Program-made: the position numbers and the translations under genes
Part shown: positions 1 through 64,000 of the stretch, piece by piece
Position numbering within the stretch: the stretch's first letter is position 1
Layout of the letters: each line of letters opens with the position of its first letter
Notes under the pieces: generated by a model
Told to the model about the DNA's origin: nothing
The model's input: only the letters and a program-made list of their open reading frames with translations
Databases searched by the model: none
Source of the DNA: a virus
Lineage: Duplodnaviria; Caudoviricetes
Length of the DNA stretch: 64,000 nucleotides
IMG/VR virus record: IMGVR_UViG_3300031555_004297
Reading direction: 5' to 3' (one strand)

Positions 1-120
1 GGTATCTTTGAATCTGTAGAATTTCTTAATAACTAAAAAATAATAGGACTAGCGCGATTATACGCTAGTCCTGTATATTATTTATTCTTATGAATCAAAT
101 TATAAACCCAAGAAATTATT

Positions 121-678
121 TTATTGAACGTGTGTATCTTTTATTTTTTGTTTTAAAAATGGGATTATATGAAAGAAAATAATAGCGTTAATCTTCTTTC
201 TCTGTGCAGGAAATATATCTTCTTTCTTTCTCTTATTAAACATATCCAGCATAAAGTAATAATCTTCAGAAGGATTGAAATTATTATATTGTGTCGGTTT
301 AAATGCCCCTTCATTATATAAATATAATAAAAGATTTCTAGAGAAAAAATCAGATGTTAATTGAATAAATTTATTCTTTTTAACCGCATCAAGTAATTTT
401 ATCATATCATTATATACGGAAATCTCAAGATCCAAGTCTGGACGACCAAATTTCATAATACAAATACTTCCAATCGGATACAATATATTCCCATTCATAC
501 GATTTTGTATTGTAAACAGATACTTTAAATTCTCTTTGCCGCATACACACTTACTATCAGCATCTTCATCAACTTCACAGTCAACAATTACCCATTCTCG
601 CACAGCTAAATCCCATATTGTATGCACAGATAATTGTAGAACTCTTTTAATTAAATTATTATAGTAATTATTATCCAT
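121..678 (-). CDS. hypothetical protein with putative Zn-binding motif (CxCG...GSxC)
   Basis: 185-aa ORF with AAAGGAG RBS; motif CVCGKENLKYLFTIQN...IGSICI; hairpins on both sides. Confidence 0.7.
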   Translation of the reverse strand: MDNNYYNNLIKRVLQLSVHTIWDLAVREWVIVDCEVDEDADSKCVCGKENLKYLFTIQNRMNGNILYPIGSICIMKFGRPDLDLEISVYNDMIKLLDAVKKNKFIQLTSDFFSRNLLLYLYNEGAFKPTQYNNFNPSEDYYFMLDMFNKRKKEDIFPAQRKKINAIIFFHIIPFLKQKIKDTHVQ

Positions 679-772
679 AATAATATATTTCTCCTTTCGA
701 AATAAATATAGAGATCTGACTTGAAATCAGATCTCTATATTTTATGTGTTTCTTATGTATATAATGCTATCC

Positions 773-3700
773 TTAGATAAGACTTATATACATAAGAATC
801 TCTTCGCAAATCAATTCAGGAAGAATTGTAATTTGCTTACCATTTAGCTCATCGTCTTCATAATCGATTACTTCAAATTCAGAGCTCAAGATTACAGCAA
901 TAATACTAAGAATATGCTTTTCAATCTTCTCATTCTGATATTTTCTCTTAATCTCTTCCCATAATGGAGAAGACTCGAGCTTGGTCAACTCTTTCTTATT
1001 TACATTCTTACGACTTGCAAGACGAATAACTTTCGAGCTGACAATATATGGCAACAAGATCATTCCTGATGCTTCAAGAATTCTCTTAGCTGCAATAATA
1101 AGAACCACATAATCATCAAGATTAATGGCATTGATTGTATTTGTCATTATTTCTTCATATAAGGTCGTTACTCTTATACCGCTTATTATAAAGCTGCTGT
1201 ATATCACTATACAGATGAGACTATATCTTCACCCATTACATTTGCATTGGGGTGGATGCCATTTCCACTCACTCGAGTGTACTCCCGTTCGGGATAGTCG
1301 TTGAACGTTTAAGATGGTAGTGGGAGAGGGGCTCGAACCCCCAGTTAGGACCTGGATTAGAACCAGACCTGTAAACCAGCTCTAATATCATGAGGATCTC
1401 TCATAAAGATATAAGGCTGCTAGTTGCGTTTTCCTAATTTCGCCATCCCACTATATATCTTACTTCGCTGCTGATTGTCTCATTGAGAGTTCCCAGCAAT
1501 TAGACATCTAGTTTGCCATATATTCCTATATGGGGAAACATATACTCTATCTCCAAAATATTTAAAGAACAAATTAAACACTAAGTCACGTTGGAACGAA
1601 TTGACAGTGCATTTTCCTCCAGAGCTTAGACGGTGCTTATAAAACTGAATTTCGTCTTGATCAAACGGTCCATACATCATCTTGATTTGATTCATGGCAT
1701 CGTCTGATGCAACCTGATTTTGGATAAGAAGCGATTCATCCTGCTTTTGAAGGAATGATTCAAATTTATCAAATTCACTCGTTGTGTTCACGTAGGTCGC
1801 TAATCTACGCAGTTCTCTTATGAACTTCTTTAGGTGCTATCTAAAGACCAGACTATATCATCATCTTCAGCATTATCTGATCAGATGTTTCCCATTTCGA
1901 GCTCGCTTAAGCCCTACTCCATTTCTGGATAGTCGTTGAACCTTTATTAGAATTATTTATGACGATTATACATTCTATATCTACCGGTTTTATAATCGTT
2001 TTGTGAGAAATTGTATTTTTGCGATATATGCCGCCATGCCACTCCCTTATATATCGTAGATATTAAGGCAGAAGCATCTGGTGAATCCACCCCGCATGCT
2101 AAAGCTATTTCTGCATATGACAATTTATGTTCATCTAAATGTCTACATATCATTTCAGCTTGAGCTTCAGTAATAATAGCTTTTGGAGAATCCTCTCCTT
2201 TAACATTGAGATCATTTGCAAATGCATGTACATTATTTTCAGAATATGTAGCCCATTCTAAATTCATAAAGAAAGGATTAGATTTGTCTCCATCTAAATG
2301 ATTTATTATAAGACTCTGATCTCCTGGAACAAAATACATGCCTACAATTCGATGCAAAAGAAATGTTTTAGGTTCTCCATAAACATTTAATGATACGGCA
2401 ATATAATTATCTGGGCGTGGTGTTAACTTTAAAAACCGATTTAATTTCTTATCAAAGATTCGTCCAAAATTAGATACTTCATATCTATTTGGATAGATTC
2501 CTTCAATTTTATCTTGTTCGATAGGAACAAAGACTTCGAAGAATTCTAAAGGATAATTTAGATCATTAGGGTTATCTAACATATTTATCACTCCTTTCTT
2601 TGTTTTATTAATAATTCTAATACTTGGCTGCTGATTGCCCATTATATATCAATCCTTAGAGTTTCCTCATAGATCATCTCATAACTTGTTTCCGACTTTC
2701 GTCCCCATATAGGCTTATGAGCTTTAGGGTGTCCCAGCAATTAAGGAAATTTTATTTTTCGCAATATTTCTATTACGCTGAACTAGTAAAGTTAATTCAG
2801 ATCTTCATCTCTGCGGCTAGAGCTTAGCGATACGAAACTATATTCGTATTCAATCATTATCTTCATATAAGGTCGTTACTCTTATACCGTTCTCTTACGA
2901 ACTGCTGTATGTTTCCATACAGATGAGACTATATCATGATCCGCCTATATTGATATAATTCATTATAGGCGGACCTCTCCCATTTCGAACTCACTTGAGC
3001 CCTACTCCATAAAGGATAGTCGTTGAATATTTATCAAAAGGTATAATTGCAAGATATGTTTGTATATCTTCGTTTATGCTTAATATTTGATAAGGTTCTT
3101 TTAAATTGCGCCATATCCTTAGACATATTATCCATACCTAATGCTTTAAGTATAAGATCAAAAGATATATCTATATCTGTTTCAAACATAGAGCATATTT
3201 TATTTATTTGATCATCATTAAAAACTCGATTATGTCTGCCTTGTGGGAATTTATAGTCTTTTGAAATATGAGACCATAATTTTCCTTTCTTAATGGCAGA
3301 TATAAGAGCTATAGGATTTGATGATATGAATTCTAATCCAGTTGCATATGAAATCTCAGAAGCTGATAATCTATCTTCTTCTAACAATCTACATATTTTT
3401 CTTACCATGTTTTCATCTAGTAAACTTTTGATAAGATTATTATCATATGCATGACGAATATTCTCAGATCTGGTTATCCATTCAAGATTTCTATAATAAT
3501 TGTTTCTCGGATTTCCATCTTTGTGATTAACCTCAAGTTCTGGAGAATACCCAGGACAGAAACATTTTGCAACAATTCTAGATACAAGAGCCAGAATACC
3601 AGTTCCATCTTTAAGTGTTAGATTAACATAAGCTCTATTTTTAAATTGACCCAAATAATTAAATGAATATACCTTACCATGTTTATCATAATCTATATTA

Positions 3701-5703
3701 GATATATAGCCATAATTGCTAACTATATATCTATTCTCAACTATACCGGGAACAATATTATCCGTTATCGGAACCCAAATTTCATCTATATATTGCATTA
3801 CTTTATATAGCATAATTGTTCCTCCTTATTGATACTTTACTGCTGATTAGCATGCTACTTTTAGTAGTTTAGCCTTCCAGCAATTAGAGAGATTTGCTAT
3901 ATACATTACTGTATATAGGGACATTACTCTATCCAATATTTGAAATCCCGTGTTGCGCAAAATACTTTTATAGTTGAGATGCACGAGATTTCCATCGTAA
4001 CGATACTTCGATTATACTTTATGTCGCCATAAAGACTAGACTATATCTTGATCTTATATTCTATTACCGTTTATAAGATCCTCCCCATTTCCATTTGACT
4101 AATATCAAATGTACTCTACTCAGTTACTCACTAGAATCTTTCTTTCTAGTTACCTTTTCGATAGTCGTTGAACGTTCCTCTTGCGAGGCTTCGCTGCTGA
4201 TTGTCTCATTGAGAGTTCCCAGCAATTAAAGGAGTTTATTATTCATAGTGTCACCACTATGCTGCCCTAAGCAGTTAAGGCATAATATTAATAAGCACAT
4301 TCTGCACTGATTGCAGAGTGTGGATTGTGGTATCAATACCACGAATGTCCTGCATATTCCAAATTGTCTGATTACGTTTAGCTGTTCTCAAGACATTAGA
4401 GATTGCAGTTTCATAAAGTTTGCTATAAATGTCTACATTATATTTCTCGTTATACTTAGAGATGAGCATATCATAAACGCTTAAGATAAACTCACTCGAG
4501 TTAGTAATCTTACGAGCATACATAAAGTGACACATTAGCGGAATCATACAGTTCATAACGACAGATGCTTTCATCATGATCTGTCCATGTCTCGAAATAT
4601 TCACATGAGTCGCATACTCATGCAGTCTATAAGTTGTATGATTAGTTGGTCTTATAGACGTCTCCACGGTTTGCATGGAGTCTAGACTATATCTTCACCT
4701 TCGGCTTACTGACCCGTTAAGGTGCTCCCCATTTCGGATCGAGCATTGATCCTACTCTACTAATCAGATATATCTGAACCAGGGGCGATATATCTGCTTT
4801 CGATAGTCGTTGAACCTTCGTCCTCTGCCCTTAGCCCTTTTCTTATGTAAACTACCGTGCGGGGGTTACGAATAAAAGGGATTGTTTTTGCATGTCACTG
4901 CGAAAATAAATAAATCGTTCAAAAATAGGTTTGGTACGGATGAGAGGTATGAACTCTCTAAACTTCTATAAAGATCCGCATATGAATATTTGACATGCGT
5001 ATATTAATCGTTCATGGGCTGACAGGGGTGCTTGGCTGCTGGTTATTCATTGTTAATATTGGTTAGGATTTCTCCATACAACATCTCATCACTTCTTTCT
5101 GAATTTCTTCTCTATCGGAGCCTGACACATAGGGCCTTCTCCTGTAGCAGATGAGCTTTAGGACTTCCCAGCAATTAAAGGAGTTTATCCTGCTATATTT
5201 CTATATCAGGGTGACTGTTCTCAATCACTATATTGCAAATTAGGATTCTTAATATTCTTATAGGTTAGATTAAGGGAATAATTGTCTCTATTCATAAATC
5301 CTATTTTAAGGGCAATAGAGCCATCCATAATATAACGATACAAGTCATAGAAGAATGCCTCGCGAGTATAAGCCGGCTCGTAATCGATAAGATACTTAAG
5401 ACGGCAATACATAAATACAAGTTCATGATCTTTATCATAGAACTTTTCGAAATAGTTCAAGTACTGAACTGTATGAGTTCTCATTTCGGGATTATTGTAA
5501 GATCTCTTGGTGCTCATCATAAAGCTATCCAAGCTCGCATTTTGTTCCATACCAAAAAAAGATGACACGTCGAGCATGATCGCCCCTCGGATGGTCTTAA
5601 AGACTTCATCTTCAGGACTTGGCACCCATGTATCAATAGGTTGGAACTCCAATGGTTCAAAGAACTCCATTGGTGACAATAATTCTTGTTGTTTAGAACT
5701 CAT
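773..5703 (-). CDS. sigma-like promoter-specificity subunit of non-virion RNA polymerase (AR9 gp226/phiKZ gp68-like); spliced from 6 exons: 5224-5703, 4278-4592, 3931-4008, 2795-2854, 1549-1779, 773-1144 (511 aa)
   Basis: Removing five group I introns gives one continuous frame; all junctions are phase 0 (YSD|RHG, IMP|KYR, ILD|IEY, DLN|SEF, FGD|TNT). Motifs KRSYNN, LQYSD..KASVVM..IP.MCHF, KLYE, I.PK, DEDLNSEFDKFE, NSFQ, EEILMYISLI match gp226 as recalled. ATG at 5703 with AAGGAGG RBS and an early-type promoter upstream. Confidence 0.85.
1145..1548 (-). ncRNA. group I intron 5 of sigma-like gene (404 nt, tRNA-like element in L6)
   Basis: P1 GGAGAT|…GTTTCC with U.G; core motifs; ends …ATAATG|ACA. 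Confidence 0.9.
1315..1452 (-). tRNA. tRNA-Leu-like (class II) cloverleaf with extended, non-canonical anticodon arm, nested in intron 5
   Basis: Acceptor AGTGGGA/TCCCACT + A + CCA; D-arm GCG-AAATTAGGAAAA-CGC; T-arm GGGGG-TTCGAGC-CCCTC; long variable arm; anticodon stem ACTAG/CTGGT encloses 40 nt rather than 7. Confidence 0.75.
1780..2794 (-). ncRNA. group I intron 4 of sigma-like gene (1015 nt, HNH ORF in L6)
   Basis: P1 CTGAAT|…GTTCAG with U.G; core motifs; ends …CACAACG|AGT. Confidence 0.9.
1953..2582 (-). CDS. intron-encoded HNH homing endonuclease (NUMOD4-like + HNH_3 + C-terminal HTH)
   Basis: YEVSNFGRI, LLHRIVGMYF…INHLDGDKSNP…NLEWATYSENNVHA; ATG 2582 with AAAGGAG RBS; inside intron 4. 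Confidence 0.9.
   Translation of the reverse strand: MLDNPNDLNYPLEFFEVFVPIEQDKIEGIYPNRYEVSNFGRIFDKKLNRFLKLTPRPDNYIAVSLNVYGEPKTFLLHRIVGMYFVPGDQSLIINHLDGDKSNPFFMNLEWATYSENNVHAFANDLNVKGEDSPKAIITEAQAEMICRHLDEHKLSYAEIALACGVDSPDASALISTIYKGVAWRHISQKYNFSQNDYKTGRYRMYNRHK
2855..3930 (-). ncRNA. group I intron 3 of sigma-like gene (1076 nt, HNH ORF in L6)
   Basis: P1 GGAT|…GTCC with U.G; core motifs; ends …ATAATG|ATT. Confidence 0.9.
3034..3813 (-). CDS. intron-encoded HNH homing endonuclease
   Basis: YIVSNYG, VSRIVAKCF…VNHKDGNPRNNYYRNLEWITRSENIRHA; two C-terminal repeats; inside intron 3. Confidence 0.9.
   Translation of the reverse strand: MLYKVMQYIDEIWVPITDNIVPGIVENRYIVSNYGYISNIDYDKHGKVYSFNYLGQFKNRAYVNLTLKDGTGILALVSRIVAKCFCPGYSPELEVNHKDGNPRNNYYRNLEWITRSENIRHAYDNNLIKSLLDENMVRKICRLLEEDRLSASEISYATGLEFISSNPIALISAIKKGKLWSHISKDYKFPQGRHNRVFNDDQINKICSMFETDIDISFDLILKALGMDNMSKDMAQFKRTLSNIKHKRRYTNISCNYTF
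4009..4277 (-). ncRNA. group I intron 2 of sigma-like gene (269 nt, no cargo)
   Basis: P1 TGCCT|TAA-CTGC-TTA-GGGCA; P/Q/R/S core motifs; ends …AATCG|AAG. Confidence 0.9.
4593..5223 (-). ncRNA. group I intron 1 of sigma-like gene (631 nt; structured RNA with mini tRNA-like element in L6)
   Basis: P1 GTGAT|TG-AGAA-CA-GTCAC with U.G pair at the 5' splice site; core motifs AATTGCTGGGAA, AACCAGCAG, GTTCAACGACTA, AAGATATAGTC; ends in G (…TTTCG|AGA). Confidence 0.9.
4932..4980 (-). ncRNA. mini tRNA-like element (acceptor stem + T-arm + CCA) nested in intron 1
   Basis: (T)GCGGAT-CTTTATAGAAGTTTA-GAGAG-TTCATAC-CTCTC-ATCCGT-A-CCA. Confidence 0.6.
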
Positions 5704-5736
5704 TTTGTAAACCTCCTTGATATATTTTTCCACAAT

Positions 5737-5745
5737 TATAATATA
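5737..5745 (-). promoter_or_regulatory. early-type promoter TATATTATA upstream of sigma-like gene
   Basis: Same motif at 12194-12202, 15779-15787, 19299-19307. Confidence 0.65.
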
Positions 5746-5749
5746 CAAC

Positions 5750-6550
5750 TCATTTCTTTTTTATACTTTTTACGGTTTTAGAAATGGGTGTACGTTTTAC
5801 GCTGTTAGTAGTCTTAGTGGTTCTGACATTACTCGATGTCTGAGCCATTCTGATATTACCAGAGGGGCTTACTAAGTTCCTTTCAGCAGAGGCTGCTTTT
5901 CTAGCCTCCTTTTTCTTTTCGTTAGCTTCTTGCTTGCGCTGTTTTTCTCCGAGTTCTTGACGTAAAGCAATCTTGTCATCAGTATGCATTACAGATTGAA
6001 CCAAGCGGCTCTCGCTATAAGGCATGCCATAAGATGTGTACATCGACTTAGAAAACAAATTCTTTGTCTTCATAAAGAGATACGCAAAATACAAGATCTT
6101 GCTATATCCAGGAACTTCATATGGATTCTTTTCTTTAGGATCTTTCTTAAGAGCAAGTTTCGAAGACTTCGGCTTTAAGTCTTCAAAAAACAGGTCATTC
6201 TTCAGAAATACTCTAAGATAAGTAAAGACAAACGCTGGGTCGTTGGAGAAGAATTTGACATAGTAGTCCTGTAGGCTGGGTGATGATCTTTTAGCCGCAT
6301 CATTTGTGTAAAATAGAATAACAGCATCATAGTAGAAGTCCTTTACGGTTTCAGAAGGTACCTTAATATGTGCTACATAACGATCCTTCTTATTATCTAC
6401 ATGCAATGTGAAATCTATCTTACCAGCCTCTCTTAGAAATACTTTATCAAACTTCTCTGTGTAGAGCTGCTTAAATAGATCTCTTTGAGAAAATACAGCA
6501 TTGTGTTTACCCATTGGGTTATCTATGTACTGCTGGAATGTCATTTCCAT
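5750..6550 (-). CDS. hypothetical protein with basic C-terminal tail (late promoter upstream)
   Basis: Long ORF, RBS GAAAGGTGG, AACA-N6-TA at 6582-6593. Confidence 0.7.
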   Translation of the reverse strand: MEMTFQQYIDNPMGKHNAVFSQRDLFKQLYTEKFDKVFLREAGKIDFTLHVDNKKDRYVAHIKVPSETVKDFYYDAVILFYTNDAAKRSSPSLQDYYVKFFSNDPAFVFTYLRVFLKNDLFFEDLKPKSSKLALKKDPKEKNPYEVPGYSKILYFAYLFMKTKNLFSKSMYTSYGMPYSESRLVQSVMHTDDKIALRQELGEKQRKQEANEKKKEARKAASAERNLVSPSGNIRMAQTSSNVRTTKTTNSVKRTPISKTVKSIKKK

Positions 6551-6710
6551 TACTTCCACCACCTTTCAATTAAAGTTAACTTATTGTAGTGTTTTCGAGA
6601 ATGTAAAAAAATAAAGCTGTGGTAACTTTTTACCACAGCTTTATAGTTTAATTATATGGTACACCTATTTCATAAAATCCTATAGTATATTTCATTTAAC
6701 CTTCTTTGAA

Positions 6711-7784
6711 TTATTCGATAATTTTAAACCATCCAAAACATGTTTTTCCCGCGCGTATTCCTTCTTTTGCTTCAGGGCTATCAATATTTAGAATCTGGTA
6801 CAATTCTCCACAGTAATCGTTACTATACTTTTCTGGTGCATTTGTACATTCTTCATCTGTAAGCCATTCAATAGCAATACATTCTAATGCTCTCTCTTCA
6901 GGATCCTTATTCTGATCAAGAACAAGATACACATCCCTATCTCTTACAGATTGCCCTATTTGAAAACTGTCTTGAATAATAATAGGAATAAAAGGATCTA
7001 GCTTAGAATGATCTATAAACGTATGATCTTTAGTATCATCCATAATCTTAAACCATCCAGCATGAATGGGTATTCCAGCACGTGCCTTTCTTTCCAAAAA
7101 GTCAAGTGATAATCTGGTATATTTATTATCATGATCAAATTCGCCGAAATAATCGTTATTATATCTTGAATGAGACATATCATATTCAGCATTGCTTATC
7201 CATTTATCTCCTAAGCAGGCAATCTTGATAGGATTTTTATATTTCTCAGGATGAATAAGATAGTACTCTTCTTTATTCTCCCTAAGATTCTTCAAGATCA
7301 TCCAATCAAGATCACGGCCTTTGTTTAAGGTATATACCATCACAGGTACGTATCCATAGAGATCAAGCTCTGTTTCAAAATCATCGATTTCATATCCATA
7401 AAATTCTGGAGTGCCAGATCGACGAAGGTCTGTAAAGAATGGATATCTGATTCCTCTCTTATATGCTGCTATGATATTATCTTCGTTAATATGACCGTAT
7501 TTAGAATGTTTAAAATACGGTGCCAAAGTTATAGAAGATCCGGCAATGCATTTCTTACTTATATTCCAATGATTGCCATCTCTAGAGCATTTGTATCCAG
7601 CTCTATACATTGCTAAAGCAAAATCTTCATTAGATATATGAATACCCACATCGGCTTCAAATGCGTGCCTAAGATATCCTGTATGAGGAGTATCTTTGTT
7701 TACATTTTTAACATGAATACAATTGTATGCAATCCAACAATCGATGCATGCAAGTATTTCTGGTGTCGTAATTCTAGTTTCCAT
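6711..7784 (-). CDS. hypothetical protein with a tandemly duplicated C-terminal domain
   Basis: Two copies ending NDY.GE…GWFKI; AAAGGAG RBS. Confidence 0.7.
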   Translation of the reverse strand: METRITTPEILACIDCWIAYNCIHVKNVNKDTPHTGYLRHAFEADVGIHISNEDFALAMYRAGYKCSRDGNHWNISKKCIAGSSITLAPYFKHSKYGHINEDNIIAAYKRGIRYPFFTDLRRSGTPEFYGYEIDDFETELDLYGYVPVMVYTLNKGRDLDWMILKNLRENKEEYYLIHPEKYKNPIKIACLGDKWISNAEYDMSHSRYNNDYFGEFDHDNKYTRLSLDFLERKARAGIPIHAGWFKIMDDTKDHTFIDHSKLDPFIPIIIQDSFQIGQSVRDRDVYLVLDQNKDPEERALECIAIEWLTDEECTNAPEKYSNDYCGELYQILNIDSPEAKEGIRAGKTCFGWFKIIE

Positions 7785-7805
7785 AATATTTTATTCTCCT
7801 TTAAA

Positions 7806-8855
7806 TTAAGTTGTTACTTTACTCTTATTAGATCTTGCAGCTTCTTTTGCTCCTCGATTCATATTTACATGAACAGGCTCTACCCATCTTGCAATAAGTT
7901 CGCGATTATCAGAATCTTTAGGTCCGTACCAGTAATGATGCCAATGTCCGGCTCTCATATGAGGAATCCTAGACGCTTTAGGCCTCATACGGATATATGT
8001 TTTATTTACATCCAGCTCGCGTTTTTCTCTAGCATTATCCTCTTCATTTTTAGATCTACTAATAGTCCTACCGATAGCTGCCTTAAGAGGCTCATCATCT
8101 ACAACATCTTCGGGTCTATCTATCCACTGGATATCAAGTTTTGGAATATAAGTTCCTTTATATTTAGGATCGTTATTCTCTTCAAGAATATATAAGAATA
8201 AACTTAATACCTTTAAGCAATAAGACTTATATCCTTCTTTAACCTCTCCAGAAATATGATAGATATTATCTTTAATAAGCTCTCCATCATTGAGTACAAG
8301 TTTGTACTCTCTTAAAACTGTCATAGAACGCCAGTGAAGCTCTCTATTATATTCTTTAATAAGATTAGGAATTGTAAATGAGCATATATTCAGAGCCAAT
8401 CCATCAACAGATGTTTCATCACGATAAATGATGATACAATTATTCATATGATTTTGCTTACTTGGTACATACATGCACATCCCATTGAATGGGAGTTTGG
8501 TAAAGAAATCAGAATCGATCTCTTTATTACCTACATAAGATAACATGATTTCATTTACAGAATCCTCATCAAATATATAGAGTTTTCGGTGCTCTTTCCA
8601 GTGATAGAATGCACAAAGACGGCTTGCCATCATAGATACGGTGAGTTTATCATTTAGCGACATTCCATTTTTCTTATAATATTTAACAAGTTCAGACCAA
8701 ACTGTATCGCTAGATGTCTTTGCATCTTTAAAAAAGTTTAGTCGCTCCTTTTCACCTGTTTTATCGAGCTGCTCATAGAAACCACTATATATTCTTTTAG
8801 TCCTATCTAAAGCAACATCCATTAAATCTGTAGGATCATAATATTCTTCAGACAT
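7806..8855 (-). CDS. AcrVA2-like family protein (putative anti-CRISPR/anti-defence)
   Basis: C-terminal PHMRAGHWHHYWYG…RWVEPVHV motif and LPF..MCMYV, as recalled for AcrVA2-family proteins. Confidence 0.5.
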   Translation of the reverse strand: MSEEYYDPTDLMDVALDRTKRIYSGFYEQLDKTGEKERLNFFKDAKTSSDTVWSELVKYYKKNGMSLNDKLTVSMMASRLCAFYHWKEHRKLYIFDEDSVNEIMLSYVGNKEIDSDFFTKLPFNGMCMYVPSKQNHMNNCIIIYRDETSVDGLALNICSFTIPNLIKEYNRELHWRSMTVLREYKLVLNDGELIKDNIYHISGEVKEGYKSYCLKVLSLFLYILEENNDPKYKGTYIPKLDIQWIDRPEDVVDDEPLKAAIGRTISRSKNEEDNAREKRELDVNKTYIRMRPKASRIPHMRAGHWHHYWYGPKDSDNRELIARWVEPVHVNMNRGAKEAARSNKSKVTT

Positions 8856-8923
8856 ATTATCATCTCCTTTCTTTTAATAAATAGATAGATACCAGGTAGT
8901 TTAATACCTGGTACCTTTTAGTG

Positions 8924-9166
8924 TTAATTGGTTTCTAAATATGCAGAGTAATCCTCTCCAATAGTCTTGAGTACAACTCGAAACATTGCTCTCATATCTT
9001 TTTGATCAGTGATACCATGAATTTTAATTTTTTCAATAGTAGCATCAAGTCTCTGATGAATTGCAAAGAGCATTGGAAACTCATGTTGTTCTGCAGTGTC
9101 GGTATATTTGATAAATCTTTCTCGAAGAATGACACAATCTTCGACAGTGATATCATTCTTGCACAT
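8924..9166 (-). CDS. hypothetical protein
   Basis: 80-aa ORF overlapping the upstream gene end in a co-oriented operon. Confidence 0.55.
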   Translation of the reverse strand: MCKNDITVEDCVILRERFIKYTDTAEQHEFPMLFAIHQRLDATIEKIKIHGITDQKDMRAMFRVVLKTIGEDYSAYLETN

Positions 9167-9524
9167 ATTCTAGAACTATTTCAAGAAATGGAACGACTCT
9201 TACAGCAACATCTCGGCCTTCATTATCAACACCATTTAAGAATAATCCATTATGGCGATCTAATGTATGCCCTTCTACTTGCTCGATGTTATTTACAGAT
9301 TTTGCATGGTTTTCAAAAGGAATTATTTGATTGACACCCTCAACCCAACGATCGAGAATGGCATCGCAACCCGCATACTTATAGATTTGAGTAAGAAGAT
9401 TATCAATTGCAATACAAGGAAATCTCAATTCCTGAGGCCAAGAATCATTATTCGTATTGAATTCAATATAATTAATATGCTCAGATTTGATAAAAAGCCT
9501 TATAAAATTCCTAAGTTTAATCAT
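9153..9524 (-). CDS. hypothetical protein, paralog of 10682-11053
   Basis: TNNDSWPQELR vs TDNETFPKELR; translationally coupled to rtcB. Confidence 0.65.
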   Translation of the reverse strand: MIKLRNFIRLFIKSEHINYIEFNTNNDSWPQELRFPCIAIDNLLTQIYKYAGCDAILDRWVEGVNQIIPFENHAKSVNNIEQVEGHTLDRHNGLFLNGVDNEGRDVAVRVVPFLEIVLEYVQE

Positions 9525-10689
9525 TATTTTCTCCTTCTGCTTTGAAATTGTAAATAGGTTTAATTATCTTCTCAATTTCTACAGTATCTTTAATACGATC
9601 GGTAATATAATCCAATGACTTATAAGCCATCGGAGATTCATCGATTGTGCTATGAGAAATAGAACTTGAGTAAATGCCTTCCATCTCTTTCTTATACCGA
9701 GTAAGAGTAAGACTATTTCTAGCTTGCTCTCTTGTAAGAAGACGTCCAGCCCCATGAGGAGCAGAATTGTTCCAGTCAGAATTTGATTTGCCCTTGCCGA
9801 TAATGCAACCTTCCTTCATATTAATTGGAATGATTACCTGGTCGTGTTCGCATGCACGAATACAACCTTTTCGTAGATGGTAGTAAACAATTGGATTACC
9901 ATCTTCGCCTACTCCATCGCTAGCAATTCGAATTGAATTATGAGTACAACCTATTTGATCATATGAGATCTTCCATTTCATTGCTTTGCAGATCTCGTTT
10001 ATAATAGCTCCACGATTCTCACTAGCAAAATTAGAGACTCTACCTACATCCTGGTAGAAGTCCATCGCCTGATTACCTGTAAGATATGCAAACTCGTAAG
10101 GAATTTCAGGATGCTGAGCTTTGGCTTCTTCTTTATAATAGTCGATAATTTCTGTACCAAGATGTCGGCTGCCACTATGAACGATAAGCCAGTATTCGGA
10201 TTTTCCATTCATATCTTCAGAAATTCCGAGCTCGATGAAATGATTTCCGCCACCAAGAGTTCCAATACTGCAAAGAGCTTTATCTATATTAAAGTTTCGA
10301 CAAGTCAAGACATCGAGAACAAATTCTCTAATCCATACTTCTCGTTCTTTGATATTTTTATCACGAATATTCATTCCATAAGGAATTTCAGATCTGATAA
10401 ATTTATCAAGCTTTTCAAGTGCAATCTTGGGTTTACCGGCAAGCTTAACAGCAGATACACCGCATCCTATATCTCCACCAAGAAGAATAGGAGAAATTTT
10501 ATTTCGACTCATCAGACTGGTGCCAATTACGCAACCAGGACCAGCATGAACGTCGGGCATAATTCTTATAATAGCATCCTTTCCAATATCGCTATCGAGA
10601 AGGGCTTTAATCATTCCGAGAGAGCTCGGATCAATTTGATCTGTAAATACTTTACAGTTTTCAGACAAGATAGTTTCATATTTAATCAT
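9517..10689 (-). CDS. rtcB: RtcB family RNA ligase (3'-phosphate/2',3'-cyclic phosphate to 5'-OH)
   Basis: MPDVHAG, GGDIGCG, GTLGGGNHFIE, HSGSR, HN, SAPHGAGR, DESPMAYK. Confidence 0.95.
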   Translation of the reverse strand: MIKYETILSENCKVFTDQIDPSSLGMIKALLDSDIGKDAIIRIMPDVHAGPGCVIGTSLMSRNKISPILLGGDIGCGVSAVKLAGKPKIALEKLDKFIRSEIPYGMNIRDKNIKEREVWIREFVLDVLTCRNFNIDKALCSIGTLGGGNHFIELGISEDMNGKSEYWLIVHSGSRHLGTEIIDYYKEEAKAQHPEIPYEFAYLTGNQAMDFYQDVGRVSNFASENRGAIINEICKAMKWKISYDQIGCTHNSIRIASDGVGEDGNPIVYYHLRKGCIRACEHDQVIIPINMKEGCIIGKGKSNSDWNNSAPHGAGRLLTREQARNSLTLTRYKKEMEGIYSSSISHSTIDESPMAYKSLDYITDRIKDTVEIEKIIKPIYNFKAEGENND

Positions 10690-11053
10690 CTTTCTTCTCC
10701 TCTTCTGGTTTTAAGAATATTTCAACTAGTACTCCTACAGGAGTATATTTATTTCCTCCACCATCAGCTATTTCTACAGTGCAGAGTCCTGCAGTATCTG
10801 AAACAAAATATAGTTCTTCATATGATGCTATGTTTCTTCCAAATACTGGAGTTATATGGTCGATTACTCTTTCAAAAACTTCATCTAGATTTTCTTTTCT
10901 AATCCTCATATTTAAATCAGGAATAGAGGTTGTCTTAAGACGAAGTTCTTTAGGAAAAGTTTCATTATCTGTTCTCAGATAAAATTCTGGACGTTTATCT
11001 TCACCAGATTGATACAGATACATCCAATCTATTAATCTAACAGGATTCAGCAT
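10682..11053 (-). CDS. hypothetical protein, paralog of 9153-9524
   Basis: Start MLNPVRL with GAAAGGTGG RBS; shared motifs with 9153-9524. Confidence 0.65.
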   Translation of the reverse strand: MLNPVRLIDWMYLYQSGEDKRPEFYLRTDNETFPKELRLKTTSIPDLNMRIRKENLDEVFERVIDHITPVFGRNIASYEELYFVSDTAGLCTVEIADGGGNKYTPVGVLVEIFLKPEEEKKDD

Positions 11054-11664
11054 TCTTTCTATGCCACCTTTCATTAAACGCTTTGATATCATCTTGATTG
11101 ATAGTGCAATCATTTTCAATCCACTTTCTAATCATTTCAGCTCTTTCAGCAAGTGGTCTGAGAGTTTCGATTGGCATTCCCACTCTATGATAAGACCCTA
11201 AAGCCATAACAATTCCTAAGAATTCTTCTCGAAGATTTTCTTTAGTCAATTGCTCAAACGGCTTTACGACATAAGGATAGAAGTTTTTGAGGGCTTCTTC
11301 TCTTTCTTTCTGAGCTTGATCGATCTTTTTCTTAAACCCATCCAAATCAAAAGCCCAAGAATACTCAGGATGGATATGGACAAATGAGGCTTTAAATCCA
11401 TCTTCATTAAAGCCTACATCTTTTAATGGATGATCATAATCCAGTTTACCTTTGCTTTCATCATGAATTCTGATCAGTGCCAACCACTTTTGGTTAACTT
11501 CTTTGATGCAAGAAGCTATTGCTTCTCTCGACTTGGCACATCGAGTAGTAATAAGATTCTCAGCATCTTTTACAAAATCGAGCATGCATTTTTCAATACT
11601 ATCTTCCAACTTTTCAGTTGTATCACAGCTTTTTAAAACACATGTAATAGTGCTTTGCTTTCAT
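11037..11664 (-). CDS. hypothetical protein; RBS-linked ATG (11664) is out of frame with the body (apparent +1 frameshift/indel)
   Basis: AAGGAG + MKAKHYYMCFKKL* overlaps the main frame that continues SCDTTEKLEDS…. Confidence 0.55.
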
Positions 11665-11688
11665 TTTTTTCATTCTCCTTATATTATT

Positions 11689-12159
11689 TTATGATTTACG
11701 ACGATCTTCACAGATCTTAAATGCTTGGTCTCTTCTTGTATAAAATCCTTTATCTGTATTTACAAAGTCAGAATCGATATACTTAGATTTACCAGTCCTA
11801 TCATTCTTGAGCTTATAAAGAACTTTCTCATGGCGAAGTTCTACAGATTCAATCTTCCAATGGATAGGAAGTGGAAGATCATCTGTAATTTCATACATAA
11901 TATCTCCAGGATGGGCTTTAAATACATAAGCATCTCCAAATCCATATGAAACAATGGTATCAACAGATCCACCGAGATATTCATTAATAAGCAAATGAAT
12001 TTCTTCTTTGGGAAGCCCTTCGAGTTTTGCTACAACTGCTCTAGCTTCATCAAAGAACTCGTAAATATCCTGTTTATTTTCCTTATTGATCCAGATGATA
12101 ACCGTTTTAGGATGCTTAAAGGTATGATGAGAGTAACTAATTAAACATGCATGTTTCAT
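11689..12159 (-). CDS. hypothetical protein
   Basis: ORF with AAGGAG RBS and early promoter motif upstream. Confidence 0.7.
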   Translation of the reverse strand: MKHACLISYSHHTFKHPKTVIIWINKENKQDIYEFFDEARAVVAKLEGLPKEEIHLLINEYLGGSVDTIVSYGFGDAYVFKAHPGDIMYEITDDLPLPIHWKIESVELRHEKVLYKLKNDRTGKSKYIDSDFVNTDKGFYTRRDQAFKICEDRRKS

Positions 12160-12246
12160 TTTCATTCTCCTTTTCAAATTTGTTATTCATAAGTATAATA
12201 TACATTTAAAAATAAAATAAGATGGGAGGAATACCCTCCCATCTTA

Positions 12247-13014
12247 TTATTTATTGTGCTTAGTATCAATATCGGCTTTTATAAGTTTAGCAATTTCCAT
12301 GGCATCTGCATAATATTCATTATACTTGACATATTCTTTAGATGGATCTACCTCGCTTGCATCTACCATTTCGATAGATACGACATTGATTGGATGCATA
12401 GACATGATCTCATGACTAGTATGGAATCTGCTTTCAACCTCATCAGGCGAATCCGCTTCAACATAGGCAACAATTTCCTCATCTTTAATTAGGAATGTAT
12501 AGGTTAACTTAAAAATCGGATGAGATGAGTAGAAAATTTTATGAATGTCATTGGGTGGCTGAATATCTACAGAGCTTTTAACTCGGCATTCATCATTAAG
12601 CAAATCTCTTACTTCCATAAGAATATAACCAAGTCGATTTTGTCCGCAGTTATTGACTTCATCATACCCCCAATAAGCATCACCCCAGTTATTTGCTTCT
12701 ACAAGAATAGAATCGCCTGTTCCAATAAGTTTTTTAGCAAGCTCTGGGTTTTGCTTAAACTTGAAGATTATAATATCCTTCATGATATTATCCTTGACAA
12801 ATTCCCAATCTGATCGCAGATTTACTTTTCTGCCAAGTCTCTTTGCTTGAGATGGATTAAGATTGCAGAATTCTCGTGCTCTTGAAGGATCTTTCTGAGC
12901 ATGGAATGCTGCTTCAGAATTCTGATAAGTTATACCCTGATATGTTACATGGCAAGAATAATAATTGCTAAGGAAATAATATTTTCCTTTAAAACCAAAA
13001 ATCATATTTTCCAT
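12247..13014 (-). CDS. NADAR (YbiA-like) family protein with C-terminal extension
   Basis: FLSNYY…YQNSEAAFHAQK…AKRLGR…DW…KFKQNPEL..KLIGTG…LVEA..WGDAYWG…GQNRLG.ILM.VR. Confidence 0.9.
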   Translation of the reverse strand: MENMIFGFKGKYYFLSNYYSCHVTYQGITYQNSEAAFHAQKDPSRAREFCNLNPSQAKRLGRKVNLRSDWEFVKDNIMKDIIIFKFKQNPELAKKLIGTGDSILVEANNWGDAYWGYDEVNNCGQNRLGYILMEVRDLLNDECRVKSSVDIQPPNDIHKIFYSSHPIFKLTYTFLIKDEEIVAYVEADSPDEVESRFHTSHEIMSMHPINVVSIEMVDASEVDPSKEYVKYNEYYADAMEIAKLIKADIDTKHNK

Positions 13015-14093
13015 TTTGTAGATTTAAAGAGCTCCCTATCCTCTTCATCCTCCTGTTTTCTTATTTCATGAACCTCTGATACGGATCTGCTAAATGATTC
13101 TATAACCTTTTCGATATTTTTGATATCTTTATTTACAGTTCTAAGCAAGTCTTTTATGCTTAGATCTTTATAAGATTTTAAACTTTCGATGACTTTTAAT
13201 AATTCTATATTTGCATAATAATTATTAAGCCACATAATAAGCTCCAATCTAGATTCAAAGCATCTATTAATTGGAATAAAGCTTGATCTATATGGATTGC
13301 TATTAGCAAGCTCATCCATCGATTCAACAGCATATCTTATACCATGCTTATTCTTCTTATGATTCATGCGATAAATACATAATGAGTTATTATCATGATT
13401 ATCTACAGTAGAAACTGATTCTATAGTGTAGCATACAAGATTACGATTTATGGCATATTTGTCTATATCATTATTCGATGCCATATCTATGCTTTCTTGC
13501 ATATCCAATATATCCATTCTTGTTATATGCCGCGCTATATCTTTAGCCATAGCTTCTTTAACCCCGGCATCATTTATTACGCTATCAGCTATATGATATC
13601 CATCTCTTTTAATAGCTTCGATAAATCCAACAACAAGCTCATAATCGTGCATAAGACTATCATAATCTTTGAAATAAGATGCTAGCTTCTTTGCATATTT
13701 TCCTTTACCAAGAGCTTTATCGCTACTTAAAATATTTCCATGATAACACAACCAACGCTCAAAATATGATTCATCTTGAATTGCTTCGCGTAATGTAATA
13801 GCCTTATCATCTGTTTCAGATAAAGTAGTAAGCCGTTTGATAATTGCCGGTGGTAACATAAGTTTTTCTATAGCATGATAACGCAATTCCTCTTTCAAAT
13901 ATTTTATATTTGAAGGATCTGTATAATTTCGCCTGCTTAAAGCATCTTTTACAACATTGCTTTCTGTCATTTCTTTAAGCACGTAGTTTTGCAGCCCATC
14001 TGCAGGATTACTGAATTTTTCAGAAGACAGCGCGTGAAAAATAGTGACTATAGTAAGATCTTTGTAAGCTGGTCTATAAGTTGTATTTGCCAT
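13002..14093 (-). CDS. hypothetical protein
   Basis: 363-aa ORF with GGAGG RBS. Confidence 0.7.
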   Translation of the reverse strand: MANTTYRPAYKDLTIVTIFHALSSEKFSNPADGLQNYVLKEMTESNVVKDALSRRNYTDPSNIKYLKEELRYHAIEKLMLPPAIIKRLTTLSETDDKAITLREAIQDESYFERWLCYHGNILSSDKALGKGKYAKKLASYFKDYDSLMHDYELVVGFIEAIKRDGYHIADSVINDAGVKEAMAKDIARHITRMDILDMQESIDMASNNDIDKYAINRNLVCYTIESVSTVDNHDNNSLCIYRMNHKKNKHGIRYAVESMDELANSNPYRSSFIPINRCFESRLELIMWLNNYYANIELLKVIESLKSYKDLSIKDLLRTVNKDIKNIEKVIESFSRSVSEVHEIRKQEDEEDRELFKSTKWKI

Positions 14094-14096
14094 AAT

Positions 14097-14468
14097 TTAT
14101 TTTTCCTCCTCTTTTGTATGAATCTCTCCTGTATAGAGACCGTTATCTTTTAGATTTTGCAAGACTTCTTTTTGAACACTATTACAGTATCCCATATGAA
14201 GCCATGTATGTACTGATACAGTATTGGTGATATCACAGAGCCACTCATTGAAAGCTGCATAGAATTCTTTCGGACACATATCTCCGATTTCCTCTCTAGT
14301 CTTTCCGAGCTTCTTCATTGCAATATCCATAAGTTTTAATTGATGCGATGGTACGGCATATTCAACCGTACCATCTTCAAGAATGACTATCTCAAGATAA
14401 TTGATATATTTAGCTTTGTGTTTTTCTAAGTCGAACTTACATCTGCAGTCGTATTCTTTTTCTTCCAT
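14097..14468 (-). CDS. hypothetical phage protein
   Basis: Start MEEKEY with GGAGG RBS; motif YINYLEIVILEDGTVEYAVPSHQ. Confidence 0.7.
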   Translation of the reverse strand: MEEKEYDCRCKFDLEKHKAKYINYLEIVILEDGTVEYAVPSHQLKLMDIAMKKLGKTREEIGDMCPKEFYAAFNEWLCDITNTVSVHTWLHMGYCNSVQKEVLQNLKDNGLYTGEIHTKEEEK

Positions 14469-14470
14469 AA

Positions 14471-15709
14471 CTACCTCCAAAGTTTTATGGTAATTTTCTT
14501 TTGATTTGCTATATCTAAGCATTCTTTCTTAAACCTATTAAACTCATCAGATTCCAAGAAATCAATAGACATAGCAGTTTGAATATCTTTTAGAATAGAA
14601 ATATCATTATATGCTGACATCTTAAGAATCTTCTCAAGTTCAGAATTATTGGCTGTTAAAAATCCTTTGACTCCAATTCCTATTTTGTGAGCAATCTCCA
14701 GAATGTGAAAATCTGCTACAATTGCCATATTTGTGTCTAGAATGATACCTCCATCTAATGTTTTCATTATTTGCGATGGATTCTTCGAGTTTAAAATATT
14801 TACTCTATCGCTGCCAACTCTAGCTTGATTAGGAATTTCCCAAGCATTAATATACATATCTAAACACTCTGCAATCTTATCTGCTGGTATTTCACAAATA
14901 TGCATAATATAATGGAGCCATATACACCTTTTAATAGATCTAAGGCATTTATTTTGATCTAAATCCGATTCTATATAAGTACTATGAATAATTTTTTGAG
15001 CTTCCATTATAGCGTTATGTCGATCAAGCAATCTTTGATGCTCAGCCTCTTGCCTACGTTCAAATTCTTTTTCAGCTTTTTGCCGTTTAGCTTCGGCTTC
15101 ACGACGCTTTAATTCGACTTGCGCTACCCATTGTATAACTTCATCAAAAATATGATCATATGTATAATACGACCTAAAACATCTACATGGTTCGTCAAGC
15201 CAATCTTTTACAAGCTGTCTAGTTTGCTCTTTAGATCCTTTAAATAAAATTATATTCTTTGGACCATGATCATAAATATTAGCCAAATAATTACCAACAC
15301 TTATATATTTTGTGCATAATGATTTCCAATTTTTCCAAATTAAATAAGTATATACAACCAAATGCTTTGGAGTTTCATTTATAATCATTTTATTAAGTTT
15401 ATTATACATTTCTGTACTGGTTCTGAAAGATGGATTCAAGTCTTTAAGCTTCTTTATTAGGAATTTCTTATCCTCATAGCTCATAAGAAGATCAAGAGCA
15501 TGCTTATACTGTGTCATGATACTCATACCATTTAAGGGTAAAGTAATAGAATCGAAAACATCGATATAGTGATCTAATGATGTTTTAGTAATCTCTCCTG
15601 GTTCAAAATACCTATCAATATCTGCAGGAAAACAGAAGTCTTCTGCGTTATCGTAAAGATACATCAGGAATGCGGCTTTCTTTAATTCACGAAATCTTTC
15701 TTGGTTCAT
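14471..15709 (-). CDS. hypothetical protein with central coiled coil
   Basis: Start MNQERF with AAGGAG RBS; early promoter at 15779-15787. Confidence 0.7.
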   Translation of the reverse strand: MNQERFRELKKAAFLMYLYDNAEDFCFPADIDRYFEPGEITKTSLDHYIDVFDSITLPLNGMSIMTQYKHALDLLMSYEDKKFLIKKLKDLNPSFRTSTEMYNKLNKMIINETPKHLVVYTYLIWKNWKSLCTKYISVGNYLANIYDHGPKNIILFKGSKEQTRQLVKDWLDEPCRCFRSYYTYDHIFDEVIQWVAQVELKRREAEAKRQKAEKEFERRQEAEHQRLLDRHNAIMEAQKIIHSTYIESDLDQNKCLRSIKRCIWLHYIMHICEIPADKIAECLDMYINAWEIPNQARVGSDRVNILNSKNPSQIMKTLDGGIILDTNMAIVADFHILEIAHKIGIGVKGFLTANNSELEKILKMSAYNDISILKDIQTAMSIDFLESDEFNRFKKECLDIANQKKITIKLWR

Positions 15710-15827
15710 TTTTATTCTCCTTTTCTTTTTTTTGACTTTTTGTCGCAAGTAGGCGTCTTACTTAAGTCTATTCAAGAATATAATATATGCTCATTTTAGA
15801 CTAGAATAACAAAAAAAAAGAAGAGGG

Positions 15828-16163
15828 TTACCCATCTTCTTTTGGCGTATATCGCCTTGTTGTGCCATAATATGGATCAGCTGTTACTCTAAAAAATTCG
15901 CTAAAAGTCAGTGGCCTCTCATTGATACAAGACTTCCTAATAGCGTATTCTATAAAATTCGCTGATGATAAAGGCATAGCAATACATCTTCCGCCTTCAA
16001 ACAGATCTACGGCAGGATACAAACTATCTGCATCTGGATAATAATGAAATAAGCAGCCCCTCTCTACTCTATACAATCCTATTTTTCTCCCAAATAGGAA
16101 TTCAGATGAATTCCAGGGTTTCCTATGCTCATCGATTGCATCAGGAAATTTTATTCTTCCCAT
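15828..16163 (-). CDS. hypothetical protein
   Basis: 111-aa ORF coupled to the upstream gene. Confidence 0.6.
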   Translation of the reverse strand: MGRIKFPDAIDEHRKPWNSSEFLFGRKIGLYRVERGCLFHYYPDADSLYPAVDLFEGGRCIAMPLSSANFIEYAIRKSCINERPLTFSEFFRVTADPYYGTTRRYTPKEDG

Positions 16164-17278
16164 AAGTGTGCCTCTTTTCCATAATACTCTTCAAGATAAA
16201 CATTTGCTTCTTCTATAGGCATTGCCATAATCTTTTTAGCTTCATCATCTCTGATGCCTATAAGGCGAGCTCTACGCTGCTCTGTCTCATGCTTAAGTAT
16301 AGGATTATAAGCTCTATACCAAAAGATGTTACTCATTCCTTGTACTCCTATACCACTGACCTTCTTAAAGATCTTATAGATGGTATAAAAGTGATAACCT
16401 TGCTGGGTAATTTCTTTTTCAAATCTTGTAAGCATAGGAATAGCTGAGGTCTTGCCCATTTTGCTAATATTATTAGCAAGAGAAGTATTGAAATAGAACC
16501 TGTATTCTGGCCAATTCTCATAATCATAGAGATTATCAGAATATCTAGATCTAGCTGTATTAAGATGATTCTTAAGAACTTCGATATTGCTAAAGTCTAG
16601 AATCTCTCCACTAAAATTTTCATCTATTAGAAGTAATCCTTTGGCAAGAGCTCGAATATCGTGGAAATATGCAGGAATTTGAGAATCTTCTGCGGTAAGT
16701 TTATTATATTCATCCATAATTTCCTTAAAACCCGCATTGATTCGCTCTTGAACAAAATCAAGTCCAGCGAGTCTATCATCTGGAACATTCCAGAGATCGA
16801 ATCCCTCAATACCAGAAGCTATTATATTCTTAAGCTTTATACACTGCCTTTCATAGGCAAGTTTATTACCTTCCCTATTACAAGCATAAGTATAAATCTT
16901 ACTTCTCCATAGATCATTCTGTCCCTCGTTAGGGCTAAGAACGATCTCGATAGGAATGTCATCATCATTCTCCGATCTGATATAGTTTGCAACCTCTTCT
17001 ATATTTGTATGATTCATATAGTAAAGGTTATTATAAGCCTCTCCAAGATAAAATTCGGCATCGAGCTCATAATTAAGTTTCTTACCATCTCTAAGCATAC
17101 AGGAAATCGGGCTCTTAATATTGATCTTGCCTTCGAGTTCCATTGCATTATAGATCTTTGATGTCGCAACTGCTTCGGATATATCAAGTAATGCTGCGAT
17201 ATCGGTAATATTCCAGCCATCTCGGCTTAAATAAAGAGCGAAGCAATTAACTTCTTTTTGCGTTAAAATTTCAGACAT
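16151..17278 (-). CDS. hypothetical protein with possible N-terminal HTH
   Basis: GWNITDIAALLDISEAVA resembles a helix-turn-helix. Confidence 0.65.
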   Translation of the reverse strand: MSEILTQKEVNCFALYLSRDGWNITDIAALLDISEAVATSKIYNAMELEGKINIKSPISCMLRDGKKLNYELDAEFYLGEAYNNLYYMNHTNIEEVANYIRSENDDDIPIEIVLSPNEGQNDLWRSKIYTYACNREGNKLAYERQCIKLKNIIASGIEGFDLWNVPDDRLAGLDFVQERINAGFKEIMDEYNKLTAEDSQIPAYFHDIRALAKGLLLIDENFSGEILDFSNIEVLKNHLNTARSRYSDNLYDYENWPEYRFYFNTSLANNISKMGKTSAIPMLTRFEKEITQQGYHFYTIYKIFKKVSGIGVQGMSNIFWYRAYNPILKHETEQRRARLIGIRDDEAKKIMAMPIEEANVYLEEYYGKEAHLWEE

Positions 17279-17744
17279 ATCTTATATCTCCTCCCCACGT
17301 TTCTGTGTATTCTTTATCTGGTTTACTAATGAGATACTCAAAAGTAATACATTTGTTTGTAATAATATATGCACTCATATCCATTAGTATTCTGCTAGCA
17401 TCTTCTTTGTTTATTCTACCACAGTCTATATCTGCACTTAGACCGAGGCATTTACCCGAAACCTTTGTAAGAAGGGCGTATCGCAGATTTGATTCTACAG
17501 TTCTATGGGCTTCAAGAATCGTATATACTGGCATGAAGAATAAACAATTTTCATTATTCTTCGACAGTTCTCTCCATTCCCCAAAATCTACTTTCTTAGG
17601 GCCATCTAGATCCGTAGCTACATAGTTAGTACCAATCTCATATTTCTTCTTTTCTTTATCAGAAATCTCAAAGATTCTAGCTATAGGTTTTTGTTTATTT
17701 TCTGGATTATAGGACCCGGTATAGGCATTGGCTATTAATTTCAT
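17271..17744 (-). CDS. hypothetical protein
   Basis: ORF with RBS in early operon. Confidence 0.65.
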   Translation of the reverse strand: MKLIANAYTGSYNPENKQKPIARIFEISDKEKKKYEIGTNYVATDLDGPKKVDFGEWRELSKNNENCLFFMPVYTILEAHRTVESNLRYALLTKVSGKCLGLSADIDCGRINKEDASRILMDMSAYIITNKCITFEYLISKPDKEYTETWGGDIRYV

Positions 17745-17758
17745 GATCCTCTTCTCCT

Positions 17759-18052
17759 TTATTTAAATTTCCATCTAAGAGTATCAATCCGGCAAGAAAT
17801 ACGAGCTTTAAGAAGAGTAAATCTAGATACTCCTGTAAAGAATGAATAATGGCTATTACCATCATCCCAAAGTACAACTAATGTTTTGCGATAAGTAAAG
17901 ATCCATGCATTAATTCCGATATTAGGCGCATATGTCAAGCAATGGAAATCTTTACAATCGATTCCTTCGATTGTAGCAAGGCAACTATGCTCATCAAGAA
18001 TCTTCTGAAGTTCTGCAAGCTTTTGCCATTTGTTTTGTTTGTTCTTTTTCAT
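17759..18052 (-). CDS. hypothetical protein
   Basis: ORF with AAGGAG RBS. Confidence 0.65.
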   Translation of the reverse strand: MKKNKQNKWQKLAELQKILDEHSCLATIEGIDCKDFHCLTYAPNIGINAWIFTYRKTLVVLWDDGNSHYSFFTGVSRFTLLKARISCRIDTLRWKFK

Positions 18053-18066
18053 AGTTTTTATTCTCC

Positions 18067-18342
18067 TTAATAAATTTGTCTATAAAGATAAATCACATCG
18101 ATAGGTGTTTCTATCCACAAAGCATAAACTAAACTATCATGTTCGTTATATACGATTCCAGTAGTTTTATCATTTAAATAAAGTGTGGACAGATATTGAT
18201 CGATACCTTTGCTTTCACATTTCTGCAAAAGATCTTTGTGAGCATGCTCAAATACCAGAGGAATCCTAATAGAACCAATATTCGTATATTCGACACTATC
18301 GTCATGATCTCTTTTGAGAATTGTACGATTAAATTTGATCAT
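18067..18342 (-). CDS. hypothetical protein
   Basis: ATGA overlap with upstream gene. Confidence 0.6.
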   Translation of the reverse strand: MIKFNRTILKRDHDDSVEYTNIGSIRIPLVFEHAHKDLLQKCESKGIDQYLSTLYLNDKTTGIVYNEHDSLVYALWIETPIDVIYLYRQIY

Positions 18343-19259
18343 ATAGAATAGGATCTGTGATCTTCTTCTCCAGTATTCTTTTCATAAATATGCAGACCGT
18401 TGTATTTATCATAAACACGAATATCTGCAATCTGAATATTAGATAAATGACTGCACAGTTGACTTAGATGCAGTTTCCCAGTGATATGATCACATACAGC
18501 ATCCTTAATAGCCTCAGAGGATGCAATAAATGCATGTACATATCTTGGGATGCTAGTTTTTCTAATATTGAGCACATATCTATTTCTATTAAGATGATAC
18601 AAAATAGGCATAATATCGAGCATATTGATTTCGCCCATAAAAGGACCATTTTCTGTCTTAAAGATAAGATCGCTCGCAATATATGCTATAGGATCCTGCT
18701 CGAATCTATTAAAATCAAGAGGTTTAGAAGATATCTTTTCTTCTTTTATGCTATAAATAAGATAAGCATTTACAAAGGTAATAGTTTTCTTATACTCTTT
18801 ATAGAAATCCTCTTTAAACAAATTAACTAGCATAATCTTAATATTAAACAACCTATTTTCGATTTCTTTGCTGCTCATTGCAAGATCAAATGCTAGTGTT
18901 CTTGCAAGAGTTGCAACTCCAATTTCTATATTAGAAGCAATAGCTTCGTGGTAACAAGAGTCATCGTCTTGTGCAATTTCGGTATCGACTAGTTCAATAC
19001 AGCAGCATGTCATATTATCTTGCTCTTGAATTGTAATAAAATCTTTAATAACAACTTCCGGATTCTGTAACACAATAGGGCCAAGGGATAAAGTGGCTTC
19101 CCAGATAGTTTTAGTATTGTAGATACCATGGTTTTTCAATCCACGATCTCTTAAAGTATCTACGACAAAAGGCGTAAATCCTGCGCGATCGAAATCAATC
19201 TTAAATAAAAGATTTCCTTCAGATGCAATAACGATGTCAATAAGTTTCATAGTTTTCAT
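18339..19259 (-). CDS. hypothetical protein
   Basis: 306-aa ORF with AAAGGAG RBS; early promoter at 19299-19307. Confidence 0.7.
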   Translation of the reverse strand: MKTMKLIDIVIASEGNLLFKIDFDRAGFTPFVVDTLRDRGLKNHGIYNTKTIWEATLSLGPIVLQNPEVVIKDFITIQEQDNMTCCCIELVDTEIAQDDDSCYHEAIASNIEIGVATLARTLAFDLAMSSKEIENRLFNIKIMLVNLFKEDFYKEYKKTITFVNAYLIYSIKEEKISSKPLDFNRFEQDPIAYIASDLIFKTENGPFMGEINMLDIMPILYHLNRNRYVLNIRKTSIPRYVHAFIASSEAIKDAVCDHITGKLHLSQLCSHLSNIQIADIRVYDKYNGLHIYEKNTGEEDHRSYSI

Positions 19260-19327
19260 TCTCCTTTAATGAATTTATTTTTTTTTCTTATTCATTATTA
19301 TAATATACACTTATAAATAAAAATAAA

Positions 19328-19354
19328 ACCGAGATGGAACGAGTCCATCTCGGT
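19328..19354. terminator. terminator hairpin after beta-prime gene
   Basis: ACCGAGATGGA/TCCATCTCGGT stem with T-run on the minus strand. Confidence 0.75.
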
Positions 19355-19361
19355 ATATAAT

Positions 19362-22184
19362 TTAGAATACAGGAGCTGTAATTTTGTCTTTATCTGCATC
19401 GAGACACATAGTAAGACTATACAAACTCTGCATTGCTTCTTTATCAGAAGTTCTGACGCCTTTTCCTCCGAGGTTAAAGTAATGAGCTTTAGCACTAAGC
19501 TGTTCATCAAGCTCAGCATTAGCCTCTTCAGAGAAAACTCCACGTACTGTAACTTGGTCACCGTCGTAATCCAAATAAACTACATTATCTTTCAATAATG
19601 ATTAGACTATATCTTATACTAGTAAAACTAGTATTCTCCCGTTTCGGGTTCATAGGAAATTTACAAACCCTACGTCTTTCGACTAGTCGTTGAACATCTG
19701 TATTTATCATCTTCTTTTCTTATTACGCATTGTATCATATTCATCCTTCTTTTCAGGGCGAATAGGAATAGCACGTTTAATATTAGAACGCTTATTTCCT
19801 GGTTTTATACCATATTGAGAAGATATATGTGTCCATGAATGCCCTCCAATAATAGATCTTATAATTAGAAGATCTTTTGGATTAGCCTCCATCCATGCAT
19901 ATATTGCACACTCCTCAATAGAGTATCCTAATTCAGTATATGCTTGGCATATTAAATGAACCTGAAATTCTGATATTCTAGATTTAGGATTCAATTCACC
20001 ATTTTGGTTATAGTTTATTAAATCACGCCTAGATAATATCAATTGTTGATCAAATAATGATTCATCATATTCTTCATTGAAATAAATTCCATGTAACGCA
20101 TTTTCAGAATCATTAACCCACTCGAGATTCCAAGCATAATTGCAACGACCATCTGTATTAAATTTATGATTAACTAAATTTCTGTTCATTGCAATATCAT
20201 CTACTGTTTTAGGTATAAATGCATTTGCTACAAGTCTATGAATAAAGAATTTTCGTCTTTTAATATAACTTGAGCATGAAAGTTCTATGCGTAAATAAGT
20301 TTTATTTTGTTTAGGAGGTATATATTCTTCTGGAAATAATTCTCTTCCATAAGATGTAAATATCCTTCCATAAGATGTAATAAAATATTTTAATTCTATG
20401 ATATCCTCGAAATAGATGTATTTAAATTCTTCTACAGGATATCCTGGGATTTGTAAAGATAGTTTGGCTGCCGCCTCGGCTTCTGTTAAAAATGGCGGTT
20501 GAAATAAACAAACTCCAGCTTTTTCTACCATATAAAATCACCACCTTTCATTAAAATAATATATAATGATAAATACATTTTGCTGCTGATTGTCCAATCT
20601 TCATAATTTTTAAACATTCACGCTTGACATTGCTATCTACGTTGTAGTTTATGAAGCTCTTAGGAGTTTCCAGCAATTAGAGAGATTTTTATTTAAATCG
20701 GAGGCAATTGTTGACGGTTGTTTACCACCGATTCCTTCAAGATACAAATTACTAATATTTAAGGTATCAATAAATCTATTAGATGTATTAGCTCCGATAT
20801 CAGATTGTCTGATCTTCGGATAATTCTTATAGAACTTAGAACCCATTACCATAGGCTCAGTTTCAGTCGTAGAAGAAATTCTAATCTTTGTAGGATATTC
20901 GTTGAAGTAGCTGTCAATTGGGTACCTGGTAATCAAGACATGCTTATCTTTAGTACTTTCAACAGCAGCCTGATATAGAATATCACACCAAGTTAAATCT
21001 CTTTCCATTATAGGAAGTTTTCCTATATCAGATTTAGCGAATTCTTCTTCGCTCATGTTATAGCCTTTGAAACGCAATCTTACAGTAATACCTTCTATTG
21101 TCGGAACTTCAATAGGAATAAATCTATTAGAGAATCCAGTACAGAATCTTTCGATTTCTTTCTTAATTCTTTCATCAGAGAATTCCATCTGATAATCCTT
21201 CGGGTGAAGATAAGTTACTTGTCCATTCTTAATATAAGGAAGGACTGCATCTCCAGCAAATTCATTCTCAAAGAATCTTCTTACATTATGAATCATAAAA
21301 GGTAAGAAGTTTACACATGCAGATGCAAGAGGAAGAACAGAATAATCCAAGTCTGCTTCGATATCATCGAGTCTTTCAACCTTCAATTCGGGAGCAGAAA
21401 GGACTAGACGAGATCCATAGTCGGTAGTCTTACTCATAACAGCTCTACGAAGAATACCAGTCTTACCGGGAATAACATTCGTAGTCTTATCGCCATTAAT
21501 TGTAGTACCAGAACCAAACCAATCATAGATCTGTACAAGCGTCTCTTGCACACGTCCTCTAGTAGCATCATTAAGATTCAATCCATAGTCTGCGGATTCT
21601 TTAAGGGCTTTAACAAAGACAAGAAGATTTCTATAGAGTTCATTAATCTCTCCAACGGCCACACGGCCTTTCTCGGTATTAACGTCTCTATAGTATGCGG
21701 GGCACACAATATATTTCTTAATAAACATTTCAGGTGTTCCCATATACTTCTCGATAAATTTTACTCTCATGTCTCTCTGACGAGAGTCTGTACGTTTTAG
21801 TTTAATTTTATCAATATTCTTTTGTAAGAACTTGACTCCACATTCACCATTTTCATCATCGATAACAAGTTCTCCTTTATCATTAATGATGAATCTATTA
21901 ATGCCATGAACGCACAACTTAATATTAGAATCGATCTTAGTCCACATCTTATAAATAAGAGGGTTAATAAAAGTATCTCCAAGATCTATATAGGCGAATG
22001 TATTAGCTCTATCATATTTAGTGATTCCGAAAATTTCATTAGATAATAATCCATCAGGAGTAGGAACCGAATTTCTAATAAAGAAAACAGGATTCGTGAC
22101 TTCTTTAAGATCATTGACTTTTACAAGTTTCTCAGGGTCGATTAGATTAACTCTGAGGTGCTCGCCTTTAAGCAAATCAGCCAT
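19362..22184 (-). CDS. phage multisubunit RNA polymerase beta-prime (N-terminal/catalytic) subunit, probably virion RNAP; exons 20724-22184 and 19362-19571 (about 556 aa)
   Basis: DGLLSNEIFG, GKTGILRRAVMSKTTDYGSRLVL, TRYP; splicing restores LEGIGG|DYDGDQ catalytic motif; late-type promoter variant upstream. Confidence 0.9.
19572..20723 (-). ncRNA. group I intron 6 in RNAP beta-prime gene (1152 nt, HNH ORF in L6)
   Basis: P1 AATCGGTGGT|…GCCTCCGATT with U.G; AATTGCTGGAAA, AATCAGCAG, GTTCAACGACTA, AAGATATAGTC; ends …TTTG|GAT. Confidence 0.9.
19707..20531 (-). CDS. intron-encoded HNH homing endonuclease
   Basis: YFITSYGRI, FIHRLVANAFIP…VNHK…NYAWNLEWVNDSENALH. Confidence 0.9.
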   Translation of the reverse strand: MVEKAGVCLFQPPFLTEAEAAAKLSLQIPGYPVEEFKYIYFEDIIELKYFITSYGRIFTSYGRELFPEEYIPPKQNKTYLRIELSCSSYIKRRKFFIHRLVANAFIPKTVDDIAMNRNLVNHKFNTDGRCNYAWNLEWVNDSENALHGIYFNEEYDESLFDQQLILSRRDLINYNQNGELNPKSRISEFQVHLICQAYTELGYSIEECAIYAWMEANPKDLLIIRSIIGGHSWTHISSQYGIKPGNKRSNIKRAIPIRPEKKDEYDTMRNKKRR

Positions 22185-22259
22185 TTTCATCACCTCTTCT
22201 TTTCATTATTAGTATGTGAACTAAATTAAGATAGACTCTCCCAAACTGGAGAGTCTATC

Positions 22260-22460
22260 TTATTCTTTGTCGTTCTCTTCAGGCTCAATTATCTCCCAAT
22301 CATTAGCATCGAAGTCTTCAATTGGGATTGAGTTGCAGCTCCCTGTACGAGCGATACGCTTACCCTGAAGGATAATCTTTTCGTCTTTAGGCCAGACAGC
22401 TCTTCTAAGAGTGGCTTGAGGAGAACAGAACAACTGGGTTAATCCAGCATAAAATCTCAT
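22260..22460 (-). CDS. small DUF2829/Tad2-like protein (possible nucleotide-signal sponge)
   Basis: MxF..L..L…RR.VW…EDFDANDWEII pattern. Confidence 0.45.
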   Translation of the reverse strand: MRFYAGLTQLFCSPQATLRRAVWPKDEKIILQGKRIARTGSCNSIPIEDFDANDWEIIEPEENDKE

Positions 22461-22526
22461 AGTTTTGATCTCCTTTTTAAGATTTGTAATACAAGAATGT
22501 TTATATAAATCAAAGGAAAGCCACCA

Positions 22527-22838
22527 TTAATTGGTGGCTTTCGTAATAATCGTTGTCAGAACACTAGATCCAGACAAAGTCATATCGATATTATACAAGT
22601 CATTATATACAGTAAAAGAAGATTGATTTAGAGTTTCGTACAACTCTCTTGCGGCTTCTTCAGAGTCAGTCGTAATTCTGAATGTTGCGAGCTCAGCAGT
22701 ACTATCTGCATAAATAACCAAATCCTCTCTGCATCCAACGAGATTGTACAATACCATGATTTCGTCAAAGAAGCGAACGACAACTGCTGCTTTATTTTCA
22801 GTAGTTAAATCACTCACAAATTTTGTCGTATCATTCAT
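22527..22838 (-). CDS. hypothetical protein
   Basis: 103-aa ORF with AAAGGAG RBS. Confidence 0.7.
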   Translation of the reverse strand: MNDTTKFVSDLTTENKAAVVVRFFDEIMVLYNLVGCREDLVIYADSTAELATFRITTDSEEAARELYETLNQSSFTVYNDLYNIDMTLSGSSVLTTIITKATN

Positions 22839-22853
22839 TGGTAAGGGTCTCCT

Positions 22854-23234
22854 TTACGTTAGCTCTTCAAAAAATTCTTCCATATCATCAGCACTTACAG
22901 CAGGAGACGGTGTTGGCATATTATTGTTAGATTCATCAACTGGCACCGTATTATTTGCAGGACGCTCCGGAGGCGGTGGGCGATAAGGCCTTCCCGCCTT
23001 CCGAGCTTCTTCGCGTCTCTGGCGTTCTTCTTCCTCTTTTTCTTTTTGTTGTCTTTCTTCCTCAGCCTTCTTTTGAGCCTCGGCTCTTTCGACTACAATC
23101 TTATAGAGTTCGTGAACTTGCCAGAACGGAGCATTATATATATCTTGAATCGGTAAACGTCCTTTAAGGAAGTTAGTTATCGATTCGACTAGAATTACAT
23201 ACTCACGATAGCTGCCAATTGATGCCGCGTAAAA
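22854..23234 (-). CDS. start-less -1 frame ORF; probable frameshift extension of the upstream tail assembly chaperone (T4 gp51-like)
   Basis: Open 127 codons FYAASIGSYREYVILVESITNFLKGRLPIQDIYNAPFWQVHELY…EEFFEELT*; overlaps the end of 23195-24874 at CTT-TTT; missed by the ORF track. Confidence 0.65.
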   Translation of the reverse strand, partial: FYAASIGSYREYVILVESITNFLKGRLPIQDIYNAPFWQVHELYKIVVERAEAQKKAEEERQQKEKEEEERQRREEARKAGRPYRPPPPERPANNTVPVDESNNNMPTPSPAVSADDMEEFFEELT

Positions 23235-24874
23235 AGCATCTGGTCAGGAGTCATGTCTCTGTTCTCCTCAACAATAGTGTGGCAATCAGGACACTCTGCC
23301 TCAGGCACAAGGTAAGTAATCTTTGTAGTATCGGTATCGATTGTGCTGATCTTTGCTCTGAGGTTATAGTAATCTTCAGAATTAAGACCATTAATGATAT
23401 CATTATATGCTCTGATACGACGAGCAGCTGTCTTGCTCATATCAGAAGGATCTGCCTTGGTATCAACGGGAATAAGCGAGTTGCTAGCTTCATCGATATA
23501 GTAAATCTCATCGATATAAGAGATTACATCGATGGAGTTCTGATACTTCTCAATGAATGCATCGCGCAGACTTGCAGTCTCGATAATAACCTTCCAAATA
23601 GAAGGAGTACGAAGTGCAAATGCATAAATATCAGAAACCTGAACAAGCTCAGCCTCGTACTCACCCTCTTCCTTAGGAGAAGTGGTATCGAGTTTAAGGA
23701 GAGCTTCAACTTCCTTCTTGGTTTCATCGTCATCGTATTCAACCATATCGTCGAACTTGACGTCCTTAATGAATACCTTATTACACTTGGGGCAGGCATA
23801 ATTAAGGTAGTTAGATCCATTAAAGGTTGCCTTATAAAGACCGAAGTAAATATGGGTAAGATCTACAAATCTTGTAGCCTTAAGCCATGCTTCAAACTCG
23901 GGCTTGTTGGCATCCTCAATATGATCATAAATAACTTTATACATCTCACGGAAAGTATTAAGCCTATTTCTAGCAGCATTCTGAGGATTCAGCTTAAGAA
24001 TCTCAGGACCAGAAAGTCCAGTGAGTGCTACAGGGCGCTTAGCATGGTACATAACCCAGTCAGCAATATTGCGATCCATCTGGGTTGCAACCTTCATAAG
24101 CTTAGAAGCGCTGATAGGCTTCTTAGAAATGGTAAATTTCGAGAGATCAAAAGACTTCTTGATACCGATCTTGCCAGAAAGCTCCTTCTTAATATCGGCA
24201 ACAACTTGATCCGAATCGGGCTCTTCAGCTGTAGCATCCTCATCGTCGAGCTCATCATCATCCATAGCATCAAGAATGCTTACTCTTTCATTCTCTACAT
24301 CTTCACGAGTAATAGCAGGAAGAACTACAGCTTCATGAATTTCTTTAGCTTCGGGTTTATCGGCAATAGCTTCTTCTTCTGCAACTTCTGCAGTATTAAC
24401 GGCAGAAGCCTCTTCTTCAAAAGCCTTAGTAGCAGTTTCTTCAACTGCAGACTTAGTTGTCTTTGCGGTCATAGGTACATACTCCTCTTCATCATCGTCA
24501 TCGTCATACAAACCGGCGGAAGGATCATCAGGGTCTTCATCTTCAACCTTATGTGATCCAATCGCATCTCTTCTATCTTGAGCAGCGAGCTCTGCTTCTT
24601 CAGCGGCTTCAGCCTGAGCTTCACGCTCTTCATCGATCTTATCAAGGATAGCATCCATATCTGCACTAACCTTTTCCTTATGAACTTCAAGTGCAGCATC
24701 AAGTGCTCCGAAGATCTCGTCTCCAAATACATCTTTTTCTTCTCTCTTGGGCATTACCGTAGAGGGATCAAATTCCTGAATAGTGCTCTTATCGATATTG
24801 CCAGGCACGTTTGCCTCAGCAATTGTACGAGGAGCTCTATCCATCATATCACTAAGTGAAGTCTTTTCTGCCAT
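23195..24874 (-). CDS. tail assembly chaperone / baseplate hub assembly protein (T4 gp26/gp51-like) with acidic N-terminal half
   Basis: Two CPxC motifs (ACPKC, ECPDC), RTPSI, ends MLFTR; next to gp25-like gene. Confidence 0.65.
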   Translation of the reverse strand: MAEKTSLSDMMDRAPRTIAEANVPGNIDKSTIQEFDPSTVMPKREEKDVFGDEIFGALDAALEVHKEKVSADMDAILDKIDEEREAQAEAAEEAELAAQDRRDAIGSHKVEDEDPDDPSAGLYDDDDDEEEYVPMTAKTTKSAVEETATKAFEEEASAVNTAEVAEEEAIADKPEAKEIHEAVVLPAITREDVENERVSILDAMDDDELDDEDATAEEPDSDQVVADIKKELSGKIGIKKSFDLSKFTISKKPISASKLMKVATQMDRNIADWVMYHAKRPVALTGLSGPEILKLNPQNAARNRLNTFREMYKVIYDHIEDANKPEFEAWLKATRFVDLTHIYFGLYKATFNGSNYLNYACPKCNKVFIKDVKFDDMVEYDDDETKKEVEALLKLDTTSPKEEGEYEAELVQVSDIYAFALRTPSIWKVIIETASLRDAFIEKYQNSIDVISYIDEIYYIDEASNSLIPVDTKADPSDMSKTAARRIRAYNDIINGLNSEDYYNLRAKISTIDTDTTKITYLVPEAECPDCHTIVEENRDMTPDQMLFTRHQLAAIVSM

Positions 24875-24888
24875 TTTATTTCTCCTCC

Positions 24889-25275
24889 TTACATGTCGCT
24901 AAGTTTAGCGAATTTACTTTCAACAGTATTGGTTACCGAGTCATAGGAAATTCCATAAATAGAGCCATCGATTTCGGCCGTAATAAGGAATTGTCCTCCC
25001 TTTTGTGTTACATTGATAGTCGTACCCTGGAAATAATCCGGCAGGTATGCTTCAATTTGTGCTTCGAAGTCTGCTTTAAGTTTAGAAGCAGCTCCTTCTA
25101 CAGAATAACGATATCTGGACATTAATCCGACACCCATTTCTGGATGAGACTGGAATGTGCCAGGTTCAAGTAACAAAAGCCGGGTCAATAAAATGGCCAT
25201 AGCTTCTGCGTCTTTATATACTTTAGGATTTTTAAAGTCATCTACTGAAAACGAGTGTTCAGTTAATCTAGGCAT
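24889..25275 (-). CDS. gp25/GPW-like baseplate wedge (sheath initiator) protein
   Basis: LLLLEPGTFQSHPEMGVGL…IEAYLP pattern, 128 aa. Confidence 0.65.
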   Translation of the reverse strand: MPRLTEHSFSVDDFKNPKVYKDAEAMAILLTRLLLLEPGTFQSHPEMGVGLMSRYRYSVEGAASKLKADFEAQIEAYLPDYFQGTTINVTQKGGQFLITAEIDGSIYGISYDSVTNTVESKFAKLSDM

Positions 25276-25366
25276 TATTTTATCACCCCGTTTCTAGATT
25301 TAATAATTTGTTGTGGATGTAAAAAAGTACACCTATTTAGCGTAGAAACAATCCAAACATATATGT

Positions 25367-25533
25367 AAAAAGAGATATGAATCGGAATCAAAACTCAATT
25401 TGCCATTTGCTTTCCGTGTACCATATACGGGTGTTCTGCTCATGCTGTTTATGTAAACCTCCTTTTCTGATAATATCTCATTTTTATACTCCTTATGTTT
25501 TGAGAGATAGCGGGCGGCGCTATCTCTCTTTTT
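25367..25533 (+). ncRNA. candidate late small RNA with anti-Shine-Dalgarno segments
   Basis: AACA-N6-TA promoter at 25356-25367, intrinsic terminator at 25502-25533, closing stem 25367-25378/25473-25485, no credible RBS-led ORF on +. Confidence 0.5.
25502..25533 (+). terminator. intrinsic terminator
   Basis: GAGAGATAGCG-GGCGG-CGCTATCTCTC-TTTTT. Confidence 0.8.
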
Positions 25534-25589
25534 CCTTTGTCTTTCAAACCCTTCAACATAGTTGTAATAAAAGATCGGAGGTGCTATTG

Positions 25590-27017
25590 ATGGCTAAACC
25601 TGCGTATAAAACGACTAGGAAATACAAATGCCCTTATTGTGATTATAAGGCTATTAGAGGCGACATAGTAGAGCATGTGGACAAAAAGCATAGTAGCCTA
25701 ATTCCTGAAGGATACTCAGCTGCTAGATCTGTTTATGATTTTATTAATGGAAAGAATTATAATACTTGCATGATTTGTAAGAAGCCAGTATACTGGTGGA
25801 ATGATAAAATTAATCGCTATAATAATCTCTGCGATGATCCTAAGTGTAGAGCTCGTGTAAGAGAAATTGCACTTGAGCGCCATATCAGAGTTTATAATAA
25901 GCCTACCCTTCTTAATGATGCAGAACATCAAGAGAAGATGCTTTCTCATAGAAGGATTTCGGGATCTTATACATTTTCAGATGGTGGTAAGGTAATGTAT
26001 ACAGGGCAGTATGAAAAGGCTGCTCTTGAATTTATGGACAAAGTACTTGAAATTCCATCTAAGGATATCCAAGCTCCAGGTCCTGTACTTGAATATGAAT
26101 ATAATGGAGAGAAACATCAGTGGATCACTGATATCTATTATATTCCAGGAAATCTTCTTATTGAGGTTAAAGATGGTGGATCCAATCCTAATAAGAGAGA
26201 AATGCCTATTTATAGAGAGAAGCAAATTGCTAAGGAAGAAATGGTAACGAATCTTGGTACTTTTAACTATATTCGCCTTACCAATAATGACTTTGCTCAG
26301 CTTCTTGATATTCTTGCAGATATGAAGAATGAAGCTTTAACTGCAGAAGACGCACCTAAGGCTAAAATTCATATCAATGAAGAGGTTGGTGGACTTCCTC
26401 CACATAGACCTCCTGTAGCGTATGCTGTTCCTTGTGGAATGAATAATGCATTTTCTGGATTTGCTTATTCAGATTCTGATATGGATAAGTTTATTCTCGC
26501 CGGAGAAGATGGTGAGCTTCTTCCCTTGGTAGAAAAAGAACTTTTTAGCAAATATCAGTGTGGTCCTACATTATTCTATAATAAAGAAGATGCTCAGGAT
26601 AAGATTAATAAAATTCATGAGGCTATTATTTCTAATGAGATTAGTAGCTACTATGATATTATGAATATTCTTACAGAGAAATCTACTCATTCTCTGAATG
26701 ATATTATTTGTGCAGAATGCTTCAATTTCTATGATAAAAACAGAGAGTCTAAGATTGAGAGTTATTTAAGAAATGGAGTTTCTAGAATGCTCAATGAAAA
26801 TACTATAGATTCTGCTGTTGTAGATACGATTGGCCATGTATATATTTGCCAATCTCCTAAGGGTTATTATGCAGCAACTCCTGGAGATTTTTATATGGCT
26901 AGTGAATATTTCTCCACAATTGAAGATCTCAAAGCCGCTGGCATTGTAGATTTTATGAATGGAGTTTATGATCAGAATTCTAAGAAAGAAAATGTAGGAG
27001 GTGAAGATAATGCCTAA
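25590..27017 (+). CDS. Zn-finger + TnsA-like PD-(D/E)XK nuclease domain protein (T4 gp4 head-completion-like)
   Basis: CPYC…H…H, CMIC…C…C, YTGQYEK…YEYNGEKHQWITDIY…LLIEVKDG; start MAKPAYK with GGAGGTG RBS. Confidence 0.6.
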   Translation: MAKPAYKTTRKYKCPYCDYKAIRGDIVEHVDKKHSSLIPEGYSAARSVYDFINGKNYNTCMICKKPVYWWNDKINRYNNLCDDPKCRARVREIALERHIRVYNKPTLLNDAEHQEKMLSHRRISGSYTFSDGGKVMYTGQYEKAALEFMDKVLEIPSKDIQAPGPVLEYEYNGEKHQWITDIYYIPGNLLIEVKDGGSNPNKREMPIYREKQIAKEEMVTNLGTFNYIRLTNNDFAQLLDILADMKNEALTAEDAPKAKIHINEEVGGLPPHRPPVAYAVPCGMNNAFSGFAYSDSDMDKFILAGEDGELLPLVEKELFSKYQCGPTLFYNKEDAQDKINKIHEAIISNEISSYYDIMNILTEKSTHSLNDIICAECFNFYDKNRESKIESYLRNGVSRMLNENTIDSAVVDTIGHVYICQSPKGYYAATPGDFYMASEYFSTIEDLKAAGIVDFMNGVYDQNSKKENVGGEDNA

Positions 27018-29187
27018 TATTCTTGATGATGAATTCATGGTTTCGACCTATTTAAATAAAGATAGAGAGCCTAAGGCAAGTGAGATTATTGATAACTCCA
27101 GAGCTATAGAAAAAGCTATTCAATGGTCTACCGATGCCAATAGAGTTCTTATTATTCCTACTGGAGATCTTGATGATATCGAAGATCAATGGAATAAATT
27201 TAATCAGATGCCTAAGAAGAGTCGTAGGATGTCTGACTGGAAGAGCCTTGAGCTCTTTGGATGTACTAATCAGGATACTTATGAGAACTGTCGTAGTGCT
27301 GCACTTGCAAATGATATTGATGCTATCGATATAGATAGTTTTGAAGATGATGATCATGGTATTCCTCTTTCTGAATCTGCAGTAGATCTATACTATGCAG
27401 ATACCTACTATCATCCTGAAGTTGTAAATTATACTCCTGAAGATGTAGATAAAGCTAGAGAATGGGCCGATGAGGCTAACCGCGCCATTATCATCCCTAC
27501 TCGTACTCTTGAGGAACTCGAGGGACTATGGGATGCTTATAATACTATGATTAAGAAGCATAGAAGAGAGTCTGACTGGATGAGTCTTGAGCTCTTTGGT
27601 CTTACAAATCTCAAGCATTATGAGCATCTTAAATCAGAGTTTCTTAAGCAGGATATCCCTGTACCAGATTCTTATGGATACGTTGTAGAATCTGCAGACG
27701 CTTTCTTAAAGAGATATCTAGAGTCTGTTAAATCTACAGCAATTACGGCTGGTAGGGTAATGCTTGAAAGTGTTAGAAAATACAAGAATATGTATGAAGA
27801 GACTATCACAAATAACGTCCTCTCTGATATTCTTGATAAATGCGATAGTGAGCTTATTTGCAATACATCTGATGGCGTTTGCTGTGGAGATATGCCATAT
27901 TATGATCCTGATACAATGACCGATATGGGTGTATTTTCATCTAATCCTGAAGATAATTATTTTGATGCTATTTCTGATAATATTCTTCTTGATGATAGAA
28001 TGAGCGTGCATGAGTGGTTTGAGTTGTATAAGTATGCTAATCAGGGCTTCTATACAGAATTCCATAATTACTCGGGTATCTGGGCTAATAAGGTAAGACA
28101 GCTTATGTTTGAATTAGCTCGTCTCAAAGAATCTGGAAATGAAAAAGCAATTAAAGCTCGTAAGCAAGCTATTCTTGAGCTTGGATGGAATCCAGATGTT
28201 GAATTCTCAAATAAGAATAGAGCTATAGCAACCGAATCTGCAAGAGATAGAATCAATTCGCTTTCAGCTCCAACAAAAGTAATTGATTTGACCAAGCACT
28301 ATTCTAATGTGCCAATTTCTTCTATCAAAGAAGCTGTGCAGGCTAGTGGTAACCTCAGACCTGTATATGTAGTACTTGTAGAAGGAAAGTCTTATATGTC
28401 TAGCGCTATTAGACTTGCTACAAAAGACATTTATTCCCATGCTGCTATTTCTCTTACAACTGATTTGAAAGAGATGTATAGCTATGGAATTAATATTAAT
28501 AGCACGAGCGATAGAGCTGGATTTAGAAAAGAAAGTATTGACGATCTTCCTCCTGGTGGTAGAATCCGTCTATATGCTTTCTTTGTATCTAATGAAGTTT
28601 ATAAGAAAATTGAAGGCTTCATTGACACATTTAAGAATAATGCTGAAAAAACTTCTTATAGCTACATGAATCTCATCACCTATCTCTTCAATATTCCTTA
28701 TAATAAAGACTGGTCTCTTATTTGCTCTCAATTTGTAGATAAGTGCCTTAAGGCTGGAGGAATAAATATTATCAAGAAAGATTCTTCTGTAGTGTCTCCT
28801 CATGATCTTAATGTAGCTCTTAAGGAAGAAAGAAGAATCTACACTCTTTACGAAGGTTCTGCTACAAAATATGATGCTCTTAAGATCGATGCTTTGGTAT
28901 CTGCTCTTATTACAAAAGCAAAACCTATTAAAGAATCTAAAGTTACTTATATTGACGAAGGAAGATATATCTCCGATATACTCAGCCATATTGGAAATGT
29001 ACCTGTATTACTTGAAATGCATAATCATATCGATGTCGTCAAAAATGATATGACTAAACGGATTCTTGAGTCTCTAATATTCGATAGAATTGATATTAGA
29101 GAATATACTCCAGTATCTAAACAGAATTCTTATACAAGTATGGCATATATTGAAAAAGCCATTACAAAGAATATGACTTCTGTTTAA
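27010..29187 (+). CDS. probable virion protein with N-terminal tandem repeat and permuted papain-like (YiiX/C92-type) domain
   Basis: YSHAAISL…YSYG…ICSQFV…VSPHDL (His before Cys); repeat W..ANR..IIPT…SDW.SLELFG.TN x2. Confidence 0.65.
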   Translation: MPNILDDEFMVSTYLNKDREPKASEIIDNSRAIEKAIQWSTDANRVLIIPTGDLDDIEDQWNKFNQMPKKSRRMSDWKSLELFGCTNQDTYENCRSAALANDIDAIDIDSFEDDDHGIPLSESAVDLYYADTYYHPEVVNYTPEDVDKAREWADEANRAIIIPTRTLEELEGLWDAYNTMIKKHRRESDWMSLELFGLTNLKHYEHLKSEFLKQDIPVPDSYGYVVESADAFLKRYLESVKSTAITAGRVMLESVRKYKNMYEETITNNVLSDILDKCDSELICNTSDGVCCGDMPYYDPDTMTDMGVFSSNPEDNYFDAISDNILLDDRMSVHEWFELYKYANQGFYTEFHNYSGIWANKVRQLMFELARLKESGNEKAIKARKQAILELGWNPDVEFSNKNRAIATESARDRINSLSAPTKVIDLTKHYSNVPISSIKEAVQASGNLRPVYVVLVEGKSYMSSAIRLATKDIYSHAAISLTTDLKEMYSYGININSTSDRAGFRKESIDDLPPGGRIRLYAFFVSNEVYKKIEGFIDTFKNNAEKTSYSYMNLITYLFNIPYNKDWSLICSQFVDKCLKAGGINIIKKDSSVVSPHDLNVALKEERRIYTLYEGSATKYDALKIDALVSALITKAKPIKESKVTYIDEGRYISDILSHIGNVPVLLEMHNHIDVVKNDMTKRILESLIFDRIDIREYTPVSKQNSYTSMAYIEKAITKNMTSV

Positions 29188-29301
29188 GCAAATAATGTAG
29201 AATAGACTTCTATAGTCTATTCTACATTTTGATTGCATATTATATTTTTGTAAAATAATGTCTCTTAAACAAGATATTAATATTATTTAAGGAGAATAAA
29301 G

Positions 29302-29856
29302 ATGATTATTACAAGTCCTTGTTATAAGCTAGCTGAAGAAATTCAAAAGCTTATAAGAAAGAAATTCGAATTTAAAGTAGAAAAACTGATAATCAGCGAG
29401 TGTGAAATTGAATCTAGAAAAAATGATATTAGATTCGTATTTAGCGGCGAACCAAACTTAGCTACTCTACATAATCCGTCCTATAGAACTTTCGGATACT
29501 TTTCTGACTCATTTTTAAGACGCAAATTCTGGACTCTTGATTCCAAAGTTATGGGGTCTGTGCTTATAAATAAGTCTGAATGCAATTTTATATTTGACGA
29601 TAAATCTGGTTTATGGATTTATCGTGTTCCGATTGAGCCTTTCGCAAGAGAGTCTCACACCCCGATAGCAAGAAATTGCTTAGTCTTCCCAACTTTGAGA
29701 AGGCCTCAAGGATGTAAATATTTCAAGTCAGCTCAAAGTGTTATTTTAAATGGAAATTATATTGAGATAGGATATAAAGATCTTGATCAAATGACAGAAA
29801 CCTATCTTGATATTAATGTCATATATTCTAAAAAGATTGAGGAGGAGAATGAATAA
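29302..29856 (+). CDS. hypothetical protein
   Basis: ORF with AAGGAG RBS, early promoter variant upstream. Confidence 0.7.
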   Translation: MIITSPCYKLAEEIQKLIRKKFEFKVEKLIISECEIESRKNDIRFVFSGEPNLATLHNPSYRTFGYFSDSFLRRKFWTLDSKVMGSVLINKSECNFIFDDKSGLWIYRVPIEPFARESHTPIARNCLVFPTLRRPQGCKYFKSAQSVILNGNYIEIGYKDLDQMTETYLDINVIYSKKIEEENE

Positions 29857-30890
29857 TGTTCGGAGGCGGAATGTTGACAGGAGAGAAGATACGTAAGGAG
29901 GTAAAGAAAGGAAATATCAAGATTTCTGATTACGATCCTGAATGTATTAATCCTAATAGCTATAATCTTAAATTGCATCCGCAGCTTTTAATTTATAAGC
30001 GCGATGCTGTAAGAGCAAATATTGTTGAAGGTACAATGCCAAAGCCCATTCAGGCCGGTATTGATCGTCCTAGTGAACTCGAGAGAGTTGAAAGCAAGGT
30101 AGTTAATAGACTTACTAAGCAAGGCGAGCCTGGAAGTTCTAAAAAACATAAAAAGAAAAAGAAGAAGGTAGAAGTTCTTCACGAAAATGCAAATACGGAG
30201 AATGCTACATCATCGGGTACTGTATCATTTGGTTCTGGATGCATTATCGAAAAGTTTGGTTATGCAAGCAGAGTTGATAATTTGACTGAGACAGTCCTGT
30301 CATCTAAAGCAACAGTAGATGCTATCGAAAAGTCTACAACAGATTTAAGAACAATGAGTAAGCGCTCTATGATAGATATCGTAGATGCGGCTAGCAATGA
30401 TACGGAAGTTTTATATAATAATGAACTTCAACTTGAAAAGAATATCAATAAACTCGGTCTTTATCCTAATATCGAGAGTGCTGTATTACCCCCTCTGGAT
30501 ATGCATAAAGAGAATGAGACTATTGAATTTGAGATCCCTGAGGAAGGGTTTGTACTTCAGCCTGGAGTACTTTACATAGGCAGAACTGTAGAAAGAACCT
30601 GGACGGATAAGTATATTCCGATGATCAATGGCAGATCTTCTGGAGGTCGTCTTGGTATTTCTATCCATATTTGTGCAGGATTTGGTGATATTGGATTTGA
30701 TGGAACTTGGACGCTTGAAATTACTTGTGTCGAGCCTGTCCGTATTTATCCTAACTCTGAAATTGCACAAGTATGTTTCTTTAAACCATATGGTAAAGTA
30801 AAAGATCTGTATAGAGGTAGATATTATCAGCAAGAAGATGCTACAGCTAGCAGATTCAGTAGAGAGAAAGGAGATAACCACAATGAGTGA
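29856..30890 (+). CDS. dcd: dCTP deaminase with about 160-aa insertion
   Basis: INPNSYNLKL…GRSSGGRLG…AGFGDIGFDGTWTLEI…RIYP…IAQV.F…Y.GRY..Q…ASR. Confidence 0.9.
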   Translation: MFGGGMLTGEKIRKEVKKGNIKISDYDPECINPNSYNLKLHPQLLIYKRDAVRANIVEGTMPKPIQAGIDRPSELERVESKVVNRLTKQGEPGSSKKHKKKKKKVEVLHENANTENATSSGTVSFGSGCIIEKFGYASRVDNLTETVLSSKATVDAIEKSTTDLRTMSKRSMIDIVDAASNDTEVLYNNELQLEKNINKLGLYPNIESAVLPPLDMHKENETIEFEIPEEGFVLQPGVLYIGRTVERTWTDKYIPMINGRSSGGRLGISIHICAGFGDIGFDGTWTLEITCVEPVRIYPNSEIAQVCFFKPYGKVKDLYRGRYYQQEDATASRFSREKGDNHNE

Positions 30891-31773
30891 AACGGTAAAG
30901 ATTTATTGTGGATCTAAATTCTTTAGATTCGTGAATGATCAACTCGAGATGATTCGCGTATATAAAGTAGATGATAAAAAGCAGCAAGTAAGATACTTTA
31001 CTGCGGAAAAGGAAAAGAAGTCTATGAGTGTAGACTATCTTTTGAATAATTATAAGAGACTTGCCCCTGATGGAATGATTATTGTCTCTGTAGTTATGAC
31101 TGGAGAGGTTCGTGATGTTATTATTGCACTTAAGAACCTCAGAACAAATGTAGGAAATCTTCCTGATGTAGTATGCCGTCAAGGCATCTATGATGTTTTC
31201 TCTCATATTACTAATAGAGATGAAAATACTATTTATGTAGGAATCTCGATGAGCCAGGATTCTTGTCCTGCAGATATTAATTTCCAGGATACTCTTGCAT
31301 GCACGAGTAAGAAAGATGATTCTGAGCTTCCTATCTTTGTATATCTTGATGATTCTCTTGATGAGATTCTTTCATTGTTTAGTCATAAGAGATATGATGA
31401 TGCTATTAAAGAATGCAGTCTTTCTCTTAAGGGTAGTATTAAAGATAAGAATATTATTGGCACAACAATGAGCCTAAGAGAACTTCTTGAATATAATAAT
31501 TTTATGTATGATTTCAGAAGATGCTTTAAGATTATGGAACTTCCTTTCCATATCGATGCAGAAACTGAGGGACTCTCTCAGGAGAATATTCTCTATATGG
31601 AGAAAGAACTTCAGGTTAATATTATGGAAACATATGTAATGGAGTATTCTAGAAAGATTGATCTCAAGTCAATTAAGCGCGATTATATGCTCGTGGTATC
31701 TGCTGCAGATAAATTTGATAAGGTTTATATATGCGGATATGACACTACGGACACAAAATATGTCCAAAGATAA
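30883..31773 (+). CDS. hypothetical protein
   Basis: Start MSETVK with AAAGGAG RBS. Confidence 0.7.
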   Translation: MSETVKIYCGSKFFRFVNDQLEMIRVYKVDDKKQQVRYFTAEKEKKSMSVDYLLNNYKRLAPDGMIIVSVVMTGEVRDVIIALKNLRTNVGNLPDVVCRQGIYDVFSHITNRDENTIYVGISMSQDSCPADINFQDTLACTSKKDDSELPIFVYLDDSLDEILSLFSHKRYDDAIKECSLSLKGSIKDKNIIGTTMSLRELLEYNNFMYDFRRCFKIMELPFHIDAETEGLSQENILYMEKELQVNIMETYVMEYSRKIDLKSIKRDYMLVVSAADKFDKVYICGYDTTDTKYVQR

Positions 31774-31923
31774 AGGTGTAAAAAATTAGTTTTTAAACTT
31801 AATAATAGACATATAATATAATTGTGATTCAGAGGCGTTAATGTTATTGTTTTACAGTAGCATTAACACTCTAATTAAAACCAATTCTCAAAAAAAAATA
31901 TTTTAATTAAAGGAGAAACAGCA

Positions 31924-32664
31924 ATGAGTGAAATCAAAGCAACAAAAACCGAAGAGACGAAGGCCAAGATCAACCTGAATGAGCATGCACCTTTTGGCGG
32001 TAACATGAAGTGCAATCTCATGTCTAGCATGGAAATGGCAGAGATCGTTTCGAGCCTTTTCGGAGGCGTATTCCGTGACTATGCAGGATGCAAGATCCGC
32101 ATTAATGACGGTCGTGGACTTCCCGCAGTAGTCAACACTATCGCTCCTGGAGCTCTTTACGTAGATCTTTATTTCAAGGATCAGAGTTCTGAAAAGAGCG
32201 ATAAGATCGCAAACCTCAGCATTCCCGGTAAGAATGAAGAGAAGAAGGGTACCCTTGGCGAGCGTTATACTCGCGTAATGGGAACCGTTCCTGGCCGTAC
32301 CTATCAGGTAAGCAAGGAAACCTATGAGTGCCTTGAGGAGTTCATGTTCAATGGTGCTCGTACTCAGTGGAACAACCACACCCAGGAGATCACCACTCAG
32401 ATGAATCCTTACTCTAAGGATGAAGTTCTTCTTACCATTTCTGGTCTTGATCTTAATAAGATCATTGCTAAGATTTATGGTACTAAGACCGAAGAGGGCC
32501 GTTATGAGTACATGGCAACCCCTTCGACTGTTATTCCTAACAAGACCGAAGAGTTCATCATGACTGTTACTCAGCTCGACCTCGAGACTGTAACCGATCT
32601 TCAGAATACTCTTGGAATCTACACGAGCAATGCTCCCACTTTCCATCAGTATCATCGCGGTTAA
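31924..32664 (+). CDS. hypothetical protein, probably highly expressed
   Basis: C-ending codon bias, own promoter, leader hairpin and downstream terminator. Confidence 0.75.
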   Translation: MSEIKATKTEETKAKINLNEHAPFGGNMKCNLMSSMEMAEIVSSLFGGVFRDYAGCKIRINDGRGLPAVVNTIAPGALYVDLYFKDQSSEKSDKIANLSIPGKNEEKKGTLGERYTRVMGTVPGRTYQVSKETYECLEEFMFNGARTQWNNHTQEITTQMNPYSKDEVLLTISGLDLNKIIAKIYGTKTEEGRYEYMATPSTVIPNKTEEFIMTVTQLDLETVTDLQNTLGIYTSNAPTFHQYHRG

Positions 32665-32745
32665 TCCGTGATATATAAATAGAAAAGCATGAGGTTTGAA
32701 CTTCATGCTTTTCTTTTTTAATCCCAAAGAAAAGGAGATCAAATC

Positions 32746-33147
32746 ATGCCTAAAGAACTACAGCTGGAACTCGATCCTTCTGTTGATGAAGTGATTGATG
32801 AAGTTCCTGGAAATAGCTTTATTGCATTAAGAAAACTTAGATGGTCACCCAATGCATCATTCAAACTCGACATCAGAAAATGGTTTACCAATGGAGCTGG
32901 TGAAGAGATTGCTGGTAAGGGTGTATCATTTATGACACCAGAAGGTCCTGATAATCTTATCGAGGCTCTTCTTAAAGTAGGCTGTGGAGATACAAGAAAG
33001 ACTCTTAATGGCTTGAAAGATAGAGAGGATTTCCTCCCTAATGTAAAGCAAATTATTATCGAGAAAGGCGTTAATTTGGATGATATAGAAGTTCCTTCAC
33101 TCGATTCTTTGAACGAAAGCTTCTATGATCCTAAGACGATAATTTAA
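32746..33147 (+). CDS. PC4/YdbC-like single-stranded DNA-binding protein
   Basis: LRKLRWS…KLDIRKW…GKGVSF motif; acidic tail. Confidence 0.7.
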   Translation: MPKELQLELDPSVDEVIDEVPGNSFIALRKLRWSPNASFKLDIRKWFTNGAGEEIAGKGVSFMTPEGPDNLIEALLKVGCGDTRKTLNGLKDREDFLPNVKQIIIEKGVNLDDIEVPSLDSLNESFYDPKTII

Positions 33148-33151
33148 AAGT

Positions 33152-34243
33152 ATGAATAACGGAGTATATAATCCCAATATAGCGGATGTGTTGTATGGAT
33201 CATATATTCGCTATGATAGGCTTTACGAAATGTCTATGTTTGCTTTTAGACCTGAGTATGGAGCCAGAGCAAATGTATTTATTGATGTGAAGTCTATTTT
33301 AAAGTCGTTATATGCTCGCGGTACAAATCTTATGGTTAAAGATTCATGTGCAATAGCATCATGTATGATTAACCTAGCTATTCACTTACGAGCATATTTC
33401 GAAACTCGCCATAAAGTAAGCACAAAAGTGTTTATTGTATATGGCGAAGCTAGGCCTCAAGCTTGTATAAGCTCTTATCCCAGATATAATGAGAAGAATA
33501 TTCTTATGGAAGATTCTAATCCATTATTGAAGAATCTTATAAAAGATAATCTGAATTTGATCAGGATTCTGTGTCCTTATCTTCATGATTTCTTCTATGT
33601 AGAAGACCTTCATAATGAGTTTTCTGTAATAACTTCATCATTAATCAATAGGCTTAATGAGCCTGAGATTCCGAATATAGTATATTCAAAGGATACTATG
33701 TCCTATCAGCTTGTAGCATTCAAACCAAGAACCTTTCTCTTTAGACCAAAGAAAAAGTTTAATGAAGATACTTCTTGGGTTGTTACAAAGAGTACGTTGT
33801 ACAATGCCTATCGCTATGGCGAGCTTGGTATTACAAGACAGCTAGATACCTCTCTTAATGTAAAGATGTTTTCTATATATCTTGCAATTGCTGGAGTAAA
33901 GTCTAGAAGCATTGATAGTATTAAGAATGGCAATACAACTATTAAGCTCCTTGAGCAGGCTGTTGAGAAGAATATATTCTCCACTGGATATAATTCTTCT
34001 GCTATATTCTGCACAAAGCCAAATCCATTCGAGATCTTATTCCAAGGAACAAATGTAGATCCGAATGAGGTTATGACAAGATTTTCTGTTATAGATTTAC
34101 TCCATAATACGATGCTTTATGAATCATCATTAGAGTATAAATCTGCAGCAGAAGGAATTATCAATCTTTATAACCCAGATGAGGTAAGACATATAAACAA
34201 TATGTACTTCCAAGAATACCCTCTTGACTTGAATAGAGTGTAA
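33152..34243 (+). CDS. PIN/FEN-fold 5'-3' nuclease-like protein (degenerate)
   Basis: NVFIDVKS…VFIVYG…IVYSKD…YQL…AIAG…SI pattern. Confidence 0.45.
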   Translation: MNNGVYNPNIADVLYGSYIRYDRLYEMSMFAFRPEYGARANVFIDVKSILKSLYARGTNLMVKDSCAIASCMINLAIHLRAYFETRHKVSTKVFIVYGEARPQACISSYPRYNEKNILMEDSNPLLKNLIKDNLNLIRILCPYLHDFFYVEDLHNEFSVITSSLINRLNEPEIPNIVYSKDTMSYQLVAFKPRTFLFRPKKKFNEDTSWVVTKSTLYNAYRYGELGITRQLDTSLNVKMFSIYLAIAGVKSRSIDSIKNGNTTIKLLEQAVEKNIFSTGYNSSAIFCTKPNPFEILFQGTNVDPNEVMTRFSVIDLLHNTMLYESSLEYKSAAEGIINLYNPDEVRHINNMYFQEYPLDLNRV

Positions 34244-34318
34244 AACTTCTGGGCCTGAACATAAAGGTAGTGCTTAATTGCGCTACCTTTATTTTTTTAT
34301 AAAGAAAGGTGGAGAAAC

Positions 34319-35515
34319 ATGGCAAAACAGCTTAATGAAATATATAATTCCGATGCTACACTATATCTGTATTCTGCAGATATGACATTTGTACTAGATG
34401 GCGAAACTTATGCTATTGAAACATCTAATATCACGAGTATTATAGTAGATCATGATTATGTGCATAATAATATGCCAATGATATTTTGCTCTGTTACAAT
34501 TTCATCTGAATTACTTGATTTGATGCTCGAGAATCAGAATACAGGGCTTGTAATCTTTAATCTAAGAAGAGCAGTAGCAAACTCTGATATGCCTGATTTA
34601 TTTACAGATTATATCACAGATGAATTTATCTATTTTATCACAGATAGCTCATCTGAAATGATGAATGAAGGTCATACTTATAAACAGACAACTATTGGCC
34701 TTCTTAGCCGTAAATGCATTAATAAGAATAAGAAGCTTATCAATGGAGTTGTAAGCGGAAATCTTACTTCGTTAATGTATTATGTGACAGGCCATATGCC
34801 AGTAGTTATTGAACCTCCTACTAAGAATATTGTCTTTGAAAACAGAATCCTTCCTCCGATGAATAGTATTTCTAAGATGCTTTCTTATATAAACTCCCTT
34901 AATGTATTTTATGATACCCCATATAGATTCTATATAGATTTCGATTGTGCTTATCTGTTGTCATCTTCGGGTAAAGCTGTTAAGAAAGATGGAGAAAAGA
35001 TTAGTACAATACTGCTAAACTGTAAGAATGAATACGATATGGCAGTTCAATCCAAGGGTATGTATGTAGATGAGTCAAAATCGCTCTTAGAAATCATTAT
35101 TGATGAAGAAGACTATGAGATCGCCGATGATCATATTTTAGAAAAGAGCTATTCTAAAGTGACCGCTGCCAATGCATCTGGGAAGGTATCGAGCAAATCT
35201 ATTAATGTCTTAGATCATTCTAATATCATAGAAAAGACCAGATCTATACGAGTTATGAACGATAATGATGGATTGCTTGATAATATTATTGCATCTGCAA
35301 ATCAATCTGCTGTAAAGATAATGGTACAGAAAGAATTTATAGATTCTTCCGATCTTACATTGAATAAAGAGTATGTTGTCAAAATGGATGAGATCTATAA
35401 CTATGAAGATTATAATGGCAGATATCTACTTACAAGAAAGAGAGATATCTTCATTAGAACAGATGATCAGTTCACAAGTACAACAATGCTTATGCTTGAT
35501 AAAGTTTCTGAATAA
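34319..35515 (+). CDS. probable baseplate hub / tail protein
   Basis: Late promoter; YRFYIDFD, YNGRYLLTRK beta-rich hub-like pattern. Confidence 0.5.
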   Translation: MAKQLNEIYNSDATLYLYSADMTFVLDGETYAIETSNITSIIVDHDYVHNNMPMIFCSVTISSELLDLMLENQNTGLVIFNLRRAVANSDMPDLFTDYITDEFIYFITDSSSEMMNEGHTYKQTTIGLLSRKCINKNKKLINGVVSGNLTSLMYYVTGHMPVVIEPPTKNIVFENRILPPMNSISKMLSYINSLNVFYDTPYRFYIDFDCAYLLSSSGKAVKKDGEKISTILLNCKNEYDMAVQSKGMYVDESKSLLEIIIDEEDYEIADDHILEKSYSKVTAANASGKVSSKSINVLDHSNIIEKTRSIRVMNDNDGLLDNIIASANQSAVKIMVQKEFIDSSDLTLNKEYVVKMDEIYNYEDYNGRYLLTRKRDIFIRTDDQFTSTTMLMLDKVSE

Positions 35516-35519
35516 AAGT

Positions 35520-35560
35520 AATCCAGGTAGATTTCTCTACCTGGATTTTTATTTTTTTTA
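35520..35560. terminator. hairpin between convergent genes
   Basis: AATCCAGGTAGA-TTTC-TCTACCTGGATT followed by T-runs. Confidence 0.75.
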
Positions 35561-35565
35561 TCAGC

Positions 35566-37770
35566 TTAACCGTTAGCCTGTTGACCTTGAGCCTGTTGTT
35601 GATTTTGCTGATTATTCTGAGCATTGCCCTTTTCAGCTTTAGCTTCTGCAGCAGCCTGTTCTTTACTCATATAAGATTTAGCATGAGCTCTAATCAGCTG
35701 ATTGCATTCGCTGTAGATGAATCTGGCAGCAGTAAGCTTTGCAAGAAGAATATCCTTAAGGCATTCGATATAAACCTTGGAGTTATTCTGCTTCTTGGCT
35801 TCACCTTCGCCACCCTTAGTATCACCATCAGCTGCTTCAGGACCATTAGCAATATCCATTTCATTAAACCATCTATCGTAGAGAACAGAGTAGAACATAG
35901 ACTCCTGCTTAGCATCTCCAGATGCTGCATTGTTATCTCCACCACCCTGATTAGCATTTTGCTGTCCAGCATTATTGTTAGTCTGAGCAGTATTATTTAC
36001 ATTGATATTAGGTCTAACTGCCTCTGCTCCAGCTTTCTTAGCTTCTTTCTCAAGCTCAGAAAGCTCCTGTTTAATCTTAGAGAAGAATGCATGAGGAGCA
36101 TCCATGAACTTCATGATGTTATCCTTAGCACCATTGAGTTCCTGAGTATTATATTTTACAGGAGGATACTGATCTGTAGGCATAGAAGCACCATAGTAAG
36201 CTTTACAGTAATCAGAAATGGTAATACCATCTTCCCACTTTACGGGTCTCTTGCCACTACTAGCTTTAGAGGCAAATCCTGTAAGGAAATGCGTCTTAAA
36301 CATAGCAGCTTTATCTTCTTCATTCATAGTTGCAGGGTTAAACGAGATATGACGAGATTCTTGCATACGAGCAAGACCATCGAGAATATTACCTGTCGAA
36401 GAGACCTCTGCAATCTTGAAAGGATTCTTAATTTGAGCAGCATACTTCTTCATAAATGCTGCATTAGGACCATGCTTATCCTGAAGATCATTGATAAACT
36501 TGGTTACAAATTCTTTTACGCGCTTGATAATGTCCTGAATAGCATTAGCAAGCTTATTGATTTCAGCTTCCTGCATAGCTTGAAGCTTGCGGAATGTATC
36601 ACTAGGAATAGCATTCTCACTCCAGATAATAGCTTCTTGAACAGCCATAGATCTACGAGCTTCATTGATAACCTGATTGAAGCAATAAGCCTCAGTTGTC
36701 AGTTCAAGATCCATCCATTCAGTACGATTGAAGTCTCTGGGGTCTTCATTAGCAAATAGAGTATCACTAGTAAAGAGCTCTCCATGAATTGTACTGGATT
36801 CATGCTTAGTATTAGACAAGCTATTAAGTACAGCTGTATAATATTTAATAGCTTTGACCTGCTGATTGAAATTCTGTCCAAGGAACCAAGTCCAAGACTC
36901 GATAATAATCTGATAATAATGAATGAGCTTAGAAGCTTTTGTTACATTTTCAGGTTTCAATGCCGGAGCTCTTGTTTCGAGTTTAACTTTAAGAGATTCT
37001 AATCTTTTTGTCTCATCGTCTGTATATTTTGAAATCTCTTTATCGGATTTTAATCCTCTATACTTGATATTAGTATAGTAATTAATAAAGTTATCTCCAG
37101 TTGTATTTCTGATTTCATCTCTTACAACATCTGTCATTACAAATTGCTTAAAGCTCTTAGGATCAATAACAGGATTAGAGTAGGAAGGCGAGTCGATGGC
37201 TTTCTTAATGGATCTATGCAATGCAGTATATCTCATTTTAAATATAGATTCATCTACTTCACCATAATCATTGCCATTAAGCAAAATTTCAATAGCAGAA
37301 GAAATTTCTCCACAAGCCTGATAAATCATATTAGAATCCAATTTGGACCAATCAACTACATGATAGAACCTAAGCTCTTGAGTTTTCTTTAAAAACTCCT
37401 CATATGTTGTAGATTTCTGCGCTTCTTTCTGAGCTTTATCTGCTTCTTCTGCCATTAACTTAAAGCCTTTTCCTCGAATCATATTAATAAATTTTCTAAT
37501 AAAGTTAATGATAGATTCAATAAGTTTAGAAAGCATATCGACAGCTTTAGAAACTAATCCTTCTGAGAGAACTACATCTGCAGATTCATTCAAAGCTGAT
37601 TCTTTAAGAGCTCTATAATATGCAATATTATATTCATTTTCTGCTTCTTGGCATTCTTCGTTAAGCTGAAGCAAGCACTCAAGATATGTTTCAGGAGTAC
37701 GAGCCATCTCAGCAATAGAGTAAGAAGCATTATCGTTTTTACTTAAAAGAGAAGATGAACGATAAATCAT
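35566..37770 (-). CDS. probable internal head (virion) protein
   Basis: Helical, xxE propeptide-like motifs (LKES, LSEG, MQEA), N/Q-rich linkers; late promoter variant. Confidence 0.55.
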   Translation of the reverse strand: MIYRSSSLLSKNDNASYSIAEMARTPETYLECLLQLNEECQEAENEYNIAYYRALKESALNESADVVLSEGLVSKAVDMLSKLIESIINFIRKFINMIRGKGFKLMAEEADKAQKEAQKSTTYEEFLKKTQELRFYHVVDWSKLDSNMIYQACGEISSAIEILLNGNDYGEVDESIFKMRYTALHRSIKKAIDSPSYSNPVIDPKSFKQFVMTDVVRDEIRNTTGDNFINYYTNIKYRGLKSDKEISKYTDDETKRLESLKVKLETRAPALKPENVTKASKLIHYYQIIIESWTWFLGQNFNQQVKAIKYYTAVLNSLSNTKHESSTIHGELFTSDTLFANEDPRDFNRTEWMDLELTTEAYCFNQVINEARRSMAVQEAIIWSENAIPSDTFRKLQAMQEAEINKLANAIQDIIKRVKEFVTKFINDLQDKHGPNAAFMKKYAAQIKNPFKIAEVSSTGNILDGLARMQESRHISFNPATMNEEDKAAMFKTHFLTGFASKASSGKRPVKWEDGITISDYCKAYYGASMPTDQYPPVKYNTQELNGAKDNIMKFMDAPHAFFSKIKQELSELEKEAKKAGAEAVRPNINVNNTAQTNNNAGQQNANQGGGDNNAASGDAKQESMFYSVLYDRWFNEMDIANGPEAADGDTKGGEGEAKKQNNSKVYIECLKDILLAKLTAARFIYSECNQLIRAHAKSYMSKEQAAAEAKAEKGNAQNNQQNQQQAQGQQANG

Positions 37771-37886
37771 TGCTGTTATACCTCACTTTAAATATTTTTT
37801 AATTACTTATAAGTTCAAGAATATTGAAAAGAACCAGGATGGGAATTTACCCATCCTGGTTATTTATAGTAAGATTAATCTTAAAC

Positions 37887-39092
37887 TTAGATAATCTTAA
37901 TACCGCTAAAGATAGAAGAAGCGCCTTCCTGGAATGCAGGAACCTCATTCTCCTTAACTCCGCCCTTACGAGCAAATGCGATAGCGAGTCTACGATACTG
38001 AGCTCTCTTAGCACGAGCAACCTTCATGAATGCGCCATAACCAGCGTTCATAACATTGGCCTGAGTCTTGATAACCTTAGTACCAGCATTGCAAATTCTG
38101 AGCTTATAGTCCGCATACTCAGTTTTCTTGGTAACAGCCTTTTCCATATCATTGACCATCTTGAGCTGATCCTGATACCAAGTCTTGACTTCCTTGTAAA
38201 GAGATCTGATTGCATGAACCTCTTCATGATCGCCAAGAACCTTGATCGCAGTAGCAGCAAGCTTAGAAGCTCCGGGAGTACCAGCCTTATAAGATACTTT
38301 ATTACCACGAAGAGTTTCTACAAGGCTCTTAACAAGATCGGAAATGGTCTTAGGAGTGTTGCCCTCGGTCCAAAGGAATCCGAAGATATCATGGATAGCA
38401 TCTGCTGTCGGATCTTCGAGAGCTTTATCAAAGTCAGCAATATCCTTCTCAACCTCAGAACGCACTTCATCTGCAGTCATATTTGCAAATGCTGCAACAG
38501 TGTCATAGGTCTTCTTAACCATATCGCCAGTCTTACCAGCCTTAGCCTTCTTTACAGCAGCTTCGAAGGGCTGAGCATTGAAACGGCCATATTCATAGCC
38601 TTCAAAACTCCACTTACCCTCAGTATCAGCCTCAATAAGACTAGCACCCTTGGTAATTTCATCTTTCTTAGAAAGAATCTTGGCATCGATCTTAGCCTGG
38701 AAGTCCATCTTTGCGAGAATATCCTTAACAGCCTTGGTAATTCTTGCAAACATCTTGGTCAGGATTTCCTTAACTCTTGCAAAGAAGCCCTTAGAGTCTT
38801 CAGCCTCGAGAACAAGCTCACGACCCATACTAGCCTCAGAGATCTCATGAATGCCAATGCACTTCATGATCTGATTATAATTATATTCAGCCTCATACAT
38901 GATATCGAAAGCTTCTGCAACAGGATCGCCAATAAGACCCTCTTCAGCAGCTTCTACCTCATCTCTATGTGCCTCAATGCCATCAGGACCAGCAATATCC
39001 TTCTCAACCTGGTTGAGATCTACACCGATATCATCGGGATCCTGAACAGCGGATTCAACAACGGGTTTCATATTAACGTTATAGAATGCCAT
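37887..39092 (-). CDS. probable abundant internal head protein
   Basis: Acidic N-terminus, VVES/MYEA/VLEA motifs, helical body; resembles 39115-40194. Confidence 0.55.
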   Translation of the reverse strand: MAFYNVNMKPVVESAVQDPDDIGVDLNQVEKDIAGPDGIEAHRDEVEAAEEGLIGDPVAEAFDIMYEAEYNYNQIMKCIGIHEISEASMGRELVLEAEDSKGFFARVKEILTKMFARITKAVKDILAKMDFQAKIDAKILSKKDEITKGASLIEADTEGKWSFEGYEYGRFNAQPFEAAVKKAKAGKTGDMVKKTYDTVAAFANMTADEVRSEVEKDIADFDKALEDPTADAIHDIFGFLWTEGNTPKTISDLVKSLVETLRGNKVSYKAGTPGASKLAATAIKVLGDHEEVHAIRSLYKEVKTWYQDQLKMVNDMEKAVTKKTEYADYKLRICNAGTKVIKTQANVMNAGYGAFMKVARAKRAQYRRLAIAFARKGGVKENEVPAFQEGASSIFSGIKII

Positions 39093-39114
39093 AGTAGTTT
39101 TCCTCCTTTATAGA

Positions 39115-40194
39115 TTAAGCTTCATCGACGAGCTTCTCAATCTCAGCCTGAGTCTCGTCATCAGCGGGAGTAGCAAGATCATCATCGAGTGCTTCCTCGA
39201 CTTCATCTTCTGCTTCGATTACGGCAGCCTCTGCAACAGCTTCCTCTGCCTTATCTTTGCTCATACCAGACTTGATCTTAGCAAGAATGGAACGAGCATT
39301 GCTCATAGCTGTCTTAGCAGCAGCAATCTTAGTGGAAGTAATAAGAGCAATTACGTCCTCATATACAGAAACAGCAATAGTAATATTCTTAATTACCTTA
39401 GCAGCAGCTTCCTTATCGCCCTTCTTGTTGTGCTCATCAACCGCCTTTTCACCAGCAGTAATTGTGGAATTAAGATCAGCAAGATCCTTATTCGCCTTTG
39501 CCTCTGCTTCTTTAAGACCTTTAATGATAGCATTCGAGCTGATGATCTCACAGCACTTGTCTGCTACAGCCTTAGCATTGCTTTCCGAAATATCAACAGT
39601 CTCTCCAAGGCAAAGAGCAATAGCCTTGCTTCTAAATTCCTTACGATCACACTCAGGCTCGTTAATAGCCTTACCAAGCGCCTTAGCAGTTTCTGCAGAC
39701 TTATCATATTCTGCACCAACTCCTCTAAGTGCTTTATCCATAAGATCCTTATCGGGAAGAGTTACAGCAGCAGAATTAAACTGATATCTAGCTTCCTTAA
39801 TCTCACCCTTAAAGGTTTTCTCCTTAGCAAACTTCTGGAATTCTGCAGCATATGCCTTACCATCACGGAGAACATAAGCAGCAAACTTCTGAATAGCATT
39901 CTTGAAAACACCCTTAATCTTCTCCCAGAATTTCTTAAGAGTAGCCTTTACATGCTCAAAAATAGCTTTAGCATTAGCCTCATTAAAAGCAGCAATCTCA
40001 GACTCAAGCATTGTGCCTTCACGGATACCATTGATCTCAGCAAAATCTGCTTTAAGGGTAGCCTCAAAGATAGCCATGTCATTGATCTGTGCTTCATACA
40101 TAATACGACCAATATCGGATGCTCTGTAGCTCTCATTGGCAACAACGTCAATGCTAGCAACAGCGCCTGCTCTATTAGTAGAATAAATAGACAT
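39115..40194 (-). CDS. probable abundant internal head protein
   Basis: MYEA/MLES/FNEA motifs, Ala/Lys-rich helical body, late promoter. Confidence 0.55.
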   Translation of the reverse strand: MSIYSTNRAGAVASIDVVANESYRASDIGRIMYEAQINDMAIFEATLKADFAEINGIREGTMLESEIAAFNEANAKAIFEHVKATLKKFWEKIKGVFKNAIQKFAAYVLRDGKAYAAEFQKFAKEKTFKGEIKEARYQFNSAAVTLPDKDLMDKALRGVGAEYDKSAETAKALGKAINEPECDRKEFRSKAIALCLGETVDISESNAKAVADKCCEIISSNAIIKGLKEAEAKANKDLADLNSTITAGEKAVDEHNKKGDKEAAAKVIKNITIAVSVYEDVIALITSTKIAAAKTAMSNARSILAKIKSGMSKDKAEEAVAEAAVIEAEDEVEEALDDDLATPADDETQAEIEKLVDEA

Positions 40195-40283
40195 GAGTAA
40201 ATTCCTCCTTATTTTTATGGAAATCTTATCATTTAGAATAGAGATTTTATTATAATGTTTGCCGTTAAGTTATTAAAACGGGC

Positions 40284-41498
40284 TTAAAAGAGAGCGGAAG
40301 CAACAGTATCGGGAATCTCATCTCCAAGGTCGCCAATCTTCATTTTCTTAGAAGAATTAGCAATCTCCTTAGTGGACTCAACCTCAGCCTTACGCCCGGT
40401 GAACGAAATTTTGTTAGCGATCTTTCTAAACAACTCAACGATCTTGAGCTGCTTATTTACGATACGCTCCTTATCCTCGTTCGTCTTAGCAGAGTTATTC
40501 TCCACATTATATGCATTCATCTGGAGAAGGTCTGCCTGTATATCGAAGAAATCAGATACTCTCATTCTGCTATAGTAGAAGAAGAATACCATTTCTCTTA
40601 AAATGGGGATGATATTCAGAACTACAAGAATACCTGCAACTACCGCACCAGCAATGCCGATAGCACCAATAGTAGCAGCGGCTTCGCCAAGAACAGACTC
40701 GGCCAACTTATTAATTCTGTGCTCGAGAACATGATTCATTGCCTTATCCATATCACCCTTCTCACAGCTCTTATTGAACTTCCTAAGGTTCTGGTAAAGC
40801 ATATTGTTCTTTGTCTTAGCAAATGCAACTTTATCAAGAGTAATCTGGAAAGAGTCTCTATTAGGAGTCTTCATAAACTCGATAGTAGTTGCGATCATAT
40901 AAGAGACTGCACTAATGATAGTAAGAACAGCATTGTTATACATCACGATAGGCAGCTCCACATTGTATTTAAAAGCCTTCTCAAACATACTCTTGCGAGT
41001 CGATACATTAGAGATCGCAGTAGCAATTTCGTCGATGGGGCCAGTATCCTGTTTGTACTCCTTCAGAATATCACGAAGAAGCGTTACACATTCATTGAGT
41101 TTCTCATAGTTGGGAAGCTCAGTAATGTCTCCCTTAGTGCCAGGGATATCGCCATAATCAATATCATCAACCTTAGAGATGATATGGTCATAGAGCTTAG
41201 AAGTAAGAGCGGTAAGAACACCACCCTGCTCAGCCTCATTGAGTTTCAATACGGCTTTACGAGTTGTACGATCAGCCATATCGAGATGCTCATTAAGACT
41301 AGTCATAACTTTAGGATCTCTGAAGAATTCGCTATACGTAGGATCGCTAGCAAGATCTTCAGATCTGGTCAATCCAAGATCAGGATTGAAGCCAAATACG
41401 TCTTCCGGAGTTCTGCCCTTCTCAAGACCAGTCTCGAGAAGAGAAGCAGAATTTTCATTAGAAGAACACGATTCCCTTACAGGTTTACGGTAAATCAT
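40284..41498 (-). CDS. probable virion structural protein with hydrophobic segment
   Basis: LAES followed by AIGIAGAVVAGILVVLNIIPIL; in late operon. Confidence 0.5.
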   Translation of the reverse strand: MIYRKPVRESCSSNENSASLLETGLEKGRTPEDVFGFNPDLGLTRSEDLASDPTYSEFFRDPKVMTSLNEHLDMADRTTRKAVLKLNEAEQGGVLTALTSKLYDHIISKVDDIDYGDIPGTKGDITELPNYEKLNECVTLLRDILKEYKQDTGPIDEIATAISNVSTRKSMFEKAFKYNVELPIVMYNNAVLTIISAVSYMIATTIEFMKTPNRDSFQITLDKVAFAKTKNNMLYQNLRKFNKSCEKGDMDKAMNHVLEHRINKLAESVLGEAAATIGAIGIAGAVVAGILVVLNIIPILREMVFFFYYSRMRVSDFFDIQADLLQMNAYNVENNSAKTNEDKERIVNKQLKIVELFRKIANKISFTGRKAEVESTKEIANSSKKMKIGDLGDEIPDTVASALF

Positions 41499-41519
41499 TT
41501 ATCGGTCCTCCTTATTAAA

Positions 41520-42845
41520 TTAGCGCATCTTCGTCATAAGGTTGACGACACGCTTATAGGTATTATCAGAAGATTCTCTCTCAAGATGAGTGAAAGAGAT
41601 GGTCTCCCAACTGGGTTCATTTTCATCAAAGATGAACTTAGCAACCTCAAGAGATTCATCTACGATACAGATGCACATGAGGTTATAAGACTCGAACAAG
41701 CCGAGTACAGTGCTAATTCTCTCAAGGTCAACGTTGTGTTCTTTCTTAAGAACCTCAACCTCTTCCTGAGATACACAAAGAGTGGTAATAGCACCAGCAT
41801 TGTTTGCACGCATAGCCTTCTTAAGACGAGATACAGTAGCTCTACGCTCAAGTACCTTCCACATCTTATCAGAAGAACTCTGACGAGTAGACAGAGACAT
41901 TGCATCGATCTTTGCTTTATCGATAGCAAGTACAAAGTCTTTCATGAAAGAAATTTCACGAGTAGTAGCTCTGAAGAAGTTAGTAATCCAGTTGCCATCC
42001 TTAGACTTTTCAGCAACATGCTTTACAATATCTTCAGATCCAATGGGATAAAGCTTAGCTTTAACGCCGATCATAGCAGATACAACATCGCCGACTGTTC
42101 CATCTTTGTCTTTGTATCTCATATTAACTACCATAGGCGTGGGCATAAGCTCATTTGCCTTCTTATATTCCGAGTCGGGAACTTGGTTCTTGAAATATTC
42201 GGTAGCAGACTTAGAATCCTTAAATCCGGTCTTAGGAGTGATCTTGCTACCCTTAGCATCTGCTCCTTCAGGATCTGTATCTTTGCCTTTTACTTCAGAT
42301 CTAACAGCACCCTCTTTAACAACAAATCTATTTAAAGACTCTTCGTTAATAGCGCTAGGAAGAACAAAATCAAGATTTTTAGCATCTTCTCTGACGGCTT
42401 TGCGATATTCATAATCCATAGACGAAGATACAGATTCATTCTTTGCATCTACATAATTATCTACAGCATTAAAAACATCATCAAGAGAAGCTACTCTTGT
42501 AGAAAGATTGGTATGGAACTGAGCAATATAATCCTGGAAGTTGCCAGCTCCGGCTTCAGAATCGGCAATCTGCCAAGCAGAGAAAACTCTCTGAAGCATC
42601 GTAACCGCATTCTTCTCTACAGCCTTGGTAACAATTCCTGCTCTGTCAACAGAAATACCACGGCTACAAATAACAGGGAATACCAATGTAAGATTCGAAG
42701 AAACTTTTGCAAGAGAAGAAGCTCTACCCATAGGGCTTCTATTCTTATTTTCCTCTTTCTTCATATTTCTAATTCCATCCCACAAATCAATGAGTTCTTT
42801 GATTACACTCTCATGAATTGCTCTAGGATCATTGGGTCTATTCAT
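41520..42845 (-). CDS. probable virion structural protein
   Basis: Long ORF with late promoter at 42878-42889. Confidence 0.5.
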   Translation of the reverse strand: MNRPNDPRAIHESVIKELIDLWDGIRNMKKEENKNRSPMGRASSLAKVSSNLTLVFPVICSRGISVDRAGIVTKAVEKNAVTMLQRVFSAWQIADSEAGAGNFQDYIAQFHTNLSTRVASLDDVFNAVDNYVDAKNESVSSSMDYEYRKAVREDAKNLDFVLPSAINEESLNRFVVKEGAVRSEVKGKDTDPEGADAKGSKITPKTGFKDSKSATEYFKNQVPDSEYKKANELMPTPMVVNMRYKDKDGTVGDVVSAMIGVKAKLYPIGSEDIVKHVAEKSKDGNWITNFFRATTREISFMKDFVLAIDKAKIDAMSLSTRQSSSDKMWKVLERRATVSRLKKAMRANNAGAITTLCVSQEEVEVLKKEHNVDLERISTVLGLFESYNLMCICIVDESLEVAKFIFDENEPSWETISFTHLERESSDNTYKRVVNLMTKMR

Positions 42846-42877
42846 AGAAGTTTTCAAACCTCCTTCTTGTAAGTTTT

Positions 42878-42989
42878 TAATTCTATGTTCAAGGTGAAAA
42901 AGAAAAACAAATATCTTTAATGCCCCTTACTATAGGCGTTTGTGTCTTCAGGTACTTGTGCATCTTTTAACCCTCGCAACATTAAATTA
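42878..42989. promoter_or_regulatory. divergent late-type promoters AACA-N6-TA (42878-42889 minus; 42978-42989 plus)
   Basis: AACATAGAATTA and AACATTAAATTA upstream of divergent structural operons. Confidence 0.75.
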
Positions 42990-43016
42990 ATGAATTTCAG
43001 AAGGGAGGAATCTATA

Positions 43017-44117
43017 TTGGCTAAAAATAACTGGAATGTTAGACGAGAATCTGATATATTTTCTGGCTCATCTACTGCAAGTAATTTGAGCATGAATAAG
43101 GCAGAATCTAGTAAGCTAGTTAGCGATAAGAATATAGATAAACTCGTTCAATCTAGAGGAATCTATAATAAATATAATATGGACTGGACTAGAAAGTTCT
43201 CTAGACATCCTATTCTAGATCCATATAATACAATTACTACGACAAAAGAATATCTTTTCTTTACAAAGCCAGATCTGTGCATTGCTAAGAGACTTTCTAG
43301 CAGTGCAATTACTGTATCAGATGCTATTGGAAAGAATAATTACTTTTTTGATGATGCTGTAAGACGCTATCCCGATATGGTGAGACAGCTTGAGAGCTCT
43401 ATCAGTCTTGATGGTGGTCCATTTATGGCAGCATTGACAAATACAGTATCCTCTACTCTTGAGATCCCCGGTATTAGCGCTGAGCATATAGAGACAGCTG
43501 CCAATGTAATGGGAACTAAGATTACTTATAGAGGAACTTCGTACAAGTCTGATCAAGAGCATGAGTTCAATCTTGAATTTGAAGATACGAAGTATCTTGA
43601 TATCTACATGCTGTTTAAAATGTATGATGAATATGAGAAACTTAAGTGGAATGGTGCTCTTAATTTTGAACTCGATCCAAATAGTTACCCTGAAATTGAG
43701 CACTGGCAGAACTATATTGTCAATAAAGTTCTCCACGATCAAATCAGTATTTATAAATTCATTGTTGCTGAAGATGGATATAGAATACTGTACTGGGCTC
43801 GCATTACTGGATGCTATCCTACCTCTATTCCGAGAGATGCATTCAGCGATATGAGTAATAACGAAGCTGGACAAAAGCTTACAGTTGGATGGAAGGGTCA
43901 TTTTGTTAGAGACATGGATCCCGTAATCCTCTATCAATTTAATAATATCGTAGCTGGAAGTCAGAGCTACTTTAATAATCTTGATTTGCCTTTATATAGT
44001 ACTGATATTGGCGGTCCTAATCCTACTTGGGCAGCATCTCCATATGTACATATGAGAGAAGAAGTTGTCCCTGGACATGGTACATGTATGCAGTATTATC
44101 TTAGATGGAAAACCTAA
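43017..44117 (+). CDS. baseplate / tail-tube initiator-like protein
   Basis: TTG start with GGGAGG RBS; YLFFTKPDL…ITGCYPTSIP tube-fold pattern; precedes the wedge gene. Confidence 0.55.
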   Translation: MAKNNWNVRRESDIFSGSSTASNLSMNKAESSKLVSDKNIDKLVQSRGIYNKYNMDWTRKFSRHPILDPYNTITTTKEYLFFTKPDLCIAKRLSSSAITVSDAIGKNNYFFDDAVRRYPDMVRQLESSISLDGGPFMAALTNTVSSTLEIPGISAEHIETAANVMGTKITYRGTSYKSDQEHEFNLEFEDTKYLDIYMLFKMYDEYEKLKWNGALNFELDPNSYPEIEHWQNYIVNKVLHDQISIYKFIVAEDGYRILYWARITGCYPTSIPRDAFSDMSNNEAGQKLTVGWKGHFVRDMDPVILYQFNNIVAGSQSYFNNLDLPLYSTDIGGPNPTWAASPYVHMREEVVPGHGTCMQYYLRWKT

Positions 44118-44137
44118 GAAGGGAGGAACAATGACCT

Positions 44138-47116
44138 ATGGCGAATAATACTGATAAATCAGTAAATTTGACATCTGACGTTTATGGTATAAACTCTTAT
44201 GTCGAAAACGTGAAGAAGAAATTTACTCCCGATGTCGGTGAAGAAACTCTTGTCCTTGGCACATTTGGTTATCTCGGACAAATGTTTTCCGATATCATTC
44301 AGAATACAATTGTTATGGCTTCAGAATTCTCTAATGAATCTATTCCTACTAAAGCCAAATTTGAAAAGAATATTATTGCCCATGCACTTGGACTGGGTAT
44401 CGATAGCATTCTTGCTACTCCAGCTCAATTTAACGTGCTTTTGACTTTTGTTGAAGATGACATTGAAGCTTGGGCGAAAGCAAATCCTGAAGCAAGTAAT
44501 TATAAGAACGGTGGATGGGACTTTACATTCGATAGAAATATTCCTATTTATATCGGAGATTTTGAGTTCCATACCGATTATGATATTCTTATCAGAAAAA
44601 CTGAGGTTAAAGTTTCTGGTAAAGAGAATACTTATGCATATACGGCTAAGTATCTTATTGATGGAAATAACCCCAATCCTGTTTCTGATATAGAGAATCC
44701 ATATTTAACCTCTCCTGTAACGATGGTAGTTAATGAGCAGAAGGTTATCTTTACAAGTTGTACTCTTAGACAAGTTGAGAAGAATACTGTTTATAAGAAG
44801 ATTCTTGCAGATAACTCTATTAGTTCTAAGACTATTACGTTTGAATTCGAGGGCCAGCTTGCTGCATTTGATATTGATGTTACGGAGGGCGGAGTTACAA
44901 CTCACCTTGTTCCGATCTATGAAGGTCTTACTTCTGATGATGAGTCTATTAAGCATTTTTATTATAGCTATCTCGATTCTAATGTAATTAGAATCAAGTT
45001 TGATAGAAATTCTTATCAGCCTAGAATCAATAGCGAGGTAAGTATTAATATCCAAACTACTCAAGGCGATAGTGGCAACTTTGTCTACAAACCTGATGCT
45101 TGGCCTACTTATGCTTTTGAATCCGACAAGTATGGTTACAACAATATTGGATGCTCTATTCGTCCTGTAACTGGAGAATCTGATTCTGGTACAGATAAGA
45201 AGAGTATTGAAGAGCTGAAGAAGTTTATTCCTAAAGAAGCTCTTTCTAGAGGTAGCATTACCAATCTTACTGACTTGGAAAACTACTTCAATATGATAAA
45301 TACAGAAGACTCTAGACTTTATTTCTATAAGAAACGTGACAATGCTCTGGAACGTCTGTACTACTCTTTCATTCTTATGAGAGATGCATTGAATAATGTT
45401 ATTCCTATGAATACAATCGATATAAAGCTTCTTAAACCCAGAGGAATCGTGGTAGGAGAATATAACTCGGTTGAAGATATTCCTGCAGATAATATAGATA
45501 TAGGAGATTATGCTCTTGTCGGAGATGATTACTATATTTATGATGGCACTGACTGGAGTATTACAACAGAGGAAAATGCTCCTAATAATAGCGATCTTAC
45601 ACTCGGTGACGATGGAAGTAAATATATCTTTAAGAAAGGTACTATTGTTCATCTTAATAAAGATACTAGTGGTGATGAACCCGTATACTATGCTTCTGTA
45701 GTACCCGAAGTCCCTGCAGAGATAGATGATAAAAGGGATTTTTATTATACAATTCCATATAACTTCGTCATCAATAATTCTCCTCTGTATGGAATGTATT
45801 CCTTAACAACTATCGATATCAAGAAATTCCTTGATTTTACCTATATTAATGAATCCTGTTTGTTCCAGTATATTGCTACGAATATTCACTGGAATAGGGG
45901 GTATTCTATCAATCAGAATATTTACGAAATGTCTCTATCTATTGAGCAGAATACTGCTAGTGAAGATGGAGTAAATGTTGTAAAGTTCGACGACAATGGA
46001 AATGTTTCTCATAGCCTTATCCGCTGTATTGCCGTTCTTTATGATGCTGAAGGAAATCCTCTTCGCTGGACTGAGGCTAGAAATGTTACAAAGATAGATG
46101 ATGTAAAAGCTAATATATTCTCCTTCAAGTTCTATTTTGCTACAGATGACAAAATTGATGTCGAAAATAGAATCGAGATCTCTAAGTCGATTAATGCAGC
46201 TGACATAGGACTTCCTGAAGTAGATTTCGCTGGTATTGAGGCAGGATCTGAATATAAAGAAAATGTAAATCAATTTAATTTGTATGATATCGGAACAGAG
46301 GAATCTCAACTTGCTTACTTTACTCCTAATACGAAGTGTGTAATTCATATTCTTACTTCTCAAGGTGCAAATGTAGAAGTAGACTCTGAAGATACTTCAA
46401 ATACGATTGTAAATAAGTATAATAATCTTGATAAGCTTATTCCGAATCTCGATGGATATATTCTTACCAACAGCTATACAGTCAAATCTGGTATCGACTT
46501 CTTCTATGATTATTCTGAAATCACCAACTCTGTTGTTACTGTTAGCAAAGAGGAGGATAATGAATATTTCTATGTACAAGGAGTTCCTGTAGTCAAATAC
46601 GATTACTTTGATAAAGCAGATGATGATAAAGCAATTACATTCTCTAATGAACTTATCAGACGTAAAGTTTATATTGACAATACAATTGATATTCTTGAAG
46701 ATGCTTTTGGTGTTAATTTTAAATTCTTTAACACGTATGGTCCTTCTAAGATGTTTACCATCTCTGAGACCTCTGAAGAAACTGTAGATAGAATTAATGT
46801 AAGTCTTAAGTTTAGACTTAGACTCACATCTAACTACGATACAAATATTACCAATAATATCACTGAAGATATTAAAGCATATATTGAAGATCTTGAGTCC
46901 ATCGCATCCCTCCATATTCCTAATCTTGTTTCTGAGATAAATAGAAAGTATGCGGCTTCTATTATCTATTTCGAGTTTATTGGAATTAATGATTATGGGC
47001 CCGGTACACAACATCTTCTCTCTCAGGATATGCCGGCAGAACTTGAAGTGCCTGAATTTGTAAATATCCATACACTGAAGGATGGTAAGCCGGATATCAC
47101 GATAACTTTGGTTTAA
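44138..47116 (+). CDS. baseplate wedge subunit (T4 gp6/baseplate J-like)
   Basis: SNESIPTKAK…PA, TTQGDSGN…SGTDKKSIEELK…SITNLTDLENYF. Confidence 0.7.
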   Translation: MANNTDKSVNLTSDVYGINSYVENVKKKFTPDVGEETLVLGTFGYLGQMFSDIIQNTIVMASEFSNESIPTKAKFEKNIIAHALGLGIDSILATPAQFNVLLTFVEDDIEAWAKANPEASNYKNGGWDFTFDRNIPIYIGDFEFHTDYDILIRKTEVKVSGKENTYAYTAKYLIDGNNPNPVSDIENPYLTSPVTMVVNEQKVIFTSCTLRQVEKNTVYKKILADNSISSKTITFEFEGQLAAFDIDVTEGGVTTHLVPIYEGLTSDDESIKHFYYSYLDSNVIRIKFDRNSYQPRINSEVSINIQTTQGDSGNFVYKPDAWPTYAFESDKYGYNNIGCSIRPVTGESDSGTDKKSIEELKKFIPKEALSRGSITNLTDLENYFNMINTEDSRLYFYKKRDNALERLYYSFILMRDALNNVIPMNTIDIKLLKPRGIVVGEYNSVEDIPADNIDIGDYALVGDDYYIYDGTDWSITTEENAPNNSDLTLGDDGSKYIFKKGTIVHLNKDTSGDEPVYYASVVPEVPAEIDDKRDFYYTIPYNFVINNSPLYGMYSLTTIDIKKFLDFTYINESCLFQYIATNIHWNRGYSINQNIYEMSLSIEQNTASEDGVNVVKFDDNGNVSHSLIRCIAVLYDAEGNPLRWTEARNVTKIDDVKANIFSFKFYFATDDKIDVENRIEISKSINAADIGLPEVDFAGIEAGSEYKENVNQFNLYDIGTEESQLAYFTPNTKCVIHILTSQGANVEVDSEDTSNTIVNKYNNLDKLIPNLDGYILTNSYTVKSGIDFFYDYSEITNSVVTVSKEEDNEYFYVQGVPVVKYDYFDKADDDKAITFSNELIRRKVYIDNTIDILEDAFGVNFKFFNTYGPSKMFTISETSEETVDRINVSLKFRLRLTSNYDTNITNNITEDIKAYIEDLESIASLHIPNLVSEINRKYAASIIYFEFIGINDYGPGTQHLLSQDMPAELEVPEFVNIHTLKDGKPDITITLV

Positions 47117-47154
47117 GAACATAAAAGTAAAATACTAAAGGAGGCAAAATAAAT

Positions 47155-48099
47155 ATGCTTAATGAGGAATATAAACTCTCTCCTAAAGCTGCTGAAAGAA
47201 ATAGAACAATCATTAGAGCCGCAATTGCTAACTATGAAGCAGCTCATCAGCCGGTGAGAGAATCATATACGCAGCCTTTCAATGAAGAAAGACTTGCACT
47301 TGTTGAAAATACTCATAGAAAGAAGGTTCTCCAAGACAGATATGTTTCATTTGGTGAAACTGTTAGATCTGCTCTTGTAACTGAGGCTATCTATAAGATT
47401 TATAAAGAAGCTACTGCTGATAATCTTGTTGAGGATACTATGAATCGTGCTATCATGAGAAGTATCGTTAGCGAGTATGTAGCAGAGAATGGATGTTATG
47501 AAATTCTTAATAGAATGAAGAAGGCATCTGTTATGACTTCTCAGATGTATAACACAATTACCGAGACAGCTCAGAAGATTCTTGAGTCTGTAGATAAGGA
47601 CGATCCTAATACCTTTACTATCACTCCTGATATGAAGGATGAGTTCTTTAAGCAGCTTGATTATAGTGATTCTGAGGCTGTTTCTGATGCTATCAAAGCT
47701 CGTGTATCTGATGAGGTTAACGACTTTGTAACTGCTAATGCAAAGGATCATGAAGACATTAATGCTGCTCTCAAGGATGCTCAGGATAAGATCGAGAATG
47801 TTCCTGAGACTGAACAGGATCTTCGCGAGGCTTATGAGCAGAAAGCTAGACGCCAGGTTCTTGCTATCAGAACTGCTCCTAAGAATGTATTTCATGCAAT
47901 GGTTTCTGCTGTTTGCGAAAGCACGCTTAAGAACCAGGCTGAGTATGCAGAGTTTATGCATGAAGGCCATCTCAATGTAGATAAGGTTGTTGATCGTGTT
48001 GCTCTCATGTATACTTTCATGGAGACTCTCAATACTGCTCGTATGGAAAAGATTGATGAGGCTTATATTGAAAGCATGCTCGAGAATCTTAGACAGTAA
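47155..48099 (+). CDS. probable virion structural protein
   Basis: Own late promoter, helical protein with xxE motifs. Confidence 0.5.
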   Translation: MLNEEYKLSPKAAERNRTIIRAAIANYEAAHQPVRESYTQPFNEERLALVENTHRKKVLQDRYVSFGETVRSALVTEAIYKIYKEATADNLVEDTMNRAIMRSIVSEYVAENGCYEILNRMKKASVMTSQMYNTITETAQKILESVDKDDPNTFTITPDMKDEFFKQLDYSDSEAVSDAIKARVSDEVNDFVTANAKDHEDINAALKDAQDKIENVPETEQDLREAYEQKARRQVLAIRTAPKNVFHAMVSAVCESTLKNQAEYAEFMHEGHLNVDKVVDRVALMYTFMETLNTARMEKIDEAYIESMLENLRQ

Positions 48100-48113
48100 T
48101 TTATATATAAAAA

Positions 48114-48150
48114 GAATAGCTCTGTAGCTAGAATGCTACAGAGCTATTTC
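48114..48150. terminator. bidirectional terminator between convergent genes
   Basis: AATAGCTCTGTAGC/GCTACAGAGCTATT stem. Confidence 0.75.
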
Positions 48151-48154
48151 TTAT

Positions 48155-48595
48155 TCAAAGTTTAATGACCAAAATATTATCGGCCATACAAGAGACATGA
48201 CACAAATTCGCCAAAATTGACGGAGTTGCATATAAGTAATTTAGATAAGACTGAGCTGCAGTCATATCATTACCAAGTGTACGCGAAAGATATGCGCGTA
48301 CCAATACCTCATTCGCCTGAATAAACTGTTTAAAGATATTCTGAATAGGTATGTAATAATAATTAGGTTCATGCTTAAATTTCGGCATTTTTCTCATTGC
48401 CGTTTTCTTGATCTTTACAGTGACAGTAAAAAACTGCGGATCAAAATTAATATCAAGACACTCAATATTTGCCTGAATGATATTTAGCATTTGGTCAATA
48501 TAATTTCTATCACTATAAAAATTGGTAAACAATAGATAACGCAGTGTATTAATACTGGTAAGATTAATATCATACTGCTTGTTATTGACATTCAT
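48155..48595 (-). CDS. hypothetical protein
   Basis: 146-aa ORF with GGAGG RBS. Confidence 0.7.
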   Translation of the reverse strand: MNVNNKQYDINLTSINTLRYLLFTNFYSDRNYIDQMLNIIQANIECLDINFDPQFFTVTVKIKKTAMRKMPKFKHEPNYYYIPIQNIFKQFIQANEVLVRAYLSRTLGNDMTAAQSYLNYLYATPSILANLCHVSCMADNILVIKL

Positions 48596-48614
48596 CTTTT
48601 ATATTCCTCCACTC

Positions 48615-49328
48615 TTAATGAAAATATTGCAAGTTATATTTTTCATCATAATCTGTGCGATTGATAATACTAGTATACTGATGCTTGTTTTGTACCATAT
48701 TTAAATATCTAAGTCGAATCTCTACCCGTGGAAGCACTGAGTAGTACTTATGGACAGAACCATCGACTACAAGAGTGTCATCCAGCCATACATTAGCATT
48801 AAACATATCGGAATATTTCTTGCCACCATTGTCCCAATCTGGTTTAGTGAGAGGTCTATGTAATCCAATTTCCGCTAAGATTGTATCTTCTTTATTGTAG
48901 CACGAAGGAGTCTTAAAAAACATATAAATGTCTATGATGCATGGAGTGCATATCATAGTATCTAACGCATTAAAATCTTCTTGGCTCATCAGTCTACGCA
49001 TAAACAGATTATCCTCTTTACCTGTCAATGAGTATACATGAACAAAATTAGGATTAGACATCGCCATATTAGATAAATTTTGTCTATTGACTAATCTGAA
49101 TCTAGGGCGAGGGGATCCCTCTGGGACTTCAAATAATACAATTTGTGTGTCAATATATTCTAAGCTATTAATCATCATGTCTCGTTTATGCAAAATATCA
49201 AAAGCTTGCTTATCCGTTATATGGTACTTGTCATAAATCCATTCGAGACGCTCCTTATAATCTATAGGGATTTCCCCGAATTTATTTACGTAGTCAGCAT
49301 GCTTTTGATTTCTAGTTTTTCTCTTCAT
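48615..49328 (-). CDS. rusA: RusA-like Holliday junction resolvase
   Basis: PRPR, KPDWDNGGKKYSD…VWLDD..VV….K.Y…PRVEI. Confidence 0.85.
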   Translation of the reverse strand: MKRKTRNQKHADYVNKFGEIPIDYKERLEWIYDKYHITDKQAFDILHKRDMMINSLEYIDTQIVLFEVPEGSPRPRFRLVNRQNLSNMAMSNPNFVHVYSLTGKEDNLFMRRLMSQEDFNALDTMICTPCIIDIYMFFKTPSCYNKEDTILAEIGLHRPLTKPDWDNGGKKYSDMFNANVWLDDTLVVDGSVHKYYSVLPRVEIRLRYLNMVQNKHQYTSIINRTDYDEKYNLQYFH

Positions 49329-49427
49329 ATTAACACCAACTTTGTAAATGAATAAGGATGTAGGAAGCTCCTACATCCTTACTATCGTGTTGAACCTATG
49401 GTAAAAAGTAATTTTACGTAGGCGACG

Positions 49428-51203
49428 TTAGCGATAAATACCCATAATTAGATTTTGAACCTTATCTTGAATATTGCCCCAGATATTATTCTGTATAAAA
49501 TCGCCTAATTTATTCTTTAGATTAATAGTATACCACATTTCAATGGTACGCCTAATCTCAGGTTTGAAAATATTAATACCGCACATATTAGCCACATAGT
49601 CCATCAATGCTGTATTATTAAGAGTATCATAACTCAATCCAAAGTCAAAGCCACCCTTAGTAGGAGTAATAGCCATGACATTATAGAGATCCTTGATTTC
49701 TACATCAACCTCAATAGAAGTAGGAACTCCATTCTTTGTCCACTGACAATCTCCGCCCTTGTTAACGCTCATACTTGTAATAATACCTGTATCTACATTA
49801 AACATGCCCTTATAAATTGCTCTAACGAGGAATGGCGTACTATAAGAGTTTACATTTCCATTGATTGTCTGAGGGGCAACAAGGCACATTAAATGAATAA
49901 GAGGAACAAGTACATTGAGATAAATACTAAGTGGAGAAGGATCTGGAGATATAAACTTGAAATGACAGTTGTAACTTCTCGTAAACTGCGAATCAGCCCA
50001 GATCTCTGGGAAATGCATCTTACCACCAGTTGCAATAGTCGTCAAATGACCGGTAAGATTAGATAAGAAGTTGCCAGCACTAGAACCGGCAAGTTTCTTT
50101 GTAAGAGCATCAAGAGACTCCTGGTTAGATACCATATCGGCATCTACTACAGAATCTATATTTAATGCCGTGCTTCCCATACCAATCATAAAGTTAATTT
50201 CTTTAGCCATATCTGAAATACCATTAATAGTAGAAGCGAGCTGAGATTGCTGAGTGCTATTAGACCAGCTCTCGCTTATATTAGTCTCTGCATCTACATA
50301 AAATGGTACAGATCGGAAGGTACCAAAATCGCCAATGGATCTAATACCAGTTCCAGTAAAATCTTCCCAGTTAAGCTTACTGAGAGGAACATTTCCAGCG
50401 CCTGGAAGTTTCATATTCTGAATTCCAAGATACACAGCTGTAGCTCTACAAAGCGGGTTTACAAAAGTATAGTATTCATTTGCCTTATATTCAAATGTAT
50501 AGTATCGGCCACCTTGCTCTAATAGTTTATCAAGTTGAGTTCGATAGCTACTAATTCCTCCTAAAGTTCCCTGCTCGATAAGTGAACCAATAAGACTCTG
50601 GCGTTCAGCTTTACTATATTTTGTCAAAAATGCGGGCCTGCCTGGTGCCAAAAATAGTAGCGGCATTCTTTCTACGATCTTATTACTATATTCATACCCA
50701 AGCAAATGGCTAGATTTAACTGCCTCATTATTCTTATTTGTAGTAACAATTCTAGGATCAGCTGTAGGTAGGAACTGATAAGGTAATCCAAATACACCTG
50801 CTACGTGTTTAATATCAATAAAATCGCTATCTGCAAGATTATATGTGATTGTAGTTGTATCAAGCAATCCAGCTGTTTGAGCATTGTTCATTTTATCTGT
50901 ATCTATTACAGTGTCTGGGTCTGGCTTTGATTCAACCGCTGTAGAAGAGTCAACTGTTGCATTACCAGCAGCAGCTTGAGATTCCAAGTATTTTTCAATT
51001 TCTTCTTCCGTATGTCTTATGCCTAAAAACCATCCGGAATATGGGGACTGAGGCTGGATCCACCAGCCAGTCATAGGGTCATCTTGTCTAGAAGATTCTT
51101 TAACAACAGTACCACTTTTTACATTTTGCACTACTGTTTGTCCATTAGGAATATCCATCATTTTTGTATTGACGGATATAATCCATACATCACCTGAAGC
51201 CAT
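49428..51203 (-). CDS. baseplate/tail structural protein
   Basis: FGLPYQF…DPR, FPEIWADSQF.RSY, PFLVRA, W…G.PT.IEV…KDLY; directly after the tape measure gene. Confidence 0.55.
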   Translation of the reverse strand: MASGDVWIISVNTKMMDIPNGQTVVQNVKSGTVVKESSRQDDPMTGWWIQPQSPYSGWFLGIRHTEEEIEKYLESQAAAGNATVDSSTAVESKPDPDTVIDTDKMNNAQTAGLLDTTTITYNLADSDFIDIKHVAGVFGLPYQFLPTADPRIVTTNKNNEAVKSSHLLGYEYSNKIVERMPLLFLAPGRPAFLTKYSKAERQSLIGSLIEQGTLGGISSYRTQLDKLLEQGGRYYTFEYKANEYYTFVNPLCRATAVYLGIQNMKLPGAGNVPLSKLNWEDFTGTGIRSIGDFGTFRSVPFYVDAETNISESWSNSTQQSQLASTINGISDMAKEINFMIGMGSTALNIDSVVDADMVSNQESLDALTKKLAGSSAGNFLSNLTGHLTTIATGGKMHFPEIWADSQFTRSYNCHFKFISPDPSPLSIYLNVLVPLIHLMCLVAPQTINGNVNSYSTPFLVRAIYKGMFNVDTGIITSMSVNKGGDCQWTKNGVPTSIEVDVEIKDLYNVMAITPTKGGFDFGLSYDTLNNTALMDYVANMCGINIFKPEIRRTIEMWYTINLKNKLGDFIQNNIWGNIQDKVQNLIMGIYR

Positions 51204-51288
51204 ATAAACACCTCCTAAAAGGTATTGGGTTTAATTTAATATATAGTTGGAAGGGTCAATTCAGACCCTTCCAACCTTTGATTTGAAA

Positions 51289-54200
51289 TTATTCAGATGC
51301 CAAACCAGACATTACTTTCAGAAGATAATCGGTGTCTTTGTCGCCAATAAGTTTGGCAGCATTGGCATCACCACTTCTTTGAATAATTCTAGCTAAAGCA
51401 GCCTTAGTGCCAGCAGTATTCTGTTCTACTACCTTTTGAACCTCTTCCTTATTAAGGTTAATATCGAGTTTCTCAGACAGGAGTTCAAGAATCTTTGCAA
51501 GCAATCCTGTATTAGCCGCAATCTGCATCAGGACATTAACGATGGTCTCGAGGAATACTTCATAGCTTACGCCACCAGCTCCTCCAGATTTATCATCCTT
51601 AGCATGTACAACAACAGGAGTCTCGGCAGGTTCATAAGAATCAAGAGCTCTAGCAGATCCATAGTGCGCAGCAGCTGCTCTTCTGCTTTCAGTAAGAGCA
51701 TTAGCACCACGTCCAGATCCAACTTGACCATCAATCTTCTCACTAGTTACCATAGCACTCAGCGTAGTACCCAATACCCTTCTAGGATCATAAGATACAC
51801 GAGACTGAGGCATATCAGGATCTTCAACAACAATATTATTCTTATTATCTAAGCCAACTCCAGTAATGAAGTGAGGTCTAGAACCATAAGGAGAATTGCT
51901 ATTGCCTTGAGGATCCATTCCAAGCATTACTACCTGATGACCATGTTTGAGAGCTTCCATAATAAGGTTACTATCATTCGTAGCCTGGGTCTTAATGCCA
52001 TATTTATTAAAGATGGACTCGAAATACTTCATGTCTGTCATGCCTTCTTTATTCAAGAAACCATTATTTTCAGCATGTCTTGCAGCTTCATTAAGAGTTA
52101 TAGTCTTTCCACGTACATTGTTGATAGCATTAGTTGCTGCTACAGGAGCACAACCATTTTCACCAATTGTCGTAGGACCATACGTTCTATTTGCTACAGT
52201 AGGATCAGATTGATAGATATGTTTTCCAGCACCACCAAACCAACCCTTTACGGTACTCCAAGCATTGGAGATTCCTTCTCCAATACTACTAGCAACATTC
52301 TTGATACCATCTACGACAGCACCAAATTTATCGCTAATCCATCCACCGACATCTGGGAATCCCCAGTTACCTCCTCCGAAGAAGCTCTTGATTTTACCAA
52401 AAGTATTTTCAAAGAAGCCAGTGATACCATCCCAAATGCCCATAATCTTTTCTTTGATCCAGTCAAATGCATCTGTTACAGGTTTCAATCTCTGTTTTAA
52501 TCCATCGATACCACCAGTAATAAAGCTTACAACTGTACCAATTGCACCGACAATAATACGAAGAGGAGTACTCAATACTTTGACCACTTGGAAGATCACG
52601 TTATTGATAATATCCATTACGTTATTGCCAGTAGATTCAGGAGACTTAGGCGATTCCTCACCCTTCCATGCAGCTGTAAATAATGCTCCAACTGCAGTTC
52701 CGAGCTTAGGAAGCATCTGTTTGCCAGCATTAATAACTACCTTAACAGTATCTACAACACGGCCAACTACCCAAGTTAATGCTCTAGGAACGAATGTAAC
52801 AACTTTGACAACAAAGAAGATAGCCTTGTTGATAATATCCATTACATTATTTCCAGTGCTTTCAGGTGCATCGGGTCCATCCTCACCCTTCCATGCAGCG
52901 ACAAAGAGTCCGCCAACAGCAGTAGCAAGTTTAGGAATCATTTGCTTGCCGGCATCAATGACGATCTTGACAGTATCGACAATTCTACCAACAGCCCAAG
53001 TGATTGCACGAGGAACAAAGGTTACTACCTTAACAATTCCAAATACACCCTTCATTACGTTATCAATCATATCATTACCAGTGGTAGAAATGTTGATCTC
53101 GTAATCTTCTCCCTCCCAGGATTTCTTGAACAACTGTCCAACCATTGTTCCTAGGATAGGAATGATAACCTTACCACATTCAATAGCATCCATGACAAAG
53201 TTCTTGACCTTACCAACCATCGAAGTGATATAGATAATCGGAGAGATTGCAATTTTCATTACAGAGAATACGACATTTGCAAGGTTACCTACAAGACCGC
53301 GTTCATTTTCCTGGTTGGCCTTCACGGAGAATGCTCCAAGCATATTACCATCCCAAGCTTTGATAAATACGTTCTTAACACCTTGCCAGATGAAGCTACC
53401 GAATTTCTTCAAGCTATCCCACATCTTAGCCATATTTTCTTTGAAATGTGCGAAGAATTTTACAATACTTGTAATCGGACAGGTTATAACTTTCATCACT
53501 CCATGGATTACGTTCTTGATACCCTTCAGAGGATCATCGTCAGCAATCTGGGACTCCTCGGAATCTTCTCCAGTTACGGCAGAAGTCCAAAGATTCTTAA
53601 ATGCTGCAATTATCCATTTAGGAAGTCCCTTAAAGGACTCTATAAGCGGAGCCATAGTCTCATCGAGGTTACCATTCTTGATACCACTAAAGATATTCTT
53701 AATGGTAGAACCAGCATCCTTAAACATTTGGATAGCGCCACCGCCTACTTGTTTGACGTTTTCGACTTGCTCTCCAATCTGAGTATTCTTGAGAGCTTTT
53801 CCAATCTGAACATGCAGTTTGTCCTTATTGTTAAAGTCTTCAAGGTTATCATACTGCTCTTCAGGATGTGCTTCGTTCCACTCATCCATGATGTCTTGAG
53901 CTCTAGCTCTAGCTTCCTTAAGACCCTTAGGATCAAGTCCAAGAAGCGGGAATAAGAACTCAACGCAGACATCTACGATAATTTCAGAAGGAAGCAATCC
54001 AAAAGTAAATTGATTTGTAATAAGTTCCAACAAACCGCAGACGATTTTATGTCCGAAGTTAACTTCGAACTCAGTATCGCCTTTAGCAACGCCAAGTATA
54101 GTATCGGCATTATCAAAACCATGCAAGAAATCTTTTACCCAAATAGCAATAGCAACAAAAGGAATCTTACCGGCAATACCGCTAGCAATCTTTCCTAAAG

Positions 54201-57200
54201 CTTTGCCAGCAACTTTACCAACAATATTCTTACTAAGCTTCTGAGCAATCTTTTCGAGAGCCTCTTTAAGCATAGTTGTAGAAACGCCCTTACCGCAGAA
54301 TGACAAAATCTTAGCACCGATCTTGGAGTCTCCGATCTTTGCAAACGCCTTGCTAAGCCCAGCAGCTATCTTACTACCAACATTGTCAGCACTATTCTTA
54401 GCTACATTCTTAGCAGCTTTACCAAGGCCTTTAAGTCCTCCCTCAGCGATATCATCTGCCGCGTTGCCCATAATATTCTTAGTAGCACCAGCAGCTGTCT
54501 TCTGCATAGATTTAAATGCTGCAGAATTAGCAAGATTATCACTATTCTTGATACCAATTTCAAGGATATCATCAGTAAGGTTTCCACCAGACTTTTCTGC
54601 GATCTCGATAGCGACATCTTCGATAGCCTTAGCATCTCCACCCTTCTTCATGATAGCCTTATAAATATCATCAGCATTTCCTCCAGAAGCTTTTGCAAGC
54701 TCCTTAGCAGCATCTTGACGAATTGCTGTACTTTCAATAACATCATGAACGATATCTCCAGCCTTTTGACCGAGATTAATAGAAGCACCAGCTCCTTTTA
54801 CTGTATAGCCAACGCCCTTAGTTGCTGCTTTAACAACACCTTTACCAACGCCCTTAGTAGATACTTTAGACATTACTTTACCAACGCCAGACTTACCAAT
54901 TCCAACAGCAGATCTTACAAATGCTTTACCACCTGCAGATACCATTTTAGAGCCGATAGAATCATTGGTATTCATAACAGTATAACCGCTAACAACTTCC
55001 ATTACAGGATAATCTGTAGGATCGGTAGTTGTTTCGGTTTGGGTTTCGTCAGTATAATAAAGAGGATTGCCCTTCTCATCAGTAGCCTGAGCCATTTCAA
55101 CAGTATTGGTTCTCTGTTTTCTACCAAGAGCACCAACAATACCAGCTGCAGCTTCATCATATTCGTTCGTAGCGGTTCTATCACCAACGCTCTTCTGACC
55201 CCATTTGATGTTCTTTATAGCACTTACAAGTGCCTTAACAAGACCTGCAATAAATACGGGAGCATTATTAAGAAGAACTTCAATAATAGGCTGAATAACG
55301 TTGTCACAGACTTTCTGGAAGTTATCTGCAATATACTGAACTCCATCGCGAACAATACCGCCAAAGCCATCGGGGAATTTTTCTTTGAACCAGCCAGAAG
55401 CTTTAGTCCAGATCTTTCCTACAAGGCCATCAGTAGAATCTCCCTCGTTACCAAAGAGAAGTTTCTTGATAGGATTAATAACCTTATCAGTCAGAACGTC
55501 GCCAAACATTCCAAAGAGGGTAATACCTCCGAGAATACCAGCTCCAATTCCGATAGCTTTTCCAACTTTAGTGCCGCCAATGAACGAGAACAATCCGCCC
55601 ATAGCATCACCAATCTTGCCAAGAATGCCGCCCTTCTTCTTTCCCTTATCCTTAGGATTTCCAAAGAGCTTATCCTTAATACTGATAAGTGCATTTTTGG
55701 TCTCTTCGTGATTTGCAGAATCTCTATCATCTTGAGCATCTTCTTCCTCCGCCTTCTGTTTAGCTTCAACTGCTTCTACCGAGTCTTCTCCATGCACTGT
55801 TTCTACAGCATTAACTGCAGGATCTACAGGTACAGGAAGATTAGAACCAGGAGCAGGAAGTAATCCAGCAGGACTTTCAGAAGATCCGCCCTTTTTCTTC
55901 CGACTAGGAAGTTTAATTTTAGATAATACACCAGCAACTGCAGTCTTTGCACCAGTAAGGATTGAAGTCTTTTCAGATTTCTTGCCATCTTCAGCTTCTT
56001 CTGCAATAAGTTTAGCATATTCTTTGACCTTCTTATGAGGAACATCTTCGAGAGTATATCCGTCCTTCTTTGCAAGAGCTTCAACTCTCTTTATAAATTC
56101 CTCTTCAGTCATTGATTCAGGACGGTTCTTAAGAATCTTTTCGCTGAATGCATCTTCTCTGCTTTCTTTAATAGAGTCAATCATAGATGCAATCGAGCTC
56201 TTAGCAGCAGTCTTGAAGGACATCTTAGAGACTTCCTCATTCTTGTGCTCCTCTTGAATTTGCATCATATACTCAAATCTCTTATCAGCAGGAAGATCTT
56301 CGAGAGTATATCCATCCTTCTTTGCAAGGACTTCAAGTCTCTTATTAACCTCTTCTTCCGTAAGTCCAGGAATATCTTTTGCAAGAATTCCTTTGACCTT
56401 ATTAGAAGCGGACGAAACAGCTCCAGATACAGCTTGACCAAGTTTTGATCCAGCAATACCAGCAGTTGCTTTCGACATAGCATCCTTAACAGAGGTAGTT
56501 ATATTAGAAGTGCGGTCTGCAAGAGTGGTCTTGAAGAAGATAGCTTTACCCTTCTTAAATCTCTTCTTTTCATCCTTACTGAGATTTTTCAGGATTTCTT
56601 GTTCGATTTTCAGATAACGTTTCTCTTTAGGCCCTCTCTTTTGGAACCAGTTCATGCTCTTGATCTTTGGTTTCTTGCTCATCCATCCAAAGGATCTGAC
56701 ACAGGTCATGACCTTGTCTTTGAAGAATTCTTCAGCAGACATGCCATCCTCTTCTGCACCATCATCCTTGAATTTTGCAGCAAATGCTACCATTCCGGTC
56801 TTGGCTTTCTCAAGACTTGCGGATGCTTTCTTCTTAGCATCTCCAAGCATATTAGATACCTTTTCTCTTACAGTATCAAGAGGATTAGGTTTCTTTAGAT
56901 AGATAGCTCTACCCTTCTTGAATACAGACTTTTCGGTCATATTCATATAATTAAGGCAGAATGCTTCAATCTGTTCACGCTTTTCTTCGGAGAGATCAGA
57001 GACTTGCTCAGCTTTCCATCCAAAAGCTCTAGCTTTATCCATTACAGCCTCTGTATAGAACTGTTCAGGATCAGCATTTTTAGCAGCATCAGACTTAGCC
57101 TTTCCAGCTGCGAATTCAGATTTAAGGAAAGCTATATCATCTTTAACGCCAGATGTGACTCCGGCTAGTTTCTGGCCTATCTTGGATTCGGCAAATTTGG

Positions 57201-60200
57201 AAGATGCCTGATTCATCAAAGCCTTAATATCAATCTGAGGAGCATCAGGTCCAGTTGCAAGTGCAGGAATCATCTCCTTATTTGTAGTTTCTACAATTTC
57301 AGGAGATCCAGCACCGAGAAGCCCAGCAATCTTAGATTTTGCAGGTCCAATAGCAGATCTTGCCTTGTTAACAGCAGTCAGAGCTTTCTGCTTAAGTTTG
57401 TCCTTAATGGACATCTTAGCATATTTCTCAGGATCTACATTATCAACTCCAGCCTCTTCTGCTTTTTCCTCATCTTCTTGCTTTTTCTTATCCTCTGCAG
57501 CATCAGCAGTCTTCTTCTTAACTTCTGTAGGAACAATGTCTGTTGACGGCTTCTTGCCCTCTTCAGCACTATTTCCGCCAGGAGTAGTTTTGGCCTCTTC
57601 AGCAGCAGCCTTAGGATTAAGAATAGCTTTCAGAAGTTCATTGGATTCTGCAATTTTTTCAATAATAGTCTTCGTTCTTTCTTCGTAGATATTCTTGAAA
57701 AGATTTGTAGCTTCGGCAGGATCTGTAGGAGGTTCAGGTTCATGACCCGATTCACCATCCTTCTTAGCTCTCTTAAGACGAGCTTTTTGCTCATCTGCCA
57801 TTGCCCTTTGAATCTGACGAAGATCGCTATTGCCTTTAATGCGACGGCCGAGTTTCTTCTCAAGCTCCGCATCTCCAGCAGCAAGTTCATCTTTAGCTTT
57901 TCTAAAGTCAGCATTCTCTTTATAAGTCTTCTCGAGCAATCCCTTAATTTGATTCTTAAGTCTAGACTTCTCTTCAGGAGTAAGATTTTTAAGATCATCA
58001 ATTGCTTCAAAAGCTCCCTCTTCATCGCCTTCAGCGGCAATTTGAGCGATCTTCTTGACCTTATTGTAGCCAACTCTATCATAGAGCTGATGTCCACCTT
58101 CATCATATTCGTTAAAGAAAGAGGAAATCTCTTGACCCATCTGCTGTCTTACACCACCAAGGTTCTTACCAGCAGCTTCACGAGCCTTAAGACGTCCCTT
58201 GACAAGTTCTTCGATACCCTTAAGCTGGGATTCATCCATTTGGCTAATGGCTTCATCCTGCTCAGTAAACTTGTCCTTGCCCATCTTCTTGTCTTTTCTA
58301 AACTGAAGTCTCTCTGCAGCTGTCATTTCTCCAGCTCTACCAGTTCTTACACGCTTCTTTTGCATATGGTCAGCAGCCGCTCCCATAGCTTTAAAAGGCG
58401 CTCCGATAATAGCCTTACCAATGGCAAGAGGAGCTTTCAGAATGTTAAAGAATGTTTTAGTAATGGGCTTGAAGATCTTCTCTTGCAAGAAGTCATGAAT
58501 CGGAATACCAATAGTCTTCTCAAACATGTTGTTTAAGAAGTCCTTAACTTTATCAAAGGTATTAGTTACGGCATTCTTAATAGCGATACCTAATTCCTTA
58601 CCGAAGTTCTTAAGGGGATCGAGGATCTTCTTTTTACCCCATTCGGTGAGGTCATCAAAGATCTTCTTAATTCTCTCTTTAGCAGGATTGAGGATACCAT
58701 TCTTGATAGCACCAACAAGGCTGCCCTTCTTAGGATTATCAGGATCACCAAATACGAATTTATGGAATGCGGAAGTAGAAGTAAGTAATCCAGCACCAGC
58801 ACCAAGAACAGCATTTCCAAGTAAACCGAATGGACCCATAAGCATTCCAGCAACAGCACCGATTCCCATAGCAGGAACAGACTTCTTGAAGAATTTCTTA
58901 GCCTTCTCAGCAGTTTCCTTAGAAATAAGACCATCTTTACCGGTTTCAGCATCACCAAATACGAACTTCTTGAAGTTATCATTATTCTTCAGGTATCCAA
59001 TACCAGCGCCAATCGCAGCACCACCAAGAACACCAAAAGGAGTAAGCAATCCAAGAAGACCGCCTGCGATACCAAAGTCGCCCATGTCTTTACCATGCTT
59101 CTTGAAGATATCGACAACAGACTTGGGAATGACACCGCCCTTACGATTTCCTTCATCATCCTTCTCACCGAATAGCATGGTCTTAAGAGTTTCGCTATTC
59201 TGAAGAACAGATATACCAGCACCTGCAAGAGCACCAAGCAGCGGATTACCCATAAGCAGACCTGCACCTGCACCAAGGATACCACCAGCTCCAACTCTAG
59301 ATGCCTTAGAAGGATCTTTATTCTCTTCCCAGATCTTATAAAGGTTACTCTTCATTTCTTCAGTATTGAAGGTTCCCTTTGCATTAAGACCTATATAATT
59401 CATGATTTTTGCTCTATCAGCTCTTTCAAGGCTCTCCATTCTGGAGAGTTCTTTAGGATCTGTAGAGGCAGGGATAATAATCTCTCCAGGAGAGATCATA
59501 GTAAGACCGCGTTTGGTAACGATTCTACCACGTGCGCTAGTTGCAGGCTGCTCACCAGCAGGAGTACCTTCTGTTTCATTCTTGATTTCTTCGGCAGACT
59601 TTACTCCACCTTTTTCAAGTTCAGAAATGATCTGATCACGTCTAGCTTTTCTAGCCTTGATCTTAGTATTTACTCTACTGATATCTGTGCGATATTGCTT
59701 TCCAAGAGCAACGATAGCTTTTCTAGCCTCAGGGCTTCCTTCAGCTTGCTGATATAAGAATTTGGTGGTAGCAGTAATGCCCTGCTCCTTTGCCATTTCG
59801 TATACCTGTGCTTCATCGAAACCAATTTCTGCAGCTTTCTTAGCAAATTCATGTTCTTTAACGCTTATAGTACGTTCATTAAAAGCAGTACCAACAGCAT
59901 CCATTCCGCGTCCAATAGTTCTATTGAAGCCAAGTTTAACTCTGTTCTTACCAGATCTAAACATGTCTCCCATAGCATTCTTGACAGGAGCGCCATACTT
60001 ATCCCATAAAGGTTTTAATTTTTCTTTGACTTTATCTTTGAATGGATCAAATTTATCTTTAAACCACTTAGACAGACCTTCGAAAGCATCTTTAACTCTA
60101 GAAATCATATAATTAAATATGCTATCGATTTCATTACCATCCTTATCGACCATCTTCTCATTTCCAAAGAAGACTTTGAAAAGATTTTGGTCTGCCTTGT

Positions 60201-62367
60201 TAAGCAGTTTAGTCATATACTCCATAGGAGCACTTATGACTGTACCGAACTTATCGGCCATTGCACCGAGGAATTGACCTGCTTTAGTATTGCCGAATTT
60301 TTCACGAACCTTATCACCAAATTTCTTAGTGGGGTTCTTCTTAGCCTCTTCTTCTTCCCTTGCCTTTGTAGCTCTTTCAAGAAGCTCTTCTTCTGTCCAG
60401 AGCGATGCATCGGCATCTCCGAATATTTCTTCTGCGTCTGATTCCCCGTCACCGCCATCATCGGACGATGATCCACTCGAGCTAGACGAACTACTACTTC
60501 CTCTAGATCTTCTTTCTTTCCTTCTCTGGGCCTTAGTTCTTCTGCCAGAACCAGCATGAATCTTATTACCTAGAGTTTTAAGGATTTCCTTAAGATACCA
60601 GAAGACATTATGACCATCAGCATCTTTGCTGAGGCTTAGTAGTCCATATCCAGCCGCTCTATTGCCACCATGAGTTCCAGGACCAGCATTACCTTCATAT
60701 GTATGATTATAGAGAATTCTAGAGATACCTCCATTTCTCTCTTCATCTTCCATATAGCGATTCTGATTCTGACGAGCTCTCATATGATTGCCTGCAAGAC
60801 CTTGAATAGCAGCTCTTACCTTAGGATCGTTTCTTCCCAATTTAAGAAGATAATCCATGTTAGATTTGCTCATGCCATAGTAGTACGAATCATTTTTCTT
60901 AGGAGAAAATGCTCCGCCATCTTCAAATACCTGCCTATTCATAGCAGATATTTGCTGTCTAAAGTCATCAGCGCTTTGCTTATTAAGCTTAGCCATCTCT
61001 TCAATATAAGGCTGAAGAGCATACTGTAGGTCTAGACCTGCACTAGTGGCATTCATATTTCTACGATTTTCATGCTCAGCCTTAACCTGCTTAGCAGACT
61101 TCCAGCTACCGGTTTGGAAATCGTAGTATCTCTCTCCACTACCAGTCAGAGCTGCCTCAATACGAGCCAGATAACCAGGGATAGTTTCAATAATAGATTG
61201 ACGAGTAATTCCATCAAAGGATACAGCGTCTTTCTTATAATTTGCAGTATCAATCTTCTTCTTTTCCTTCAGGTCGATTCCAAAGATCTTTCCAAGGAAA
61301 GAAAGAATAGATCCATCATCATTCTTACCAGCAGCATTTGCTTGAGCAATAAATGTGCTGAAAGCTGAAGACAAAGATTTATCGAATCCCTTGAGAGCTC
61401 CTTTAAAGTTCTTAGGAAGAAGCATTCCCATCATACCTGAAAGGATAGGCTGCCACGGATTCTGAGCCCACATCATAAGAGGATTCATTCCTCCACCCAA
61501 CATACTCAATCCAAGAGCATCGAATACGTGGGTTTGTACGTTCTTCTTGATAGCCTTTGCATACCCCTTAATGTTCATGCCACCAGTAGCCGTAAATGCA
61601 TCCTCGAAAGTTGTGTCTTTGCTCTGCTGCTTCTGAGCATACAGATTTCTCTGCATCTCGAGAAGTTCTTTCTGCATAGCAACAAGCTCTTGAGAAGCTT
61701 TAATCTGCTCCTCGTAGAATCTACTAGAGTTATTCATGTGAGTAACCATAGCCGTATTCAAGAACTTGGTAATATTACTAACTTCTCCATAAACAGCTCC
61801 AATACTAGAAGAAATCATAGCAGTGGAACGTTCTTGAGTTGCAATCAGAGCCTTTGTAGACGCTTCATGAGATCTAGTTACAACTTCAACTCCGCTTACG
61901 ATCGTTTTGCACTGAGCATCGGCAGCAGCCCCAATAGCTTGATCAAAGCTATTGGAAAGCGTCTTAGCAGATGCAACAATTTCACTAGGACCGGAAGAGG
62001 AGCCTTCTCCGTCATCAGAAGAGATAGTAAAACCGAAATCAGATTCCATGTCGTCCATTCCCATGATCTCATCAGAGTAATCACGATTGTGATAGAGCTG
62101 ACCCGACTTCAAGTCATCCTTCATATTCTTCAGACCTGTTCTAACAGCCACAAAGGTCTTATTTTCTGTAATGGCCTTGTGAGCTTTTTTCATCGTCTGG
62201 CGATAGTTTCTAGCGCCAGCATATACTTCTTTAAATACATCATTATTGGCATCGGCAAAATCTTTGATGCCTTCAATATTTTCAGAAATGCTGTCAATAG
62301 CGGCAAATGCTAAAGATTTACCAGCATTTTTGACATAGTTTGCGACTTTGGGTAATCCCTTGGCCAT
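51289..62367 (-). CDS. tape measure protein with C-terminal C39-like cysteine peptidase domain
   Basis: 3692 aa, amphipathic helical repeats, Gly/Ala-rich hydrophobic segments; YQSDP…GCAPVAA…HF…DP at about 51740-52220. Confidence 0.8.
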   Translation of the reverse strand: MAKGLPKVANYVKNAGKSLAFAAIDSISENIEGIKDFADANNDVFKEVYAGARNYRQTMKKAHKAITENKTFVAVRTGLKNMKDDLKSGQLYHNRDYSDEIMGMDDMESDFGFTISSDDGEGSSSGPSEIVASAKTLSNSFDQAIGAAADAQCKTIVSGVEVVTRSHEASTKALIATQERSTAMISSSIGAVYGEVSNITKFLNTAMVTHMNNSSRFYEEQIKASQELVAMQKELLEMQRNLYAQKQQSKDTTFEDAFTATGGMNIKGYAKAIKKNVQTHVFDALGLSMLGGGMNPLMMWAQNPWQPILSGMMGMLLPKNFKGALKGFDKSLSSAFSTFIAQANAAGKNDDGSILSFLGKIFGIDLKEKKKIDTANYKKDAVSFDGITRQSIIETIPGYLARIEAALTGSGERYYDFQTGSWKSAKQVKAEHENRRNMNATSAGLDLQYALQPYIEEMAKLNKQSADDFRQQISAMNRQVFEDGGAFSPKKNDSYYYGMSKSNMDYLLKLGRNDPKVRAAIQGLAGNHMRARQNQNRYMEDEERNGGISRILYNHTYEGNAGPGTHGGNRAAGYGLLSLSKDADGHNVFWYLKEILKTLGNKIHAGSGRRTKAQRRKERRSRGSSSSSSSSGSSSDDGGDGESDAEEIFGDADASLWTEEELLERATKAREEEEAKKNPTKKFGDKVREKFGNTKAGQFLGAMADKFGTVISAPMEYMTKLLNKADQNLFKVFFGNEKMVDKDGNEIDSIFNYMISRVKDAFEGLSKWFKDKFDPFKDKVKEKLKPLWDKYGAPVKNAMGDMFRSGKNRVKLGFNRTIGRGMDAVGTAFNERTISVKEHEFAKKAAEIGFDEAQVYEMAKEQGITATTKFLYQQAEGSPEARKAIVALGKQYRTDISRVNTKIKARKARRDQIISELEKGGVKSAEEIKNETEGTPAGEQPATSARGRIVTKRGLTMISPGEIIIPASTDPKELSRMESLERADRAKIMNYIGLNAKGTFNTEEMKSNLYKIWEENKDPSKASRVGAGGILGAGAGLLMGNPLLGALAGAGISVLQNSETLKTMLFGEKDDEGNRKGGVIPKSVVDIFKKHGKDMGDFGIAGGLLGLLTPFGVLGGAAIGAGIGYLKNNDNFKKFVFGDAETGKDGLISKETAEKAKKFFKKSVPAMGIGAVAGMLMGPFGLLGNAVLGAGAGLLTSTSAFHKFVFGDPDNPKKGSLVGAIKNGILNPAKERIKKIFDDLTEWGKKKILDPLKNFGKELGIAIKNAVTNTFDKVKDFLNNMFEKTIGIPIHDFLQEKIFKPITKTFFNILKAPLAIGKAIIGAPFKAMGAAADHMQKKRVRTGRAGEMTAAERLQFRKDKKMGKDKFTEQDEAISQMDESQLKGIEELVKGRLKAREAAGKNLGGVRQQMGQEISSFFNEYDEGGHQLYDRVGYNKVKKIAQIAAEGDEEGAFEAIDDLKNLTPEEKSRLKNQIKGLLEKTYKENADFRKAKDELAAGDAELEKKLGRRIKGNSDLRQIQRAMADEQKARLKRAKKDGESGHEPEPPTDPAEATNLFKNIYEERTKTIIEKIAESNELLKAILNPKAAAEEAKTTPGGNSAEEGKKPSTDIVPTEVKKKTADAAEDKKKQEDEEKAEEAGVDNVDPEKYAKMSIKDKLKQKALTAVNKARSAIGPAKSKIAGLLGAGSPEIVETTNKEMIPALATGPDAPQIDIKALMNQASSKFAESKIGQKLAGVTSGVKDDIAFLKSEFAAGKAKSDAAKNADPEQFYTEAVMDKARAFGWKAEQVSDLSEEKREQIEAFCLNYMNMTEKSVFKKGRAIYLKKPNPLDTVREKVSNMLGDAKKKASASLEKAKTGMVAFAAKFKDDGAEEDGMSAEEFFKDKVMTCVRSFGWMSKKPKIKSMNWFQKRGPKEKRYLKIEQEILKNLSKDEKKRFKKGKAIFFKTTLADRTSNITTSVKDAMSKATAGIAGSKLGQAVSGAVSSASNKVKGILAKDIPGLTEEEVNKRLEVLAKKDGYTLEDLPADKRFEYMMQIQEEHKNEEVSKMSFKTAAKSSIASMIDSIKESREDAFSEKILKNRPESMTEEEFIKRVEALAKKDGYTLEDVPHKKVKEYAKLIAEEAEDGKKSEKTSILTGAKTAVAGVLSKIKLPSRKKKGGSSESPAGLLPAPGSNLPVPVDPAVNAVETVHGEDSVEAVEAKQKAEEEDAQDDRDSANHEETKNALISIKDKLFGNPKDKGKKKGGILGKIGDAMGGLFSFIGGTKVGKAIGIGAGILGGITLFGMFGDVLTDKVINPIKKLLFGNEGDSTDGLVGKIWTKASGWFKEKFPDGFGGIVRDGVQYIADNFQKVCDNVIQPIIEVLLNNAPVFIAGLVKALVSAIKNIKWGQKSVGDRTATNEYDEAAAGIVGALGRKQRTNTVEMAQATDEKGNPLYYTDETQTETTTDPTDYPVMEVVSGYTVMNTNDSIGSKMVSAGGKAFVRSAVGIGKSGVGKVMSKVSTKGVGKGVVKAATKGVGYTVKGAGASINLGQKAGDIVHDVIESTAIRQDAAKELAKASGGNADDIYKAIMKKGGDAKAIEDVAIEIAEKSGGNLTDDILEIGIKNSDNLANSAAFKSMQKTAAGATKNIMGNAADDIAEGGLKGLGKAAKNVAKNSADNVGSKIAAGLSKAFAKIGDSKIGAKILSFCGKGVSTTMLKEALEKIAQKLSKNIVGKVAGKALGKIASGIAGKIPFVAIAIWVKDFLHGFDNADTILGVAKGDTEFEVNFGHKIVCGLLELITNQFTFGLLPSEIIVDVCVEFLFPLLGLDPKGLKEARARAQDIMDEWNEAHPEEQYDNLEDFNNKDKLHVQIGKALKNTQIGEQVENVKQVGGGAIQMFKDAGSTIKNIFSGIKNGNLDETMAPLIESFKGLPKWIIAAFKNLWTSAVTGEDSEESQIADDDPLKGIKNVIHGVMKVITCPITSIVKFFAHFKENMAKMWDSLKKFGSFIWQGVKNVFIKAWDGNMLGAFSVKANQENERGLVGNLANVVFSVMKIAISPIIYITSMVGKVKNFVMDAIECGKVIIPILGTMVGQLFKKSWEGEDYEINISTTGNDMIDNVMKGVFGIVKVVTFVPRAITWAVGRIVDTVKIVIDAGKQMIPKLATAVGGLFVAAWKGEDGPDAPESTGNNVMDIINKAIFFVVKVVTFVPRALTWVVGRVVDTVKVVINAGKQMLPKLGTAVGALFTAAWKGEESPKSPESTGNNVMDIINNVIFQVVKVLSTPLRIIVGAIGTVVSFITGGIDGLKQRLKPVTDAFDWIKEKIMGIWDGITGFFENTFGKIKSFFGGGNWGFPDVGGWISDKFGAVVDGIKNVASSIGEGISNAWSTVKGWFGGAGKHIYQSDPTVANRTYGPTTIGENGCAPVAATNAINNVRGKTITLNEAARHAENNGFLNKEGMTDMKYFESIFNKYGIKTQATNDSNLIMEALKHGHQVVMLGMDPQGNSNSPYGSRPHFITGVGLDNKNNIVVEDPDMPQSRVSYDPRRVLGTTLSAMVTSEKIDGQVGSGRGANALTESRRAAAAHYGSARALDSYEPAETPVVVHAKDDKSGGAGGVSYEVFLETIVNVLMQIAANTGLLAKILELLSEKLDINLNKEEVQKVVEQNTAGTKAALARIIQRSGDANAAKLIGDKDTDYLLKVMSGLASE

Positions 62368-62399
62368 ATAAAATCGAACCTCCTTTCTGGGGTTAATTT

Positions 62400-62411
62400 T
62401 ACTTCTATGTT
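62400..62411 (-). promoter_or_regulatory. late-type promoter of tape measure gene
   Basis: AACATAGAAGTA. Confidence 0.7.
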
Positions 62412-62524
62412 CAGCTAGTTAAAATAGGAGTAGATAAACCTAATTGCCTTAAATTTGGGCAAATTAGATAAAAAAATAAAGTAGTCTAGAGGCCTAAAAT
62501 AGCCTCTAGACTGATACAAAAAGA

Positions 62525-64000
62525 TTATTGAATTTCTTCAATAGATTTCGGTTTAATGCCCATAATATCCTTTACTTGTCTATCTAATTCAACCATTACT
62601 TTATTAATTGCACCAGATGTCCAAACAGAAGTAACCATACGAGCATTAAATGATCTTGCTGCAAAGAGTGCATGAATATCCTCTTCTGGTCTGAATTCAG
62701 AGAATGGAGCCTCTCCCTCAGGGAAGATATTCTTAACTACACCTTTATTAGCAGACTGAGCAACAACCTTATCTCCTACAGAGAGCTTGTCATTATACTT
62801 AATATAGAATACAATCTTTACACCATCCTGATTATTCTTCATGGGCCCAGTAGGCTGCATCTTATAATCAGGTTCAAGCATATTCTCTCCGGGAGCATGG
62901 TACTCTTGGAATTTTTTCTTTCTAGCTTTAATTTCTTTCTCATAAGGAATTACGAGCTTCTTCAAGCTATCAGACATTTCCTCGAGTTCACAAGTTCTAT
63001 AGATTTTAATATCCTGAATTACTCCAGTATATTTAGATTTCAGTCTAATACGACCAAGATCAGATACATATTCAGGATCTGTAATATTCTTCAGAAGCGC
63101 ATTAGCATCTTCTTCATCAAAAGAGTTCTGAAATATAATCAAAGGATCGCCTTCTTGAACTTCTTGACCAACTTTTACGATGCTATAAAGGTTGGTATTC
63201 TTAGAAAGATCAATATCTTTCTCTACAACAACATTGGTAGCCATTGCTTCAGACAACCAAGAAGAGATCGAAGTAGAGTCCTCGAAGCCTTCATCGGTAT
63301 TCATAATAGCAACCTTAGCAAGTACACCAATATTATATGCAGGATTATCGCTTTCTCCAACTTTATTAGAGAAGGATGATTTATCATAAGCAAGAATCTC
63401 ATCTTTCTTAAAGATAGAATTCTCCTTAAGATCTGTATCAAGCTTAAGAGTAATGTAAAAACCACCATCGGAGTTCTTCTTTACATTTTCTCTAAGATCG
63501 ATATATTCATTAGTGTAAGTTTCGCCTTCCTGAGTCATAACGGGTTTTCTATATTCGACTACCATATACTGATCAGGAACAACTTCAACAACTCTTCCTG
63601 TTTCTTTTGCTTTAACAACAAAGGTTTCAGAAGCCATATGAGCCATTGCTTCATCGGCACCATTAGTAATAAGAAGAGGAGCTGACTTAGCCGTACGCAT
63701 GGAGTGTTTCGATGTCTGAATAAATGTCATAGCAGAACGGAAGGGGTCATCTCTGGTTGTACCAAAGGGAGTTACAGCCTCTGTCATACCAAATGACTTA
63801 GTTACAGACATTTCTTCCTTCTTTGTAGGCTTAATATAACCACGGATTCCTACAATATCCATATCAATCGTTGTCTGACGGTTGATACCGACATTTGCAG
63901 AGAAACCTGTAGAAAGAGCAAGTTTATTAATCATAGAATCATCATAAGTACGCTTATCAAGACCATAAGATCTATCAGAGTTCATACCAGATAATCCTTT
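62525..64000 (-). CDS. phage multisubunit RNA polymerase beta subunit (probably virion RNAP), 5'-truncated by window edge
   Basis: Frame open to 64000 (KGLSGMNSDRSY); DDPFRSAMTFIQ, GFEDS, LSVGDKV….ANKGVV, ARM. Confidence 0.9.
   Translation of the reverse strand, partial: KGLSGMNSDRSYGLDKRTYDDSMINKLALSTGFSANVGINRQTTIDMDIVGIRGYIKPTKKEEMSVTKSFGMTEAVTPFGTTRDDPFRSAMTFIQTSKHSMRTAKSAPLLITNGADEAMAHMASETFVVKAKETGRVVEVVPDQYMVVEYRKPVMTQEGETYTNEYIDLRENVKKNSDGGFYITLKLDTDLKENSIFKKDEILAYDKSSFSNKVGESDNPAYNIGVLAKVAIMNTDEGFEDSTSISSWLSEAMATNVVVEKDIDLSKNTNLYSIVKVGQEVQEGDPLIIFQNSFDEEDANALLKNITDPEYVSDLGRIRLKSKYTGVIQDIKIYRTCELEEMSDSLKKLVIPYEKEIKARKKKFQEYHAPGENMLEPDYKMQPTGPMKNNQDGVKIVFYIKYNDKLSVGDKVVAQSANKGVVKNIFPEGEAPFSEFRPEEDIHALFAARSFNARMVTSVWTSGAINKVMVELDRQVKDIMGIKPKSIEEIQ

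Follow-up and report, generated by a model that had tools for sequence, protein, structure and literature searches.

The introns most similar to those reported here are the td intron of phage T4, which reportedly carries the I-TevI gene in loop L6, and the introns in the RNA polymerase genes of AR9 and phiKZ-like phages. They have the same ribozyme core and the same cargo position as the introns of the DNA stretch that we analysed (the window, which covers the initial 64 kb of a virus record 185 kb long), and the AR9 and phiKZ-like introns also resemble ours in their use of RNA polymerase genes as hosts (the AR9 intron gene is described in PMC5312081). The cargo of these known introns is an endonuclease gene. 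HNH genes are likewise found in window introns 3, 4 and 6, whereas other introns of the window and its relatives hold a tRNA gene or a tRNA-derived RNA.

A tRNA gene within the loop of a group I intron has been described from organelles. In hexacoral mitochondria, P8 of ND5-717 holds one tRNA gene among many genes (PMC6545197), and putative intron-encoded tRNAs are reported from fungal mitochondria (PMC7902536). The coral intron, however, encloses a large genome segment in P8, whereas in the phage introns L6 carries just one tRNA cassette, in alternation with endonucleases, and the organellar accounts (PMC6545197, PMC7902536) describe no conserved anticodon-less derivatives of the kind found in the phages. 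In the trnL introns of cyanobacteria and plastids, the intron lies in the tRNA, which is the reverse of the nesting seen in the window; two relatives (L250 and L259) combine both nestings, with inner introns that likewise follow U34 of tRNA-Leu. Plant mitochondrial t-elements, model minihelices, P4 CI and P1 C4 possess an acceptor, a T-arm and RCCA without a decoding arm, as do the elements described below (PMC11143913, PMC5499578); unlike these RNAs, the window elements lie inside a predicted self-splicing intron and can be traced to intact tRNA-Leu orthologues. The literature searched, with most subscription papers outside it, yielded no report of a tRNA in a phage or bacterial group I intron, and tRNA-type intron cargo is not mentioned in the searched parts of PMC3984707, PMC11878797 and PMC13282480.

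Host gene and group I introns

The interrupted gene and its introns are arranged as follows.

5731..5745, minus strand: early promoter motif of AR9 type (TATATTAT, 6 nt, G), 5' of the host gene
773..5703, minus strand: host gene, AR9 gp226 / phiKZ gp68-like promoter-specificity subunit of the non-virion RNA polymerase
5703-5224, 4592-4278, 4008-3931, 2854-2795, 1779-1549 and 1144-773, minus strand: host gene exons
4593..5223, minus strand: group I intron 1, 631 nt, after residue 160, with a visible U-G pair in P1
4009..4277, minus strand: group I intron 2, 269 nt, with a bare L6 hairpin (RF00028, 97 bits)
2855..3930, minus strand: group I intron 3, 1076 nt, with an HNH ORF (3813-3034) in L6
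1780..2794, minus strand: group I intron 4, 1015 nt, with a NUMOD4-HNH ORF (2582-1953) in L6
1145..1548, minus strand: group I intron 5, 404 nt, after residue 388 (RF00028, 80 bits)
19572..20723, minus strand, outer ends provisional: group I intron 6 in an RNA polymerase subunit gene, with an HNH ORF (20531-19707) in L6

The six exons were located by comparison with intronless homologues, with joins placed at 5' exons ending in U and introns ending in G. When joined across the five introns they encode 511 amino acids in one frame, and this product matches the family HMM along its whole length (E 7e-213). The intronless homologue L030 matches PDB 7s01_A (E 3e-13), which we take to be gp226, and the PHROG RNA polymerase family phrog_25005 (E 3e-20). 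By homology through L030, we assign the host gene to the AR9 gp226 / phiKZ gp68-type subunit, which is required at late promoters (PMC7598289), in agreement with the initial annotation, in which the interrupted gene was taken for a late-transcription factor. The early promoter motif, whose consensus comes from AR9 (PMC5312081), is enriched 5' of genes (18 of 155, against 1.9 when shuffled). Searches for host-gene homologues in annotated phage records returned matches to intron cores only, and the single RNA run, X1 (share 0.05; contigs only), contained no spliced junction and no RNA ends. Elsewhere in the window, a 3692-aa ORF (51289-62367) probably encodes a virion protein.

Matches to RF00028 on the minus strand were obtained at 4017-4287 (97 bits), 1197-1573 (80 bits), 2905-3102 (57 bits) and 4662-5235 (51 bits), placing introns 1, 2, 3 and 5 above the cut-off, with weaker, partial matches at 1828-2074 and 19583-20675. 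The P, Q, R and S motifs occur in order in all six window introns and in three more elsewhere on the 185-kb contig. The Q-to-R interval, which corresponds to P6/L6 in the six window introns, measures 221, 21, 812, 687, 162 and 888 nt in introns 1 to 6 (in intron 6, Q lies at 20591 and R at 19694). The initial annotation had placed all six inserts at this one position, and the order of the motifs confirms the placement, but the P-to-Q interval varies as well, from 25 nt in introns 2 and 5 to 106 nt in intron 4 and 132 nt in intron 1. The HNH ORFs noted earlier in L6 of introns 3, 4 and 6 indeed match nucleases of PHROG 59 (E 4e-36, 2e-34 and 7e-23), and the bare hairpin of intron 2 agrees with its interval of 21 nt. 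Introns 1 to 5 each have a U-G pair in P1 at the 5' splice site and a terminal G, and their removal restores the host frame; for intron 3, the automatic 5' site at 3943 was replaced by 3931, which gives P1 pairing and a better HMM score. We classify the window introns as ordinary group I members that are predicted to self-splice.

The P-to-Q stretch of intron 5 is identical to that of intron 2, and the 3' hairpin of intron 5 recurs in intron 3, from which recombination between introns at the conserved motifs may be deduced. Near-identical mosaic blocks, which pair window 4227-4190 with 1501-1464 and window 2742-2636 with G000 139759-139653, also suggest recombination between introns. The 208-kb contig of L020 (G002) has 14 group I R motifs, five of them in the host gene and five within 2.2 kb elsewhere, and in intron 1 of L253 and L256 matching R/S changes in P7 amount to a compensatory swap in the catalytic core. 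Chromosomal group I introns of Bacillaceae (L192, L195, L199, L208, L217 and L238) share the Q and R motifs and have a bare hairpin in L6, and some of them apparently lie at the 3' end of flagellin-like genes.

tRNA-shaped elements and the intact tRNA-Leu genes of relatives

L6 of introns 1 and 5 contains tRNA-shaped sequences that end in CCA.

4932..4979, minus strand: mini-tRNA in L6 of intron 1, with a 6-bp acceptor, 15-nt linker, 5-bp T-stem, A73 and CCA
1315..1452, minus strand: tRNA-Leu-derived RNA in L6 of intron 5, 138 nt, with homologues in L088 and L004
1386..1418, minus strand: 33-nt segment of the intron-5 element, removed in silico only

CCA-ended tRNA-like folds had been proposed in these two introns, and a rule that combines a perfect T-stem, a T-loop, an acceptor partner and CCA finds exactly these two elements on both strands of the 185 kb. 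Of the ends first given, 1452/1315 and 4932 stand, whereas 4980 is the U that precedes the 6-bp acceptor, which starts at 4979. The 48-nt mini element has lost A58 and stacks 11 bp of acceptor and T-stem; its sequence is the same in nine other assemblies of the window species, and its fold z-score is -1.9 (taken alone, and weak without homologues). The intron-5 element (fold z -2.8; found by ARAGORN with introns allowed) has a 7-bp acceptor, a Leu-type D-arm, a T-arm at 1342-1326, A73 and CCA, with 12 stacked acceptor and T-stem pairs; a long hairpin cap replaces the loop on its 5-bp anticodon stem, and its enlarged variable region includes a T-loop-like hairpin (1366-1352). Compared with a canonical tRNA-Leu, both elements have the acceptor, T-arm, A73 and CCA (the mini element with its shorter acceptor and without A58), but neither has a 7-nt anticodon loop on a 5-bp stem, the anticodon arm being absent in intron 1 and the loop being a hairpin in intron 5. 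Default ARAGORN and Rfam searches called no tRNA in the window, a default-threshold search of the 185-kb contig found no free-standing tRNA, and a relaxed ARAGORN threshold gave 83 calls, mostly by chance.

Several other assignments were rejected. A tmRNA is not called by ARAGORN, and pair 3-70 is G-C or U-A rather than G3-U70. An amber suppressor with TAG recoding does not accord with a coding density of 0.879 versus 0.884 and seven ordinary TAG ends, and an amber-suppressor reading of the variable-arm loop was likewise discarded. Pairing of the intron-5 insert with the 3' hairpin of its own intron was dropped because the 3' hairpin of L004 differs. The variable-region hairpin and linker at 1366-1319 look like a degraded repeat of the T-arm and the 3' strand of the acceptor, as if a tRNA 3' end had been duplicated, and the conserved insert stem of intron 5 (1418-1380) looks like a permuted version of the 3' hairpin of introns 3 and 5 (1180-1155).

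Relatives were gathered both through the host protein and through sequence patterns. In 13 distinct introns, L6 holds a canonical tRNA-Leu (UAG or UAA) with a cloverleaf, 7-nt loop, long variable arm, A73 and CCA, called by default ARAGORN and by RF00005 at 57-60 bits. Two further L6 tRNA-Leu genes have the anticodon divided by a second group I intron. In L250 (8088-8482), a tRNA-Leu(UAA) is cut after U34 by a 238-nt inner intron (8162-8399; RF00028 E 3e-9), and ARAGORN calls the joined tRNA; a clear U-G pair in P1 was sought at the 5' site of this inner intron and none was found. In L259 (6658-7763), a tRNA-Leu(UAG) is split by an 804-nt inner group I-like intron (6788-7591) with its own HNH gene, so that the nesting has four levels: the mRNA, its group I intron, the tRNA, and the inner intron that holds the nuclease gene.

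Such cargo occupies six or seven insertion sites, which in the host gene include, besides residue 160, those at about residues 157, 280, 291, 332 and 388, and outside it the DFD site of a polymerase subunit (L004). All 15 distinct introns at residue 160, which were found via the host protein and not the RNA, have a tRNA body in L6, with no bare hairpin or direct HNH gene among them; ten are canonical tRNA-Leu, one is split (L259), and four have altered anticodon arms (the window, L254, L255 and L257). L255 and L257 (6674-6880; RF00005 44 bits) have a GAAA tetraloop in place of the anticodon loop and a G15-C48 pair, which in L255 replaces A15-U48, while in L254 (6668-6911) the anticodon loop is expanded by a T-loop-like hairpin and the variable region is short. 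L088, with 93% identity to the window in exon 1, has an intact tRNA-Leu(UAG) exactly at the position of the window minihelix. From this comparison, the mini element reads as a reduced form of the tRNA-Leu(UAG) that L088 keeps intact, and both window elements descend from complete tRNA-Leu genes, which most relatives keep in L6. The initial annotation had considered the introns to be carriers of tRNA mimics. A tRNA-type cargo in L6 is what we find, but because the elements descend from complete tRNA-Leu genes, which the relatives retain intact, the term mimic would fit the derived state only.

When viral contigs were scanned without regard to isotype, for CCA lying 2-146 nt ahead of the R motif, every intronic element was of Leu type; the scans of metagenomes and genomes had been designed with a bias towards Leu. 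Of the 15 matches from the first pattern scan, 3 were intronic and represent one element; the match in L080 was dismissed as chance. With the Leu-type pattern, no tRNA-in-L6 intron was found in GTDB genomes, and scans for free-standing copies of the intron-5 element returned the L004 family only. G001 and G002 have one other tRNA each. A free-standing tRNA-Leu(UAA) lies just 3' of the host gene in L249 (8271-8359), L253 (8417-8503) and L256 (10550-10636), where the introns carry Leu(UAG), and is a possible source of cargo.

L6 as an exchangeable cargo slot

At several insertion sites the cargo of L6 differs from one phage to another. At residue 291, L259 has a tRNA-Leu(UAA) where long HNH ORFs occur in the window and L020; at residue 265, hairpins stand against an HNH gene in L255; and at residue 311, a hairpin in L259 stands against HNH genes. 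The polymerase DFD site has an ORF on the contig of the window and an intron-5-type RNA in L004, and the two cores group together at 100/98 in an intron tree that is otherwise poorly resolved (10 of 46 branches supported). The intron-5-type RNA is thus present on two different intron cores. In G001, both introns found hold tRNA cargo and neither an endonuclease. Interchangeability, as proposed in the initial annotation, is upheld because the cargo differs between introns at the same site, and these comparisons show L6 of these phage group I introns, as read from their sequences, to be an exchangeable slot in which a tRNA-Leu gene is one cargo.

Conservation of the top half and proposed fate of the RNA

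Pairing of the acceptor and T-arm in homologous introns had been named at the outset as a check on these elements, and it is conserved: 21 distinct elements have 251 acceptor and T-stem pairs in total, of which 250 are standard; with shuffled partners the mean is 173 and the maximum 191. The elements are related, so that these counts are neither independent events nor a probability. A73-CCA is present in 21/21 elements and U at -1 in 19/21, and the six non-canonical elements keep 70 of their 71 pairs. Alteration or loss of the anticodon arm with retention of the top half has at least three origins, namely the window minihelix, the L254/L255/L257 clade, and the intron-5 type. For the window copies we infer selection on the top half alone (acceptor, T-arm and A-CCA), which is the unit recognised by RNase P. 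Acceptor plus T-arm hairpins with RCCA are efficient substrates of this enzyme, and the window elements have the determinants listed in the same source: a stacked acceptor/T-stem of about 12 bp, a T-loop, RCCA, and U at -1 (PMC11143913).

The reading that we favour, and consider probable, is that of an intron-hosted tRNA-Leu cassette that would be released by RNase P, with non-decoding derivatives in the window genome. No late-promoter motif occurs within 75 nt 5' of 19 intronic elements, which suggests that the tRNA arises as a portion of the host transcript; in L162, a sequence close to the early promoter motif lies just 5' of the tRNA, which counts against this. In nearly all cases, the motifs indicate, the tRNA would have no promoter of its own and would be transcribed early, together with the sigma-like subunit. 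Host RNase P would cut the 5' end of the L6 tRNA, and the 3' CCA would be freed, probably by a cut in the U-rich trailer and subsequent trimming. RNase Z is an unlikely enzyme for the 3' end because an encoded CCA inhibits RNase Z in Bacillus subtilis. Since L6 accepts any content, at lengths between 21 nt and more than 1100 nt, control of splicing is less likely than a tolerated break or release after splicing; the RNA would most likely come free from the intron once excised, or from a folded intron able to withstand a break in this outer loop. The canonical copies would give normal tRNA-Leu(UAG or UAA), thereby making an intron without an endonuclease worth keeping. In the window copies, the likeliest job would be that of being cut, which would free a small tRNA-shaped RNA and open the excised intron for turnover; turnover as the effect of the cut is our best guess. 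Counting against this reading, only two independent lineages have the intron-5 type, and its conserved extension stem, to judge by comparison of its copies, exceeds the needs of an RNase P site.

A less likely explanation is that both window elements are decaying tRNA pseudogenes whose stems persist only as a compact fold that protects folding of the intron. The mini element, which has lost A58, has undergone a large deletion and changes faster than its surroundings: relative to intron 1 of L088, it lacks the D, anticodon and variable arms, and its 3' top-half strand is identical at 21 of 27 positions, compared with 95-97% in the flanks. L088 also has a T-stem mismatch and L004 a bulge. The mini element, with its 11 stacked pairs, is compatible with decay too, and decay under structural constraint suits it best. 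All of its stems are nevertheless paired, with a double change of a T-stem G-C to A-U relative to L088 (one such change being, by a rough estimate, about a 4% chance event). Also against decay, A73-CCA and full acceptor pairing are retained in six of six altered elements; the window intron-5 element and that of L004 differ at four acceptor pairs and all five anticodon-stem pairs, every one of which still pairs; and the five longer altered elements retain G18-G19 and the 15-48 pair. To a similarly low degree we credit a stronger version of the carrier idea, in which the introns have been domesticated as tRNA carriers and the anticodon-less forms are either modules, triggered by RNase P, that couple the tRNA-processing capacity of the host to splicing of the late factor, or released mimics. 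If this were true, one transcript in some relatives would pass through two nested self-splicing steps as well as tRNA processing.

The intron-5 element might instead be a cryptic tRNA-Leu, from which an insert of 33-35 nt between C32 and U33 is excised and the halves ligated by RtcB, giving an anticodon NAG for CUU. An RtcB gene is indeed present, 4.3 kb from the introns, close to the distance of about 4 kb stated in the initial annotation.

9517..10689, minus strand: RtcB RNA ligase (Pfam E 3e-48)

This reading is tempting because in silico removal of the segment leaves a 7-nt loop that reads UAG in the window, GAG in L088 and AAG in L004, a leucine anticodon every time, and because CUU is the main leucine codon of the phage (47%), whose contig has no free tRNA. 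Short, unexplained introns inserted in the anticodon loop, as here, are known from tRNAs of Lak phages (PMC6784885); for the intron-5 element, however, no insert-free allele was found, and the remaining body is also non-canonical. By inspection of the pairings there is no bulge-helix-bulge, and the 3' cut would fall within a helix. The product would be atypical, with a C32-G38 pair, A37 and a variable region of 27-32 nt, and ARAGORN misfolds it (window and L088) or misses it (L004); moreover, in two of the three copies a change of the varying base is matched by its partner in the helix. RtcB lies near the host gene only in the window species and L019, and it was not found in G001 (90% complete), which has both element types, so the ligase is probably outside the intron system and a cryptic tRNA seems rather improbable. 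Next to rtcB, the window encodes an AcrVA2-like protein (7806-8855; Pfam) and, at 12247-13014, a protein that is NADAR-like by eye; near the host gene, Tad8 matches occur in L253 and L256 and a Spo0A-like gene in L257.

We give slightly less credence still to a switch in which splicing of the late-transcription factor would be gated by RNase P cleavage within L6 before the intron has been removed. It would accord with the role of the host gene at late promoters, with the concentration of tRNA cargo in that gene, and with the processing of phage regulatory RNAs such as P4 CI and P1 C4 by RNase P (PMC5499578). However, the range of lengths and contents tolerated in L6 implies that this loop is not needed for catalysis, many relatives are without these introns altogether, and one element resides in another gene (L004). 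Equally doubtful is a role of the released RNAs as decoys, or as nuclease-proof substitutes, against host defences that cleave tRNAs. Phage tRNAs are proposed to counter tRNA cleavage (PMC13282480), and the anticodon loop is repeatedly lost or capped while the body is kept. An RNA without an anticodon loop would, however, be a poor decoy for an anticodon nuclease and useless as a substitute in translation, and no link to any defence system was found. Bacterial LeuRS uses the long variable arm of tRNA-Leu, which is lacking in the mini element, L254 and L255. Recruitment of the host leucyl-tRNA synthetase as a splicing cofactor by the tRNA-Leu body is accordingly very improbable, for although Leu isotypes alone emerged from the isotype-blind scans, and yeast mitochondrial LeuRS assists group I splicing and can be replaced by bacterial LeuRS, the region bound in yeast is not tRNA-like (PMC7600831).

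On the strength of these comparisons, we regard the arrangement as a real feature with firm confidence, while the function of the two window copies is proposed from their structure. Standard annotation breaks the host gene into fragments and overlooks the derived tRNA forms. The textbook order of an intron in a tRNA is here reversed, and two relatives combine both orders (mRNA, intron, tRNA, intron, in one case with an HNH gene inside). The series from intact tRNA to minihelix at one orthologous position is a natural one, and may indicate which features selection keeps after decoding has been lost. A slot of phage introns that is normally used by selfish endonucleases would gain a non-coding cargo useful to the host, which offers a testable answer to why introns persist after their mobility has been lost.

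Follow-up and report, generated by a model that had tools for sequence, protein, structure and literature searches.

Phage T5 encodes RNA1 (AY543070), annotated as 'tRNA-like stable RNA with unknown functions', and RNA2, and the tRNA region of phage T4 gives rise to RNAC and RNAD (species 1 and 2), stable RNAs of 139 and 119 nt whose role is unknown (PMC3014915). Phage group I introns, including those of phiKZ-like phages and of the AR9 polymerase, hold homing endonuclease ORFs in their peripheral loops (PMC3984707), and a tRNA gene within the intron of a protein gene has a precedent in the tRNA-Arg of the cox1-1281 intron of Ophiostomatales mitochondria (PMC7902536). Also related are the 'enigmatic' tRNA introns of Lak megaphages, which are short inserts in the anticodon loops of phage tRNAs (PMC6784885; repeated in PMC13037316), and the allo-tRNAs, which have a class II-like body, sometimes with five stems, and an anticodon untied from identity (PMC7609411).

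The 138-nt element considered here was found in the window, that is, the whole 64,000-nt stretch of phage DNA that was analysed. By its layout it belongs with T5 RNA1 and T4 RNAC, with no homology that we could discern beyond the tRNA frame. T5 RNA1, of about 140 nt, shares the five-arm arrangement: it has a T arm, a second hairpin, a D arm of the Leu type and, instead of the anticodon arm, a long irregular arm whose base is 6 bp. However, it is free-standing in a tRNA cluster and has no CCA at its annotated end, RNA1 and RNA2 resemble the element on the D-arm side only (local alignment p 0.03 and 0.003) and no more closely than an ordinary Leu tRNA does, and a covariance model of the element does not detect T5 RNA1. 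T4 RNAC has a T arm and a tRNA frame with an expanded non-decoding core, but RNAC and RNAD give no significant alignment (p 0.27), lack a Leu-type D arm and are not intronic. The surrounding intron is of the same class as the endonuclease-bearing phage introns, except that those carry an ORF and this one a tRNA-shaped RNA. The Ophiostomatales case concerns an ordinary tRNA in an organelle, in contrast to a look-alike in a phage; Lak inserts may themselves be tRNA and have intron-free alleles, whereas the insert proposed for our element has no tRNA marks, and no insert-free allele was seen among the 16 copies and the L004 lineage compared, a narrow sampling; and allo-tRNAs are defined by an 8/4 or 9/3 acceptor/T split, whereas the element has 7/5, which led us to reject an allo-tRNA assignment. 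Judged by its layout and conservation, the element is a real, conserved variant of a known but unexplained kind of RNA.

Genomic setting of the element

The host is a jumbo phage, and the look-alike RNA sits within a group I intron of a gp226-like gene. The relevant features of the window are:

773-5703, minus strand: gp226-like gene, split by five group I introns, two of them with HNH ORFs
1145-1548, minus strand: group I intron 5 of the gp226-like gene, 404 nt (Rfam RF00028, 79.6 bits)
9517-10689, minus strand: RtcB gene (PHROG 1075)

An intronless relative of the host protein (L018) matched PDB chain 7s01_A (464 aa) with an E value of 3.8e-9, and an intronless relative also matched PHROG 25005. 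We take this chain to be AR9 gp226, the promoter-specificity subunit of the non-virion RNA polymerase (nvRNAP). AR9 gp226 matches the host protein, phiKZ gp68 itself gave no match, and further phiKZ-type polymerase subunits are encoded in the window's genome. A phiKZ gp54 query for chimallin found no match in the genome, which is a weak negative. The genetic code is standard: 13 TAG stops are used in 189 long ORFs and read-through adds no coverage, so stop-codon recoding was ruled out. At the end of the contig of the 185-kb record (G000) there is a tandem run of a 15-nt unit, possibly an assembly edge.

The number of introns in the gp226-like gene and their cargo differ among close relatives. 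Intron 5, the last of the five, has its P3-P7 core with the Q, R and S motifs, and its P1 (with a U.G), P10, P7 and terminal G are intact, P1 and P10 being read from the sequence. Joining the exons across 1548-1145 restores the frame and gives a junction peptide identical to that of the intronless relative L011. With core and splice sites intact, intron 5 is predicted to be splicing-competent, and self-splicing would restore the gp226-like mRNA.

Structure, conservation and probable origin of the element

The element and its parts, all on the minus strand, are:

1315-1452: tRNA-Leu-derived look-alike, 'type A', 138 nt, cargo of loop L6 of intron 5
1446-1452: acceptor 5' strand, pairing with 1325-1319; leader A(-2)U(-1)
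1426-1445: Leu-type D arm, 3-bp stem and 12-nt loop with A15 and G18G19
1375-1424: expanded arm replacing the anticodon arm (6-bp basal stem, 3x1 loop, 8-bp AU-rich helix, bulge, apical hairpin)
1415-1408 with 1389-1382: 8-bp AU-rich helix of the expanded arm
1418-1386: proposed 33-nt insert, within the expanded arm
1384-1382: proposed anticodon TAG, within the expanded arm
1351-1367: second hairpin ('variable arm'); its 7-nt loop is conserved and resembles UU-CUA-RU
1345-1350: linker that could pair over 6 bp with 1437-1432 of the D loop (candidate pseudoknot)
1326-1342: T arm, with G50.U64
1315-1325: acceptor 3' strand, A73 and CCA, the final A also pairing in P6a

The sequence-only reading had described a tRNA-Leu-like cloverleaf inside intron 5, and its acceptor, A73, encoded CCA, Leu-type D arm, T arm and 40-nt loop are all present at 1452-1315. 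Its location was likewise borne out, and can be specified as L6, between the Q and R motifs of an intron that Rfam recognises. The acceptor stem had been called perfect, and all its 7 bp are Watson-Crick; the T arm contains a G.U pair. The acceptor/T split is 7/5, and A15-U48 and G18G19 are present; the assignment of A20a is ambiguous in a 12-nt D loop. Where canonical tRNA-Leu has a 7-nt loop on a 5-bp anticodon stem, the element has a 40-nt loop on a 5-bp stem, and its variable region is 32 nt long as against 11-15 nt in the canonical Leu tRNAs of the compared loci. The possibility of a tmRNA was rejected, as the acceptor has U3-A70 instead of G3.U70 and ARAGORN called no tmRNA.

The element is the sole match to the combination of T arm, CCA, acceptor and D-loop GG in the 185-kb record, and there were none in 100 shuffled genomes, from which we conclude that it is not a chance occurrence. 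Its folding z-score is modest (-2.1). ARAGORN left the element uncalled at default settings, including with the intron option that the sequence-only reading had suggested, and there was no Rfam tRNA call. A search for a promoter of its own gave no excess over shuffles, and exact matches to possible antisense targets in its own genome were no longer than 14 nt, which is the chance level.

The 138-nt form is present at intron 5 in 16 loci, with no indels among the 16 copies. There is also a diverged 135-nt copy, in L004, which lies in a different phage in a beta-prime-subunit intron at the catalytic DFDGD and is identical in every sample read. An exact D-arm scan of viral contigs gave no match, BLAST against cultured phages returned just intron core or T-arm scraps, a genome-contig scan gave four chance matches, and a scan for the Q motif plus a Leu D arm gave nothing new (L152 was a false match).

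Comparison of the copies indicates that compensatory changes in the stems have preserved the element. In a test on five alleles, both bases differed in 8 pairs and 96.8% of cells were paired, versus 37-44% with the partners slid; the signal of this test comes mostly from the one diverged lineage of L004, and its shuffle control is inflated by related sequences. Three of the seven acceptor pairs are altered on both sides in L004. Within the expanded arm, five of six basal-stem pairs vary and all stay paired, seven of eight pairs of the 8-bp helix are invariant, and the apical hairpin varies freely. Between lineages the parts fall into a fast-changing set (43-67%: acceptor 6/14, basal stem 8/12, apical hairpin 12/20) and a slow set (0-12%: D arm 1/21 against L004, 8-bp helix 2/16, second hairpin 1/15, T arm 2/18, ACCA 0/4), and R57 of the T arm varies between G and A only. 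The candidate pseudoknot has 6 bp in the window, 5 bp in L004 after a matched two-sided change and 3 bp when the two are crossed; p was 0.01-0.09 for each statistic on a pairing that was found after the fact.

Among canonical tRNAs, the element comes nearest to the intact Leu(UAG) found in intron 1 of the gp226-like gene in relatives, which is also the closest to the element's D arm. One of the two best alignments to this tRNA, together with a match to L026, places its anticodon loop and 3' stem on 1375-1357, that is, after the long arm and away from the TAG of the sequence-only reading. The motif matching the ancestral loop, which was defined after the fact, occurred in 0.05% of shuffles. What remains of the anticodon loop and 3' stem strand of the ancestral Leu(UAG) thus probably lies in the second hairpin and 1375-1368, and such a relic would explain the CUA-like loop without invoking a suppressor.

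Exchangeable cargoes of the L6 loop

The sequence-only reading missed that L6 takes tRNA-type cargoes of several interchangeable kinds, of which the element is one. The same loop in relatives holds an intact tRNA-Leu(UAG or UAA), a second look-alike, a minihelix, HNH genes, or an intron-bearing tRNA-Leu with an HNH gene. Those referred to by position are:

L095 544-655 (also L105, L108 and L110-L113): second look-alike, 112 nt, G73, long third arm, in another allele of the intron 5 loop
Window 4932-4979, minus strand: 48-nt minihelix (acceptor, T arm and CCA) in L6 of intron 1, a position occupied in relatives by an intact 86-nt tRNA-Leu(UAG)
L149 2793-3506, plus strand: group I intron with tRNA-Leu(UAA) in L6
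L030 1098-1023, minus strand: intact tRNA-Thr(UGU) in L6 of a group I intron
L032 13333-13260, minus strand: intact tRNA-Thr(UGU) in L6 of a group I intron

The 112-nt look-alike (7 loci) is unrelated to type A, scores 33.7 bits as an Rfam tRNA without an anticodon arm and may be Ser-like; in yet another intron 5 allele, L6 holds the start of an ORF. Other introns of the gp226-like gene hold an intact Leu(UAG) or Leu(UAA) in L011, L017, L027, L089 and L092, and introns 3 and 4 have HNH ORFs in L6. The tRNA of L149 is split after U34 by a second group I intron, which itself carries a 147-aa HNH gene (2860-3303), a four-level nesting. Most tRNA cargoes of the window's clade are Leu, and in three relatives one of just two tRNA genes is intron-borne. 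L030 and L032 apparently come from an unrelated phage group, with genes that resemble T4-type head genes (portal and prohead protease) as judged from their ORFs. The T loop of the minihelix is decayed in L191/L192, and for this reason (L191) we dropped the minihelix as proof of selection on the tRNA top half. Two further observations concern L6 content: a third odd tRNA-like cargo (L034 1247-1137, minus strand; 111 nt, U73, bulged T stem) lies between Q and R motifs at a contig end, and ORFs of about 100-120 aa without Pfam matches form a third cargo type (L092 at about 4660-5040 and 5515-5845, L058, L101). No tRNA-shaped shell was found in the HNH cargoes examined. Within the open-access literature, which was the scope of our search and leaves subscription papers outside it, intron-borne tRNAs were found in fungal mitochondria only and none in phage introns, and we found no prior description there of a tRNA or look-alike cargo in a phage intron loop.

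Interpretation

The explanation we favor, with about as much doubt as confidence, is that the element is a non-decoding RNA derived from tRNA-Leu and carried as exchangeable L6 cargo, which would be released by RNase P and might serve, possibly leucylated, as a decoy or scaffold. The intact tRNAs that relatives have in the same loop make release from L6 plausible. Following self-splicing, host RNase P would cut at +1 and 3' trimming would halt at the encoded CCA, leaving a stable 138-nt RNA; we base this on the presence of an encoded CCA in all listed cargoes and of A(-2)U(-1), a leader optimal for RNase P (PMC10731613), in 13 of 16 cargo entries, although the entries are not independent and the DNA is AT-rich. 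A break in P6 need not block splicing, and group I introns split at P6 remain splicing-competent (PMC11879131). LeuRS would probably charge the RNA, since the Leu identity set (A73, A15-U48, G18G19) is present and E. coli LeuRS disregards the anticodon arm (PMC9976931). The anticodon-less, possibly leucylated mimic that the sequence-only reading offered as one of its two options fits this picture. An arm of about 19 bp with a variable 4-5-nt tip is expected to be unable to decode; unless the RNA is recut, this geometry rules decoding out, and the look-alike is almost certainly unable to read codons. Our guess as to the final step is that the two conserved inner elements, the 8-bp helix and the second hairpin, are displayed on the tRNA frame to a protein; the RNA would most probably act in this way to decoy or inhibit a host factor that binds or attacks tRNA (cf. 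T5 RNA1 and T4 RNAC). Phage tRNAs are known to counter tRNA-cutting defences, in a study on ordinary tRNAs (PMC11555353). Three findings speak against this explanation: (i) the sister allele of intron 5 with an unrelated look-alike suggests that the type A sequence is dispensable; (ii) the intron-1 cargo is reduced to a minihelix in the window's genome, so cargoes can rot; and (iii) the T stem is broken in three alleles (U.U in L027, G.A in the L104 group and a bulge in L004).

The T-stem defects are the reason that we retain, as a possible but clearly less probable account, the idea that the element is a relic, a captured tRNA-Leu inactivated by insertion and kept since L6 content must fold on itself to spare the ribozyme. 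The decaying minihelix in intron 1, the ancestral Leu(UAG) loop remnant downstream of the long arm and the interchangeability of the cargo are all consistent with this. A relic does not readily account, however, for unpaired tRNA signatures (D-loop GG, A15, the T loop with R57, A73 and CCA) that are conserved while the stems turn over, for sequence conservation in the two inner elements, or for the lack of indels.

Less probable still is that the 33-35 nt after C32 are cut out by a protein and a ligase seals a tRNA-Leu(NAG). The sequence-only reading had proposed this as a mini-intron masking Leu(UAG) and possibly sealed by the phage RtcB, and deletion of the 33 nt does leave the C-U-UAG-A-G loop it gave. 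This option largely fails the check that the sequence-only reading itself had set, as the TAG is not conserved in homologs: at the first position of the presumed anticodon, 11 loci have G (GAG), 5 loci including the window have U, and the L004 lineage has A (AAG). We keep this alternative, at a low probability, because all of these variants are still Leu; in every tested allele only one deletion produces a Y32-U33-NNN-R37 loop, the anticodon in that loop is a Leu one (UAG, GAG or AAG), and the varying base would be the wobble base. Furthermore, the main Leu codon of the phage, CUU (39 per 1000), is the one that GAG and AAG would read, and at a relaxed score ARAGORN finds a Leu(gag) with a 33-nt intron in the L104 allele. 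Its Leu(tag) call on the spliced, 105-nt form of the element is obtained only by taking the internal hairpin as the T arm, which is a caveat. A37, which the product would carry, is found in the tRNA-Leu(UAG) of phage T5 (L180 5625-5709), an exception among canonical Leu(NAG) tRNAs.

Against splicing, the varying base covaries with its partner in the insert, which is C-G in 10 loci, U.G in L195, U.U in the window type only and U-A in the L004 lineage. It thus behaves as part of a helix strand, and the 3' cut would land within the 8-bp helix. As a component of the explanation we favor, and with the same even confidence, we regard the TAG as a helix strand and not a masked anticodon. The product would have A37, as against G37 in 8 of 9 canonical Leu(NAG) tRNAs of the compared loci (PMC6795141), a C32-G38 pair and a variable region of 27-32 nt rather than 11-15 nt. 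RtcB (PF01139) was detected in one of five genomes, G000, and the other four related genomes are without it, including G001, which is 90% complete and carries the element; the RtcB gene and the look-alike are not linked across relatives. No known splice motif was found: (i) a bulge-helix-bulge is lacking, the two bulges being on a single strand with 8 bp between them, and with no match to the EndA-type PF01974 in G000 or G001 an archaeal-type protein-spliced intron was rejected; (ii) the 33-35-nt insert has no T loop or CCA, unlike a Lak-type tRNA-shaped intron; and (iii) the insert is far too short for the group I intron of tRNA-Leu(UAA), whose core follows U34 and of which L149 is a true case.

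Similarly improbable is that the cargo acts in cis on the intron, either as an RNase P handle for cutting up the excised ribozyme or as a tRNA-Leu shape that brings in LeuRS to assist splicing. Yeast LeuRS is a splicing helper, and a bias toward Leu among the tRNA cargoes of the clade would suit such a role. The CYT-18 synthetase is likewise a group I splicing factor in Neurospora mitochondria (PMC3984707). Nevertheless, splicing can dispense with the cargo, as L6 of sister introns contains either an HNH gene or nothing but a hairpin of 20-30 nt, and the CCA is internal until processed. Finally, excision of the long arm to leave the second hairpin as the CUA anticodon arm of an amber suppressor is very improbable. 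The loop does fit Y32-U33-CUA-R37 in both lineages, and Rfam weakly aligns the hairpin as an anticodon arm, with 16.7 bits, which is short of the gathering score. Against this, the genome's code is the standard one, the boundaries of the segment to be excised show no conservation, and the same letters match the 3' stem strand of an ordinary Leu(UAG).

Significance

The non-decoding cargo that we favor bears on annotation, since nested tRNA-like RNAs are missed by tRNA and intron callers, to the point that the 185-kb record is without any tRNA by ARAGORN or Rfam. A broader proposal, which we advance only tentatively and consider more doubtful than not, is that phage group I introns are mobile expression cassettes for tRNA-shaped RNAs and that the element is a selected, leucylated five-arm RNA, perhaps pseudoknotted, that neutralises tRNA-targeting defence. 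If this is true, HNH genes, functional tRNAs and non-decoding look-alikes that can be charged replace one another in L6, and a defence-neutralising role would be a first function for the old class of T4 RNAC and T5 RNA1. The natural alleles of this one slot (intact tRNA, two look-alikes, minihelix, bare hairpin and HNH gene) are a test set for the role of phage tRNA-like stable RNAs. If L6 cargo is released, group I introns can benefit the phage and would not be merely parasites.

Follow-up and report, generated by a model that had tools for sequence, protein, structure and literature searches.

A gp226-type transcription subunit gene split by five predicted group I introns in a phage genome, with tRNA-derived cargo in its introns and those of its relatives

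In the group I introns of the T4 td/nrdB type, an endonuclease ORF is looped out of the P6 element, and the cyanobacterial tRNA-Leu(UAA) gene is interrupted by a group I intron. Multi-intron phage genes and intron-split RNA polymerase (RNAP) genes are already known. The orf142 gene of phage Twort carries three group I introns and a 23-nt exon, and undergoes exon skipping (PMC10136302). The Jug phages carry about 18 group I introns per genome, whose splicing is confirmed by metatranscriptomes (PMC12880540), and these phages and the crAss-like phages likewise have genes fragmented by many group I introns; neither tRNA cargo nor introns in a sigma-type subunit are known to have been reported for them. 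Lak phages also have tRNA introns, one of which is predicted to contain a tRNA (bioRxiv 10.1101/356790). In the cyanobacterial and Lak cases, tRNA and intron are thus nested as well, whereas the arrangement described here is the reverse, a tRNA being lodged inside the group I intron of a protein gene.

The gene concerned lies in the first 64 kb (hereafter the window, i.e. the whole stretch of DNA analysed) of a 185-kb virus record that CheckV rates as 75% complete, which corresponds to about 250 kb in full. Its product is supported, by profile comparison, Foldseek, synteny and an early promoter, as an orthologue of AR9 gp226, a phiKZ gp68-type promoter-specificity subunit of the non-virion RNAP. 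It resembles gp226 (PDB 7S01, 7UM0, 7UM1) and gp68 (8QUE, 7OGP) in full-length sequence and fold. The features of the locus are as follows, in the direction of transcription.

5750..6562, minus strand: upstream neighbour, orthologue of AR9 g227 (31% identity, E 1e-33)
5731..5745, minus strand: putative AR9-type early promoter, TATATTAT-N6-G, motif at 5745, with a Shine-Dalgarno site and ATG downstream
5703-5224, minus strand: exon 1, 480 nt, aa 1-160
4593..5223, minus strand: group I intron 1, 631 nt, after aa 160, with an enlarged P5 and a tRNA-derived P6 insert, without ORF
4592-4278, minus strand: exon 2, 315 nt, aa 161-265
4009..4277, minus strand: group I intron 2, 269 nt, after aa 265, without cargo
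4008-3931, minus strand: exon 3, 78 nt, aa 266-291, equivalent to gp226 236-260, end of the sigma2-like domain
2855..3930, minus strand: group I intron 3, 1076 nt, after aa 291, with an HNH ORF in P6
2854-2795, minus strand: exon 4, 60 nt, aa 292-311, equivalent to gp226 261-280, F261/Y263 region and half of the sigma finger
1780..2794, minus strand: group I intron 4, 1015 nt, after aa 311, with an HNH ORF in P6
1779-1549, minus strand: exon 5, 231 nt, aa 312-388
1145..1548, minus strand: group I intron 5, 404 nt, after aa 388, with a tRNA-like P6 insert
1144-773, minus strand: exon 6, 372 nt including the stop codon, aa 389-511
704..742, strand not given: perfect 16-bp hairpin 3' of the stop codon, probable terminator

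An earlier note on this DNA had proposed six exons of 480, 315, 78, 60, 231 and 372 nt, all joined in phase 0 into a 511-aa protein, with about 69% of the locus being intron and with exons 3 and 4 missing from the ORF list. This layout is confirmed. Indeed, the predicted spliced product aligns with the protein of an intronless relative (P0002) over 391/509 identities (77%) with zero gaps, so that every junction is fixed to the codon, and all five junctions are recovered exactly by a spliced-alignment DP scored on intronless homologs only, in which the exon had to end in U and the intron in G while the phase was left free. Furthermore, about 50 intronless proteins of 496-546 aa, which surfaced among the longer homologues matched by an exon 1 query, align full length with the 511-aa product. 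The introns make up 68.9% of the 4931-nt locus, the primary transcript being 3.2 times as long as the CDS, and the ORF list does lack exons 3 and 4. What the earlier description of the locus omitted are the two HNH ORFs and the two tRNA-derived intron inserts. Standard gene calling does not see genes split in this way; the databases contain about 70 clusters, each of about 160 aa, that terminate at or near the intron-1 site.

The product is identified only by profile and fold searches: exon 1 alone has no match among annotated phages, and the protein goes undetected when PDB, PHROGs and Pfam are searched with a single sequence. A profile built from 50 orthologues has a sole match in PDB, the gp226 chain 7S01_A (E 4.9e-26, positions 32-499; hhalign probability 98.8), and tblastn with the intronless P0002 retrieves AR9_g226. 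The fold was compared through the AlphaFold model of P0002 (pLDDT 84, the finger region being low, as expected), which stands in for the spliced protein to which it is 77% identical without gaps. Foldseek ranks 7s01_A first (E 2e-13), followed by 8que_B, i.e. phiKZ gp68 (E 2e-5), and the model displays the parts of a gp226-type fold, an NTD with a sigma2-like part, a finger and a CTD. The suggestion that the spliced protein is a gp226/gp68-type subunit, for which profile and Foldseek comparisons had been proposed, is therefore borne out, by both methods for gp226 and by Foldseek for gp68. The gene order g227-g226 is the same as in AR9, and the early promoter has a consensus identical to that of AR9, which is present before g226 too (PMC5312081); a sigma-70 promoter scan did no better than chance. 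A beta-prime ORF with the terminal ADFD motif, at 87350-88681 of the record, indicates that a split multisubunit RNAP is encoded. However, the protein is only about 22% identical to gp226 and has 511 aa instead of 464, and AR9 g226 is uninterrupted. The reading of template-strand deoxyuridine is an AR9-specific trait; in the sequences compared, V206 aligns with a Thr, a dCTP deaminase is present in the genome, and a search for ThyA in the 75%-complete record found none. When the domain limits of gp226 (PMC9209446) are used for mapping, introns 2, 3 and 4 fall at about residues 235, 260 and 280, and exons 3 and 4 together correspond to residues 236-280, i.e. to the promoter-contacting end of sigma2 and finger. 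No paper reporting introns in a gp226-type promoter-specificity subunit was found, most subscription journals being outside the search.

All five introns contain a group I core detected by RF00028, with the conserved P3-P8 region, the P7 G-binding site and identified P3 and P7 strands. Four of them score above the gathering cut-off (97, 80, 57 and 51 bits; unrounded, 97.3 for intron 2, 79.6 for intron 5, 56.5 for the 3' part of intron 3, whose 5' core is detected separately, and 50.5 for intron 1), and intron 4 is matched as two halves flanking its ORF (E 0.0015 and 0.41). The five introns all have an insert after the 5' strand of P7, where IA2 introns have their P7.1/P7.2 extension, and may belong to that subgroup. 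As the earlier note had observed, the last exon U faces a G at each 5' splice site and every intron ends in G (5/5), which the folded P1 elements and the sequence confirm; furthermore, the best P1 partner of each exon end is its own intron. The 185-kb contig contains nine group I cores, five of which lie inside this 1.5-kb CDS (binomial P ~6e-9). We infer, under the strong constraint of the gap-free match, that the five introns self-splice in vivo to restore the 511-aa protein. A phage transcription-initiation factor can depend on five predicted self-splicing events, the shortest exon measuring 60 nt (in two relatives, 21 nt). One animal-gut metatranscriptome, which shares 5% of words, yields contigs that are introns of related phages with no exon-exon joint, and it informs on neither splicing nor habitat.

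The likeness to Twort orf142 lies in related introns and very short exons; here, in contrast, five introns interrupt a transcription-initiation factor, two of them with HNH genes and two with tRNA-derived cargo. Core motifs, P6 cargo and the HNH family are held in common with the T4 td/nrdB-type introns, the I-HmuI-like NUMOD4-HNH endonucleases and the phiPA3 RNAP intron, but in this clade, unlike in T4-type introns, P6 is often filled by a tRNA gene or a tRNA-like RNA instead of an ORF.

Among 80 related viral loci surveyed, about 53 are intronless. In 31 intron-bearing loci, 47 introns were mapped; these loci were partly chosen for truncated ORFs, so that the counts are not population frequencies, and the junctions of L068 (aa 289) and L070 are less certain. 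Orthologues carry from zero to five introns and, together with the window, the 31 loci define 17 sites, of which 15 lie within aa 254-332. Five introns are not unique to the phage of the window: L087 also has five (160, 265, 272, 291 and 318.33, one being phase-1), as does L145 (160, 265, 272, 291 and 311), and both have a 21-nt exon. The closest relatives (L010 and L142, 85-86% identical) carry intron 160 only, near-identical genes differ in their introns (L030 vs P0012, L079 vs L083), and on a quick tree the presence of introns is patchy, including differing pairs with branch lengths of at most 0.01. Introns 1-4 are closest to introns found at the same site in other phages: the best relatives of intron 1 are introns at the identical site, and those of intron 4 at its site are in L030, L145 and L148. 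Several introns also accumulate in other genes of the clade, such as the probable DNA polymerase gene of G002, with four cores in 2.1 kb.

We favour, with a probability of about 0.78, the view that this early-expressed gp226-type gene of an AR9-like jumbo phage is a hot-spot for mobile group I introns that are gained and lost singly through homing. The earlier note had proposed instead that five serial splicing steps act as a timer, delaying the sigma-like subunit and setting the onset of late transcription. The early promoter on the gene, the need for the AR9 product at late promoters, a transcript 3.2-fold longer than the CDS and the retention of intron 160 over much of the subclade are all in keeping with such a device. 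However, the number of introns varies from zero to five, with one in the closest relatives and polymorphism between near-identical genes, g226 of AR9 lacks introns, introns abound equally in other genes of the clade, and any delay could be an unselected side effect. Because introns are patchy, track their sites and differ between near-identical genes, homing-type gain and loss rather than a conserved timing device is indicated; the timer is poorly supported and very unlikely.

Insertion sites are only modestly more conserved than the gene average (0.66 vs 0.60, P 0.03), and therefore conservation alone does not explain the hot-spot. By analogy with known homing biology, introns would come and go one by one: the HNH enzymes of introns 3 and 4 would cut intronless alleles near their own sites, repair would co-convert the adjoining ORF-less introns, and introns would pile up in the essential stretch coding for sigma2 and finger, where imprecise loss would be lethal. 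The natural series of zero to five introns in a single gene provides material for the study of intron cost, exon skipping and co-conversion.

The earlier note had also pointed out that, all junctions being in phase, exon skipping would give in-frame isoforms. Phase 0 at all junctions of the gene stands; in a reading built on it, phase-0 junctions would be selected so that the skipping of exon 2, 3 or 4 yields functional isoforms of altered promoter specificity. Tandem IA2 introns of Twort orf142 are documented to cause exon skipping (PMC10136302), and in the window P3 strands are interchangeable between introns 1 and 2, and nearly so between introns 2 and 3. The functional part of the proposal fares far less well. 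Of the 17 sites, 12 lie in phase 0, four in phase 1 and one in phase 2, and given 12/17, five of five in phase 0 arise by chance with P ~0.18. Phase 0 also prevails in single-intron genes (7/9 sites), where skipping is impossible, and in relatives the internal exons may be 82, 100, 34, 28 or 65 nt long (L087, L064, L066, L079, L083), i.e. not multiples of three, besides the phase-1 intron of L087. Moreover, skipping would remove the end of sigma2 and the finger, which promoter binding requires, cognate partners are preferred in P1 and P6 pairing, and the 50 aligned intronless orthologues all keep to the range of 496-546 aa. Functional isoforms are thus most improbable; skipping may be a side reaction, a cost rather than a function, whose products would probably be dead protein. 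As base composition predicts a phase-0 fraction of 0.42, the excess in 12/17 sites needs a further cause, such as an in-frame stop at the start of many introns, which is found in introns 1, 2 and 4 of the window.

Two of the five introns carry endonuclease genes:

3034..3813, minus strand: HNH homing endonuclease ORF, 259 aa, in P6 of intron 3 (Pfam HNH_3 E 2e-8; phrog_59 E 4e-36)
1953..2642, minus strand: NUMOD4-HNH homing endonuclease ORF, 229 aa (209 aa from a start inside P6), in intron 4 (phrog_59 E 2e-34)

In the latter, Pfam HNH_3 and NUMOD4 fall just under their cut-offs (0.2 bit short). The intron 3 protein is 60% identical to the HNH protein at the same site in L145, and the intron 4 protein 53% identical to that at the same site in L030; both genes evidently track their insertion sites, like homing elements. 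The two ORFs look intact, their nuclease activity and targets being putative. An HNH gene could also be kept for damaging the intronless sigma gene of co-infecting relatives, as has been demonstrated for the endonuclease of the phiPA3 RNAP intron (review, PMC12908238), and here two intact-looking ORFs would be aimed at an essential transcription gene. Three of the five introns, however, have no nuclease; such weaponised introns are rather unlikely, and this reading is compatible with homing and not an alternative to it.

The P6 loops of all related introns were extracted, and 12 of the 47 introns hold tRNAs callable by ARAGORN, 11 being tRNA-Leu (UAG or UAA) and one having a CUA anticodon. They occur at sites 160, 254, 272, 311 and 388 and are called by Rfam as well as ARAGORN. 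The tRNA-Leu cargoes have a cloverleaf, a 7-nt anticodon loop, a Leu anticodon, a long variable arm, A73 and CCA. Two-sided changes occur in 20 of 24 pairs when the 12 intronic and two free tRNAs are compared, and the cargo tRNAs of the relatives, with this strong covariation, are under structural selection. Cargo varies by phage at a single site, site 311 holding an HNH gene, a tRNA-Leu or nothing, and of the introns in the beta-prime catalytic loop, that of the phage of the window contains an HNH gene and that of L090 a tRNA-like RNA. Globally, these comparisons show P6 to be an exchangeable cargo slot for an HNH gene, nothing, or a tRNA gene. A tRNA in that slot appears special to this clade: outside it, pattern scans returned just known contigs, ordinary free tRNAs and chance matches, which, the patterns being narrow, is weak evidence of restriction to the clade. 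A literature search found no tRNA genes inside group I introns, most subscription papers being outside its reach. The tRNA cargo in group I introns of a phage protein gene is therefore an apparently undescribed intron passenger, in a locus that is otherwise less exotic than a timer.

No canonical tRNA gene was found in the 64-kb window, in which two introns carry tRNA-derived inserts:

4932..4979, minus strand: tRNA minihelix remnant in P6 of intron 1, with a 6-bp acceptor stem, a 5-bp T arm and ACCA
1315..1452, minus strand: tRNA-Leu-like cloverleaf, 138 nt, in P6 of intron 5 (minimum-energy fold cloverleaf, z = -2.9)

The minihelix aligns with both ends of the tRNA-Leu genes found at the same place in relatives and folds as acceptor plus T arm; the D, anticodon and variable arms are lost, so that it lacks the four arms of a cloverleaf, and the conserved A58 is absent. 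The cargo of intron 309 in L138 is similarly reduced. The intron 5 element has a 7-bp acceptor stem, an A discriminator, CCA, a D arm, a long variable arm and a T arm, with an anticodon arm enlarged by about 33 nt and a loop of about 40 nt instead of 7; it is tRNA-like rather than a canonical tRNA, and default ARAGORN and Rfam RF00005 miss it. Relaxed ARAGORN made 140 mostly spurious calls on the genome, which were disregarded except for this element. Its homologue in L090 lies in P6 of a different intron, that of the beta-prime catalytic loop, and the acceptor and anticodon stems of the two differ by six two-sided compensatory changes. If the insert could be removed, the anticodon would read UAG in the window and AAG in L090, each of the leucine CUN type, but the insert of about 33 nt pairs with those very bases. 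An archaeal bulge-helix-bulge reading of this insert was dismissed on visual inspection, as it has a single 3-nt bulge. Both cargoes of the window are derived: one is a minihelix, the other a cloverleaf whose anticodon is masked, and neither can decode as it stands.

It is fairly probable that the intron-borne tRNAs of the clade are expressed and mature, the tRNA probably being matured from the intron RNA by host tRNA-processing enzymes. If so, a 'selfish' intron would pay its rent with RNA instead of a nuclease. Such introns might even be domesticated, selection keeping intron 160 because its cargo benefits the phage, through an early supply of tRNA-Leu or as a decoy or replacement against host tRNA-cleaving defences. 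Indeed, the site-160 introns of relatives hold a tRNA or a tRNA-like RNA in 10 of 10 cases, and G001 (90% complete) and G002 (84%) yielded no more than two tRNA genes each, the intronic tRNA-Leu among them. The reduced forms (intron 1 of the window and intron 309 of L138) keep the acceptor stem, T arm and CCA, which are the parts read by tRNA-processing enzymes. Domestication is nevertheless somewhat unlikely, since this genome uses UUA (12.5%) and CUA (6.6%) only as minor Leu codons, the window cargoes do not decode, and many orthologues have neither the intron nor a nearby tRNA; this reading is compatible with the mobile-intron hot-spot and may add to it. In a stronger form, the introns of the clade would be domesticated tRNA cassettes, from which the tRNA is matured, and RNase P-type cutting at the reduced acceptor/T-arm/CCA tag in P6 would gate the splicing or turnover of the sigma-like pre-mRNA and control intron turnover or the yield of spliced sigma mRNA, tying the late-transcription switch to the state of host tRNA processing. 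The phage encodes RtcB, and split group I introns are still able to splice (PIE; P6b-swapped halves, PMC10136302); we regard this form as unlikely. Among the relatives, nesting reaches three levels in L143, in which a cargo tRNA-Leu(UAA), additional to the 12 ARAGORN-callable ones, is itself split in its anticodon by a 238-nt group I-type intron.

Besides the five introns of the sigma-like RNAP subunit gene (sigma gene), the genome carries four other group I introns, all of which include an ORF in their P6 loop, with an HNH motif in two of the four:

window 19583-20678, minus strand, group I intron with P6 ORF
genome (185-kb record) 86.5-87.3 kb, group I intron with P6 ORF
genome 138.7-139.7 kb, group I intron with P6 ORF
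genome 162.4-163.4 kb, group I intron with P6 ORF

These four introns come after ORFs resembling parts of RNAP beta-prime, a helicase-type gene and a DNA polymerase. Within the sigma gene, introns 2 and 5 have 40 identical nt in common and introns 3 and 5 share an 84-nt block (86% identity), while a 168-nt block (87.5%) is common to intron 4 and the 138-kb intron. Because the introns share sequence blocks as mosaics, gene conversion among introns within one genome is suggested.

Multi-intron genes are also found elsewhere in related phages. Four group I cores lie within one gene, probably encoding a DNA polymerase, in L177 (164.6-166.7 kb of the related genome G002), and another gene, located 4-8 kb upstream of the sigma gene, carries two to three tightly spaced cores:

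L089:1900-2650, closely spaced cores
L146:690-950, closely spaced cores
L149:2380-2630, closely spaced cores
L138:4400-4650, closely spaced cores

In the related locus L143 (10986-11620), nesting reaches three levels, the sigma gene harbouring a group I intron whose cargo, a tRNA-Leu(UAA), has its anticodon split by a second, 238-nt group I-type intron; after in silico excision of the latter, the cargo is called as tRNA-Leu(UAA). Other relatives display further unusual tRNA-like elements:

L148:9733-9808, cargo of intron 160 (inserted after aa 160), CUA anticodon, ARAGORN 'Pyl'
L146:9719-9826, cargo, one arm expanded
L149:9719-9789, cargo, non-canonical yet Rfam-positive
L138:9165-9220 (approximately), cargo reduced to acceptor, T arm and ACCA
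L121:9832-9854, minus strand, free-standing tRNA-Leu-like element, same D arm, CCA end, odd middle part, no ARAGORN call

The CUA-anticodon cargo is possibly an amber suppressor or else a decayed tRNA.

Three other genes of the window deserve mention:

9517-10689, minus strand, RtcB RNA ligase (Pfam E 3e-48)
29856-30890, plus strand, dCTP deaminase
51289-62367, minus strand, very long ORF (3692 aa)

RtcB, encoded 4 kb from the sigma locus, could act in tRNA repair or in joining intron/tRNA fragments. Uracil in the phage DNA is possible: besides the deaminase gene, no ThyA was found across the whole, 75%-complete record, and Thr occupies the position of V206 in AR9 gp226. The 3692-aa product is probably a virion protein, such as a tape-measure protein.

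Follow-up and report, generated by a model that had tools for sequence, protein, structure and literature searches.

A reduced tRNA-Leu in the L6 loop of a group I intron within a gut jumbo phage RNA polymerase gene

Group I introns of phages carry, to our knowledge, either homing endonuclease genes or nothing. A search of the literature for tRNA cargo in phage mRNA introns found no report, with subscription papers thinly covered. A tRNA gene within a group I intron is described elsewhere: the mushroom-coral mitochondrial ND5-717 intron has a tRNA among the many genes of a 19-kb P8 insertion (PMC6545197). Phage tRNAs may themselves be interrupted, as in Lak megaphages, where the introns of tRNAs are tRNA-shaped (Devoto et al. 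2019, PMC6784885). The T4 td intron is reported to withstand deletions and to undergo trans-splicing when broken in P6-L6a (Salvo, Coetzee and Belfort 1990, PMID 2308166).

The DNA analysed here, termed the window, is a 64,000-nt stretch of IMG/VR virus record IMGVR_UViG_3300031555_004297 (Caudoviricetes). The genome in this record is 185 kb and about 75% complete, and the sequencing runs that contain the window DNA are animal faeces and bovine gut metagenomes. Intron 1 of an RNA polymerase gene in the window contains a 48-nt mini-tRNA in its L6 loop. Across an entire clade of gut jumbo phages, group I introns carry tRNA genes, and annotation overlooks the reduced tRNAs as well as the split gene. 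The main value of the locus lies in this clade-wide arrangement and in the repeated reduction of the tRNAs, more than in the window allele itself.

The split RNA polymerase gene and the L6 insertion

The host gene is an AR9 gp226-like (sigma-type) RNA polymerase gene on the minus strand and carries five group I introns. A profile built from 13 intronless homologs matches PDB 7S01 chain A (7s01_A, 464 aa) with an E value of 1.3e-29. In AR9, gp226 confers promoter specificity on the non-virion RNA polymerase as its sigma-like subunit (PMC9209446). With gp226 equated to chain A of 7S01 by its length, the host-gene product is predicted to be the corresponding subunit. An RtcB RNA ligase gene (PF01139) is situated 4 kb upstream. 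Features of the exon 1 to exon 2 region are as follows.

5224-5703, minus strand: exon 1 of the host gene; 7s01_A profile match; ends ...QYSD; junction set by intronless homologs
4593-5223, minus strand: group I intron 1, 631 nt; RF00028 match of 50.5 bits at 4662-5235; U.G at the 5' splice site, terminal G, long P5 extension, ORF-free
5031-5041, minus strand: Q element (P4 3' strand and P6 5' strand), start of the L6 insertion
5016-5026, minus strand: P6a/b clamp helix, 5' strand; duplex predicted in 13/13 orthologs
4991-4998, minus strand: inner 8-bp helix bracketing the tRNA remnant, 5' strand; present in the minimum free energy (MFE) fold and kept in most strains
4890-4897, minus strand: inner 8-bp helix, 3' strand
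4822-4837, minus strand: P6a/b clamp helix, 3' strand
4804-4819, minus strand: R element (P6 3' strand, J6/7, P7), end of the L6 insertion
4278-4592, minus strand: exon 2 of the host gene; phrog_25005 RNA polymerase; starts RHGQIMMK

The Rfam family RF00028 matches four of the host-gene introns above the gathering score and the fifth weakly. Intron 1 has the P, Q, R and S core elements of a group I intron, the U.G pair at the 5' site, the terminal G and an in-frame exon join. The two exons join as QYSD/RHGQ, and the D/RH junction is the same in intronless homologs, including L054. Among the matches listed from assembled contigs of two metatranscriptomes and two DNA runs (RNA share 0.06-0.11), neither a splice joint nor RNA ends were seen, a result that weighs neither for nor against splicing.

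The segment 4817-5030 is an insertion between the Q and R elements, i.e. in P6/L6. The first-pass annotation had described it as a structured 210-nt RNA free of open reading frames. It does lack any ORF of at least 60 aa and is structured in the sense of an intron P6 extension tipped by a tRNA remnant, but its stability is ordinary (z -1.0 relative to shuffles). The clamp duplex that closes the insertion is sequence-divergent and is predicted at -13 to -21 kcal/mol in each of the 13 orthologs tested. In most strains of the species the inner 8-bp helix persists, with wobble changes, but it is absent in L196, and a perfect 8-bp inverted repeat arises in 26% of shuffles. Three further proposed elements are rejected as functional parts, being at chance level, unconserved or unpredicted. 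A 9-nt direct repeat such as the two copies of TGAACGATT arises in 8.7% of shuffles. The CCCTTTT…AAAAGGG hairpin overlaps the conserved P6 helix, and its AAAAGGG strand is missing in 11/11 close relatives checked. The 3-bp CTT/AAG stem of the CTT-TATAG-AAG hairpin is not predicted to form.

This loop is put to other uses elsewhere in the gene. Introns 3 and 4 have HNH endonuclease genes in L6, intron 2 has an L6 of only 19 nt, and sister introns in the gene have bare loops of 17-32 nt. The cargo loop of intron 1 is the one that holds homing endonucleases in other host-gene introns.

Structure and origin of the mini-tRNA

The mini-tRNA lies within L6 of intron 1, with the motifs of the first-pass annotation all at the coordinates it had given, on the minus strand.

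4932-4979, minus strand: 48-nt mini-tRNA, internally deleted tRNA-Leu(UAG), in L6 of intron 1
4979-4974 with 4941-4936, minus strand: acceptor stem, 6 bp
4973-4959, minus strand: connector, 15 nt, aligning to an anticodon-loop remnant
4958-4954 with 4946-4942, minus strand: T stem, 5 bp
4953-4947, minus strand: degenerate T loop, 7 nt
4935, minus strand: A73
4934-4932, minus strand: CCA

The mini-tRNA is a real feature. A scanner requiring an acceptor paired along its whole length, stacked on a T stem of 5 bp with a loop of 7 nt, together with NCCA and a connector of up to 25 nt, found this tRNA top-half pattern in 2 of 5000 dinucleotide shuffles of L6 with any loop and in none of 5000 with a TTC loop. 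Equally good tRNA-like folds in shuffled sequences, which were to count against the proposed RNA, were therefore confined to 0-2 in 5000. Across the 185-kb genome the TTC-loop pattern occurs only in the mini-tRNA and in the intron-5 element described below. The isolated 48-mer folds as proposed, with most acceptor pairs at probabilities of 0.93-1.0 and the innermost at 0.67, but within the whole intron the acceptor probability falls to about 0.22 and the MFE structure is favoured over the tRNA-like fold by 0.5 kcal/mol.

The element departs from a tRNA in several respects. The acceptor stem has 6 bp versus the standard 7, giving 11 bp together with the T stem. The T loop is non-canonical: it has U58, the U54-A58 motif is absent, and position 54 is T, G or A across three alleles. 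Neither a D arm nor a 7-nt anticodon loop of a cloverleaf is found, and ARAGORN and Rfam are negative for the element. The suggested cmsearch against Rfam gave no family over 4817-5030 up to an E value of 10. Since the D, anticodon and variable arms are deleted, the mini-tRNA cannot decode. The T arm, searched for as exact DNA in IMG/VR, gave no match, and cultured-phage records matched the intron core only. No intact tRNA was found in the 185-kb, about 75%-complete genome, and a low-stringency ARAGORN run returned noise.

The mini-tRNA almost certainly originated as an internally deleted tRNA-Leu gene. In the first homologous introns examined, a complete tRNA-Leu with encoded CCA is present at the mini-tRNA site. 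An intact tRNA-Leu(UAG) occupies the identical place in other strains of this phage species (L071 and L192-L201), as found by ARAGORN and, where tested, Rfam; in two intact alleles compared directly, the flanks are 92-98% identical to the window. Intact tRNA-Leu (UAG or UAA) is found at the same intron site in nine other lineages, and the sister species L325 has tRNA-Leu(UAA) there. Alignment of the mini and full forms shows that two blocks are gone (the D arm, and the 3' side of the anticodon stem with the variable arm) as well as one acceptor base; the alignment of the connector to the anticodon loop is weak. The 48-nt allele is present in L151-L160, L202-L211 and L212-L215, where the contig extends far enough. 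Mini and full alleles are mixed within one clade with 100/100 support, and nearer outgroups have the full tRNA, so the mini-tRNA is read from the tree as a derived allele, one that has probably spread among strains by recombination. Import from the mini lineage of L077/L081, suggested by a similar-looking connector, is ruled out, since the window mini agrees with the same-species tRNA-Leu in its acceptor, its T stem and both of its flanks.

In each of the 12 species-level lineages that have an intron at this site, L6 holds a tRNA or a tRNA-like RNA, and in no case does it hold an endonuclease. About 70 protein clusters end at the intron 1 position, and the lineages sampled are a small part of the clade. 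Cargo tRNAs in the clade are nearly all tRNA-Leu with A73, the others being tRNA-Gln and tRNA-Lys, and one cargo tRNA itself contains a further group I intron. Pattern scans based on tRNA ends just upstream of the intron R element and on the L081-type mini found no further recognisable intron-borne copies; a third scan recovered only L067, already known, and a fourth added a single genuine case, L264/L283/L289.

The predominance of tRNA-Leu with A73, and the presence of the module in every intron at the site, would fit a tRNA top half that acts uncut in the intron, as a tertiary-contact module or as a docking site for a splicing cofactor such as LeuRS. Yeast mitochondrial LeuRS, a splicing cofactor, provides the analogy. 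LeuRS needs the D-arm and T-loop, however, which the window mini lacks. The loops of sister introns in this gene are bare (17-32 nt), and tRNA-Gln and tRNA-Lys also serve as cargo. We regard such a docking role as very unlikely.

Non-decoding forms and a candidate RNase P site

Six non-decoding forms were found: the window type, the L077/L081/L092 type, L174, L171, the intron-5 type and L199. They span 48-138 nt and differ greatly in sequence. The L077/L081/L092 minis are 50-54 nt long and lie in an intron at another insertion site. In L174 a GNRA tetraloop replaces the anticodon loop, and in L171 the anticodon arm is enlarged; these two are sisters and may represent a single shared loss. The window allele may be the most eroded member of the series. 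The intron-5 form is also in the host gene.

1315-1452, minus strand: intron-5 non-decoding tRNA-Leu-like RNA, in L6; 7-bp acceptor, canonical T-loop, ACCA

This element has enlarged anticodon and variable arms. A related phage has a homolog of it within an intron of the RNAP beta-prime gene, and three compensatory acceptor changes separate the two. The intron-5 element belongs to another lineage and has another acceptor stem, which supports the proposal that the intron 1 element was acquired independently of it.

In the non-decoding forms, the acceptor and T-stem pairs are kept in 161/165 cases, NCCA in 14/14 copies and A(-2)U(-1) in 13 of 14. Within the L077/L081/L092 group, fourfold-degenerate sites differ by 48-68%, about halfway to saturation, yet the minis preserve every one of their 12 pairs along with the T-loop motif and ACCA; two changes are fully compensatory. 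Five of the six forms retain the T-loop motif, the window lineage being the one without it.

These data bear on the possibility that the window element is a decaying pseudo-tRNA. Use of the cargo would have been lost, a closed hairpin would have been kept so that the P6 extension spares the ribozyme from misfolding, and ACCA would survive through short time. Full decay of intron tRNA cargo does occur: an intron of L113 (1065-1305) has only a T-arm-like hairpin left. In a different L113 intron, tandem tRNAs have no encoded CCA, which speaks against retained processing. The coexistence of full and mini alleles shows that the tRNA is dispensable, and decay is also favoured by the lack of an intact tRNA in the 75%-complete genome and by a region stability no greater than that of shuffles. 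Loss of the T-loop motif points the same way; positions 54, 57 and 60 of the loop are free to vary, and the changes at 54 and 60 merely lengthen the hairpin, to 12-13 bp in L202 and L212. On the other hand, an unpaired NCCA is found in all copies of the six forms, also across the large fourfold-site divergence noted above. Closure of a hairpin alone requires neither CCA nor, in five forms, the T-loop motif, and full deletion was available, given that intron 2 copes with its 19-nt L6. Decay is the chief competing explanation, possible though not favoured.

The evidence of selection is weaker for the window lineage than for L077/L081/L092. Among three window-type alleles, variation is found at 3/7 loop sites versus 1/41 others (Fisher p 0.008, post hoc), and exon 1 fourfold sites differ by 14-28%, yet the flanks are nearly invariant. 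With three alleles only and near-identical flanks, the local genealogy may be too shallow to reveal selection on ACCA. The A-U pair at T-stem 50:64 in this lineage is present also in the intact tRNA of L325 and thus need not be a compensation that followed truncation.

The most likely reading, in which our confidence is about even, is that the mini-tRNA is a retained RNase P and 3'-end processing site of the ancestral tRNA. Known determinants of bacterial RNase P cleavage are U(-1) and G(+1) at the cut, a helix about 12 bp long and RCCA at the 3' end, and pre-SRP and phage C4 RNAs are cleaved by RNase P without a T-loop (PMC10731613). The mini-tRNA has these sequence features, with an 11-bp helix, U(-1), G+1 and 3' ACCA. 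The first-pass proposal of a minimal RNase P/CCA-enzyme substrate is plausible in this respect, with A(-2)U(-1)/G(+1), a helix of 11-13 bp and an unpaired ACCA; the added likeness to mascRNA or the tmRNA domain does not hold. Against processing are the lost T-loop motif, the acceptor stem one pair short and the low acceptor probability in the full intron.

Under the processing model, host RNase P would cut before G+1 (4979), and 3' nucleases would trim to the encoded CCA (4932). Cleavage would most likely take place on the excised intron and at times on the pre-mRNA, with the two intron halves then kept together by the P6 helices. The cut would free a 48-nt CCA-ended hairpin and leave the intron RNA opened. 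By analogy with the T4 td intron broken in L6a, the P6 clamp could keep the cut intron joined. A conserved internal promoter was not detected in 20 leaders: the late motif was found in 0/20 and the early-like word in 4/20, and spacing was not fixed. AACA-N6-TA and TATATTAT are enriched upstream of genes. Since no conserved internal promoter was detected, the intron transcript is the probable source of the tRNAs.

A regulatory extension of the processing model is speculative and rather unlikely. The pre-mRNA of the late-promoter sigma subunit would be cut by host RNase P in L6, and its halves would be clamped by P6 and spliced, tuning the timing of late transcription or intron turnover; the 48-nt allele would be the minimal signal left after decoding was dropped.

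The same conservation of stems and NCCA would be expected if the released CCA-ended mini-RNA were itself the selected product, a decoy or inhibitor for host enzymes that bind the acceptor end of tRNA or attack it, much like the tRNA-shaped stable RNAs of phages. CCA-modifying toxins of the CapRel/FaRel or MenT types act on such ends. Anticodon loss recurs in the six forms, and the nearby RtcB gene suggests conflict over tRNA. A candidate target or partner is absent, however, the forms vary widely in size (48-138 nt) and sequence, and a strong promoter of its own would serve a decoy better than an intron. A decoy function therefore seems improbable. The alleles form a natural series that runs from the intact tRNA down to the 48-nt remnant, both ends of which occur in one species; the series offers a ready test of bacterial RNase P needs, and also of whether non-decoding tRNA-shaped phage RNAs persist for processing or as decoys.

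Comparison with known systems

The mini-tRNA appears to resemble a minimal RNase P substrate, yet by sequence it falls outside the tRNA, tmRNA-domain and mascRNA classes. It shares with mascRNA/menRNA and the tmRNA tRNA-like domain the form of a small tRNA mimic in a longer transcript, possibly cut by RNase P. These two likenesses, drawn in the first-pass annotation, give way to a deleted allele of a tRNA-Leu(UAG) that is still intact in close strains. In the mini-tRNA, pair 3:70 is G-C, not the G3.U70 of tmRNA; there is no tag ORF, and ARAGORN and Rfam make no tmRNA call. The mascRNA/menRNA elements belong to eukaryotic lncRNAs with an upstream triple helix, and their CCA is added after transcription. 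The window element has no Rfam match to mascRNA/menRNA (RF01684) up to an E value of 10, is in a bacterial-virus intron, has an encoded CCA and is traceable to tRNA-Leu.

The tRNA-shaped introns of Lak phages are likewise tRNA-like inserts within another phage RNA. They occupy an anticodon-loop site and must be removed exactly; the mini-tRNA occupies a peripheral intron loop, and its removal is unnecessary for the mRNA. Its flanks are intron P6 helices, not tRNA halves, and it is rejected as an anticodon-loop intron. The locus does show one route to tRNA-shaped inserts of 48 nt.

Phage group I introns with L6 cargo (T4 td/nrdB type; AR9 and phiKZ/PhiPA3 RNAP introns, PMC12908238) resemble intron 1 in the RF00028 family, the tolerant loop and the RNA polymerase gene; they carry an endonuclease ORF where intron 1 carries a tRNA gene or its remnant. 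The coral ND5-717 intron is also a group I intron in a protein gene with a tRNA gene in a peripheral insertion, but it is in an animal mitochondrion and uses P8; here the setting is a phage, the loop is L6 and a single tRNA has been repeatedly reduced. The direct ancestor is almost certainly a bacterial or phage tRNA-Leu(UAG) (RF00005), whose intact allele aligns with the mini-tRNA in the acceptor and T-stem sequences, in A73 and in the encoded CCA. The mini-tRNA differs from it in having no D, anticodon or variable arms, a 6-bp acceptor and U58, and it goes undetected by ARAGORN and Rfam.

tRNA genes as cargo of L6

Introns of the sigma-like gene (the AR9 gp226-like promoter-specificity subunit) in contigs of related phages carry tRNA genes in L6, a peripheral loop of the group I intron. 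Two lie in introns at other sites of the gene, and a third contig, L113, has a tandem pair whose CCA ends are not encoded:

L169:7374-7461, intact tRNA-Leu(UAA)
L086:7099-7183, intact tRNA-Leu(UAG)
L113:2342-2491, intact tRNA-Gln(UUG) and tRNA-Lys(UUU) in tandem, in L6 of the group I intron at 2223-2604
L163:7598-7971, a threefold nest of a group I intron, the tRNA-Leu(UAA) in its L6 and, inside that tRNA, a second group I intron

In the last of these the anticodon is interrupted by a tRNA-type group I intron core. Other L6 insertions of 276-384 nt have no open reading frame, and in these three the tRNA-like top half is absent:

L081:1131-1514, minus strand
L082:1556-1939, minus strand
L113:1734-2009

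Non-decoding tRNA-like RNAs

Several tRNA-like forms are found without a working anticodon:

L077:7211-7261, L081:7176-7225 and L092:7146-7199, independent mini-tRNAs of 50-54 nt
L174:6219-6292, tRNA body with a GAAA tetraloop replacing the anticodon loop, D and T arms intact
Window 1315-1452, minus strand, tRNA-Leu-like RNA of intron 5 with enlarged anticodon and variable arms
L264:7420-7554, with counterparts in L283 and L289, homolog of the intron-5 element in a group I intron of the RNAP beta-prime gene

The three mini-tRNAs all have 7 + 5 bp, the T-loop motif and ACCA. Their intron, inserted after RDED, is in the same gene as the window mini-tRNA but at a different site, and they are the most suitable forms for bench work. 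The L174 body is a tRNA by Rfam score and is missed by ARAGORN.

The intron-5 element is kept in four close strains (L071, L194, L196 and L202); in L199 the intron at this site holds a different non-decoding tRNA-like RNA with a G discriminator. The beta-prime intron of the L264-type homologs is inserted within the catalytic motif (AADFD/GDT, the slash marking the site), and the acceptor displays three compensatory changes relative to the window element.

Neighboring genes, codon usage and promoter motifs

Two genes share the early region:

Window 9517-10689, minus strand, RtcB RNA ligase, 4 kb upstream of the intron-rich sigma-like gene
Window 7806-8855, minus strand, AcrVA2-like protein (PF26125)

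The RtcB gene is retained among close relatives, and in some of these an RF-1-domain gene is found near it.

Among the Leu codons of the virus genome CUA is used least, which may account for the dispensability of tRNA-Leu(UAG). Upstream of genes in the same genome, AACA-N6-TA is enriched ∼9-fold and TATATTAT ∼16-fold, a pattern that fits AR9-like promoters of the late and early classes.
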